NCBI GenBank assembly: GCA_002269645.1
Contig: NIVC01001407.1
Coordinates: forward strand, 1 to 64,000
DNA: 64,000 nt
Direction: 5' to 3'
Source: Macrostomum lignano
Taxonomy: Eukaryota
Part shown: in pieces, positions 1 to 64,000 of the stretch
How the letters are laid out: each line of letters opens with the position of its first letter
Position numbering within the stretch: the first letter of the stretch is position 1
Notes under the pieces: model-generated
The model's input: the letters and a program-made list of their open reading frames with translations, nothing else
Database searches by the model: none
What the model was told of the DNA's origin: nothing
Program-made: the position numbers and the translations under genes

Positions 1-578
1 GGCAGTTACATTAGTCTAAAAAGCTGGCTTTACAGACCAACTGTTTACATTGGTGACAGACTTCCCGTCGTTAGGGGACTTACGCTGGGGAAGAGAATGG
101 GGAGAGAGAATGACAGAGATAGAGTCTGCTCAGAGATAGGCTTAGGACAGCTTCTATTCACCTGTAAAGTACATCCTCATGTAGTGTGCAGCCAGCCTTG
201 AGCTTTAGTTTCAGCCATGAAGATTATTCCACATTATTGATTCCCCATCCTTCGGGTCATTGACTTGAATCTAGATGGTACACTTTTTGGCTCCTTTTGT
301 TATACAACACACGTTCTATCCCGTGTAGCTTTGTGGGCTAGTTAGTATTAGCTAGCTAACGGTAAAATCGATAGCTATGATGGCTAGTTTTGGTAAACCG
401 TTAGTCATGGCTGGATTAAAGTTAGCAGAGAGCATCGGAAGTCAATTAGCGATGAATTGCAAATAATAGCTTGTTTTTACAGCACCGGGCAGTGTGTCAG
501 GTAGCTGTTTTATTGGCAATAAGAATACAGGTTTATTGTGCTGCTGAGCACACTGAAGCCTCTGATAGATCTCACCTG

Positions 579-1320
579 TCTTTCTCTTCTCTTCCTTCAC
601 CTCTCTCCTCTTCTCTCTCCTCTCCTCTCTCCTCTCTCCCTCTCTCCCTCTCTACCTCTTCTCTCTCCTCTTCTCTCTCCCACTCCTCCTCTCCTCTCCT
701 CTCTTCCTCTCTCCTTCCTCTCCTCTCTCCCTGCTCATCTCTCCTCTCCTCTCTCCCTCCTCTCTCCCTCTCCCTCTCCTCTCCGCTCTCCCTCTCCCTC
801 TCTCCTCTCCTCTCTTCCTTCCTTTCTCCCTCTCATCTCTCCCTCTCCTCTCTCCCTCTCATCTCTCCCTCTCCTCTCTCCTTCTTCTCTCTCCCTCTCA
901 TCTCTCCCTCTCTTCTCTCCCTCTCCGCTCTCCCTCTCCTCTCTCCCTCTCATCTCTCCTCTCCTCTCTCCCTCTCATCTCTCCCTCTCCTCCTCTCCTC
1001 TCCTCTCTTCCTCTCATCTCTCCCTCTATTCTCTCCCTCTCCTCTCTCCCTCTCCGCTCTCCCTCTCCTCTCTCGCCTCTCCTCTCTTCCTCTCATCTAT
1101 CCCTCTCCTCTCTCCCTCTCCGCTCTCCCTCTCATCTCTCCCTCTCATCTCTCCCTCTCCTCTCTCCCTCTCCTCTCTCCCTCTCATCTCTTCCTCTCAT
1201 CTATCCCTCTCCTCTCTCCTCTCATCTCTCCCTCTCATCTCTCCCTCTCCTCTCTCCCTCTCCTCTCTCCCTCTCCTCTCTCCCTCTCCTCTCTCCCTCT
1301 CCTCTCTCCCTCTCCACTCT
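579..1320. repeat. Pure-pyrimidine CT-rich low-complexity tract (CTCTC/CCTCT)
   Basis: ~740 bp of almost only C/T on the + strand; explains the L/S/P-rich ORFs at 471 and 538. Confidence 0.97.
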
Positions 1321-1841
1321 GACTTTCGAGTGCGCAGCCACATTCAATTGGGGCCTGTGTGTGCACAAAATTAGCCAGTGGGTTGTCGAGCGATTCACAG
1401 CCATGGAGGCCAACCCCAAAGGCACTGCACAGAGTGTACGCTTGTATGTGCTTAGGAGTCAGCGGAATGGGCAGAGCTATCAGGACTATCGTGCATAAGT
1501 TTATAAGTTTATTGACTGGCAGAAAGTACATCGCGTAGAGAGGCTCGATTAACTATTCGAGAACCAAACTTTGTTTCGACTTGATCAAGGACAACGAGGT
1601 GACATTCAGACAGCAGCCCATTTTGGTGAAGCCAAGAAACTACCAGTTGGAAATATGTGCGTTTCTTCGATCGGCGTCAAATTGCTTTGTTTACGGTGTT
1701 ATTTTTGAGCACGATTTGACTGCAAAGTTGCTTTTAAACAGTTTCACAAAGTTAAAATATCTGCTATTATTGTTGTTTATATTAAACGCATACAAGCTGA
1801 TTCTTAGAAAAAAAATCGTCATCAAAGTAGTACTGTAACTT

Positions 1842-4800
1842 CCGCTAGATTAGATATATCAAATGGCGCTTGATTAGATATCAAATGGCGCTTGATTAGA
1901 TATTAAATGGCGCTTGATTAGATATCAAATGGCGCTTGATTAGATATTAAATGGCGCTTGATTAGATATTAAATGGCGCTTGATTAGATATCAAATGGCG
2001 CTTGATTAGATATCAAATAGCGCTTGATTAGATATCAAATGGCGCTTGATTAGATATCAAATGGCGCTTGATTAGATATCAAATGGCGCTTGATTAGATA
2101 TCAAATAGCGCTTGATTAGATATGTCAAATGGCGCTAGATTAGATATCAAATGGCGCTTGATTAGATATCAAATAGCGCTTGATTAGATATCAAATGGCG
2201 CTTGTTTAGATATCAAAAAACACTTGATTAGATATCAAAAAACACTTGATAAGATATCAAATGGCGCTTGATTAGATATCAAATGGCGCTTGATTAGATA
2301 TCAAAAAACACTTGATTAGATATCAAATGGCGCTTGATTAGATATCAAATGGCGCTTGATTAGATATCAAATGGCGCTTGATTAGATATGTCAAATGGCG
2401 CTAGATTAGAAATCAAATGGCGCTTGATTAGATATCAAAAAACACTTGATTAGATATCAAATAGCACTTGATTAGATATCAAATAGCGCTTGATTAGATA
2501 TCAAATGGCGCTTGATTAGATATCAAATGGCGCTTGATAAGACATCAAATGGCGCTTGATTAGACATCAAATGGCGCTTGATGAGATATCAAATGGCGCT
2601 TGATTAGACATCAAATGGCGCATGATTAGACATCAAATGGCGCTTGATGAGATATCAAATGGCGCTTGATTAGATATCAAATAGCGCTTGATTAGATATC
2701 AAATAGCACTTGATTAGATATCAAATAGCGCTTGATTAGATATCAAATGGCGGCTTGATAAGACATCAAAATGGCGCTTGATTAGATATAAAAAAACACT
2801 TGATTAGATATCAAATGGCGCTTGATTAGATATCAAATAGCGCTTGATTAGATATGTCAAATGGCGCTAGATTAGAAATCAAATGGCGCTTGATTAGACA
2901 TCAAATGGCGCTTGATGAGATATCAAATGGCGCTTGATTAGATATCAAATGGCGCTTGATTAGATATGTCAAATGGCGCTAGATTAGAAATCAAATGGCG
3001 CTTGATTAGACATCAAATGGCGCTTGATGAGATATCAAATGGCGCTTGATTAGATATCAAATGGCGCTTGATTAGATATCAAATGGCGCTTGATTAGATA
3101 TCAAAAAACACTTGATTAGATATCAAATAGCACTTGATTAGATATCAAATAGCGCTTGATAAGATATCAAATAGCGCTTGATTAGATATCAAATGGCGCT
3201 TGATAAGACATCAAATGGCGCTTGATTAGACATCAAATGGCGCTTGATGAGATATCAAATGGCGCTTGATTAGACATCAAATGGCGCATGATTAGACATC
3301 AAATGGCGCTTGATGAGATATCAAATGGCGCTTGATTAGATATCAAATGGCGCTTGATTAGATATGTCAAATGGCGCTAGATTAGACATCAAATGGCGCT
3401 TGATTAGATATCAAATGGCGCTTGATAAGACATCAAATGGCGCTTGATTAGACATCAAATGGCGCTTGATGACATATCAAATGGCGCTTGATTAGATATC
3501 AAATGGCGCTTGATTAGATATCAAATGGCGCTTGATTAGATATCAAAAAACACTTGATTAGATATCAAATAGCACTTGATTAGATATCAAATAGCGCTTG
3601 ATTAGATATCAAATAGCGCTTGATTAGATATCAAATAGCGCTTGATTAGATATCAAATAGCGCTTGATTATATATCAAATAGCGCTTGATTAGATATCAA
3701 ATAGCGCTTGATGAGATATCAAATGGCGCTTGATTAGATATCAAATGGCGCTTGATTAGACATCAAATGGCGCTTGATTAGATATCAAATGGCGCTTGAT
3801 TAGATATATCAAATGGCGCTAGATTAGATATATCAAATGGCGCTAGATTAGAAATCAAATGGCGCTTGATTAGATATCAAATGGCGCTTGATTAGATATG
3901 TCAAATGGCGCTAGATTAGAAATCAAATGGCGCTTGATTAGATATCAAATGGCGCTTGATTAGATATCAAATAGCGCTTGATAAGATATCAAATAGCGCT
4001 TGATTAGATATGTCAAATGGCGCTAGATTAGACATCAAATGGCGCTTGATTAGATATCAAATGGCGCTTGATTAGATATCAAATAGCGCTTGATAAGATA
4101 TCAAATAGCGCTTGATTAGATATGTCAAATGGCGCTAGATTAGATATCAAATGGCGCTTGATTAGATATCAAATGGCGCTAGATTAGATATGTCAAATGG
4201 CGCTAGATTAGATATCAAATGGCGCTTGATTAGATATCAAATGGCGCTTGATTAGATATGTCAAATGGCGCTAGATTAGATATCAAATGGCGCTTGATTA
4301 GATATCAAATGGCGCTTGATTAGAAATCAAATAGCACTTGATTAGATATCAAATGGCGCTTGATTAGATATCAAATAGCGCTTGATTAGATATCAAATAG
4401 CGCTTGATAAGATATCAAATGGCGCTTGATTAGACATCAAATGGCGCTTGATGAGATATCAAATGGCGCTTGATTAGATATCAAATAGCGCTTGATTAGA
4501 TATCAAATAGCGCTTGATTAGATATCAAATAGCGCTTGATTAGATATCAAATAGCGCTTGATTAGATATCAAATAGCGCTTGATTAGATATCAAATGGCG
4601 CTTGATTAGATATCAAATAGCGCTTGATTAGAAATCAAATAGCGCTTGATTAGATATCAAATGGCGCTTGATTAGACATCAAATGGCGCTTGATTAGATA
4701 TCAAATGGCGCTTGATTAGATATATCAAATGGCGCTAGATTAGACATCAAATGGCGCTTGATTAGACATCAAATGGCGCTTGATTAGATATCAAATGGCG

Positions 4801-5820
4801 CTTGATTAGATATCAAATAGCGCTTGATAAGATATGTCAAATGGCGCTAGATTAGATATCAAATGGCGCTTGATTAGATATCAAATGGCGCTAGATTAGA
4901 TATGTCAAATGGCGCTAGATTAGATATCAAATGGCGCTTGATTAGATATCAAATGGCGCTTGATTAGATATGTCAAATGGCGCTAGATTAGATATCAAAT
5001 GGCGCTTGATTAGATATCAAATGGCGCTTGATTAGAAATCAAATAGCACTTGATTAGATATCAAATGGCGCTTGATTAGATATCAAATAGCGCTTGATTA
5101 GATATCAAATAGCGCTTGATAGATATCAAATGGCGCTTGATTAGACATCAAATGGCGCTTGATGAGATATCAAATGGCGCTTGATTAGATATCAAATAGC
5201 GCTTGATTAGATATCAAATAGCGCTTGATTAGATATCAAATAGCGCTTGATTAGATATCAAATAGCGCTTGATTAGATATCAAATAGCGCTTGATTAGAT
5301 ATCAAATGGCGCTTGATTAGATATCAAATAGCGCTTGATTAGAATCAAATAGCGCTTGATTAGATATCAAATGGCGCTTGATTAGACATCAAATGGCGCT
5401 TGATTAGATATCAAATGGCGCTTGATTAGATATATCAAATGGCGCTAGATTAGACATCAAATGGCGCTTGATTAGACATCAAATGGCGCTTGATTAGATA
5501 TCAAATGGCGCTTGATTAGATATCAAATAGCGCTTGATAAGATATCAAATAGCGCTTGATTAGATATGTCAAATGGCGCTAGATTAGACATCAAATGGCG
5601 CTTGATTAGATATCAAATAGCGCTTGATTAGATATCAAATAGCGCTTGATAAGATATCAAATAGCGCTTGATTAGATATGTCAAATGGCGCTAGATTAGA
5701 CATCAAATGGCGCCTAAATTAGATATCAAATGACGCTTGATGAGATATCAAATGGCGCCTAAATTAGATATCAAATGAAGCTTGATTAGATATCAAACGT
5801 CGCCTAAATCAGATATCAAA
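1842..5820. repeat. 22-bp satellite (AAATGGCGCTTGATTAGATATC)n, ~4 kb
   Basis: 22-bp period read directly; recurrent variants (AATAGCGC, AAAAAACAC, ATGTCAAATGGCGCTAG); degenerate 3' edge at ~5700-5820. Confidence 0.98.
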
Positions 5821-6449
5821 TGGTACAAAAATTTAGTTTTGATTATATCCTTGGGAATACTCAAAGGAATTTTCAATTTCAACAGTCAAATAATATCAAA
5901 AACCTTTTTATTCTATCACATCAACAACATAATAGATATGGTGGCTTGATTAAAAGTACAAAAAGAACTATAGTGATCCCTACGCCTAATGCTGAATGGG
6001 TTCATAGGGCGGTTATCCAGTGTAAATTGTTAACAATAGAGTTCCGCCAGTATTCAGGAATGCCCCATAATCTCTGCTATGAGCAGGCAGTATTGCTAGG
6101 CCATGACTATATAGTCTCTCTCTATATATAGTATATTATGTAGTTTCCGTAAGCCCCAGCTTTGAGTCCCTTACAGCCCTCCTGGTCCTGCTTGACGACT
6201 AAACTCATGTATTATTAATAACTTGGAGTGCTTGAGTGGCAGTTGGGATGGTTGGGAAAAGAGTAGAGAGGTAGGCAGTGAGGGCAGAGCTAGGAAAATG
6301 AGTTGGTGGACTAGCAGGTAACTCTCAGGCAGCTTCAAGGCAGTCTTGATCTATATATCTATAACAGATTTATTAAAAAATTTAGCATATACGCTGCGTA
6401 TACAGTAACACAGCGGATACAGAGGGTTACTGCCTATATTGTGGCATTA

Positions 6450-7861
6450 GGGCGCCCCTTGGTGCTGGCGCCACTTAGTGCTGGCGCCACTTGGTGCTGG
6501 CGCCACTTGGTGCTGGCGCCACTTGGTGCTGGCGCCACTTGGTGCTGGCGCCACTTGGTGCTGGCGCCACTTGGTGCTGGCGCCACTTGGTGCTGGCGCC
6601 ACTTGGTGCTAAAGCCCCTTGGTGCTAAAGCCCCTTGGTGCTAAAGCCTTTTGGTGCTAAAGCCTTTTGGTGCTAAAGCCTTTTGGTGCTAAAGCCTTTT
6701 GGTGCTAAAGCCCTTTGGTGCTAAAGCCTTTTGGTGCTAAAGCCCCTTGGTGCTAAAGCCCCTTGGTGCTAAAGCCCCTTGGTGCTAAAGCCCCTTGGTG
6801 CTAAAGCCCCTTGGTGCTAAAGCCCCTTGGTGCTAAAGCCTTTTGGTGCTAAAGCCCTTTGGTGCTAAAGCCTTTTGGTGCTAAAGCCCCTTGGTGCTAA
6901 AGCCCCTTGGTGCTAAAGCCTTTTGGTGCTAAAGCCTTTTGGTGCTAAAGCCTTTTGGTGCTAAAGCCTTTTGGTGCTAAAGCCCTTTGGTGCTAAAGCC
7001 TTTTGGTGCTAAAGCCCCTTGGTGCTAAAGCCCCTTGGTGCTAAAGCCCCTTGGTGCTAAAGCCCCTTGGTGCTAAAGCCCCTTGGTGCTAAAGCCCCTT
7101 GGTGCTAAAGCCTTTTGGTGCTAAAGCCCTTTGGTGCTAAAGCCTTTTGGTGCTAAAGCCCCTTGGTGCTAAAGCCCCTTGGTGCTAAAGCCCCTTGGTG
7201 CTAAAGCCCCTTGGTGCTAAAGCCCCTTGGTGCTAAAGCCTTTTGGTGTTAAAGCCCCTTGGTGCTAAAGCCCCTTGGTGCTAAAGCCCCTTGGTGCTAA
7301 AGCCCCTTGGTGCTAAAGCCCCTTGGTGCTAAAGCCTTTTGGTGCTAAAGCCTTTTGGTGCTAAAGCCCCTTGGTGCTAAAGCCCCTTGGTGCTAAAGCC
7401 CCTTGGTGCTAAAGCCCCTTGGTGCTAAAGCCCCTTGGTGCTAAAGCCCTTGGTGCTAAAGCCCCTTGGTGCTAAAGCCCCTTGGTGCTAAAGCCCCTTG
7501 GTGCTAAAGCCCCTTGGTGCTAAAGCCCCTTGGTGCTAAAGCCCCTTGGTGCTAAAGCCCCTTGGTGCTAAAGCCCCTTGGTGCTAAAGCCCCTTGGTGC
7601 TAAAGCCCCTTGGTGCTAAAGCCCCTTGGTGCTAAAGCCCCTTGGTGCTAAAGCCCCTTGGTGCTAAAGCCCCTTGGTGCTAAAGCCCCTTGGTGCTAAA
7701 GCCCCTTGGTGCTAAAGCCTTTTGGTGTTAAAGCCCCTTGGTGCTAAAGCCTTTTGGTGTTAAAGCCCCTTGGTGCTAAAGCCCCTTGGTGCTAAAGCCC
7801 CTTGGTGCTAAAGCCTTTTGGTGTTAAAGCCCCTTGGTGCTGGCGCCCCCTGGTGCTGGCG
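6450..7861. repeat. 16-bp minisatellite GGTGCTGGCGCC(A/C)CTT / GGTGCTAAAGCC(C/T)(C/T)TT
   Basis: 16-bp period; same family as 46127-48958. Confidence 0.98.
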
Positions 7862-8194
7862 TCCCGCTGCGTCCCGAAGACACGATCCATTCCCCAAGCA
7901 ATATCCAGGCTGCATCACTGCTATCTAGATATTTACATATTTTAAACTTATGATAGAGCCAGCAGAAAAGTAGTATATTTGCAGTAAATTTTCACAATCA
8001 TGTCAATTTGTTGTCTCAGTTTACAGTTTCTATGCACGTTAATATACTTTTTTGTTTGCTTGCTTGAAACAAAAGTTTGATAAATTATGCTTTTAGCGTG
8101 TTGTTTAACTATTGTTAATTATGTATGGATCTTGCAGTTTTGATTTGGGAAATGGAAATTTCTTAATTTGCAATCCTCCCCACCGCAATGTCAG

Positions 8195-11100
8195 GTGACA
8201 GCAGGTCCAGCATCAATAGCCAGAAGCCCATTCTGGATTCGACCACAAAAAAGAAGGAACAGATGTTTAACAACTCGGTTATTGATTCGGTGAGCACCCG
8301 TTTTGGCGCTGGGGTGAAGTGAAGTGAATTAGTGAATTGGTGAATGACTGACTGGTGTGAATGAGCTGTTGGAGTGAATCAGTGACTTGAGTGAATGAGT
8401 GAATTGAGTGAACGAGTGACTGGAGTGAACGAGTGACTGGAGTGAATGAGTGACTCGAGTGAATGAGCGACTGGAGTGAATGAGTGACTCGAGTGAATGA
8501 GTGACTGGAGTGAATGAGTGACTGGAGTGAATGAGTGACTCGAGTGAATGAGTGACTGGAGTGAATGAGTGACTCGAGTGAATGAGCGACTGGAGTGAAT
8601 GAGCGACTGGAGTGAATGAGCGACTGGACTGAATGGGTGACTGGAGTGAATGAGTGACTGGAGTGACTGGAGTGAATGAGCGACTGGAGTGAATGAGCGA
8701 CTGGAGTGACTGGAGTGAATGAGTGACTAGATTGAATGAGTGACTCGAGTGAATGAGTGACTGGAGTGAATGAGTGACTGGAGTGAATGAGTGACTAGAT
8801 TGAATGAGTGACTCGAGTGAATGAGTGACTAGATTGAATGAGTGACTCGAGTGAATGAGTGACTGGAGTGAATGAGCGACTGGACTGAATGGGTGACTGG
8901 AGTGAATGAGTGACTGGAGTGACTGGAGTGAATGAGCGCTGGAGTGAATGAGCGACTGGAGTGAATGAGCGACTGGAGTGACTGGAGTGAATGAGTGACT
9001 AGATTGAATGAGTGAATTGAGTGAATGAGTGACTGGAGTGAATGAGCGACTGGAGTGAATGAGTGACTGGAGTGAATGAGCGACTGGAGTGAATGAGTGA
9101 CTCGAGTGAATGAGTGACTGGAGTGAATGAGCGACTGGAGTGAATGAGCGACTGGAGTGAATGAGTGACTGGAGTGAATGAGTGACTCGAGTGACTGGAG
9201 TGAATGAGTGACTAGATTGAATGAGTGAATTGAGTGAACGAGTGACTGGAGTGAATGAGCGACTGGAGTGAATGAGCGACTCGAGTGAATGAGTGACTGG
9301 AGTGAATGAGCGACTGGAGTGAATGAGCGACTGGAGTGAATGAGCGACTGGAGTGAATGAGCGACTGGAGTGAATGAGTAAATGGAGTGTCTGAATGACT
9401 GAGTGACTGAGTGAATGAATGTGTGAGTAAAGAATCACCCAAGCAACCCCCACCGTTTACAACAGCCCGCAGACGACAGCGGCGCCCCCCTGACAACGTT
9501 GCACGCCTCCCCGATGAGCGGGATCCGCGGTGAACTCGCCTCGATGTCATTTCAACCCAGCAGCGGGGACAGACAGACTCTGTTCGACTTCTTCCTAGTC
9601 ATGTCAGTCTGCAACTCCGTTGTGGTATCCATGAACAAAAACCAGTCCGACCCGGAGACGACACAGTCGCAGCCCAGACTCGCTGCAGTCTCAAACAAAA
9701 AGAAAAAGTCTAAAAAATCCAAGAAGAAAAGGCGACGGGGAAACAGTCGAGACGGAGACAACGGCGAATCGGATAGAGAGCAACCACGGCGACGGAATGG
9801 CAACGATTCTGAGACCGACACGGAGGCGACGAGATTGCGTCAGAGACATCGGCGGGACGATCCAACGTCAGCAGCTGTCGCCGAAGATGCACCCGACGAC
9901 GTCGTAGATCCGTCGACAACTAGTAAAAAGCGACGAAGAAGTTTGTCGAGACAGCGCGGCGGCCTCGCCGAACTGCCGCCGCTTGGCGATGGACGAGCAA
10001 CAACGACAACAGCTAATGCCGGATTTTCGGCGCCTAACGACGAGGTTGGAACGCCGGTACGAGGTCGGGCGGGCCGAGCGAGACGAGGTCGAGACGGCGG
10101 TGACAGCGGAGTTGAAGAGTGCAGGTATGAAGTGAAGATGTGTTATTAAGCGGGAATTCTTAGCTGAGTGATATCGAATCGGTCGCTTGTTTCAAAGGAC
10201 CCGAGTTCGATTCCCGGTGGCGGGTCTGCAAGAAGTGATATCAACTGTAACTTTAACAAAGTTAATTGCCGATATTTATCGTAAAAGGCTTTTAGCAATT
10301 TACATGTACATATCGATCAAATAGAGTACATAGACGCGTACTTTTAAATGATATTTCTCAGTGTCGTTTAAGCAGGAAAGGTTTGTTGCCGATATGTAGT
10401 GTATATAACTTTATGCACTGTTGTAAGGAAGTTGTTAAAATGGGCTTAGGATGAGAATTCTGATGGTTACACGTCATTAAGCTAAGAAATTATAAAATAG
10501 GATATCATAAAGCCAATGAGTCAAGCTGTACGTGCCATTTTTATGAGTTTAGACACAGTACATGTATAACTTTATGTAAGGATATAAAATTTACATCTTT
10601 AAGTTTAAAAATGATTTCGGCCTGCCTCCTATAAAAACCAATAGCTAGCAATTTTTGTGCTAAAAAATGAAATCCTCCTATCTCCGTAATGTGTTTTTTT
10701 TCCGGTAAAACCTGCCTCCTAACATTTTCCAAGAAACGTATAGTGCCCCGTCCTACTTAAGTAGTTCTTGATGCGTACCTGTATTACCAGTATTTATCAA
10801 AGTACATTGGATGTACTTTTAAATGATATTTCGTAGCGTAGATAAATTTATACACACTGTTGAAAGGAACCGCTTGAAAATGAGTTTAAGATGTTCATTC
10901 TGAAATTCTGAGACTCACGTGGCCACCCCAAATCTATACCAAAGGTACTCGGACTCAACCCTGCTCGAATCGTACGTGGCCGAAAGTCCGGACGAGGCGG
11001 CTCTGGTGAAAACCGCCTGCGAGTATGGCATGAAGCTGGTGCAGCGAGGCCCAGATTTCTGTTCCGTGTGGCTGCCGGCTCAGGGTCACGTGACCATCGA

Positions 11101-12702
11101 GGTGCTCCACGTGCTGCCATTCGACTCGGACAGGAAGCGAATGTCGGTGATTGTGAGGCACCCGGTGACCGGCCAGGTCATTCTGCTCACCAAAGGTGCG
11201 GATAGCGCAATATTTAGCCGGCTCAAAGAAGAGGACTCAAATGGTGAGTACTGCACACCGTTTTCTAGGTAAAAATTGATCTTTTTTAAAGTACATCTTT
11301 CTTAGGGAATAGCAATTAGCTATAAATCGTACTTTTATAGGAAGCAAACGGTTCTTATTTAATGAATTCTGATTTGAAAGTTATCGTTTCCAAATAATAA
11401 CAGTTAGATTAAAATTAAAAAACTAAAACTAAATTCAAAGTACAATAAGCGTTAGTATCAACCATACAGTAAGCGTATGAATTTATTTCAATTTTATAAT
11501 CATATTATTTTATTAATTTATTTATTTAAAAACTTCATTAATAGTCACAATGATAGTAAATTAACTCTTTGTCGCTAATAAAATCAAATAGGTTAATAAA
11601 ATTAACATTCAATTATCGATTTTACATGTCTAAATAGATTTAATATAATTATTAATTTTTTTTAATACAGATTTAGTATAATGAAACAGCCAATATAATT
11701 AGCTAGTTATTCTACATTCAATCCTATTATTAATAGATTATATTACGTATATTAAATTTATTAATCTCATCTAAGTAAAACAAAAGTACATTCTGAACAC
11801 GTAATTAAAGTACATTAAGACACTTTTATAGCTACAGGTTACAATTCTGAGACATAATTCTGAAAAATATTCACGGCCAAAAGGACACACACATGCACGA
11901 ACTATTTTAAACAGTTAAAAATTCAAAAGTTCCCCGGGAATGATTTGGTGGTGATAAGTTGGGTTTGAGAATCGCCTCAAACTGGGCAATATCCCGCTGT
12001 GCAAAGCTTAAAGTAGCGCTGTCCAACGCCCAATGCAGTACCTAACTGAGCTCACCTGCTAAAAATGAGTGAAGAGTTGTAGTTGCCAAGTCCTCAGCTG
12101 TGTTACCATGGCATCTGCTGGTAGGTGGAGCAAGAGATTTTGCTACTGTATAGCCGCCAAGATTAACCACATGTACGAAATTTTAGTCTGCAAAATTAGC
12201 TGTGCAGTTCTATTGTAGTTTTCCAACTCCAACCTCCCCGTGTCCTGCATATAGAGTCAGTGCAGCCCAGCTATAGAAAATGTCGGCATGTATCCATAGA
12301 AGCTGGAAAATTATCGATTGCTACTAAGAATTTTTTTAGCTTAACTGATTTTAGAAGTACAATGGTTGGTTGCGGGTTGTGTTAGTTAATTGGCTGGCTG
12401 CCAGAATTTAGACAGAATTTAAGACACACTAGAATATAAGACAACAAGACCGAACCCGAATTTACGAAGTACTTGATTGATGAGTTGATTTATTCGGTTG
12501 ATATTTTAATTTGTCAGATCTTGTGGTGGATAGCTTGATTTCATGATTTAATTGGTTGATTGACTGACTGATTTTTTGTTTAAGTGCTTCTTGGATAGAT
12601 AATTGATTGATTGATTAATTGACTGATGAATTGATTGACTAATAGATTGATTGATCGATTGATTGATTGATGATTGGTTGAATATATGATCGATTAATTG
12701 AC

Positions 12703-12750
<48 letters not shown>

Positions 12751-12754
12751 GGAC

Positions 12755-12802
<48 letters not shown>

Positions 12803-12866
12803 GGACTGATTGATTTATTGATGGACTGATTGATTTATTGATGGACTGATTGATTTATTGATGGAC

Positions 12867-12910
<44 letters not shown>

Positions 12911-12998
12911 GGACTGATTGATTGATTGATGGACTGATTGATTGATTGATGGACTGATTGATTGATTGATGGACTGATTGATTGATTGGTTGATGGAC

Positions 12999-13030
<32 letters not shown>

Positions 13031-13166
13031 GGACTGATTGATTGATTGATGGACTGATTGATTGATTGATGGACTGATTGATTGATTGATTGATTGATAG
13101 ACTGATTGATTGATTGATGGACTGATTGATTGATTGATGGACTGATTGATTGATTGATTGATGGAC

Positions 13167-13202
<36 letters not shown>

Positions 13203-16200
13203 GGACTGATTGATTGACAAGGCGCTCGCACCCCACCCGCAGACCCGTCCTCAGACGCCGACCGCATCCTGCTGCACACGAAGCTCCACCTCGACCAGTA
13301 CGCCCTCATGGGCCTGCGAACTCTCTGCTTGGCCATCCGTTACCTTGGCAACGAGGAGTACGCTGATTGGCTGGCAGAATTTCGAAGAGCCGAACGATCA
13401 ATTGTTGGCCGAGAGGAGGCGGTCAGCCGAACTATCGATCAAATCGAGCAGCAGCTGCAGCTGCTGGGGGTGACTGGAATCGAGGACCGCCTGCAGGACG
13501 GAGTGCCCGACACCATCGCGTCTTTTAGAGCTGCTGGGATCAACGTCTGGGTGCTGACTGGGGACAAACAGGTGAGGGCTTGATGACGGATGCTTTAGTT
13601 GTTTTCGGATTGCTTTTTTAGATAGGAGACTCACCTGTGAGACAGGATAGTGTCACCTGTGAGACAGGATAGTGTCACCTGTTAGACAGGATGGTGTCAC
13701 CTGTTAGACAGGATGGTGTCACCTGTGAGACAGGATAGTGTCACCTGTGAGACAGGATAGTGTCACCTGTGAGACAGGATGGTGTCACCTGTTAGACAGG
13801 ATAGTGTCACCTGTTAGACAGGATAGTGTCACCTGTGAGACAGGATAGTGTCACCTGTGAGACAGGATAGTGTCACCTGTTAGACAGGATGGTGTCACCT
13901 GTTAGACAGGATGGTGTCACCTGTGAGACAGGATAGTGTCACCTGTGAGACAGGATAGTGTCACCTGTGAGACAGGATGGTGTCACCTGTTAGACAGGAT
14001 AGTGTCACCTGTTAGACAGGATAGTGTCACCTGTGAGACAGGATAGTGTCACCTGTGAGACAGGATAGTGTCACCTGTTAGACAGGATGGTGTCACCTGT
14101 TAGACAGGATGGTGTCACCTGTTAGACAGGATAGTGTCACCTGTGAGACAGGATAGTGTCACCTGTGAGACAGGATAGTGTCACCTGTTAGACAGGATAG
14201 TGTCACCTGTTAGACAGGATAGTGTCACCTGTGAGACAGGATAGTGTCACCTGTTAGACAGGATGGTGTCACCTGTTAGACAGGATGGTGTCACCTGTGA
14301 GACAGGATAGTGTCACCTGTGAGACAGGATAGTGTCACCTGTGAGACAGGATAGTGTCACCTGTTAGACAGGATGGTGTCACCTGTTAGACAGGATAGTG
14401 TCACCTGTTAGACAGGATGGTGTCACCTGTTAGACAGGATGGTGTCACCTGTTAGACAGGATAGTGTCACCTGTGAGACAGGATAGTGTCACCTGTTAGA
14501 CAGGATAGTGTCACCTGTGAGACAGGATAGTGTCACCTGTTAGACAGGATAGTGTCACCTGTGAGACAGGATAGTGTCACCTGTTAGACAGGATAGTGTC
14601 ACCTGTTAGACAAGATAGTGTCACCTGTGAGACAGGATAGTGTCACCTGTGAGACAGGATAGTGTCACCTGTGAGACAGGATAGTGTCACCTGTGAGACA
14701 GGATAGTGTCACCTGTGAGACAGGATAGTGTCACCTGTTAGACAGGATAGTGTCACCTGTGAGACAGGATAGTGTCACCTGTGAGACAGGATAGTGTCAC
14801 CTGTTAGACAGGATAGTGTCACCTGTTAGACAGGATAGTGTCACCTGTTAGACAGGATAGTGTCACCTGTTAGACAGGATAGTGTCACCTGTGAGACAGG
14901 ATAGTGTCACCTGTGAGACAGGATAGTGTCACCTGTTGGACAGGATAGTGTCACCTGTTAGACAGGATAGTGTCACCTGTGAGACAGGATGGTGTCACCT
15001 GTGAGACAGGATAGTGTCACCTGTTAGACAGGATAGTGTCACCTGTTAGACAGGATAGTGTCACCTGTTAGACAGGATAGTGTCACCTGTGAGACAGGAT
15101 AGTGTCACCTGTTAGACAGGATAGTGTCACCTGTTAGACAGGATAGTGTCACCTGTTAGACAGGATAGTGTCACCTGTTAGACAGGATAGTGTCACCTGT
15201 GAGACAGGATAGTGTCACCTGTGAGACAGGATAGTGTCACCTGTGAGACAGGATAGTGTCACCTGTTAGACAGGATAGTGTCACCTGTTAGACAGGATAG
15301 TGTCACCTGTTAGACAGGATAGTGTCACCTGTTAGACAGGATACTGTCACCTCTTAGACACTATACAATATAGAACCACCTGCTATACGTTACCATGGCA
15401 ACCAATGTTTCTAACGCACCTTAGGAGACGGCGATTCAGATCAGCTACTCAGCCCGCCTGGTGACTGAGGCCCAGCGACTGCTGGTGCTGAACGCGGACA
15501 CCCTGGCCCAGACTGAGGACAAGGTGCGCCGCTACCTTCAGGAGATTGACTGCACCTACAACCCGGAGTATCAGATTCGACAGCGGAGGGAGCGGCCTGC
15601 GATCAGGTGGGTTGCTAAGCTGGCTTGTGAGGCACTCTGGCTGCAGATGAGGGGGATTCGGTTATTTCTAGTGGCAACCAAGCAGTGGTTGTCACTGGCG
15701 CCTAACAGTTGTCAGTGGCGCCAAACAGTTGTTGTCAGTGGCGCTAAAAAGACTGGTTGTCAGCGGCAGCAAACAGTTGGTTGTCAGTGGCGCCAAAAAG
15801 GCTGGTTGTCAGTGGCGCCAAACAGTTGAAGTTGTACTTGTAAGTGGCGTTAAATAGTTGAAGTTGTCAGTGGCGCCAAACAGTTAGTTGTCAGTGGCGC
15901 CAAACAGTTGAAGTTGTCAGTGGCGCCAAACAGTTAAAGTTGTCAGTGGCGCCAAACAGTTAAAGTTATCAGTGGAGCCAAACAGTTGAAGTTGTCAGTG
16001 GCGCCAAACAGTTGAAGTTGTCAGTGGCGCCAAACAGTTAAAGTTGTCAATGGCGCCAAACAGTTAGTTGTCAGTGGCGCCAAACAGTTAGTTGTCAGTG
16101 GCGCCAAACAGTTAGTTGTCAGTGGCGCCAAACAGTTAGTTGTCAGTGGCGCCAAACAGTTAGTTGTCAGTGGCGCCAAACAGTTGAAGTTGTCAGTGGC

Positions 16201-19200
16201 GCCAAACAGTTAAAGTTGTCAATGGCGCCAAATAGTTAGTTGTCAGTGGCGCCAAACAGTTAGTTGTCAGTGGCGCCAAACAGTTAGTTGTCAGTGGCGC
16301 CAAACAGTTAAAGTTGTCAGTGGCGGCAAACAGTTGAAGTTGTCAGTGGCGCCAAACAGTTAGTTGTCAGTGGCGCCAAACAGTTGAAATTGTCAGTGGC
16401 GCCAAACAGTTGAAGTTGTCAGTGGCGCCAAACAGTTAAAGTTGTCACTGGCGCCAAACAGTTAGTTGTCATTGGCTAATCCGTGCGACACCTCACGCAT
16501 TCCAGAGACGACCTCGCCCTCGTACTAGACGGCGGCACCCTCCGTCACTGCCTGGAGGACTCGCTGAAGTTCGACTTCCTATTCCTCGCCGAGCAATGCG
16601 GCAGTGTCATCTGCTGCCGGGCCACCCCCAGTCAAAAGGCTGCCATCGTCAGCTTGGTGAAGGAGAACCTCCAGATGCAGACTTTGGCAATCGGCGACGG
16701 CGCCAACGATGTCAACATGATTCAGACTGCGGACATCGGGATCGGCCTGTCTGGCCAGGAGGGCATGCAAGCCGTGATGGCGGCCGACTTTGCTCTGGCT
16801 CGGTTCCGCTTCTTGAAGAAGCTGGTGCTGGTGCACGGGCACTGGTGCTACGACAGGCTGGCCAGGATGTCGCTGTACCTGTTCTACAAGAACTGCGTGT
16901 ACATCATGATGCTGTTCTGGTTCCAGTTGTTCAACGGGTTCAGCGGGCAGGTGCACATTGGCCAGCTGTACCAGGTGTGCTTCAACCTCACCATGACAGC
17001 GCTTGCCCCACTGATCATGGGCATCCTTGACCGGCATCTGAGAGCGGACATCCTGCTAGCGAATCCCATTCTGTACTCGGATGCGCAGAACTGCCGCAGC
17101 TATTTGCCCTGGCACTTTTGGTTCAACATCCTTGATGCCGTGTGGCAGTCGATGGTGATCTACTTTGTGCCCCATCTGGTTATTGTGAACAGCGACTGTG
17201 ACATCTGGAGCTTCGGTGACATCGTTGTGAGCGCCGGGGTGATCACTGCTGTGGCTCACAATGCCCTGGAGCTGAGAGGATGGACCGGGATTCACTGGTT
17301 TGCCATTATTGGTGAGCAGCCTTCTGTGTAAACAGTTTACAGCTAATCTGTGTGAACAGTTTACAGCTAATCTGTGTGAATAGTTTACAGCTAATCTGTG
17401 TGAACAGTTTACAGCTAATCTGTGTGAACAGTTTACAGCTAATCTGTGTGAGCAGTTCATGGATCACAGTGAACCACTGAAGGATCACAGTGAACCACTG
17501 AAGGATCACAGTGAACCACTGAAGGATCACAGTGAACCACTGAAGGATCACAGTGAACCACTGAAGGATCACAGTGAACCACTGAAGGATCACGGTGATT
17601 CACTGAAGGATCACTGAGATCCACTGAAAAATCACGGTGACCCACTGAAGGATCACTGTGACCCACTGAAGGATCACAGTGGACCCACTGAAGGATCACT
17701 GTGACCCACTGAAGGATCACGGTGACCCACTGAAGGATCACTGTGACCCACTGAAGGATCACGGTGACCCACTGAAGGATCACAGTGGACCCATTGAAGG
17801 ATCACTGTGACCAACTGAAAAATCACGGTGACCCACTGAAGGATGACTGTGACCCACAGAAGGATCACTGTGACCCACTGAAGGATCACTGTGATCCACT
17901 GAAGGATCATGACTGTGACCCACTGAAGGATCACAGTGGACCCACTGAAGGATCACTGTGACCCCTTAAGAATCACGGTAATCCTCTGCATCAGCTACTC
18001 CCCCGCACCTCCAGGCAGTCCAATCGTTGCCTGGTTCGGCTTCGCTCTCGTCCTGAACGTGATCTGCACCAACTGCATGCACCCGGACAACCCCTATTAC
18101 GTCATCATCCGCGGCGTCACCACCTCCCAGTTCTGGCTGCCGCAGCTGCTCATCCCGTTTCTGGCGCTGATGCCCCGCCTGAGCGTGAGAGCATTCCGCA
18201 ACACCCTGAGGCCCAACCTGACCGCTCAGGCGATGCGTCTTCAGTCGCTGCACCGTCACCGGACGAATCCGCACCTGCCGCTGCAGACTCCGCCGAAGTC
18301 GTTTCCGGGACCGCCGCCGTCGATGTCGCGCGTCGGCTCGATGCGTTTTCCCAGCGCGCCGGCGCTTCGTCGGCTGTCGGTGGCCTGGCTGGGTAGCGGA
18401 GGCGGCGGCGGCAGCTTGTCAAAGCGGAATTCCATGGCGCATCCGGCATCTCAAGGAGGAGGAGCTCCAGACCGCAGTGAGAGCGCATCGGCTGTCGACA
18501 TCAGAGCTGGCAGCGGTGAGGTCTTTGGGATGCACTTTGTGGGTTTAGAGCGGGTCAAATGTTTAACTAGCATGTGAATCCACCCGTAAATTAAACAGTA
18601 AAAAACCGGTAAAAAAACCAGTAAACAACCGGTAAACCAACCGATAAACCAATCAGAAAACCAACAGGTAAACCAACAGATAAACCAACCGGAAAACCAA
18701 CCGGTAAACCAACAGATAAACCAACCGGAAAACCAACCGGTAAACCAACCGGTAAACCAACTGGTAAACCAACAGATAAATCAACCGGAAAACCAACCGG
18801 TAAACCAACAGATAAACCAACCGGAAAACCAACCGGAAAACCAACAGATAAACCAACCAGAAAACCAACCGGTAAACCAACAGATAAACCAACCGGTAAA
18901 GCAACCGGTAATCCAACTAGTAAACCAACGGGTAAACCAACAGGTAAACCAACAGATGAACCAACCGGAAAACCAACCGGAAAACCAACCGGTAAACCAA
19001 CAGATAAACCAACCGGTAAAGCAACCTGTAATCCAACTAGTAAACCAACGGGTAAACTACGGTTAAACCAACTCGTAAGCCAACTAGTAAAAATGTAAAT
19101 CAACCAGTCAAGCAACCGGTAAATCACCTGTAGAACCCGCACTTTCGCACCTGTCGCAGGCCGCAGCCGACGAGAGTTCGACAGCGGCAGTCGCCATCAC

Positions 19201-19252
19201 AAGCGCAGCCGAAGTCTTGGAGCTTCTCAGCGAATTCGCCGACCATCTGTGA
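8195..19252 (+). CDS. ATP10: P4-type phospholipid-transporting ATPase (flippase), ATP10A/B/D class; 5' exons lie outside the window
   Basis: Exons 8195-8289 (least certain), 9466-10124, 10945-11243, 13243-13571, 15425-15606, 16506-17311, 18015-18515, 19134-19252 (TGA); GT-AG junctions with matching phases. Motifs: FDFFLVMSVCNSVVVS, ESPDEAALV, FDSDRKRMSV..RHP.T...TKGADS, GIEDRLQDGVP, WVLTGDKQETA, CCRATPSQK, TLAIGDGANDVNMIQ, GQEGMQAVMA, HGHWCYDRLA..LYLFYKN. The GQEGMQAVMA/HGHWCY wording is characteristic of the ATP10 class. Confidence 0.93.
8315..9425. repeat. 17-bp minisatellite (TGACTGGAGTGAATGAG)n in an ATP10 intron
   Basis: 17-bp period; yields a 17-aa-periodic pseudo-ORF at 8329-9453. Confidence 0.96.
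10150..10235 (+). mobile_element. tRNA-derived SINE head (Pol III A/B boxes)
   Basis: A-box-like TAGCTGAGTGA at 10161 and B-box GAGTTCGATTCCC at 10203, with tRNA-like spacing; no clean acceptor stem; intronic. Confidence 0.55.
12600..13216. repeat. (GATT)n microsatellite with GGACT interruptions
   Basis: Direct reading; ends ~25 nt before the ATP10 acceptor at 13242. Confidence 0.97.
13631..15360. repeat. 22-bp minisatellite (TCACCTGT(T/G)AGACAGGAT(A/G)GTG)n
   Basis: 22-bp period, ~78 copies, fills the intron 13572-15424. Confidence 0.98.
15689..16470. repeat. 24/27-bp minisatellite GTTGTCAGTGGCGCCAAACAGTT(A|GAA|AAA)
   Basis: Two unit lengths interleaved; fills the intron 15607-16505. Confidence 0.96.
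17323..17457. repeat. 24-bp minisatellite (ACAGTTTACAGCTAATCTGTGTGA)n
   Basis: ~5.5 copies starting ~12 nt after the donor at 17312. Confidence 0.93.
17461..17965. repeat. 21-bp minisatellite (GGATCACAGTGA(A/C)CCACTGAA)n
   Basis: 21-bp period, abutting the previous array in the same intron. Confidence 0.95.
18600..19078. repeat. 12-bp minisatellite (AAACCAACCGGT / AAACCAACAGAT)n
   Basis: 12-bp period in the last ATP10 intron. Confidence 0.95.
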
Positions 19253-21029
19253 GTTTCGTCAATGCCGGCGGCGAGGGCGTTACCATGGCAACCACCGTTT
19301 GTTGACAATGGCTTAGTCTGTGTTCTGTCAAACCAGTTCATACATCTTTTATCTTTATTTCTATTTCTACTGTAATTTATGGCAATTTTTTGTTTTAACG
19401 AATGATTTTCTATCTGACATTTTTCTGCTTCTCAGCTCTTGTCTGCAATGAAAGAGATTTTCACTTTCTACTAAAAGCAGCTGCTATTACAAAAAACCGG
19501 ACCACTTATCGATTTGTAGTCAATTACTTAAGAAATTTATTTTTTAATTTCACACGCGGCGAGGGACTCACTGAAGAGTTTTCCCTTAATACCAATTCAT
19601 AAAATCCTAGTGAAATAATCCTACTTACTTATATACTACTAACTTTATCCGAGCTTGCAGTAGTAGCTTCAGTTGTTCTCTGTATTTCTATTTCTGACTG
19701 TCTGTTAGCTATTCTAGCAGATTTTAGTCTTATGCAAATCCTATGGTTATCTCCAACAGAAAAGCTAAAGTCCATGTGTTGTCGATTATAGCCATACTTA
19801 CTCGTAATTAATAATTTACGCTCGTAAAATTTTCTATTAAATATAACACTAATAATCCATAGACCCGTTTACAAACTTCAGTCCATTCCCAAAAGTACTT
19901 AGAATATCTGTAATATTTCATGTGCAATGAATACTAGCTGCCTTTATATAAATAAATGTTTATATTTGCCCTGAAAAAAAGCTTTCAAGTTTAAAAAATT
20001 TATATTACTACCCTTGATTTTTAATTTGTGCCATAGATTTAATTGTACTTTTCACCAGTCCAGTTCTGATTGGCCAGCCTGAGAATGTACTTTTATTTTG
20101 TTTCTATAAATAGCAACAGAAAATGTTCACAGTGCAAGCAACCCACTCCACTCAGTCAAACGATAGACTCCGTGTGCCTTTTAAAAATTGATTTGATTTT
20201 ACATATTTTAAACTTTGGTAAGAGTCCAATGGATGGCCTTAGTCTTTGTAATTCGAATTTTAAAATTGTAATCTAGATTTTCGATGGCAGTGAAGAGGTT
20301 CTAAAATACTTAAAAATTTAAATTTGAAAACCTGTGCAATTAATTTCGTTTTTAGTACTCTCGATGCAATGTTATCATGTTTTAAATATGTTTTCTTGTT
20401 TTACTTATGATTCTAGTAAAAGCAATTGGTAACTCGAAAAACCTTTTTATTTTAACAAGTCTATCTGTCAAGTAATCTGCAAATAAAAAATCAAATATTT
20501 GTCCTGCATCACAGAAGAATAGCAAAAATGTTTTGGTTAACAGCTGAGTGAAGTTCAATGCAATTTCTTTGTGTTTTGCATATTTTAGCTACCTGAATAA
20601 TTTTGCTGTCCTTGTGAGTGTACCATGCAATTATTTGGAAATTATGTGACTGCAATTTCCATGGTTGACGGCGTTTGGGTTGTGATGTGGTAGTGGTGAA
20701 CTTTCACATCGACTCATATTCGACAATCAGCTGCAGCAACATTGAACTGCTGACAGCGTGGACGAGAAGTTTTGGTGTACATGTAGCTACGAGTACCAAG
20801 AAGGTGCACTGTTTCTAAGCCAAGGGCACATGTGGACTTAACAGTAGAAAGACCACGCTATTTTTCCCCATGGGGAAAGACCACGCGGGGGTGTATTACA
20901 AATGCACACGACCCATTTCACAATATAGCTCGCAAACCGAATTACCGATTTTCGTAAAAGTCCACTATATGGATCAAAATTTTCCACCCTTTCCAACGAA
21001 CTAACTTTCAAAGTTATCAGCATCGTCGA

Positions 21030-21880
21030 GATATTCAGCGATTCTTGTCGAAGACACTGGTGGCAAGGACAACCAACACTACACTGTATAAACCTTTATG
21101 GTGAATCCATATTGGCTCAATAATCTGGGTCAATCTGTCGTAAAGGCCTTTGTTCTCAGCATCCCAGGCACCAGGGTCTCCTTCATCACCGTCTGGAGCA
21201 TCGGCGGCGACCGTCGGGACCTTCAACAAAAGCACCCGATCGGCATATCAGAGACGGCTGCGTACCCAAAACTGAAATGAAAGAATCCCCTTCTGCATGC
21301 AGCATTCAGTCAGTAGACATAATCGGTGAATGAAATGGACGATGGCGACCCTCTAAGTTGACCTGTAGTCTATAGACATACAGGCGACCTTCGGGACCTT
21401 CAACGAAGTGCCACCACGCCACGCGTCACCACCGACCGACCCCCAAGACTGCACAAAAGTTCAACTCTTTTTGTCGTGTAGCTAGGCCTATCCACAAAGA
21501 AGACAACATTCGAGTTGGTAAGTGTGGGTACCTGCAAATTAAACCAGGTCCTGGGTGTCCACATTATCAAGAATGTTGTTACGGACTTACGGACTTAGTC
21601 TTACGGACTGTCTACCTACCGGTAGCTACTTCTGATGTGTACATATTAACTATTAACTAATTAAGTCTCTGTAAGACGTATGCTATAGCTACCACTCATT
21701 TGAGATTCCGGCTTGTCAAGGGGCGACATTGCACGTTTTCTTGGACATTCTTCGTGTGCGTTGGAGCGTTACATCAGGTCTTCGGCTAAGGTTTCGCGAT
21801 CGGCCTCCGATGCTCAGCAGAATTTTCGTGTTTCGTCAGGTGAACCTCGCGTTGAAGATGCGTGGCCCGATCTTCGATGA
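21030..21880 (+). mobile_element. Decayed tyrosine-recombinase (Crypton-like) element remnant
   Basis: 21661-21780 translates, with one frameshift at ~21700, as L-S-L-C-K-T-Y-A-I-A-T-T-H-L-R/D-S-G-L-S-R-G-D-I-A-R-F-L-G-H-S-S-C-A-L-E-R-Y-I-R. This is the (H)SLR...LGH.S....Y catalytic C-terminus of tyrosine recombinases. Weaker Crypton-like fragments lie upstream (NQVLGVHIIKNVV ~21540-21580; RFLSKTLV/KDNQHYT ~21037-21090). Boundaries approximate. Confidence 0.55.
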
Positions 21881-22057
21881 AGCCTCGCTCGGGATCGTCG
21901 GTTAAGCTAGAACAATGGGACTGTCTACCGCCAGTGTAAGAAGGCGTAAAATCAATCGTTGTCCAGGATGGAAGTCTAGAAATTATTTTATTTAAATGAT
22001 GTCATCAAGAATGCAAGTAAAAATTCTCTGCAAGAAGAGCATACTTGCAAGCTAAAA

Positions 22058-22865
22058 TATACTGTCTAACAAAAGTTCTTGTACGGTTGCTTCTGTTGCC
22101 TCTAGTATCCATAATTTCCATCCGTTTCAAATGAAAATTAGTGCAAATGAAAGCTGGGAATCTCTGCAACATTTTCTGTTTCACCGTATTTTTTTATTCT
22201 GGAGTGGCTCGGAACAGCTTGCCGTTTAGCACAGACAGATCGAATGAAAAAAGTGACAGAATGACATAGAGCAAGCAGTCTATGGCCAACTTGGCTGTCT
22301 AGGCCTTATTTTTCGTCACTAAATGTCTAGAAAACCACTTAATCGATCTTTTCCTTGTTGTCTCGCTATTAAGGTAAATAAGGTAAAATGCGCTGAAGAA
22401 ACAGATAATCAGATACATTATAAACAGAAGGTAAACAAAAATGTAACACGGGAATTCCGGCAAAATCATTGGCATCAAGGAAAAGCAAGGGTATCACAGG
22501 GTTATACAGTGTGCGACAGTTTAGGCATAGACATGTCGCCTGGGTGAAGAAGTAAAGCAAACCCCACACACAGAGCGATCGATCGACAGAAGGCTTCCTA
22601 GACACTGTGGAGTTTGTCAACGCGTAAAGAAAGTTGGCCATAGACTGCTTGCTCTATGTCATTCTGTCACTTTTTTCATTCGATCTGTCTGTGCTAAACG
22701 GCAAGCTCTTCCGAGCCACTCCAGAATAAAAAAATACGGTGAAACAGAAAATGTTGCAGAGATTCCCAGCTTTCATTTGCACTAATTTTCATTTGAAACG
22801 GATGGAAATTATGGATACCAGAGGCAACAGAAGCAACCGTACAAGAACTTTTGTTAGACAGTATA
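22058..22865. mobile_element. MITE / foldback non-autonomous DNA transposon with 235-bp terminal inverted repeats
   Basis: 22058-22292 is the near-perfect reverse complement of 22631-22865; ends read TATACTGTCTAAC...GTTAGACAGTATA (TA-type ends, Tc1/mariner-like); 338-bp non-coding spacer. Confidence 0.85.
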
Positions 22866-23609
22866 GTTTTCTACAAAAATAGCTATAGAATGTTCCTTCA
22901 AAGGACTTCTTAACCTCTTGATAATACATGCACGTTTAAGGCGACATATGGTCAATTTAGTGTTTCAAAAGAAGAAAAGTAATTCCCAACTCGATTATGC
23001 ATTTTTGCCTACAATTAAATTGCACGATCAGCGATCGCTAAGCGTCCTACTACAGTTGCTCATGATTAACAGCCCATATAGCTGTAAGTTTTTAATTGTG
23101 CTAGCATTTAGGCCTGTTTAAGTCATCACTGCAACACCTACCTTCCATTCTCCTCTCTTCTCTCATACCTACTGCACTCTATTTGTCAAAAGTTGGCCAT
23201 TCCATTTCTAAAGAAACAATTTGCACTTGCTATGCCGAGCACGCAGCCACAGTCAGCTCTCATTGTTTAACTCAGCAGAGCTCGCAGCATCCCACTGCTC
23301 CTGCATCTCTCACCCCGCTGAGCAGAGCAGCTGCCGGACCCCCTGGCACCCAATCAGGTCTCAAACACAGCCGCTGGGTCAGAGAAGAGAATCGGCCTCA
23401 GTCCATTTAAACAAATTTCTCTGCACAGGGAGAGCTCAGAGATTTCAGTCCGTGACAGAGGGACTTTTGCTGCTGCTGCTGAGCTGGCAGGCGAATTCGC
23501 TTGAAGAAGAGCAAAGCACTCAGCTTGAAGCCGTGTGGAACAGCTGCGGCAGACAGCAGATCGGCAGAGAAGCACTGCTAGGAGAAGCAGTGTAGCCATA
23601 GCAACAGAG

Positions 23610-26600
23610 ATGGAGCGGAAGCTGAGAGCGACGCTGGAGGCTGGAGACAGCGAGGAGCTGCAGCGACTGTGCGGTGAGGTCGGCAGCAACATCGAGCTGG
23701 AGGTGGGCGGGTTCGACAAGCAAGACTTTCCTTTTGAAGAGCTTCGCAAAATGCCGCTGGTCCATCACGTGGCCTGCAAGCCGGTGAGATTGTCGTGCCT
23801 GGAGCTACTGATTGACAGATTCGGACCCGGCTGTCTGAAATACAGAAATGGTAGGAGTTATGGTGAGACTCCAGTGCAATTGGCAGCACAGCATCAGGAC
23901 GAATCTTGGATGAAGCTGGTTAAAGAGAAGGGAGGCAGAGACTGCTTGAGAATTGTCGATGGATCGGGACGGACAGTCGCTCACTTTGCTGCTTTAAACA
24001 AAAAAAGCAACTCTTGTCTGAAGTGGCTGGTGAAGGAGGTCGGCAGCGACTGTCTCACAGTTCCTGACGAATACGGTGACACGGCCGTCCATTTGGCCAC
24101 TCAGCATCAGGGCATCGAGTCGCTGGAGTGGATCAAGAGACAGATCGGAACTAACTGCTTTCGGCTAAAGGGACTGTGTGATAGAACAGCATTTCACTTT
24201 GCTGCTCAGAAGTTTGACAACTCAAATCTGAAGTGGCTGGTGAAGGAGCTCGGCAGCGACTGTCTCACAGTTCCTGACAGATTCGGTCACACGGCCGTCC
24301 ATTTAGCCGCTCAGCATCAAAGCATAGAGTCACTGGAGTTGATCAAGAGACACATCGGAACTAACTGCTTTCGGCTAAAGGGACAGTGTAACAGAACAGC
24401 ATTTCACATTGCTGCTCAGAAGTCTGACAATTCAAATTTGAAGTGGCTGGTGAATGAGCTCGGCAGCGACTGTCTCACAGTTCCTGACAAGTACGGTGAC
24501 CCAGCCGTCCTTTGGGCCGCAAGGTGTCAGCCAGTCGACTCTCTTCAGTTCATTTTTGACCGAATCGGAGCCGAAATGTTCAGCTTGAAGTACATGAAAG
24601 GCGAAACACTGGTTGATGCTGTTGAGAGTGATCCGTGCCGCACAGACCGGTCAGCAAAGCGGGCCTGGATTTCCTCCACGCAACGGCGGCTCGAAGCCTC
24701 TCGGCCTCCCGCTGGCAGCTCAGCGCCGACTGCCGCCTCAGCTGGGTGAGTCCTGACCACAGATACTAAAATAACTACATGGGCCACTCAGGCACATATA
24801 CACGTATACTTCATAAAACAGCTTTCTACTTTAGTTCAGTAGCAAAAAAGAATACATAAGCCATTTTACGGCTCGTATATAAATAAAGGCAGCTGAAATG
24901 ACTTTGATAAGTTAAGGAGCTTAAGGAACTTAAACAACTTGCTAATTGGTTCAGCAAAAATGTACATTACCCAGTCCACTGAAATGTACATGCATGACAG
25001 GATTAGGATGGAATTCCGAGAAAGGCATTAAAAACTGGGGCGGGCCGGGGCCGGGAGGGGAGGGGGTAAGGTGGAAAGACGCGATTGGAGGATTTAAGCT
25101 GAGGGAGGGGTAAGAGCCAATAAAATGAGACTTAAGTTTAAAAATGTGCATTAAAATGCTTCTGTTTAACTTGCTACTAAACTGAAAGTAGCAAGTTAAA
25201 CAGAATGTCCTGAGTGGAGCATCTAGTTATTCTACGAGTAGAATCCGTTGTCCTGACTGAGAGATGCTGTCTGACACTGAAATACTGAAATATTTTTGGC
25301 AAAAATTCATTTTGCTTTGATGATCGGCGCCCTGAAGTTCTCATGGCGCCGCAATCTCCCATGACGCCACCCAAAGCTTAATCTGCAGGAGCTTTTTATG
25401 CACGATGCAGTGTTCAAATGCTGTCTTGGCGACCTAGACATGTTTAAAAGTCTCACTCGTAAAACGCTTCCTACAGCGCTGCAGCTCCGCGTCCCCGCCT
25501 GCGAGCTCGGGAGCGCGTCCAGCCCCCTGGGCCGACTCCGGCATCGGAGGTCGGACTGCCTGACAAGACCCGGTGAGTCCGCGCTGAAAATATGAGCGGC
25601 AGTTGATGACGGTTGAAGGTGAGTGACGAAGAAGGGTGGTGACGCAGAAGGCTGACTGACTCAAAAGTACTCAGGAAGCCCCAAGTAACACAAAATTTAT
25701 CCAATTCCTTCACCTCATGTTTTCAGCGCCAAGAAGCAGCTGGACCCCAGCTTCACCGACTGGGACTTCATCCTGCACAAAAACAAGAAGCAGCTCATGG
25801 GCCGTGGTGGATTCGGAAAGGTGTACAAGGTCGTCACAGACCGAAATCAGACGGTGGCTGTCAAGGTGCTGCCCCTGAGCGGCACCGGCCAATCGGGGAA
25901 GCTGCAGAAAGCTGTCGAGATGGAGAAGCGGGGAGTTGAGATCCTCAAGCGACTCTCGCATCCCAACATTGTGCAGTTCCTCAAGTGCGAGCATAAGTCG
26001 GATGGGCTGTACATCTTCACAGAGCTGGTCTCGGGTCACAGCCTCCTTGAGCTGATGCAGCGTCAGAACAAGCCGTTTAAGGAGTCCGGGGTCAGGGACT
26101 TCTCCAGACAGGTGTGTCTCTGGGTTCTTTGGGATTGCTTGGCATGTATGGGATCAGTGTGGGATCAATGTGGGATCAGTGTGAGATCAGTGTGGGATTA
26201 GTGTGGGATCAGTGTAGGATCAGTGTGGAATCAGTGTGGTTGAGATCCAAAATGAATTGATCCGATTTTATGATTGCTCAAAACTGCTCCACCCGCAGAT
26301 CTGCTCAGGCCTGAACTTCCTGCACTGCCAGCAGCGGGGCGCCATCTTGCACCGTGACATCAAGAGCTCAAACGTGATGCTCACCAACGAGGGCGTCATC
26401 AAGCTGATCGACTTCGGTCTGGCCAGGGAGATCTTCAACACCTGCAGCCTGAGCGCAGGCAACCAGCCAAAAGGCACCTGGCACTTCATGGCGCCCGAGA
26501 TGCTCATGGGCGAGGGCAATTCGATTCCGTACTCAGCCAAGACCGACGTGTGGGCCTTCGGCTGCACCGTGTATGAGCTGACGACCATGCAGCCTCCTGA

Positions 26601-26784
26601 CGGCAACGAGCCGCAGCAGCGCATCGTCATCCTGAGATACGGAGAGCGGGCGATGCCTCGGATTGCGGACGGGTTCTCAGCCGGCCTGAAGGACTTCTAC
26701 CTCAGGTGCGTAGACTATGACCCGAGGAAGCGAGCGGACACCGCGGAGCTGCTGCGGCACAGCTTCCTGAGTGCCTCATCGTGA
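23610..26784 (+). CDS. Ankyrin-repeat + Ser/Thr kinase fusion protein, copy A (~700 aa; MAP3K19/YSK4-like STE kinase domain)
   Basis: Exons 23610-24745, 25477-25572, 25727-26111, 26299-26784 (2103 nt, open frame). Exon 1 has ~8-9 35-aa ankyrin repeats. Kinase motifs: GRGGFGKVY, VAVK, HPNIVQF, HRDIKSSNVML..EGVIKLIDFG, GT..FMAPE, DVWAFG. The apparent stop of the ankyrin ORF lies inside the donor GG|GTGAGT. Confidence 0.88.
26149..26237. repeat. 11-bp repeat (GTGGGATCAGT)n in kinase intron of copy A (shorter in copy B, ~35375-35410)
   Basis: Direct reading; copy number differs between paralogs. Confidence 0.9.
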
Positions 26785-26858
26785 CTGCGAGAGCGATGCG
26801 CTGTGAGGGAGCGGAGCGACTCTTGAAGCGGGCGGTTTTGCTTGCTGACGTTGTCTGT

Positions 26859-27212
26859 TTTTGTTTATCCGATTGCTATTTTTGTTTATCTGATCGTACT
26901 TTTGTTTATCTGATCGTACTTTTGTTTATCTGATCGTACTTTTGTTTATCTGATCGTACTTTTGTTTATCTGATCGTACTTTTGTTTATCTGATCGTACT
27001 TTTGTTTATCTGATCGTACTTTTGTTTATCTGATCGTACTTTTGTTTATCTGATCGTACTTTTGTTTATCTGATCGTACTTTTGTTTATCTGATCGTACT
27101 TTTGTTTATCTGATCGTACTTTTGTTTATCTGATCGTACTTTTGTTTATCTGATCGTACTTTTGTTTATCTGATCGTACTTTTGGTTATCTGATCGTACT
27201 TTTGTTTATCTA
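26859..27212. repeat. 20-bp minisatellite (TTTTGTTTATCTGATCGTAC)n
   Basis: Homogeneous 20-bp period just 3' of the copy A stop. Confidence 0.97.
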
Positions 27213-27592
27213 ATTACATCTTTTGATTAATCAACTGTTTTTGATTTTAATTTCAACTGAAATTTTAATTTTATATATTTGACTGCCCCTGGGCTTGTTT
27301 TACCGGTTGCTCTTTCCAATTAATGAGACATTTTTTTGCTGACTCGAGTGCTATTCCAGTAAACTCCGGCACAAGGCCAATCACAATTTCCCCAATCTGC
27401 TCAGACTGCTCAATGCCGACTCCAGATTTTCTGTTGCCGAGAATTTTTCACATTTTTCAGCCACCGGTTTGGCGCTTTTCCGGCTCTGATTTTTGTATTT
27501 GATTTTTGGACTGACTTTTTATTAGCAACTGTTGGAGCAGGAAGTCCAGTGCTTACTCAAAATTTCTCAGTTAAATATACAGCCACCGTTTG

Positions 27593-27815
27593 GCTTGCCG
27601 TGACCCGTGGTGTCCTGACTTGCCGTGACCCGCTGTGTCCTGACTTGCCGTGACCCGCTGTGTCCTGACTTGCCGTGACCCGCTGTGTCCTGACTTGCCA
27701 TGACCCGCTGTGTCCTGACTTGCCGTGACCCGCTGTGTCCTGACTTGCCGTGACCCACTGTGTCCTGACTTGCCGTGACCAGCTGTGTCCTGACTTGCCG
27801 TGACCAGCTGTGTCC
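27593..27815. repeat. 25-bp minisatellite (TGCCGTGACCCGCTGTGTCCTGACT)n
   Basis: ~9 copies. Confidence 0.95.
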
Positions 27816-28516
27816 CATTTCATATTTCAATATTTCGCAGCATCATTTCTGAGCCCCACTCAGTCCAATGCACAGAACAGGTGGGAAGGCAGAGCTGATG
27901 AAGCAGGAATGCAGTGAAGCTGGCCATTGTTTTCAAAGGGCTTGCAGAGTGTCATGAGGTCTGAGGCTGCCTCACGGCTCGGCCCCTCACGCAGTGAGCA
28001 GGAGATGTGCAGAGCCCTTAACTGCACATACGCTGCAGAGCTGCTCCAGTTGCCATGGCAACGGGGGAGACTCGAGCTCGGAGAGACACAGAGAAGTCTG
28101 TGGACAGCTGAGCAATCTGCTCACCTGGAGGCTGGGTGGTACGGCTTGTTGCTTCATCTGCACAAAAGGGAGTTCGAACGAGCATCAGCCATTCTGTGCA
28201 TCTCTTTTGAACAGCTGATGCTGCATCAATGATGCTGGCAGACACTTGAGTCTGTGCTCACTCAGTGCACTGTGCAATGTGCATAAATAATTGTTTGCAG
28301 TGGCTTCGCATTGCATTGAACTGAGACAATGGCGGGGCATGAGGGCTGCTCAGCCACCTCAGCGGGGCGCCGCTGTTTTGAGCAGGAAATGAGAATAAAA
28401 CCGCATTTCTGATTTTATTTGGACCGAACTTGGTGGGAAACACTGTTGAGACTACTCTAGGTAGCAGAGTATGGTTTTAGACTGAATGCACACTTGCCGT
28501 GTTAGATATGGCTGTG

Positions 28517-28690
28517 TCCTGTTAGACATGGGAGTCTCCTGTTAGACATTGGAGTCTCCTGTTAGACATGGGGGTCTCCTGTTAGACATGGGAGTCTCCT
28601 GTTAGACATGGGAGTCTCCTGTTCGACATGGGAGTCTCCTGTTAGACATGGGAGTCTCCTGTTCGACATGGGAGTCTCCTGTTAGACATG
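28517..28690. repeat. 20-bp minisatellite (CCTGTTAGACATGGGAGTCT)n
   Basis: ~8 copies. Confidence 0.93.
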
Positions 28691-28747
28691 AGAGTCTTCT
28701 GTTAGGGATAGGCATGCAGCCAGATCTGCATGCCTATCCCAAGCCTT

Positions 28748-29163
28748 TGTGTCTGGCTCTGTGTCTGGCTTTGTGTCTGGCTCTGTGTCTGGCTTTGTGT
28801 CTGGCTTGGTGTCTGGCTCTGTGTCTGGCTTTGTGTCTGGCTTGGTGTCTGGCTTGGTGTCTGGCTTTGTGTCTGGCTTGGTGTCTGGCTTGGTATCTGG
28901 CTCTGTGTCTGGCTTTGTGTCTGGCTTGGTGTCTGGCTTGGTATCTGGCTTTGTGTTTGGCTTGGTGTCTGGCTCTGTGTCTGGCTTTGTGTCTGGCTTG
29001 GTGTCTCGCTCTGTGTCTGGCTTTGTGTCTGGCTTGGTGTCTGGCTTTGTGTCTGGCTTTGTGTCTGGCTCTGTGTCTGGCTTTGTGTCTGGCTTTGTGT
29101 CTGGCTCTGTGTCTGGCTTTGTGTCTGGCTCTGTGTCTGGCTCTGTGTCTAGTGTTTGGCTCT
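28748..29163. repeat. 12-bp minisatellite (GTGTCTGGCT(T/C)(T/G))n
   Basis: 12-bp period; gives CLAL/SGFV/DTKP pseudo-ORFs. Confidence 0.96.
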
Positions 29164-29784
29164 GCCTGACAGTGCCTGAATGGAAAAAAGTCACCTTACC
29201 TTACCTATGTTACAGACTACAGGAATTACCGACAGCAAAAGCTCGGCTATACGTTTACGTGAGAAATGCCACCAGTTCCTTGTGCTCTAAAAGTGCAATT
29301 TAGACGCTGTAAAATCGTTCAATCAAACAAATAAAAAGTGACGTCATGACGTCATGACGTCGAGCAACAGGCCATCATTGAGCAGTGCTTTGAGCAGAAA
29401 TGCGTTGATGTGCCGGATGTCAGCTTCGGCAACAGGGAGGGTCTGTCGTTATGCCAGGTGTGTTTCAGTTGCTGCTTTTTTTCTCCGCTGTTGCTGCTTT
29501 GTTTCTCCGCTGTTGCTGCTTTGTTTCTCCGCTGTTGCTGCTGTTTTTCTTTGCTGTTGCTTCTTCCGCTGTTTGTTCTTCTCCCGTCTCCTCTTCTCCT
29601 CTTCCCTTTTCCCTCTTTCCCTCCTCCCATCTTTCTCTCTTCCATGCTTAAGGAATGAAATTCTCTTTTTTAGCTGTTTCATTAGCAATTTTTTCTTTGT
29701 CCATAAATTTTTTCTAGACAAATGTTACTGGCTGTTTAACCATACATTTGCTTCAAATGAAATCTGCGTGCGAGGCCTTACTGT

Positions 29785-29880
29785 CTAAATACACCATCAC
29801 AGACAGGATTGTCACCATCACAGACAGGATTGTCACCATCACAGACAGGATCGTCACCATCACAGACATGATTGTCAGCA
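29785..29880. repeat. 21-bp repeat (CACCATCACAGACAGGATTGT)n
   Basis: ~4 copies. Confidence 0.85.
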
Positions 29881-29937
29881 ATTACCAGAAAGTTTCAAAG
29901 ATTCTCAAGAAATTTCAAAAACGCTTTGTGACAACAT

Positions 29938-30360
29938 AAAGGTCAAGGGTCGTGCGGAAATTGCTAAGAGATCAAAGGTCAATGGGGAATTGCTGAGAGT
30001 TTATGGGTCATGCAGGAATTGCTGAGAGGTCAAAGGTCATGCGGGAATTGCTGAGAGATCAAAGGTCATGCGGGAATTGCTGAGAGTTTATGGGTCATGC
30101 GGGAATTGCTGAGAGATCAAAGGTCATGCGAGAATTGCTGAGAGATCAAAGGTCATGCAGGAATTGCTGAGAGATCAAAGGTCAATGGGGGAATTGCTGA
30201 GAGATCAAAGGTCATTGGGGAATTGCTGAGAGGTCAAAGGTCATGCGGGAACTGCTGAGAGATCAAAGGTCATGGGGGAATTGCTGAGAGTTTAAGAGTC
30301 ATGCGGGAATTGCTGAGAGGTCAAAGGTCATGCGAGAATTGCTGAGGGGTTAAGGGTCAG
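29938..30360. repeat. ~29-bp minisatellite (GAGATCAAAGGTCATGCGGGAATTGCTGA)n
   Basis: ~14 moderately diverged copies. Confidence 0.93.
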
Positions 30361-31239
30361 TGACTTCAATGCAAGGCTCTAAAGTCGAACCCCAGGTTTG
30401 CTCAATTTGTCTTCTGTCATTCTCAAAAATCTGTTCGAGGATGCCGTCTCAATCTCAAAGTCTGACTTCATGACGTGTCTGTTAAACTTCTGCCATGATA
30501 CAGCTTAGCGTCACCGGCTGTGTTTTGCTGTAATTGCTTTACTATTATAGGATGAGCTGTGCTTCTAAGATTAGAATCTTAGCTCTAGGCTTCATTAATG
30601 GGCTTAAGATTACAATTTGATTCTCGAATCTCTGTTGGACTACCTGGCCTCGGCAGAGATCGAATTCCGGCAGGCAGGTGAGCAAAGCCAGCACCCGTCT
30701 GGAAAAATGAACTTTTGTGTATAATTTTGAATAATTAAGATTGATATCGTTTGAGACAGCCTATTTATGGCCAGTAAAATACAATTATTTTAATTTTTGT
30801 GGCATGTAAACCTTTTGCTCAGAGTGATTCGGTACAGAACTGTCTACTTAATGATTCAATCATGTAATCATGTCTTCTACTAAACAGCATAGCTCATGTT
30901 TCCACGAATTTTTCATTTAATTCAGAAATATTTCACATCCTGGTTTTACAGCAGCTGCAATGCTCAGCTGCCTCGGCTTTGAGCACTCTGGGAGGCAGAT
31001 TTCTAAGAAGCTGAAAGCACGAGTCATAGTTTTTATTGTATTCTCAAGTTCGTATGCTGTCAGCTCAAATAGCACCCGTATTTTTAACTTGCAATGAATG
31101 ACAATGAATTGAAATCAAATGTGATTGGTATTTCAGTGCAATAATTTTGTGTGTTATTCCCATTTGAACTAAGAATATTAAGGATTCTGTAGCTCAGTTT
31201 GTCAGTGGAGTTGCTGGTAGGTTATGACCGTGGGCGCAA

Positions 31240-32280
31240 TGATCCTACTACTGACATAATTAGCTACAGACCAATTAGTTTAGCCTCTTGCCTGTGTAAA
31301 CTCTATGAAAAGGTAATGGCAAGAAATCTGCTAATCATAATTGAAAACAAAGGAATAATCAATGCAGACCATTGTACATTCGACAATATGTTGCGACTCT
31401 CAGATGATGTGCTGGAAATACTCCAGGCTTAAAAACAATATCATTGACGTCATCATGTGTCTTTGATGGCGTCTGGCAGACATTGGTCAGAATATAGTTC
31501 CCAGTTACCTTGACGACAGGGAATTCGAATTCAGGTAGGTGGAGCTGTCAGCGAAGCCTTCAAGTCGGCTGCTGGCGTTACTCTCAAGGTGGGGTGTTGT
31601 CTCGACTCCTCTTCATTGTGCTTGTCAGCTCGATAGAGACTCAATGGCTGCTTCATCACCTAGAAAAAGTGGCTGGGTGACGTTTGCATCACTATCAATC
31701 CAGCGAAAAGCAAGCCTGTCTCTTTAAGTTTAAAGGAAATCACGCACATCACAGGTCTTGATAAGCCGTCCATCAAACCTGGTCAGGAAGACATCCAATA
31801 CTTTGATTCTGCTGTCTTCCTAGATGTACTCAACTTTATCCAGAACGGCTGGCATCACAATGCCCAGGCTCAACTCAATAAGAAGGATCGCTCGGAGTAC
31901 CAGGATCGCCCAACTTAACTTGCGCTCAGACTGATTCACGGGTCTTACATTGAGAGCGGCATTACATACTTCATTATTAACTTCAGGTCCTCCAAAACCG
32001 GACGCTCAGGATTTCCCTTGATGCGCCTAAGTACACTAAAATCAGCTACTTACTGCATGATTCCAGCAAGATGCCCAGGTTTAAAGAGGGAATATGGATC
32101 CTGGTTAAAATATGGCATAAAAAAGTCACAAAAGGGTTCCATAGCTTTGACCTCAAAGATTGGAGCAGGCCGCCGACCATAGAGTCCCTGCTACCACCAA
32201 ACTCAGAAGAGCCATGAATAACTTGAAATATTGATCTCAGGACCTCGCTGGGGATATAGGCCTCCTCCCAGCTTCCCAAA
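31240..32280 (+). mobile_element. Degenerate non-LTR retrotransposon (LINE) reverse-transcriptase fragment
   Basis: SYRPISLASCLCKLYEKVMA at ~31260 and QGGVLSRLLFIV at ~31575 (the GVPQGSVLSPLLF motif); many stops and frameshifts; boundaries approximate. Confidence 0.75.
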
Positions 32281-32667
32281 CATTGCCTCTTTCAAGACTC
32301 ATACTGACTACAATGAAAAATACCCCACTTATATTATTTGTTTGGCTAATCACCCCATATTTCTCTTTGCACTGTAGCGCGTAAACAGTTTTTTACACCT
32401 CTAAAATATTTGTATTAGTAATCATTTTTCGTTTGTATTGTTGAATTGTTTTAATTTTTTTAATTGCTTAAAATTGATTTACTTTTACACCTGCCTCCAG
32501 CTCTTTTTGCGAGTGCTTTTTACTCCTGTCCTCCTTTCCTCTAATATTTATTACTTGAATTGCCATTACTCCTGCAATATTTATTTCGCTTTGTCTAACT
32601 CGGGAATCGGAAATTTTACAATCAAATTCAAACGAAAATTACAGAAAATATTAGCAGAAGAGCCCGG

Positions 32668-32748
32668 AAACCTGTTAGATACTGATGTCACCTGTTAGAT
32701 ACTGATGTCTCCTGTTAGATACTGATGTCTCCTGTTAGATACTGATGT
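32668..32748. repeat. 20-bp repeat (CCTGTTAGATACTGATGTCT)n
   Basis: ~4 copies. Confidence 0.88.
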
Positions 32749-33354
32749 AAAGTGTCAGTGGCAAACCCAAGCGGAATTTTCCATTCATTTGAATTCAGCA
32801 ACAGAAAAATCCTGAGTCAAGCATTTTCAGCAAAATATTTGCCATGCATCTCATCTGCAAACTAAATTAAAAATAATCACAGAACTCTGCTTGAATCAAG
32901 GCCTCAGCCCTGCCCTACCTCCCCTCTCCATCTCTCTCTCCTCGTATCTCAGCTGCCGCCCCTTCACCCCTGCCCACTGACAATGCACTTGCTATGCCGA
33001 GCACGCAGCCACAGTCAGCTCTCATTGTTTAACTCAGCAGAGCTCGCAGCATCTCACTGCTCCTGCATCTCTCACCCCGCTGAGCAGAGCAGCTGCCGGA
33101 CCCCCTGGCACCCAATCAGGCCTCAAACACAGCCGCTGGGTCAGAGAAGAGAATCGGCCTCAGTCCATTTAAACAAATTTCTCTGCACAGGGAGAGCTCA
33201 GAGATTTCAGTCCGTGACAGCGGGACTTTTGCTGCTGCTGCTGAGCTGGCAGGCAAATTCGCTTGAAGAAGAGCAAAGCACTCAGTTTGAAGCCGTGTGG
33301 AACAGCTGCGGCAGACAGCAGATCGGCAGAGAAGCGCTGCTAGGATAAGCCAGC

Positions 33355-35933
33355 ATGGGGAACGCTTGGAGTGTATCCATGGAGATGGAGCGGAAGCTGA
33401 GAGCGACACTGGAGGCTGGAGACAGCGAAGAGCTGCAGCGACTGTGCGGTGAGGTCGGCAGCAACATCGAGCTGGAGGTGGGCGGGTTCGACAAGCAAGA
33501 CTTTCCTTTTGAAGAGCTTCGCAAAATGCCGCTGGTCCATCACGTGGCCTGCAAGCCGGTGAGATTGTCGTGCCTGGAGCTGCTGATTGACAGATTCGGA
33601 CCCGGATGTCTGAAATTCAGAAATGGTAGGGGTGAGACTCCAGTTCACTTAGCAGCCCAGCATCAGGACGAGTCTTGGATGAAGCTGGTTAAAGAGAAGG
33701 GAGGCCGAGGTTGCTTGAGAATTGTCGATAGATGGGGAAAGAGAGTTGCTCACTTTGCCGCTGGGAACAGAAAAAGCAACTCTTGTCTGAAATGGCTGGT
33801 GAAGGAAGTCGGCAGCGACTGTCTCACAGTTCCTGACAAAGATGGTAACATGGCGGTCCATTTGGCCGCTCAGCATCAGGGCATCGAGTCGCTGGAGTGG
33901 ATCAAGAAACAGATTGGAACTGACTGCTTTCGGCTAAAGACAAAGAGTGATAGAACAGCATTTCACATTGCTGCTCAGAAGTCTGACAATTCAAATCTAA
34001 AGTGGCTGGTGAAGGAGCTCGGCAGCGAGTGTCTCACAGTTCCTGACAGAGACGGTGACACGGCCGTCCATTTTGCCACGAAGCATCAGGGCATCGAGTC
34101 ACTGGAGTGGATCAAGAGACAGATCGGAACAGACTGCTTTCGGCTAAAGTCAAACAGTGGTACAGCATCATTTCATTTTGCTGCTCAGAAGTCTGAAGGT
34201 TCAAATTTGGAGTGGCTGGTGAAGGAGCTCGGCAGCGACTGTCTCACAGTTCCTGACTGTTGGTGCTGTGACACGGTCGTCCATTGGGCCGCTCAGCATC
34301 AGCCAGTCGACTCTCTTCAGTTCATTTTTGACCAAATCGGAGCCAAAATGTTCAGCTTGATGAACATGTGGGGCAGAACACCGGCTGATGCTGTTGAGAG
34401 TCGGCGGTGCCACACAGACCGGTCAGCAAAGCGGCAATGGATTTCCTCCACGCAGCGGCGGCTCGAAGCCTCTCAGCCTCCCGCTGGCAGCTCAGCGCCG
34501 ACTGCCGCCTCAGCTGGGTGAGTCCTGACTGAGAGCTGCTGCCTGACACTCAAAATGAGAATGAGTAGAAAAAATGATGCGGTAAATTTCGAGTAGCTTA
34601 AAGATCGTTATACTTTCATTCTACTCTTTAAGTCATTTAAGTCATCGTACTCAGGTCGAATTTAAGTACAAATTTAGCAAAATCCCTCATACATTTTCCC
34701 TCATTCGCCCCCACAGAGCTGCAGCTCCGCGTCCCCGCCCGCGAGCTCGGGACCGCGTCGAGCCGCCGCCTGGACCGACTTCGGCATCCGAGGTGGAACC
34801 GCCTGAGGAGACTCGGTGAGTCCGCGCTTAAAATATGGTGGCACAGAATGGTGGGGACGCAGAAGGGTGGTGACGCAGAAGGCTGAGTGACTCCAAAGTA
34901 CTCAGAAAGCCCCAAGCCACACAAAATTTAACGAATTCCTTCACCTCATATTTTCAGCGTCAGGAAGCAGCTGGACCCCAACTTCACCGACTGGGACTTC
35001 ATCCGGCAGGACAACAAGAAGCAGCTCATCGGCCGTGGTGGATTCGGCAAGGTGTACAAGGCTCTCACAGACCGCAACCAGACGGTGGTGTCAAAAAATT
35101 ACCACTGAGCCATGCGAGGCAAGCTGCAGGGAAACTGAAGATAATTCTGATGGAGAAGCGGGGAGTTGAGATCCTCCAGCGATTTTCACATCCCAACATT
35201 GTGCAGTTCCTCAAGTGCGAGCAGAAGTCGGATGGGCTGTACATCTTCACCGAGCTGGTCTCGGGTCACAGCCTCTTTGAGCTGATGCAGCGTCAGAACA
35301 AGCCGTTCAAGGAGTCCGGGGTCAGGGACTTCTCCAGACAGGTGCGTGTCTGGGCTCTCTGGGATTGTGTGGCATGGGATCAGTGTGGGATCAGTGTGGG
35401 ATCAGTGTGTTGGCATCCAAAATTAATAGTTGCAACTTTATCTGCAGATCTGCTCAGGTCTGAACTTCCTGCACTGCAATCTGGAGGGCGCCATCTTGCA
35501 CCGGGATATAAACTGCAACAACGTGATGCTCACCAACGAGGGCGTCATCAAGCTGATCGACTTCGGTTTGGCCAAGGAGGTCGGGAAGAGCAGCGGTCTG
35601 AGCACAGGCTTCGGTCCAAAAGGCACCACCTACTTCATGGCTCCGGAGCTGTTCGACATAGAAGTCCAATCACTTCCGTACTCAGCCAAGACCGACGTGT
35701 GGGCCTTCGGCTGCACCGTGTATGAGATGACGGCCATGCAGCCTCCTGATGGGGACAAGCCAAGTGAAAGTATTAACATTCGAAGATTGATGAAGCAGGA
35801 GATGCCTCGGATTGCGGACGGGTTCTCAGCCGGCCTGAAGGACTTCTACCTCAGGTGCGTAGACTATGACCCGAGGGAGCGAGCGGACACCGCGGAGCTG
35901 CTGCGGCACAGCTTCCTGAGTGCCTCATCGTGA
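33355..35933 (+). pseudogene. Ankyrin-repeat + kinase gene, copy B; 1-bp deletion in the VAVK codons (pseudogene, truncated ~470-aa product, or assembly indel)
   Basis: Exons 33355-34517, 34717-34815, 34958-35341, 35448-35933, with the same intron positions as copy A. GTG G-T GTC (35085-35092) versus GTG GCT GTC in A gives a premature TGA at 35106-35108. Catalytic loop reads HRDINCNN. Confidence 0.8.
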
Positions 35934-36904
35934 CTGCGAGATCACATTATCACATTTTGTCTGTTGATACTATAAACATTGTACGATTTATTAGGTAGTT
36001 AGTATAAGCAGTTTAAGTAGCAGGTACATATACATACATACATGTACATACTGGTAGATCGGAAGAGCTCTGGCAGTGAAAATTAAAAAAAATGTATGGC
36101 CCAATGCGTAACATTCAGGCTTTAATTGTTTTTCATCTGCTTACCTGTACTTTAATTTAATTTTATTTTAATTCTAACTCTAGCCCCACAGACAGCCCTA
36201 CAGACACTTTATTGGTTCACTGCTTAATCAATCAAAAACAAATTTACACTTCACAAAGGTAAATAAGTAAATTTGCTTATATTTTAGGTCTCTTTAATGA
36301 GTTACAATAATTTACAGTCGAACGACTTTTTGGACCGGAAAGATGACGATTTTGTTATATTTATAACACTTTTATGAATGCGTTCAAATCGAACACTTGA
36401 GTTTGACAAGTAGCAATGGAAAAATGGTTGATTCGTTTGCAAATTATATTCAAAATTATTACAAACAGTTAACGGCAGTTCAGTGCACTTTTAATTTATC
36501 TCATTCTGGTAAATATAGATATAGATGGCGTCGCATGGTATACTGCACTTAAAACTTGACACTGTGAGACCATTGCTATAACAAAACAAAACAGTCTTTA
36601 TGACAATGTTCAGAGGCACATCAAACGGTTTAATATCGGGATTATCTGTGTTGTCCGTCTAACTGGCTAATCAACTTTCGATACATATCAAATATTAAAA
36701 CAAACACACTTTACACTACTGTCAGCATGTGAACTGATTGCTTGCTAAAAACAAAAAAAAGTTGGTGCCAATGAAAGGAAATTGTGAAACAGCTAGTATT
36801 CTGAAATCCTTGGAGACACACAAAAACAGTAAGAAAACTGGTTCTGTGCTGTCGGAGCAAATTTCAAGGCACAGAGAGGAATGAAGACTCCGGTTGAAGG
36901 CGAC

Positions 36905-37170
<266 letters not shown>

Positions 37171-37329
37171 AGGTCAGAACTAAAACTAAAAGCAGATTAG
37201 CAAAATGAGTACATTATCAAACATGAAGCAGTAGGCAGTGAAGAGCCGCACAGCCCAGTGCAGGTGTGATGGATGCGGCAGCAGAAGACTCGCAGTTATG
37301 CATGTCAGCACAAGCCCGCAGTTTCACTC

Positions 37330-40300
37330 TCACGCAGAGTCAACGGACTCCAGAAACACCAGCTGCTCAAAAGGAAACGCAGCCGACATCTGATTGCCAG
37401 TGAGTCTCTGCAGACCCTGCGACTTCACCGAGTAGGACGCGTCCAAATTCTTTTTGAGGAAGCTGTACACCTCATCGTAGCTGAAGCCGTTGAGCTCAGC
37501 GGCATGCCGGCACTGATCCCGCAGCTTCTGCAGCATCGTCTCCCGACCCTCCCGGCCAAACACCCGCTCGGTGGCGACGTCTGTCCGGTTCTCGAAGGTT
37601 CTTTCAAGCCGGCCGCCGCGGGTGCCGCCGAGGCCACCGCTGCCGAGTGCACCGTCCAGCTCCTTAGCGAATTTCAGCGTCACCTGGACGTTGTCTTCGT
37701 CGTCGTCTTCGTAGTCGTCGAAGTCGTCTTCGAAATCGGCCATGGCCTGTTTTTGGGACAATGGAGGCGGTTCGCAATCAATGTTTGTGGACTAGTTACA
37801 TTGTCGAAAGTGTACACTCATCAATATGCTAAATTTTCCATCCTGAAACCAGGTAGACCTGACTGTAGCTACATGTATAACCTCATGTAAAAGATGTAAA
37901 TAAAATGAAATCAAATGTAAATGTAAAAGATGTAGATGTAAGAATTTTTTTACTTTTTCATTGCCGATTAGATAAAAAAATTAAATGTCATTTTGTTTTG
38001 AAATTTGACACTATTAAATGACATCAGTTTCTTTTAATTTGTTAGAATTTTTTGTCAGAATGGTTTGAAATGGTTCAATCTCGCCTCTTTCCTCAATCGC
38101 GCACTCCACCCCTCCTTTCTAGATAAGACAAGGAGGCGAGATTGAAGAGCCAATCAGAAGGCAGCGATGGATAGAGAGAGAGAAAAATAACAAGACTGAA
38201 CCAGACAGATACGGAGACTCGAGAGAAATAGAGTAAACAGAGACAAGTGCAGATGAACTAAAAAATGACTAAGACAGTCGTGACAGGTCCTGTACATATT
38301 TGGAAACTATCGAAAATTTTCTGCCGATTTTCTAAAAATTTTGATGTTCCCCGGGCCCCGTTTTTTGGGGAGTGTCGATTTCATATCTCTATGACTTATC
38401 ACCAATAATTCTACGCTATAAAGTTCTATGCTATTCTATGCTATGCTATATAAAGTGACTAAAATCAAAATTAGTCCAGCACCTGATAGTAGGTGTCAGC
38501 CAGCTCTTCATTCTCCATGGCGGCCTCTTTAAAACTGCCAGCCCTATTCATCTGCTGATAGAGGTCAATTTTCATCGGCGTGATGGGCCGCTCGTCTCTG
38601 CTTGAAGCCACGGCAGTTGGCCGAGTCGGCTGCCGTCGAGCCAGACTGGCCGGCACCAGATCGTCTTCCTCGTCGCTGTCATCCCCGTCATTGCCGTAAT
38701 AGTCTTCTTCAGAATCTCGGCGACCTTCATTGTGGCGAGGCTCGTAGTCATGCGACTCCCAAGCGGTGTGCTTCTGCTGTTGCCTCTGCTGCTGCTGCTC
38801 CTCCAAGAAGCGTTGGTTCCGCACTGGCAGGTCGTCTTGCGGCTGAGGAAACGCCGTTCTGCCTTCGCTGCCGCTCGGTCGAAAAGTCCGATTGCCGAAC
38901 TTCTTAGCCAGCTCGGCGTTTCTACGGCTCGTCTCGGCGGCCTGTGTGGCCAGCTCTCTGGCGCGGTCGTCTGCCTCGCGTTGCTTTCGCAACAGCATCT
39001 TCTGGTGCGGGCTGAGGGCATTGAAGTCTCCACCGGCCTGGCCGGGTCCCTTGACCTTCTGCCGTACCGTGTCGCTGTTGGGCTTCAGAGTGACTTCAGC
39101 GGCAGCCGCTGCGGCCGCCGCCATCGCTCGGGATTCGAACTCCAGACTGTTGAGCGTTGGTTTCTCCTGCAGCACGGATAGTAGGTTTTTGCTTTCGGCT
39201 TCGTTGATTGTCTCCTCCATCAGCAGCTGTTGCTGCCGGTTGCCACCGCTCTGAGACTCAACAGCCTCGCGCAGGCTCTGCATCTGCTCGCGTATGAACG
39301 GCTCTTTGAGCACCTCTCTGGCGCTGAGTCGGTCCTGCGGATCTTTGGCTAGCATCTTCTCCAGAACCGCCTGCAGCTCGGGAGGGTAGCGGTCTGGGAT
39401 CACCGGGCAGGGGTTGCCACAGATGCTGAACAGAATCCCCATCAGACCAGCGCCTTTGAATGCGTGCTCCAGGGCGCACATCTCGTATAGAATGCAGCCG
39501 ACACTCCAAATGTCGCTTTTGGCGTTGTAGCCTGGAACAGGTCGGGGCGGGTGGGAATAGAGAATGAATTTGGGTGAGAGTAGAGAATGAATGGAGGTGA
39601 GAATAGAGAATGAATGGGATGAGAATGGAGAATGAATGGAGGTGAGAAAAGAGAATGAATGGGGGTGAGAATAGAGAATGAATGGGAGTGAGAATAGAGA
39701 ATGAATGGGAGTGAGAATAGAGAATTAATGGAGGGGAGAATAGAGAATGAATAGAGGTGAGAATAGAATGAATGGGAGTGGGAATAGAGAATGAATGGGG
39801 TGAGAATAGAATGAATGGGAGTGGGAATAGAGAATGAATGGGGTGAGAATAGAGAATTAATGGAGGTGGGAATAGATAATGTATGGGAGTGAGAATAGAG
39901 AATGAATGGGAGTGAGAATAGGGAATGAATGGGAGTGAGAATAGAGAATGAATGGGAGTGAGAATAGAGAATGAATGGGAGTGAGAATAGAGAATGAATG
40001 GGAGTGAGAATAGAGAATGAATGGGAGTGAGAATAGAGAATGAATGGGAGTGGGAATAGAGAATGTATGGAGGCGAGAATAGAAAATGAATGGAGGTGAG
40101 AATAGAGAATGTATGGAGGTGAGAATAGAGAAAGAATAGAGGTAAGAATAGAGAATGAATGGGGAAGTAGATGGCACGCCGCAGATCTCCCCAGCTCACC
40201 CTCATGCTTGAGCAGTTCCGGACTCATAAAGTACGGCGTGCCAAGAAAAGTTGACGCCATATCGGAGTTGCTCATCAGCACCCTCGAGATGCCAAAGTCG

Positions 40301-41454
40301 CCAATTTTCACTGTGCCACTTTTCAAAAATATGTTTTTAGTTTTCAAATCTCTGTGCAAAATTCGTCGACCGTGCAAATAGTCAACGCCTAGTAGGATTT
40401 GGATGAACCATCGGATGGTGGTTTGCACCGGTAGGTTGTGTCCTGCCTGTTTCAGACGGCTGATGCACTGGTCCAGGTCGCCTTCGTCGCAGTACTCGGT
40501 CACGATGCAAAACGACGGCGGCTCTGCGTTGTTTTTGTCGAAAAAAGAATCAATAAAAATCGGAGGCCACAAGTGGACAGTCAAATTCTACTTTCAAGGT
40601 CACTTAAGGCGGAATCATTTTCAACGTAATTAAGCGGAAATTTCTTTCAAGGTCACACAAGTGAAAACCATCCTACTTTCAAGGTCGCTTAATAGGAAAT
40701 CCTATATTCTTTCAAGGTCGGTTACCGGAAAATTCTACTTTTAAGGTCAACTTTACTGGAAAGCCTTTACTTTCAAGGTCGCTCAACGGGGAATCCTACT
40801 TTTAAGGTCGCGCAACGGAATTCCTGACTCCAAGGTCGCTCGACGGAAAATCGTACTTTCAAGGTCACTTAGCGGGAAATCCTAGCTCGTACTTTCAGGG
40901 ACACAGCGAAAATCCATCCTTAGCTACTTTTAATTTCACTCAAAAGAGAATCCTCACTTTCAAGGTCACTTAATGGAAAAGTCCACCCATGATGTCATCA
41001 AATGAAAAAATCTCACTTTCCATGCTACTGAATGGCGAGGAAATCCTACTTATAAGATTGCCCAACGGGAATCCCGATTTCAAGGTCACCGGTTTGTAAA
41101 ATTTACTGCCACGAGGAATCCCAATCTTTTTTCAGGGAAAAGTTGTTTTTAAAGGAAAACAAATACTTAATGAGCCAACCTACCCATAAAACAATTGTAA
41201 AACTTCAGAATAGCTGAGTGATCAAGCTTTCCAAGCAGCTTGGCCTCGTGCACAACTTCCAGAGTTTCATCCGGGTCAACTTCACCAATTTGAACTTCTT
41301 TCAGCACTTTGAATTTCTCTTCCGAGCTGCGCAAATCTTCAACAAGGTGCACCGTGCCGAAAGCGCCTTTGCCAATTTGGCGAACCACGCGATAGCGGTT
41401 GCTAAGGACGCGAGTCTTCGGCGTCTGGGTTGTGTCGGTTGTTGCAGTGGACAT
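37330..41454 (-). CDS. NEK11: NIMA-related kinase NEK11 (~686 aa)
   Basis: Exons (minus strand) 41454-41184, 40523-40200, 39531-38483, 37746-37330; 2061 nt with consistent phases. Motifs: GKGAFGTVHLV, KVLKE..IGEVDPDET, FCIVTEYC, WFIQILLGVDYLH.RRILHRDLKTKNIFLK, GTPYFMSPE.LKHEGYNAKSDIWS; C-terminal ..YDEVYSFLK...FEQLVFLE as in NEK11. Confidence 0.92.
39553..40168. repeat. 23-bp minisatellite (GAGAATAGAGAATGAATGGGAGT)n filling NEK11 intron 2
   Basis: 23-bp period; occupies ~92% of the 668-bp intron. Confidence 0.96.
40586..41090. repeat. Old degenerate ~29-bp tandem array with conserved core CTACTTTCAAGGTC(A/G)
   Basis: ~15 diverged units in NEK11 intron 1; core retained, flanks variable. Confidence 0.8.
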
Positions 41455-42993
41455 GAGTGTTGGATATTTTCTACATGCAATAAAATGGATGATTTAATTT
41501 TTATTTCAGAAAAATATCTATAGATCCTCTCTAGTTTAAATGCTAATAGTTCGTTTTTTCTATAAAAGTTACAATCTAGCCAATTAGGATTTCAAATAAT
41601 ATATTCAAATTATAGACACAAATTATTATGTAATTCATTTGTGTAAGAGAAAATTGTGGCTTTCTATATATCACAGCTTCACAAGGTCCAGTGAACTTAA
41701 TTAAATCCAAATCGTAGTAGTTGTCATGCAATAAAGTATCTAAAAGTTTTGAAAGTAAAAATTGCAACAATTAAAAGATATGTTCTTTTCACACAGGTGA
41801 TATTTTAAAAATACTTAGATATTGATGATAAACTAAAAATTCATATATACTTGCGTTTTTTCAACTTTAGAAAATATATATGCATATGATTTTTTAGCCT
41901 TAGCTAAAGACATGATAATATAAACCAACGAAAGTAGCATTTAAATAAATTGCCTCAAGAAGGCAATACTTTTACTTGAACACAATACTTACAAGTTACA
42001 AGTTACAATCAGAAAGATAATTATTTCATTTATATACATTTCTCGCATTATTGCATGAAATACAAGTAAGCGGTTATCTAACCATCAAAAAAAGTAACAA
42101 TTTTAGAAAATTTCTGTTTATGACTGAACTTCATTGAAGGGTTCGGTATGGAATGGACATGATTAGATCAAAATTAGCTGAATCGAGGCTATGATTTTGA
42201 TGAAAATAGCGCATATTGAGAGCTTTTACAATTTCTAAAGCAAAATAACTAGGCGAAAAATACATTTCCTACTTCCTATAGAATATCTAGCACGCCGGTG
42301 CCGAATAAATAAGCTCTCATTCGGTTGGTAAACTTTCTAAAAATGGGTCCAAAAGACCGCGTTTAAAATTGCTACTGACTCAATATGAAAACTGACGCAG
42401 AGAAACAAAGTTTTGTTGACGATGTTTTTCAGTAAAATTAATCTTTTTATATAACTTATTTTAAAACTTTAAGAAATTTTAACTGTTTAATTGTACAATT
42501 ACAGCAAAATTTAACACGAATGCTAAAAAGGTTGATGCACGAATTTAGTCTCGTTGAATAGTTCTGTTTTTTCTACGTTTCAGAATATTTTATAACTATA
42601 TGGTCATATGATTTGACACAGGTTTATCATTATAGTGCTCAGTAAAATAACTTTTATGAGCTCGGGTCAAATATAGCTTTGTTGGTAGAAGCAATAAATA
42701 CACTTTGTGGTAAGTTTAAAAGTTTTTTGTCTTTACATACAAATGTACTAATTATCTGACATTGTACGAAACGTTCGTTTCGTAGACTAATCTCTAAGTC
42801 TCGACTCTCGACTACATAACGTAGAGTGTTACTTCTTTTCATAATAAGATTATAACTCTACATATAACGACATCAGTCAGTCATTACATGAATTTTTTCT
42901 AAGACAAGCATTAGTTAATCGCTGATCACCATCAATGCTTCAAGAACATCGCTTATTACTTTTTCAGCCAAAAAATCTGTCAGTAAAATTACG
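41455..42993. promoter_or_regulatory. AT-rich intergenic region between divergent NEK11 and KIF28-like start codons (probable shared promoter region)
   Basis: ATGs at 41454 (-) and 42994 (+) are 1.54 kb apart; positional inference only. Confidence 0.5.
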
Positions 42994-58561
<15,568 letters not shown>

Positions 58562-58672
58562 CAGGCAGTTTGTCGTCATCTCGTTCCTCCGTTTTTATTG
58601 ACAACGAATTAACAAATATAAATACATGTACAAGCTGCATTCCTCTATTGGTTAAACAGTAAGCCTTTAGAT

Positions 58673-59290
58673 ACTCTAGAATCGCCTCCCCCAATCGATG
58701 ACGTCACTCTATAATCGCCCCCAATCGATGACGTCACTCTAGAATCGCCCCTAATCGATGACGTCACTCTAGAATCGCCCCCAATCGATGACGCCACTCT
58801 AGAATCGCCCCCAATCGATGACGTCACTCTAGAATCGCCCCCAATCGATGACGTCACTCTAGAATCGCCCCCAATCAATGACGTCACTCTAGAATCGCCC
58901 TTAATCGATGACGTCACTCTAGAATCGCCTCCAATTAATGACGTCACTCTAGAATCGCCCCCAATCGATGACGCCACTCTAGAATCGCCCCCAATCGATG
59001 ACGTCACTCTAGAATCGCCCCCCAATCAATGACGTCGCTCTAGAATCGCCCTTAATCGATGACGTTACTCTAGAATCGCCCCCAATCGATGACGTCACTG
59101 TAGAATCGCCCTCAATCGATGACGTCACTCTAGAATCGCCCCCAATCGATGACGTCACTGTAGAATCGCCCTCAATCGATGACGTCACTCTAGAATCGCC
59201 CCCTCTTACCGATTGCGCCACTCTAGAATCGCTCCCTGTGGATGGCGCCACTCTAGAATCGCTCCCTGTGGATAGCGCCACTCTAGAATC
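58673..59290. repeat. 30-bp minisatellite (CTCTAGAATCGCCCCCAATCGATGACGTCA)n
   Basis: ~20 copies beginning ~110 bp after the kinesin stop. Confidence 0.96.
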
Positions 59291-60159
59291 TATATTTTCT
59301 GCAAGCGCGAATGTTCCTAACTCTTTCTTTTACTTTGTAATTTCTGCAAAAAATCGCTATCAGTTTGGCAAGTGCAAAAAGCTCTCCCACAGATTTCAGA
59401 GTCGCGGATATTATCTGTGTTCAATACAGTTTTTTTAATCACTAGAATTGATGTAAACTTTACGGTGTTTTAAACGATAGATTGTTTCCTAAATTGCTGA
59501 ATATTTTTTCCACTTGTGCCTTCTTGGATTGTATTGCTTTTCTGTCTCGAGAATTTTTTCGAGATTTGTACCGAATTTCGGTTAAAATATTACCATTGAT
59601 ATAAATATAAATATAATAAGATACGAGTTTTGAGAGATTTTTTACTTATTCACTATCATAGTCTGTCTCTGAATCCTAACTGAAGAAATAAATAATTTTA
59701 CAACCATTTCGTTTAACGACTGTTCCGAAAATGTGTTTTAATGACATAATTTTTTTAAATCGCAGGATTTCTTAGAATCTCACAAAGAAACACGTTTGCA
59801 TACGTTTAAAATTTATAATATCAAATATTGCTTTTTTATTTGTCAACATCGTACGAGAATTTCCGCGTGAGAATGTCGAATAGTGTTATAAATTATTAGT
59901 ACACGGAAAGCAAAAATATACTGTATGCACATTATGCTACGTTTTTGTTAACCAAACCTTGCCTATGAATAACTATTGTTCCAAAGTTTACAAACTCAAC
60001 AGTGAATCATTTGTTGCTACTAAATTATTCTAGTATCTCTGCATTAGGAAAGACTTGCTGGAAAAAAGTGGAAAATATGAAGATTTTCGAAAGCTGACGG
60101 AATTAAAAGATTATACTATTGCCATCTGCTTTTAGGGACGTAAAGAATGCGGCAAATGA

Positions 60160-60655
60160 TCGTTTGGGGCTCTGAAATGAGGTGGCGGTCGTTTTTGGGG
60201 TCTGAAATGAGGTGGTGGTCGTTTTGGGGCTCTGAAATGAGGTGGCGGTCGTTTTTGGGGTCTGAAATGAGGAGATGGTCGTTTTGGGGGGGTCTGGAAT
60301 GAGGTGGCGGTCGTTTTGGTGGCTTTGGAATCAGGTGGTGGTCATTTTTGGGGTCTGAAATGAGGTGGTGGTCGTTTTGGGGCTCTGAAATGAGGTGGCG
60401 GTCGTTTTTGGGGTCTGAAATGAGGTGGTGGTCGTTTTGGGGCTCTGAAATGAGGTGGCGGTCGTTTTTGGGGTCTGAAATGAGGTGGTGGTCGTTTTGG
60501 GGCTCTGAAATGAGGTGGCGGTCGTTTTTGGGGTCTGAAATGAGGAGATGGTCGTTTTGGGGGGTCTGGAATGAGGTGGCGGTCGTTTTGGTGGCTTTGG
60601 AATCAGGTGGTGGTCATTTTGGGGGGTCTGAAATGAGGTGGTGGTCGTTTTGGGA
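60160..60655. repeat. 30/31-bp minisatellite (GGTCGTTTTGGGGCTCTGAAATGAGGTGG(T/C))n
   Basis: Alternating dimer structure. Confidence 0.95.
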
Positions 60656-60960
60656 CAAGACAATATGGGCTGTTGTAAACGGGTTATTGATTCACGCAGA
60701 AGTGTACGTACCTTTGGATAGAAAAAACCTACAATTTACTGATTAGTGCTGGAAAATACTCGTGATAAGATAATCGTAAGTCTTGATTGGATGAAGCATG
60801 GACTTACGTCTAAGATGTACTCTAGCAAAGCAAAATAATTATATAGTTTTTAGGTTTGAATTATAATGTTAAACAAAATGCTTGTGTGACAAGACAAATA
60901 ATCGTTATTCTTTTTAACGATAATACAATAAGCTGACTGTTACGGTTTTAACCAACGCAG

Positions 60961-62225
60961 TCACTGCGGCCACCTCTCATTAGACTGAATAGCATCCAGA
61001 ACCTGTTGTATTGTTCTCGTCTGCATCGCCAGCAAGCTCTTCATCATTTCTCGATAATAAGGCATGCTAATGCGACCGTTCTGTAACAATTGCAGAAAGT
61101 CTAACTGCTTCCGAACTGTGTTGTCCATTGTGTCAACCATTGTTGTGTGCACTTCGATAAGCTGACTGAAATTTGGATTTCGGGTGTGACTAAATCTGTC
61201 AGAATGTGATTAGAATGTGATCAGGTGTGACAAGAATCAGTCAGACAATGGATAGGATTACAGGTGTGACAAGAATCGGTTGGACAATGGATAGGATCAC
61301 AGGTGTGACAAGAATCGGTCAGAAAACGGATAGGATTACAGGTGTGACAAGAATCGGTCAGAAAACGGATAGGATTACAGGTGTGAAAAGAATCGGTCAG
61401 AAAACGGATAGGATTACAGGTGTGACAAGAATCGGTCAGACAATGAATAGGATTGCAGGTGTGACAAGAACCGGTCAGAAAACGGATAGGATTACAGGTG
61501 TGAAAAGAATCGGTCAGACAATGGAGGATCACAGGTGTGACAAGAATCGGTCAGAAAACGGATAGGATTACAGGTGTGACAAGAATCGGTCAGAAAACGG
61601 ATAGGATTACAGGTGTGACAAGAATCGGTCAGAAAACGGATAGGATTACAGGTGTGACAAGAATCGGTCAGAAAACGGATAGGATTACAGGTGTGACAAG
61701 AATCGGTCAGACAATGAATAGGATTGCAGGTGTGACAAGAACCGGTCAGAAAACGGATAGGATTGCAGGTGTGACAAGAACCGGTCAGAAAACGGATAGG
61801 ATTACAGGTGTGACAAGAATCGGTCAGACAATGAATAGGATTGCAGGTGTGACAAGAACCGGTCAGAAAACGGATAGGATTACAGGTGTGAAAAGAATCG
61901 GTCAGACGATGGAGGACCACAGGTGTGACAAGAACCGGTCAGACAATGGGATCAAAATAAACTCGGCACTCAGTTCTTACCTGTCAGTGATTCCCTGCTG
62001 AGAAGTGTCTTTCCCAGCGGCCCGCTTTTTTCTTTGACGCTCCGTTGACTTTTGCGTCTCAGATTTCTTAGGCTGCTTGTGATGCTGCAGCCCAGACTCC
62101 AGTGCTTCATCAGATTGCTGCTGCTGCGGCGGCCGGTGCAGATTGAAGCTGACGGCTTTGGCCACTCGAGACGACTGGCGGGCGCTTGGCTGACGAATCT
62201 GTGGCGCTGGGCGGTTCTGCGCGTC
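60961..62225 (-). CDS. Last two exons of a minus-strand gene; C-terminal helix resembles the kinesin-13 (KIF24/KIF2) tail
   Basis: Exons 62225-61981 (CAG|GAC...GACAG|GTAAG) and 61165-60961 (TTTCAG|T...TGA), phases match. Translation ends LIEVHTTMVDTMDNTVRKQLDFLQLLQNGRISMPYYREMMKSLLAMQTRTIQQVLDAIQSNERWPQ. The exons are well supported; the family call is tentative. Confidence 0.6.
61223..61946. repeat. 39-bp minisatellite (ACAGGTGTGACAAGAATCGGTCAGAAAACGGATAGGATT)n
   Basis: ~18 copies filling the intron 61166-61980. Confidence 0.97.
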
Positions 62226-62235
62226 CTGCAGGTTA

Positions 62236-63451
<1,216 letters not shown>

Positions 63452-64000
63452 AGCCAGATCCTTTCCTGGTTGCTGAAACTTAACAAAATTCAACTGTGTG
63501 AAGTAGTGGCACTGGGTCAGCCTGATTAGCCGTGTCATTAGGTGCATAATATCTACCAAATAAAGGATGCATTTCCTGTCTGCAATTCCTACACAAGTGT
63601 ATAAAAATGCTTTGTTTTAGAAATAAAGAGGCGAAGCCTCACTAGCTCCGATATTAATCATTAAAATTATTTATTGCTATAAAACTTAATAATATCATTC
63701 GCAGAAATTCATTATAATCGAAGTGACACTTCATGTTCTACGAGGTTTAAATTTATTCTGCAGAGTTCTAAGTGGCCATAAGATGCGCCATTCTGGCCTT
63801 GAAACAATAGCGACCTTCTTGAATACATGTAGGGCATTCAGACAATCTTCTAATTAGATAACTTTTTACAACTTTCACATGGACTCACGCTGAGCTAAGT
63901 GAACCGAGCTGCACTCAATTAAATATCACGTGACCAAATCAACTGGAGGAGATAAGAGAGCAGGGTACAGAGTCGCGACAGCAAACTCAGCTGCTTATTT

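What the first reader, a model, noticed from the sequence alone, without database searches (positions are those of the whole stretch)
23610..35933. Tandem pair of ankyrin-repeat / MAP3K19-like kinase fusion genes
Seen: the ORF track shows separate ankyrin and kinase ORFs, but they splice in frame through a 96/99-bp linker exon into one ~700-aa protein, and the unit occurs twice ~9.8 kb apart with identical intron positions. Knowledge: HRDIKxxNVML...G.IKLIDFG is the MAP3K19/YSK4 (STE11-group) wording, and canonical MAP3K19 has no N-terminal ankyrin stack. Known ANK+kinase architectures (ILK, TNNI3K, RNase L; RIPK4/ANKK1 in reverse order) use other kinase groups. Inference: a lineage-specific domain fusion that is being amplified as a family.
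Basis: partly seen in the sequence, partly recalled or inferred. Interest (0 to 1): 0.75.

Follow-up and report, generated by a model that had tools for sequence, protein, structure and literature searches.

The report
Tandem ankyrin-kinase genes, one broken
Two neighbouring genes of the flatworm Macrostomum lignano each join an ankyrin-repeat domain to a MAP3K-like protein kinase; one is intact, the other carries a frameshift, and both belong to a large undescribed family that looks almost confined to this lineage, which makes it a modest gene-family curiosity.

Summary
The window is Macrostomum lignano. A public UniProt model (P0001) is a chimera of exactly these two genes.

**Copy 1** (23610-26784, 4 exons, all GT-AG) splices into an intact 700-aa protein:
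- about 8 ankyrin repeats,
- a disordered Pro/Ala/Arg linker, partly encoded by a 96-nt exon that some annotated models omit,
- a C-terminal kinase domain with all catalytic motifs.

**Copy 2** (33355-35933) has the same exon plan but is not in frame. Exon 3 is one base short (between 35088 and 35089), which gives a stop at 35106-35108 inside the VAVK motif. Its catalytic loop also reads HRDIN instead of HRDIK.

**Kinase type.** The kinase is STE-group, not TKL. Plant MEKK-type MAP3Ks score 137-173 bits, carp MAP3K19 141, ASK1 121 and RIPK4/ANKK1 38-48. My tree makes the family its own clade and does not place it with MAP3K19.

**Family.** M. lignano has dozens of annotated relatives, and those in the Mlig_3_7 annotation come from RNA-seq-derived models. 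An older form with about 15 canonical ankyrin repeats (P0247) has a collinear 877-aa counterpart on a transcript-like contig from an unidentified organism.

**Verdict.** The fusion and its amplification are real. The fusion predates the amplification, and the family is unnamed but already in databases. Interest is moderate to low.

The parts
23222..23609 (+). Upstream flank of copy 1 (5' UTR or promoter region) that is duplicated together with exon 1
   Evidence: blastn block 23222-24757 versus 32984-34529, 90.5% identity.
23610..24745 (+). Copy 1 exon 1: N-terminal cap plus about 8 ankyrin repeats, a helix, and the start of the disordered linker (aa 1-378). It ends in phase 2.
   Evidence: Pfam Ank_2/Ank_4/Ank above cut-offs. 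Donor GG|gtgagt. AF2 solenoid at aa ~50-340 with pLDDT >90. The ATG used by paralogues ('MATEMERKL') is ATA here (23598-23600), so translation probably starts at 23610.
24017..24515 (+). Internal 210-nt (70-aa, two-ankyrin) tandem repeat within copy 1 exon 1
   Evidence: TRF: period 210, 2.4 copies, 90% matches. Paralogues carry 3, 4 or 5 such units.
25477..25572 (+). Copy 1 exon 2: 96-nt in-frame linker exon (AAAPRPRLRARERVQPPGPTPASEVGLPDKTR). It is probably a cassette exon.
   Evidence: Borders are ag|CGCTGC and CCCG|gtgagt. P0002, P0006, P0007 and P0008 include it; P0001, P0005, P0010 and P0011 skip it. AF2 gives pLDDT ~30 here.
25727..26111 (+). Copy 1 exon 3 (385 nt): juxta-kinase motif LDPSFTDWDF and the kinase N-lobe (GRGGFG, VAVK, alpha-C, hinge)
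   Evidence: Pkinase E 8e-18; splice sites.
26299..26784 (+). Copy 1 exon 4: kinase C-lobe (HRDIKSSN, DFG, GTWHFMAPE, DVWAFG) and the stop codon
   Evidence: Pkinase E 2e-34; phase-0 intron at FSRQ|ICSG.
32984..33354 (+). Upstream flank of copy 2, homologous to 23222-23609
33355..34517 (+). Copy 2 exon 1. The ORF starts MGNAWSVSMEMERKL (an MGxxxS N-myristoylation-type start, as in paralogue P0011) and continues into the ankyrin repeats.
33786..34257 (+). 210-nt tandem repeat within copy 2 exon 1
   Evidence: TRF: period 210, 2.2 copies, 87% matches.
34717..34815 (+). Copy 2 exon 2: 99-nt linker exon
34958..35341 (+). Copy 2 exon 3 (384 nt, one base short). The frameshift lies between 35088 and 35089, within the codons for TVAVK, and gives a premature TGA at 35106-35108.
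   Evidence: Frame-by-frame translation. tblastn splits this exon into two frames. The public model P0001 ends at the same stop.
35448..35933 (+). Copy 2 exon 4: kinase C-lobe, open in its own frame, but with HRDIN (AAC 35511-35513) in place of HRDIK

Best explanation
These are two tandem members of a family of cytoplasmic ankyrin-repeat/STE-group protein kinases that has expanded in Macrostomum.

**Gene plan.** One large exon encodes an N-terminal ankyrin solenoid. That solenoid is built partly from a 70-aa two-repeat unit whose copy number varies between paralogues. A short optional exon adds to a disordered Pro/Ala/Arg-rich tether. Two further exons encode a C-terminal MEKK-like (STE11-like) Ser/Thr kinase domain.

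**Copy 1.** It is intact and has every catalytic motif.

**Copy 2.** In this assembly it is a pseudogene or a truncated ANK-only product. It has a 1-nt frameshift in the ATP-binding strand and has lost the catalytic-loop lysine.

**Inferred mechanism, not shown.** Copy 1 is probably an active MAP3K-type kinase. The ankyrin stack would act as the targeting or partner-binding (possibly autoinhibitory) module, held to the kinase by a flexible tether whose length is set by alternative splicing.

**History.** The family arose from an older ANK+kinase gene (the P0247/P0245 type). It then diversified by tandem and dispersed duplication, repeat-unit gain and loss, and exchange between paralogues.
For: - **Species and locus identity.** P0001 (UniProt, M. 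lignano) contains the copy 1 C-terminus and copy 2 verbatim.
- **Gene models.**
- **Domains.**
- **AF2 model.** ANK solenoid at pLDDT >90, a disordered stretch at aa 368-413, then a kinase fold.
- **Kinase group, sequence.** PDB phmmer top hits are SLK, STK25, ASK1, MST3/4, LOK and MAP3K2, with no TKL kinase in the top 60.
- **Kinase group, structure.** The Foldseek best match is the ASK1 kinase domain, TM 0.82.
- **Kinase group, scores.** Plant MEKKs 137-173 bits and MAP3K19 141, against RIPK4 46 and ANKK1 38.
- **Transcript support for joined models.** The Mlig_3_7 (BOX15_) annotation derives from an RNA-seq genome-guided assembly (PMC5730564). P0002 and P0005-P0011 carry ANK and kinase in one frame.
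- **Second organism.** P0245 is an uninterrupted ORF on a 3.2-kb contig, and it also shares the juxta-kinase LDxxFxxW motif.
- **Family breadth.** In a full HMMER scan, every representative I looked up with >=44% kinase-domain identity is M. lignano, except P0245.
- **Older form and shared intron.**
- **Uneven divergence of the two halves, with high dN/dS (0.56-0.73).**
Against: - No RNA-seq reads were examined for this locus itself. Junction support comes by homology to paralogues.
- The one public model of this locus (P0001) is a chimera that skips exon 2 and uses a different donor in exon 3. The isoforms actually made here are therefore unknown.
- Many UniProt M. lignano entries are kinase-only (280-400 aa). 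These may be fragments, but they could be real shorter transcripts.
- The copy 2 frameshift could be an assembly error, because I could not inspect reads.
- STE11 membership is not recovered by my small NJ tree (deep bootstraps 1-13%).
- No functional or expression data exist for any member.
Confidence: 0.85

Rival explanations
1. The ankyrin ORF and the kinase ORFs are separate genes. For example, they could be consecutive cistrons of a trans-spliced operon, which is common in M. lignano, and the in-frame join would then be an annotation artefact.
For: M. lignano has widespread SL trans-splicing and polycistronic precursors (PMC5730564). Many database entries are kinase-only. P0001 shows that read-through and chimeric models occur at this very locus.
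Against: Exon phases fit exactly (1136 + 385 nt = 507 codons, and the 96/99-nt exon is a multiple of 3) in both copies. At least 8 independent paralogue models join the two parts. P0245 carries both on one uninterrupted ORF. P0247 has the same plan and the same intron position. Exon 3 has no start codon upstream of the G-loop.
Confidence: 0.05
2. Both copies are functional, and the copy 2 frameshift is a sequencing or assembly error.
For: All other exons of copy 2 are open. The splice sites are intact. Exon 4 is open for 161 codons downstream of the shift. Long-read assemblies commonly contain single-base deletions (general knowledge).
Against: The deletion is not in a homopolymer (GGTGG[C]TGTC). 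Copy 2 independently lacks the catalytic-loop Lys that all 8 aligned paralogues keep. The same truncation is present in public model P0001, although that model may derive from the same assembly. dN/dS between the copies is high.
Confidence: 0.2
3. The family is the flatworm orthologue of MAP3K19/YSK4 that acquired ankyrin repeats.
For: Carp MAP3K19 (P0431) is the best non-Macrostomum hit of the P0245 kinase domain (E 5e-33, 35% identity). It is also the best named animal kinase for copy 1 (141.5 bits despite a truncated N-lobe). Both share the HRDxKxxNxML...KLIDFG wording.
Against: Plant MEKKs score higher (up to 173 bits). In the NJ tree MAP3K19 clusters with plant MEKKs (89%, and 74% with the NPK1 type) and not with this family. 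Identity is only about 35%.
Confidence: 0.12
4. The genes are relatives of the known TKL ANK-kinases (RIPK4/ANKK1, ILK, TNNI3K).
For: They share the same two domain types. RIPK4 and ANKK1 appeared as weak hits of the full-length query.
Against: Kinase-domain scores are 46 and 38 bits, against 137-173 for MEKKs. Domain order is reversed in RIPK4 and ANKK1. No TKL kinase appears in the top 60 PDB hits.
Confidence: 0.01

Closest known systems
MEKK-type MAP3Ks of the STE11 family (plant ANP/NPK1 and MAPKKK3, animal MAP3K19/YSK4, ASK1/MAP3K5)
   Same: The kinase domain gives its best sequence scores against this family: 137-173 bits to plant MEKKs, 141 to MAP3K19 and 121 to ASK1. The best structural match is the ASK1 kinase domain at TM 0.82. 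All catalytic motifs are present, and the kinase sits at the C-terminus as in MAP3K19.
   Different: Identity is only 30-40%. The family forms its own clade and is not nested with MAP3K19 or the plant MEKKs in my tree. It has an N-terminal ankyrin stack, which none of the MEKK-type sequences retrieved here carries (and the precomputed Pfam columns).
RNase L (ankyrin repeats, then pseudokinase, then RNase)
   Same: It has the same N-to-C order, ankyrin solenoid followed by a kinase fold. Foldseek aligns about 680 columns of the AF2 model to RNase L chains.
   Different: TM is only 0.31-0.33, rmsd is about 22 A and identity is 15%. The window protein has no KEN/RNase domain, and its kinase has intact catalytic residues.
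TKL ankyrin-kinases: ILK, TNNI3K, RIPK4, ANKK1
   Same: An ankyrin repeat module is combined with a protein-kinase fold in one polypeptide.
   Different: They belong to a different kinase group (RIPK4 46 bits, ANKK1 38 bits). RIPK4 and ANKK1 have the reverse domain order.
Giardia Nek-ankyrin expansion
   Same: It is a lineage-specific amplification of a kinase joined to variable numbers of divergent ankyrin repeats, with many catalytically dead members (PMC3218828).
   Different: It is built on the Nek family, the kinase is N-terminal to the repeats, and the lineage is unrelated. This is an analogy only.

Membership tests
Eukaryotic protein kinase, catalytically competent | GxGxxG loop, VAxK lysine, alpha-C Glu, HRDxKxxN, DFG and APE motifs | tested here: met
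   Copy 1 has GRGGFG, VAVK, E in VEILKRL, HRDIKSSN, DFG and MAPE, with Pkinase hits above cut-off. Copy 2 fails: it has a frameshift in VAVK and reads HRDIN.
STE group (versus TKL and other groups) | Kinase domain most similar to STE7/11/20 kinases | tested here: met
   PDB top 60 are almost all STE20/STE11 kinases, plus NEK, PKR and PLK3, with no TKL. Foldseek top hits are ASK1, SLK, LOK, MST4 and MAP4K4. MEKKs score 137-173 bits against RIPK4/ANKK1 at 38-46.
STE11/MEKK family | Phylogenetic nesting within the STE11 clade | tested here: inconclusive
   NJ with 200 bootstraps: the family is monophyletic (99%), the MAP3K19 + plant MEKK clade (89%) excludes it, and deeper nodes have 1-13% support. 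Reference sampling was small and no ML method was available.
STE11/MEKK family | Phosphorylates a MAP2K | not testable with these tools
   This needs a biochemical assay.
MAP3K19/YSK4 orthologue | Groups specifically with MAP3K19 and gives its best score to MAP3K19 | tested here: not met
   MAP3K19 scores 141.5 bits, below plant MEKKs at up to 173. MAP3K19 groups with plant NPK1-type kinases (74%) and not with this family.
Ankyrin-repeat proteins | Repeated ~33-aa helix-turn-helix units that form a solenoid | tested here: met
   Ank_2, Ank_4, Ank, Ank_3 and Ank_5 all score above curated cut-offs. AF2 gives about 8 helix pairs with ~35-aa period at pLDDT >90.
RIPK4/ANKK1-type (TKL) ankyrin kinases | RIPK-type kinase at the N-terminus with ankyrin repeats at the C-terminus | tested here: not met
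   Domain order is reversed, and the kinase scores only 38-46 bits.
RNase L | ANK + pseudokinase + C-terminal KEN/RNase domain | tested here: not met
   The protein ends with the kinase domain. Foldseek TM is 0.32.

The most novel reading that the evidence does not exclude
The family could be a fast-evolving set of intracellular sensors. The variable ankyrin stack would bind ligands or partner proteins, much as RNase L's ankyrin domain binds 2-5A. Binding would release a tethered MAP3K-like kinase and so feed stress, immune or reproductive signalling specific to macrostomid flatworms. Dead copies such as copy 2 would act as decoys or regulators.

What fits this reading:
- repeat-number variation between paralogues,
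- high dN/dS between the two copies,
- mosaic divergence of the two gene halves,
- a splice-tunable tether.

Nothing examined here tests it.
Probability: 0.1. Interest if true: 0.6.

Novelty: new variant of a known kind. Interest (0 to 1): 0.3.

Why it matters
The finding adds an N-terminal ankyrin stack joined to a C-terminal STE11-like kinase to the known ankyrin-kinase architectures, which otherwise use TKL, CAMK or Nek domains.

It also documents a sizeable, unnamed, lineage-restricted kinase expansion in a regeneration and stem-cell model organism that is genetically tractable, with transgenesis available (PMC5730564). That makes function testable.

In practical terms, it flags that the public model of this locus (P0001) is a chimera of two genes, and that one of the two is probably a pseudogene.

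It does not bear on a long-standing open question. Lineage-specific kinase expansions with repeat domains are common.

Tried and rejected
1. **Naming top hits from the full HMMER scan.** I hoped hits of 1150-1820 aa with a C-terminal kinase would turn out to be MAP3K19 or MAP3K1/4. They are unnamed ENA protist or metagenome proteins, plus one Chromera and one diplonemid entry, so they were uninformative.
2. **Identifying the organism behind SRR28338164 and SRR28338163 (P0245).** No paper cites these runs and I had no access to SRA metadata.
3. **Literature on the family.** Searching Macrostomum + ankyrin + kinase gave nothing relevant. Gene IDs of six paralogues appear in no paper text. The Schistosoma kinome paper lists only two STE11 kinases and links no ankyrin repeat to them.
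4. **ANK+kinase proteins of other taxa from the first search** (Phytophthora P0044, JGI P0090, P0062/P0107). Their catalytic loops are HGDLxxxN, HRDIAARN or HLDLKSPN, which are TK/TKL-type by my own knowledge, and two have the reverse domain order. They are not the same architecture.
5. **Other copies in the window.** The only other kinase is a Nek-like gene on the minus strand at 38471-40584, 26-36% identical and unrelated.
6. **Pfam on the suspected retroelement fragment at 31199-31432.** No hit.
7. **Genome-wide copy count.** A tBLASTn count was not possible, because the M. lignano genome is in none of the searchable DNA collections.


Full report
**What is in the sequence**

ORF listing and Pfam scans show an ankyrin ORF and two kinase ORFs on the + strand, and the set occurs twice.

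*Copy 1.* I joined the ORFs at the canonical splice sites visible in the sequence. The exons are 23610-24745, 25477-25572 (96 nt), 25727-26111 (385 nt) and 26299-26784. Every intron is GT-AG and the product is one open 700-aa frame.

*Copy 2.* The same sites exist: 33355-34517, 34717-34815 (99 nt), 34958-35341 and 35448-35933. Introns differ in length between the copies (731/154/187 nt versus 199/142/106 nt) but lie at the same codon positions.

*Copy 2 is broken.* Its exon 3 is 384 nt, one base short. A base is missing between 35088 and 35089, in the codons for the ATP-binding TVAVK strand. The frame therefore reads ...DRNQTVVSKNYH and stops at TGA 35106-35108. tblastn accordingly splits this exon between two frames. 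Copy 2 also reads HRDIN (AAC 35511-35513) where copy 1 and the six aligned paralogues read HRDIK. The catalytic-loop lysine is part of the HRDxKxxN motif of Ser/Thr kinases (textbook knowledge). In this assembly, then, only copy 1 encodes a full kinase.

**Source organism**

The full-length search returns Macrostomum lignano almost exclusively. The UniProt entry P0001 (905 aa) contains the C-terminal part of copy 1 verbatim. It then has a few short intergenic exons, followed by copy 2 from MERKL... to the same '...TVVSKNYH' end. The window is therefore M. lignano, and P0001 is a chimeric read-through model of exactly these two genes.

The neighbours are ordinary animal genes:
- a P4-type phospholipid flippase at about 9.5-18.5 kb, + strand,
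- a Nek-like kinase at 38.5-40.6 kb, - strand,
- a KIF1-type kinesin at 49-58 kb, + strand.

**Is the ANK-kinase join real?**

I could not look at reads, so support is by homology, from four lines.
- *Transcript-derived paralogue models.* The BOX15_ proteins come from the Mlig_3_7 annotation, which derives from a genome-guided RNA-seq transcriptome (StringTie/TACO/TBONE; PMC5730564). P0002, P0005, P0006, P0007, P0008, P0010 and P0011 carry ankyrin repeats and kinase in one frame and align end to end with copy 1 at 80-85% identity.
- *The linker exon is probably optional.* Some models contain the linker-exon peptide (AAAPRPRPRAR...) and others go straight from ...TAASAG to AKKQLDPSF. Exon 2 is a multiple of three in both copies, which fits a cassette exon.
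- *Exon phases fit.* Exon 1 (1136 nt) plus exon 3 (385 nt) equals 507 codons.
- *A second organism.* P0245 (877 aa) is an uninterrupted ORF with UTRs on 3.1-3.2-kb contigs assembled from two SRA runs of an unidentified organism. It has about 15 canonical ankyrin repeats followed by a kinase 49% identical to copy 1, and it includes the juxta-kinase LDxxFxxW motif.

**Protein anatomy**

The AlphaFold2 model was built on 20 family sequences (mean pLDDT 79). It shows:
- a cap and about 8 ankyrin-type helix pairs at aa ~50-340 (pLDDT >90),
- a long helix at 347-363,
- a disordered segment at 368-413, covering the end of exon 1 and all of exon 2,
- a kinase fold at 420-700.

The pTM of 0.51 fits two domains on a flexible tether.

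Part of the solenoid is a 210-nt (70-aa) tandem repeat, at 24017-24515 in copy 1 and 33786-34257 in copy 2. Paralogues carry 3, 4 or 5 such units.

Copy 2 and P0011 start with MGN..S, an N-myristoylation-type motif. In copy 1 the start codon used by most paralogues is ATA, and translation would begin four codons later.

**Which kind of kinase?**

*Sequence against solved structures.* The best matches are SLK (128 bits), STK25, ASK1/MAP3K5 (121), MST3/4, LOK, NEK1 and MAP3K2. There is no TKL kinase in the top 60.

*Structure.* Foldseek puts the ASK1 kinase domain first (TM 0.82). RNase L chains come next and align over about 680 columns, so the domain order is the same, but TM is only 0.32.

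*Full HMMER scan of 1.84 billion representatives.* Of the representatives with >=44% kinase-domain identity that I looked up, all are M. lignano except P0245. The first named single-domain outsiders are plant MEKK-type MAP3Ks: MAPKKK3-like at 40% identity and 174 bits, and NPK1 at 37%.

*MAP3K19.* A search with the P0245 kinase domain returned carp MAP3K19 (P0431) as its best non-Macrostomum hit.

Head-to-head phmmer scores for the copy 1 kinase domain:

| Reference | Bits |
|---|---|
| Plant MEKKs | 137-173 |
| MAP3K19 (N-lobe truncated) | 141.5 |
| Uncharacterised mollusc kinases | 118-127 |
| Nek | 111 |
| PAK | 104 |
| WNK | 97 |
| RIPK4 | 46 |
| ANKK1 | 38 |

*Tree.* In an NJ tree with 200 bootstraps the family is monophyletic (99%). 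MAP3K19 plus the plant MEKKs form a clade (89%) that excludes it, and deeper nodes are unresolved.

*Conclusion.* STE group is established. MEKK-like is the best description. MAP3K19 orthology is not supported.

**Family history**

*Size.* M. lignano has at least 20 clusters at 50% identity and at least 60 at 90%. The assembly is known to be redundant (180 Mb in >=95% duplicates; PMC5730564), so locus numbers are inflated.

*Clustering.* P0002, P0003 and P0121 lie on one contig. P0004 and P0005 lie on another.

*The P0002 locus.* The ANK exon and kinase exons are 15 kb apart, with stray kinase fragments around them.

*An older form.* P0247 (863 aa, about 15 canonical repeats) sits next to a laminin gene, with no second family member in the 9.8 kb retrieved. 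It is collinear with P0245 at 43% identity over 839 aa. Its last intron is at FTIQ|VC, the same position as FSRQ|IC in the window genes, and another intron lies just before the juxta-kinase segment. So the fusion predates the expansion of the subfamily with the degenerate 70-aa units.

*A member without ankyrin repeats.* P0249 belongs to the same kinase clade but has no ankyrin repeats. Domain content has therefore changed within the clade.

*The two window copies are a mosaic.*
- dS is 0.137 in the ANK exon and 0.265 in the kinase exons. dN/dS is 0.73 and 0.56 respectively.
- The copy 1 activation segment matches P0122, whereas that of copy 2 resembles P0007.
- This points to gene conversion or recombination among paralogues, and to weak constraint in at least one copy.

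**How it probably works (inference)**

Copy 1 has all catalytic residues and a GT..FMAPE activation segment, as STE kinases do. It is most likely an active MAP3K-like Ser/Thr kinase. The ankyrin solenoid would provide partner binding, localisation or autoinhibition through a flexible tether whose length depends on exon 2. Copy 2 would give at most a 457-aa ANK-only product, or none. None of this has been tested. No paper mentions the family.

**Comparison with known systems and novelty**

The known ankyrin-kinases use other kinase groups or other layouts:
- ILK, TNNI3K, RIPK4 and ANKK1 use TKL kinases.
- RNase L has a pseudokinase followed by an RNase domain.
- The Giardia Nek family has the kinase first and the repeats after it (PMC3218828).

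The ANK+kinase proteins of other taxa met here have TK/TKL-type catalytic loops.

An N-terminal ankyrin stack on a C-terminal STE11-like kinase is therefore a new variant of a familiar theme. The proteins are already in public databases as 'hypothetical' or 'protein kinase domain-containing' entries. I rate interest as moderate to low.

Noticed in passing
window 23610-35933; protein P0001: The public UniProt model P0001 (905 aa) is a chimera. It runs from the C-terminal half of copy 1 (exon 2 skipped, with a different donor in exon 3), through short intergenic exons (for example 'LQELPTAKARLYVY' near 29.2 kb), into copy 2 up to its frameshift stop. This is either a read-through or polycistronic precursor or a mis-merge.
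   Followed up: partly
window 38471-40584 (-): A Nek-like protein kinase gene lies on the opposite strand. It is 26-36% identical to the ANK-kinases. Pkinase scores E 2e-28 for the N-lobe and catalytic loop. A minisatellite-rich intron splits the domain, and the gene has a long acidic, Gln-rich C-terminal tail.
   Followed up: partly
window 37330-37761 (-): A 143-aa ORF with an acidic N-terminus (MSQKQAMADFEDDFDDYEDDDEDN...) has no Pfam hit. It looks like a real small gene between copy 2 and the Nek-like gene.
   Followed up: no
window ~9500-18600 (+) and ~49100-58400 (+): The flanking genes are a P4-type phospholipid-translocating ATPase (PhoLip_ATPase_C, E 1e-57) and a KIF1-type kinesin (Kinesin motor and KIF1B domains). 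Both have introns full of minisatellites.
   Followed up: partly
window 26149-26239 and ~35360-35410: The same 11-nt microsatellite (TGGGATCAGTG) sits in intron 3 of both copies, so it was duplicated with the gene. Other arrays between the copies are 26859-27211 (20-mer x17.6), 27594-27815, 28500-29150 and 29943-30346.
   Followed up: partly
window 24758-25469 (intron 1 of copy 1): Intron 1 of copy 1 is about 530 nt longer than that of copy 2. The extra DNA contains a hairpin-forming inverted repeat near 25165-25205 (ctgtttaacttgctact...agcaagttaaacag), which may be a small inserted element.
   Followed up: no
window 31199-31432 (+): A short ORF (…YRPISLASCLCKLYEKVMARNLL…) resembles the start of a non-LTR retrotransposon reverse transcriptase. 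Pfam gave no hit at E<=0.001, so this is unverified.
   Followed up: partly
locus L001 (NIVC01000558.1), 3682-3807 and 12471-12596: At the P0002 paralogue locus, isolated fragments of the kinase C-lobe (aa 583-624, 55-57% identity) lie upstream of the ANK exon and just downstream of it. The real kinase exons are 15 kb away. These look like debris of earlier duplications.
   Followed up: no
protein P0249 (M. lignano, 718 aa): This protein belongs to the same kinase clade (47% identity, same juxta-kinase motif) but has a different, helix-rich N-terminal region and no ankyrin repeats. That shows domain replacement within the clade.
   Followed up: partly

What the first reader, a model, noticed from the sequence alone, without database searches (positions are those of the whole stretch)
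23840..34420. Paralog divergence is concentrated on the ankyrin ligand-binding surface (natural DARPin-like hypervariability)
Seen: the first 77 residues from MERKL are identical in A and B, the ~360 bp upstream differ at only about six positions, and helix-2/linker frameworks (LKWLVKE.GSDCLTVPD, IESLEWIK.QIGT.CFRLK) are nearly invariant. Yet nearly every beta-hairpin changes radically: RSYGET/R--GET, GSGRT/RWGKR, EYGDT/KDGNM, GLCDRT/TKSDRT, RFGHT/RDGDT, GQCNRTA/SNSGTAS, KYGDPAVL/CWCCDTVVH, KYMKGETLV/MNMWGRTPA. Post-helix-1 positions also change (ALNK/AGNR, AQH/TKH, ARC/AQH). Knowledge: these are the x positions of the DxxGxTPLHLAAxxG consensus that form the binding face and are randomised in DARPins. 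Inference: diversifying selection on ligand specificity, as in an innate-immune, allorecognition or gamete-recognition sensor coupled to a kinase. This is the best candidate here for an undescribed system.
Basis: partly seen in the sequence, partly recalled or inferred. Interest (0 to 1): 0.88.

Follow-up and report, generated by a model that had tools for sequence, protein, structure and literature searches.

The report
Hypervariable ankyrin-kinase gene pair, flatworm
Two neighbouring genes of the flatworm Macrostomum lignano encode a cytosolic ankyrin-repeat array fused to a kinase, and the array's ligand-binding positions change faster than neutral while its framework stays almost fixed, which marks an undescribed candidate recognition-receptor family.

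Summary
The window is Macrostomum lignano. It holds two tandem paralogs, A at 23610-26784 and B at 33385-35933. Each encodes about 8 long (35-aa) ankyrin repeats, a Pro/Arg-rich linker exon and a C-terminal STE-group Ser/Thr kinase.

Within the ankyrin exon, 30 of 64 a-priori binding-surface codons differ, against 33 of 203 framework codons (p=2e-6). Surface dN/dS is 1.9, framework 0.45, and local dS is the same in both classes.

Across 26 repeat units from 10 family copies, a fixed-sites codon model gives omega 2.4-4.7 at the surface positions (p=1e-3 to 3e-5) and about 0.5 for the framework. Both checks hold: one on the other repeats of the array, one without the window's own copies.

- The identical first 77 residues belong to a 1.7%-divergent tract that includes non-coding flank. 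It looks like recent homogenisation, not a selective contrast.
- The kinase half is more diverged than the ankyrin half, and it is a mosaic of segments shared with other paralogs.
- Copy B carries a 1-bp deletion in the kinase exon that may be an assembly error.

The proteins have no signal peptide or membrane segment, so gamete-surface recognition is unlikely. The closest analogue is the highly internally conserved repeats of fungal NLRs. An immune role is untested.

The parts
23222..23609 (+). Copy A: 5' flank shared with copy B (putative promoter/5'UTR)
   Evidence: Aligns to 32984-33384. Six substitutions in 359 bases up to 23580, then an indel and scrambled patch at 23583-23606. Together with codons 1-77 it forms a 1.7%-divergent tract.
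23610..24745 (+). Copy A: ankyrin exon (378 codons + 2 bases, phase 2 donor GG|GTGAGT)
   Evidence: Pfam Ank_2/Ank_4/Ank_5 hits. AlphaFold pLDDT 83, above 90 for most of residues 90-340. Foldseek matches ankyrin solenoids. TRF finds a 210-bp unit at 24017-24515. Hairpin codons (T-6..T-1 of each repeat): 23850-23867, 23955-23972, 24063-24080, 24168-24185, 24273-24290, 24378-24395, 24483-24500, 24588-24605.
25477..25572 (+). Copy A: Pro/Arg/Ala-rich linker exon (32 codons, phase 2 to 2)
   Evidence: AG/GT bounded and in frame. Present in P0002, P0003, P0006-P0008. Skipped in P0001, P0004, P0005, P0010.
25727..26111 (+). Copy A: kinase exon 1 (G-loop GRGGFGKVY, VAVK, helix C)
   Evidence: Pfam Pkinase E=8e-18; gene model.
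26299..26784 (+). Copy A: kinase exon 2 (HRDIKSSN, DFG, APE) with stop codon
   Evidence: Pfam Pkinase E=2e-34. Best solved relatives are SLK, STK25 and ASK1, E about 1e-36 to 1e-34.
32984..33384 (+). Copy B: 5' flank shared with copy A. Contains an in-frame ATG at 33355 (MGNAWSVSMEMERKL)
33385..34517 (+). Copy B: ankyrin exon
   Evidence: Open reading frame, 82% identical to A. TRF 210-bp unit at 33786-34257. Hairpin codons: 33619-33636, 33724-33741, 33832-33849, 33937-33954, 34042-34059, 34147-34164, 34255-34272, 34360-34377.
34717..34815 (+). Copy B: linker exon (33 codons)
   Evidence: In frame, one codon longer than in A.
34958..35341 (+). Copy B: kinase exon 1, with a 1-bp deletion between 35088 and 35089 (VAVK motif) and a resulting stop at 35106-35108
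   Evidence: A reads ACGGTGGCTGTCAAG and B reads ACGGTGG-TGTCAAA. The syntenic copy L1b has the intact GGTGGCTGTCAAA in a segment with 3 substitutions in 625 aligned bases. The public model P0001 ends at the same stop.
35448..35933 (+). Copy B: kinase exon 2 (HRDINCNN, DFG, APE) with stop codon
   Evidence: Pfam Pkinase E=2e-32. The last ~150 bp are almost identical to A, while the activation-loop and alpha-G patches are highly diverged.

Best explanation
A and B are tandem members of a large gene family found so far only in Macrostomum lignano. Each protein is cytosolic. It has a short N-terminal region, an array of unusually long (35-aa) ankyrin repeats built from a 70-aa double unit, a low-complexity linker and a C-terminal STE-group Ser/Thr kinase.

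Shown here:
- The repeat framework is kept nearly identical, both between repeats of one protein and between paralogs.
- Exchange between copies and changes in unit number are frequent: gain or loss of double units and mosaic tracts.
- The residues of the beta-hairpin tip and the last turn of helix 1 (positions 2, 3, 5 and 13 of each repeat, plus 1 and 4 of every second repeat) accumulate replacements faster than synonymous changes. That is positive diversifying selection on the canonical ankyrin binding groove.

Inferred:
- Each paralog's groove binds a different protein ligand.
- Binding localises or activates the attached MAP3K/STE20-like kinase, so the family is a repertoire of intracellular recognition modules wired to phosphorylation signalling.
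- Whether the ligands are non-self (pathogen or selfish-element proteins) or rapidly evolving endogenous partners is open.
For: Architecture and identity:
- Intact 700-aa GT-AG gene model for A, matching public full-length proteins.
- Pfam Ank and Pkinase hits. AlphaFold pLDDT 83 with ankyrin-solenoid Foldseek matches: Espin1-AR at TM 0.76, ankyrin-R/B, DARPins and the RNase L sensor.
- The kinase is closest to SLK, STK25 and ASK1, and all catalytic motifs are present in A.
- No membrane segment or signal peptide.

Selection:
- A vs B: surface dN 0.36, dS 0.19, omega 1.9. Framework omega 0.45. Surface dN exceeds ankyrin-region dS with p=0.0028.
- In 26 units, the 12 a-priori columns hold 107.5 of 193.5 nonsynonymous changes but only 11.5 of 68.5 synonymous ones. 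None of 100000 random column sets reaches that.
- ML fixed-sites model: omega 4.7 (p=2.6e-5) for the x positions and 2.4 (p=9.5e-4) for x plus tips. The synonymous-rate ratio is 0.8-1.3.
- Cap-side repeats, a separate set of codons: omega 2.1, p=0.0066. Without A and B: omega 4.1, p=7.6e-4.

Concerted evolution and turnover:
- Units are 84% identical within a protein. Framework columns are 90% identical and hypervariable columns 34%.
- Paralogs carry 2-5 double units. B lacks a unit that its syntenic counterpart L1b has.
- Divergence is regionally heterogeneous, and kinase-loop versions are shared in different combinations among paralogs.

Distribution: all relatives down to about 32% identity that could be named are M. 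lignano, in at least 15 clusters at 50% identity.
Against: - The selection tests use repeat units from one species' paralogs and no population or orthologue data. They also assume a single NJ tree, although the units clearly recombine.
- The class holds only 12-16 codons, so there are few synonymous sites.
- The most recent comparison, B vs L1b (dS 0.07), shows only 4 surface replacements and omega 0.82 there. Diversification is therefore not demonstrably ongoing.
- Some hairpin versions recur among paralogs (DSRGDT, DKDGDT, KTKCDRT, KGDDDRT, three times each). Part of the diversity is reshuffled rather than newly made.
- No ligand, expression, or infection data exist, and no literature was found.
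- Copy B's reading frame is interrupted as assembled.
Confidence: 0.6

Rival explanations
1. There is no adaptive diversification. The hairpin and helix-1 positions are simply unconstrained, while gene conversion and purifying selection hold the framework fixed, and the contrast only looks like selection.
For: Non-framework positions vary most in any ankyrin family. Conversion is clearly active here. The tree-free parsimony test at local synonymous sites is only moderately significant (omega 1.7-2.1, p=0.02-0.03). Recombination can inflate LRTs.
Against: Relaxation gives an omega of at most 1. Four estimates, which partly share data or ancestry (share most repeat units), give 1.9-4.7, each rejecting 1. 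Synonymous rates at the same codons equal the framework's (ratio 0.8-1.3; 17% of synonymous changes in 17% of columns). So conversion homogenises these codons as much as their neighbours.
Confidence: 0.17
2. The A-B hairpin differences were mostly imported ready-made, by exchange of whole repeat units or short tracts with other paralogs. They did not arise by substitution in A or B since their duplication. Selection, if any, acted elsewhere in the family.
For: - In the unit tree, B_u1 groups with L1b_u1, L3_u2 and the L7b units, not with A_u1.
- A_u2 and L1a_u1 share the rare framework variant LELIKRHIG at different array positions. A vs its syntenic counterpart L1a has dS 0.185, three times the flank divergence.
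- B and L1b differ by one whole double unit.
- Kinase-loop versions are shared in mosaic fashion.
Against: This explains where the variants came from, not why nonsynonymous change exceeds synonymous change at these codons across the family. Most hairpins are unique: 19 different versions among 23 units for each hairpin. It is compatible with the best explanation rather than exclusive of it.
Confidence: 0.4
3. Copy B is a decaying pseudogene and the A-B differences are decay.
For: - A 1-bp deletion in kinase exon 1 gives a stop at 35106-35108.
- The catalytic-loop Lys is replaced (HRDINCNN).
- The syntenic copy L1b has a TGG-to-TAG nonsense codon in its ankyrin exon.
Against: - B vs L1b shows purifying selection: omega 0.24 in the ankyrin region and 0.18 in the framework.
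- The ankyrin ORF is intact, and differences concentrate on surface codons instead of being spread evenly.
- L1b has the undeleted base in a segment with 3 substitutions in 625 bases.
- Near-identical copies in the public assembly differ mainly by small indels. A single-base deletion may therefore be an assembly error.
- HRD(I/V)N also occurs in intact paralogs (P0009, P0013, P0017).
Confidence: 0.1
4. The arrays are substrate- or scaffold-targeting domains. After whole-genome and tandem duplication they partitioned endogenous partners of an ordinary signalling kinase. They have nothing to do with non-self or conflict.
For: Ankyrin-kinase fusions such as ILK, TNNI3K, DAPK1 and RIPK4 are ordinary signalling proteins (my own knowledge). 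Little hairpin change has occurred since the latest split. No immune context is visible in the window: a flippase, a NEK-like kinase and a kinesin exon.
Against: Omega above 1, unit-number turnover, tandem arrays, disabled copies and restriction to one lineage with at least 15 subfamilies are the usual marks of families in an arms race. They are not the marks of stable subfunctionalisation.
Confidence: 0.25

Closest known systems
Highly internally conserved ANK/TPR/WD repeats of fungal NOD-like receptors (Podospora NLR/HNWD genes; Dyrka et al. 2014, PMC4986451)
   Same: Repeats within a protein are about 85% identical. Repeat number varies between copies. A handful of positions per repeat are hypervariable, under positive selection, and lie on the concave hairpin/inner-helix face. 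Concerted evolution proceeds by repeat reshuffling within and between paralogs. The proteins are intracellular.
   Different: No NACHT or NB-ARC domain. The repeats are N-terminal and the effector is a C-terminal STE-group kinase. The unit is a 70-aa double repeat. The host is an animal, and that paper finds only 0.8% of metazoan repeats to be this conserved internally.
DARPin libraries (designed ankyrin repeat proteins)
   Same: A quasi-invariant consensus framework carries variable residues at positions 2, 3, 5 and 13 of each repeat. The randomised DARPin positions 2, 3, 5, 13, 14 and 33 are from my own knowledge of Binz et al. 2003. PMC8683736 confirms the concept of a fixed framework with a randomised paratope. 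Foldseek matches DARPins.
   Different: This is natural, not designed. Repeats are 35 aa, not 33. Positions 14 and 33 are conserved. In every second repeat the canonical D1 and G4 also vary, and hairpin length varies by 1-2 residues. The variant repertoire partly recurs.
RNase L (ankyrin sensor, kinase-like domain, KEN nuclease)
   Same: An N-terminal array of about 9 ankyrin repeats acts as ligand sensor ahead of a kinase fold in one cytosolic polypeptide. It is among the structural matches (4g8k, 4oav). It is a precedent for ankyrin-ligand binding switching a kinase-fold module in innate immunity.
   Different: RNase L binds one small ligand (2-5A), is single-copy and conserved, has a pseudokinase, and ends in a nuclease domain that is absent here.
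ILK and TNNI3K (N-terminal ankyrin repeats + kinase), RIPK4/ANKK1 (kinase + C-terminal ankyrin repeats)
   Same: Ankyrin repeats and a protein kinase in one cytosolic protein. RIPK4 and ANKK1 appear as weak hits (P0038, P0105).
   Different: Those kinases belong to the TKL group (my own knowledge). Here the best solved relatives are STE20/STE11 kinases. RIPK4/ANKK1 have the opposite domain order. None is known as a hypervariable multigene family.

Membership tests
Ankyrin-repeat domain | Significant match to ankyrin repeat profiles | tested here: met
   Ank_2 at E=1.5e-23 and Ank_4 at E=1.2e-22 for A, and similar for B. All are above the Pfam cut-offs.
Ankyrin-repeat domain | Helix-turn-helix/hairpin solenoid fold | tested here: met
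   AlphaFold pLDDT 83, pTM 0.76, with paired helices every 35 residues. Foldseek top hits are Espin1-AR (TM 0.76/0.85), ankyrin-R/B and DARPins, all with probability 1.00.
Eukaryotic protein kinase, catalytically competent | G-loop, beta3 Lys, HRDxKxxN, DFG and APE motifs | tested here: met
   Copy A has GRGGFGKVY, VAVK, HRDIKSSN, DFG and MAPE, with Pkinase E=2e-34. Copy B has HRDINCNN, and its frame is broken at VAVK as assembled.
STE group kinases (STE20/STE11) | Closest relatives among classified kinases are STE members | tested here: inconclusive
   The best solved chains are SLK, STK25/MST and ASK1/MAP3K5 (E 5e-36 to 1e-33), with NEK, PAK and TAO next. This supports the group. The choice between STE20 and STE11 is unresolved, and no kinome phylogeny was made.
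Fungal-NLR-type highly internally conserved recognition repeats | Internal repeat identity of about 85% or more over at least 100 aa | tested here: inconclusive
   70-aa double units are on average 84% identical within a protein (range 74-94%), and 90% at framework columns. This sits on the published threshold. The two halves of a unit are much less alike.
Fungal-NLR-type highly internally conserved recognition repeats | Repeat-number variation between copies or alleles | tested here: met
   There are 2-5 double units among paralogs. B and its syntenic counterpart L1b differ by one unit. True allelic polymorphism was not tested.
Fungal-NLR-type highly internally conserved recognition repeats | Positive selection at positions on the binding face | tested here: met
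   Omega 2.1-4.7 at a-priori surface codons, with p from 0.0066 to 2.6e-5. The positions lie in the loop before helix 1 and in the last turn of helix 1.
NOD-like receptor / STAND | Central NACHT or NB-ARC nucleotide-binding domain | tested here: not met
   Pfam finds only Ank and Pkinase families in A and B. Only a 60-aa low-complexity linker lies between them.
RNase L | C-terminal KEN ribonuclease domain after the kinase-like domain | tested here: not met
   The protein ends 5 residues after the kinase domain.
RIPK4/ANKK1 | Kinase N-terminal, ankyrin repeats C-terminal | tested here: not met
   The order is reversed here. The RIPK4 hit is only 28% identical over 37% of the query.

The most novel reading that the evidence does not exclude
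Macrostomum flatworms have evolved their own intracellular non-self recognition repertoire. It would consist of dozens of tandemly arrayed genes in which a DARPin-like hypervariable ankyrin groove, diversified by positive selection and repeat shuffling, senses pathogen, viral or selfish-element proteins and directly switches on an attached MAP3K/STE20-type kinase. Functionally this would be an NLR analogue without a NOD domain, in a phylum whose innate receptors are poorly known.
Probability: 0.22. Interest if true: 0.85.

Novelty: new variant of a known kind. Interest (0 to 1): 0.62.

Why it matters
Diversifying repeat arrays that serve as recognition surfaces are known from lamprey VLRs, plant and fungal NLRs and bacterial effectors. 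A natural 'consensus framework plus hypervariable paratope' ankyrin array fused directly to a kinase has not, as far as the searched literature shows, been described in an animal.

If the arrays bind different ligands, three things follow:
- The family would be a ready-made natural library of intracellular binders.
- It would show a new way of wiring recognition to signalling, with the receptor and a MAP3K-like kinase in one chain.
- It would give an entry point into flatworm innate immunity or genetic conflict, in a species where RNAi and transgenesis are available.

It is also a clear case of concerted evolution and positive selection acting on the same 210-bp units. The family is restricted to one lineage, with at least 15 subfamilies.

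Tried and rejected
1. I first treated the identical N-terminus as evidence of purifying selection. Rejected: the non-coding flank is equally similar (1.7% over 589 bases, against 12% in the rest of the exon). It is a shared low-divergence tract.
2. I considered calling copy B a pseudogene from its 1-bp deletion. Not accepted: B vs L1b shows purifying selection and L1b has the base. In the public assembly, near-identical copies differ mainly by small indels.
3. The first ML run had an unconverged null model. I repeated it with restarts and two trees, and only the repeat is quoted.
4. An exact look-up of B's ankyrin ORF in public assemblies, to get independent reads of the locus, found nothing.
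5. Literature searches found nothing specific. I searched for the family, for six BOX15 gene identifiers, and for Macrostomum with ankyrin, kinase or immunity.
6. NCBIfam gave only generic bacterial kinase models, far below their cut-offs.
7. I could not map variable residues onto 3-D coordinates, because the model's coordinates are not exposed. I used the DSSP string and the canonical ankyrin register instead.
8. The RT-like ORF between the copies (31199-31432) has no Pfam match at E<=0.001, so it is not claimed as a retroelement.
9. The third kinase in the window (minus strand) is not a family member.

Full report
WHAT IS THERE

[quoted passage not shown] The public protein P0001 is a chimeric gene model. 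It reproduces, residue for residue, the C-terminal part of copy A, the whole ankyrin domain of copy B and even intergenic ORF fragments of this locus.

Two paralogs lie head to tail on the + strand, 9.8 kb apart.
- Copy A has four coding exons with canonical GT-AG borders and consistent phases: 23610-24745 (ankyrin), 25477-25572 (linker), 25727-26111 and 26299-26784 (kinase). They give an intact 700-aa protein.
- Copy B has the same structure: 33385-34517, 34717-34815, 34958-35341 and 35448-35933.
- Pfam finds only ankyrin and protein-kinase families in them.
- Public full-length family members (P0006-P0008 and others) have the same order and the same exon junctions.

THE PROTEIN

AlphaFold models the ankyrin exon of A with an alignment of 13 family sequences.
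- Mean pLDDT is 83 and pTM is 0.76.
- pLDDT is above 90 for most of residues 90-340.
- A disordered loop lies at residues 25-47.
- Helix pairs recur every 35 residues.

Foldseek matches ankyrin solenoids: Espin1-AR at TM 0.76/0.85, ankyrin-R/B, DARPins and the ankyrin sensor of RNase L.

The kinase is closest to STE-group kinases: SLK, STK25/MST and ASK1, at E about 1e-36 to 1e-34. In A it has every catalytic motif (GRGGFGKVY, VAVK, HRDIKSSN, DFG, APE).

There is no hydrophobic segment (maximum Kyte-Doolittle 19-residue mean 1.17) and the N-terminus is hydrophilic. The protein is therefore cytosolic.

CHECKING THE OBSERVATION

- The ankyrin exons are 82% identical as protein, and residues 1-77 are identical.
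- The flank 23222-23580 differs at 6 of 359 positions. Just 5' of the ATG there is an unmentioned 13-bp indel and a scrambled patch.

I fixed a 'surface' class before counting. It holds the positions homologous to the randomised DARPin positions (x33, x2, x3, x5, x13, x14, counted from the conserved Thr of TxxH) plus the five hairpin-tip residues, for all eight repeats: 64 codons. Thirty of these differ between A and B, against 33 of 203 framework codons (Fisher p=2.4e-6).

IS IT SELECTION?

Nei-Gojobori counts for A vs B:
| class | dS | dN | omega |
|---|---|---|---|
| surface | 0.19 | 0.36 | 1.9 |
| framework | 0.17 | 0.076 | 0.45 |

Surface nonsynonymous divergence exceeds synonymous divergence of the whole ankyrin region (p=0.0028). 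The syntenic pair L1a/L1b on locus L001 gives the same numbers (1.9 and 0.44). It shares ancestry with A/B, so it is not an independent comparison.

For more power I fetched seven loci of the public assembly GCA_002269645.1 holding ten more copies. I cut the arrays into their 70-aa double units: 23 units at first, 26 with L1b.

Per-column statistics:
- Ten columns are hypervariable: 2, 3, 5 and 13 of the first repeat, and the equivalents of 1, 2, 3, 4, 5 and 13 of the second repeat.
- Framework columns are 90% identical over all unit pairs. The hypervariable columns are 34% identical.

Parsimony counts on an NJ tree:
- The 12 a-priori DARPin-type columns receive 107.5 of 193.5 nonsynonymous changes.
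- The same columns receive only 11.5 of 68.5 synonymous changes, exactly their share of columns.
- None of 100000 random sets of 12 columns reaches that nonsynonymous count.

I wrote a fixed-sites codon model with these settings:
- GY94-type substitution matrix with F3x4 codon frequencies.
- Fixed NJ topology with proportional branch lengths.
- Free kappa, a free omega per class, and a free synonymous-rate ratio between classes.

Its results:
| data set | surface omega | test against omega=1 |
|---|---|---|
| 26 units, a-priori x positions | 4.7 | LRT 17.7, p=2.6e-5 |
| 26 units, x plus tips | 2.4 | p=9.5e-4 |
| cap-side repeats R1, R2, R7, R8 in ten paralogs (codons not used above) | 2.1 (framework 0.48) | p=0.0066 |
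| 19 units, omitting the window's copies A and B | 4.1 | p=7.6e-4 |

In the 26-unit runs, framework omega is about 0.5 and the synonymous-rate ratio is 0.8-1.3. A tree built from framework columns only gives stronger results.

Because synonymous rates at the hairpin codons equal those of the framework, three explanations fail to account for the excess: conversion from distant donors, misalignment, and local hypermutation.

Caveats:
- All sequences come from one species.
- The units clearly recombine, which can inflate such tests.
- The class contains few synonymous sites.

(i) The identical N-terminus is not a selective contrast to the hairpins.
- The flank plus codons 1-77 form one tract with 10 differences in 589 bases (1.7%).
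- The rest of the exon has 108 differences in 900 bases (12%), p=4e-15.
- Non-coding and coding DNA are equally similar in the tract, so this is most simply a recent homogenisation (gene-conversion) tract. That reading is my inference.

(ii) Divergence is not confined to the ankyrin surface.
- The kinase half is only 79% identical in DNA, with dS 0.28, dN 0.15 and omega 0.55.
- Its divergence is patchy in a different way. Codons 451-480 and 631-660 have both dS (1.6 and 0.74) and dN high. They sit next to blocks with dS near 0.
- The divergent loop versions of B recur in other paralogs, in different combinations. Patch 1 resembles P0011, patch 2 resembles P0007 and P0017, and patch 3 resembles P0009. 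Patches 2 and 3 of A resemble P0012 and P0008. That is the signature of mosaic exchange among paralogs.

(iii) Repeat units turn over quickly.
- Locus L001 is syntenic with the window, with flanks 92-95% identical.
- B lacks one whole double unit that L1b has.
- A vs L1a has dS 0.185, three times the flank divergence. The two share a rare framework variant (LELIKRHIG) at different array positions.
- Paralogs carry 2-5 double units.

(iv) The most recent comparison shows purifying selection.
- B vs L1b has dS 0.07, omega 0.24 in the ankyrin region and 0.18 in the framework.
- It shows only four surface replacements. Diversification is episodic or older than this split.
- Downstream, B and L1b are nearly identical, with 3 substitutions in 625 bases from the linker exon to kinase exon 1. 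This is another sign of exchange.

STATE OF COPY B

B has a 1-bp deletion between 35088 and 35089, in the VAVK motif. It leads to a stop at 35106-35108. P0001 ends at the same stop, but it may derive from the same assembly as the window.

L1b has the undeleted sequence. L1b in turn carries a TGG-to-TAG nonsense codon at L001:21501-21503.

In the public assembly, the 99.7%-identical copy pairs L5a/L7a and L5b/L7b differ mainly by small indels. A single-base deletion is therefore weak evidence. I treat B's frameshift as unresolved, and its ankyrin exon as functional until recently at least.

HOW IT PROBABLY WORKS

Shown:
- An invariant, self-similar scaffold.
- Positive selection on the residues that form the ankyrin binding groove. 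In the model they lie in the loop before helix 1 (for example E154, Y155 and D157) and in the last turn of helix 1 (Q165).
- Unit gain and loss, and mosaic exchange between copies.
- A catalytically complete STE-type kinase in the same chain.
- Cytosolic location.
- Tandem arrays.

Inferred: each paralog's groove binds a different protein ligand, and that binding recruits or releases the kinase. The family would then be a repertoire of intracellular recognition modules coupled to phosphorylation.

Whether the ligands are non-self or fast-evolving endogenous proteins cannot be decided here. Extracellular gamete or allorecognition is unlikely, because nothing would export the protein.

COMPARISON WITH KNOWN SYSTEMS

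[quoted passage not shown] 2014, PMC4986451).
- Shared: about 85% internal identity, repeat-number polymorphism, and about five positively selected positions per ankyrin repeat on the concave hairpin/inner-helix face.
- That paper reports that only 0.8% of metazoan repeats are so conserved internally.
- Different: no NOD domain here, and the effector is a kinase. The family is therefore not an NLR.

The DARPin comparison holds for positions 2, 3, 5 and 13. It does not hold for 14 and 33.

RNase L is a precedent for an N-terminal ankyrin sensor ahead of a kinase fold, but it ends in a nuclease and is conserved and single-copy. ILK, TNNI3K, RIPK4 and ANKK1 combine the same two domains. They differ in kinase group or in domain order.

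DISTRIBUTION AND NOVELTY

- An exhaustive profile-free search of 1.84 billion representatives found 1542 proteins at E<=1e-30.
- Of the 20 top-ranking hits looked up, 15 are M. lignano. They include all the named full-length ankyrin-kinase relatives, down to about 32% identity, and they represent 15 clusters at 50% identity.
- The other five were one anonymous Logan contig (P0136, 36% identity), a bacterial ankyrin-repeat protein (P0133), two unnamed ENA proteins (P0134, P0135) and a generic kinase, the bird PAK3-like protein P0141.
- No paper in the searchable library describes the family.

I rate it a new variant of a known kind of system. The phenomenon (a hypervariable repeat paratope under diversifying selection with concerted evolution) is known. 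This architecture and host are not.

Noticed in passing
window 35088-35108: Copy B has a 1-bp deletion in the VAVK motif of kinase exon 1, giving a stop at 35106-35108. The syntenic copy L1b has the intact base. It is either a recent null allele or an assembly error.
   Followed up: partly
L001:21501-21503: The syntenic counterpart of copy B (L1b) has a TGG-to-TAG nonsense codon in the LEWIK framework of its first double unit, in an otherwise open 448-codon ankyrin exon. It also has one more 70-aa unit than B.
   Followed up: partly
window 33355-33384 and 23583-23609: B has an in-frame upstream ATG giving MGNAWSVSMEMERKL. This is an N-myristoylation-like Gly2/Ser6 start, also seen in P0011 (MGNTRSV...). 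In A the usual MATEMERKL start codon reads ATA, so translation would start at MERKL. The paralogs differ by an indel patch exactly here.
   Followed up: no
window 25477-25572 and 34717-34815: The Pro/Arg/Ala-rich linker exon (phase 2 to 2) is absent from several public family models, which read SAG|AKKQLDP. It is either a cassette exon or an annotation difference.
   Followed up: no
window 23222-23839 vs 32984-33615: The 5' flank plus codons 1-77 of A and B form a 1.7%-divergent tract, against 12% in the rest of the exon. This looks like a recent gene-conversion tract.
   Followed up: yes
window 35481-35552 (HRDINCNN); family proteins P0009, P0013, P0017, P0023: A subset of paralogs, including B, replaces the catalytic-loop Lys (HRDIN.., HRDVNSKN) and shares distinct activation-loop and alpha-G segments. 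This may be a pseudokinase or altered-mechanism subfamily, mixed into the others by recombination.
   Followed up: partly
window 38471-40584, minus strand: An unrelated protein-kinase gene (Pkinase E=1e-27; HRDLKTKNIFL and GTPYFMSPELL, NEK-like by eye). A 23-bp minisatellite (39549-40164) lies within the span of its ORFs.
   Followed up: partly
window 16483-17331 (+) and upstream: Exon of a phospholipid-translocating P4-ATPase (PhoLip_ATPase_C, E=1e-57). The same gene precedes the family pair on locus L001, which confirms synteny.
   Followed up: partly
window 55594-56103 (+): An ORF with a kinesin KIF1B-type domain (E=7e-10).
   Followed up: no
window 1843-5823, 6454-7857, 13631-15360, 46129-48958 and about 30 other arrays: Minisatellite content is extremely high. 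Examples are a 22-bp unit x179 and a 16-bp unit CTTGGTGCTAAAGCCC x177, which also occurs at 6454-7857. Several arrays are shared with L001 at different copy numbers.
   Followed up: no
P0001 (public UniRef model) vs window 24400-35108: The public gene model for this locus is a chimera. It fuses the 3' part of copy A, intergenic ORF fragments and copy B up to the premature stop.
   Followed up: yes
L005 vs L007: Two contigs of the public assembly carry 99.7%-identical copies of another tandem pair. They differ mainly by 1-bp and 16-bp indels that break one reading frame in each pair. They are haplotigs or recent duplicates with indel errors.
   Followed up: partly
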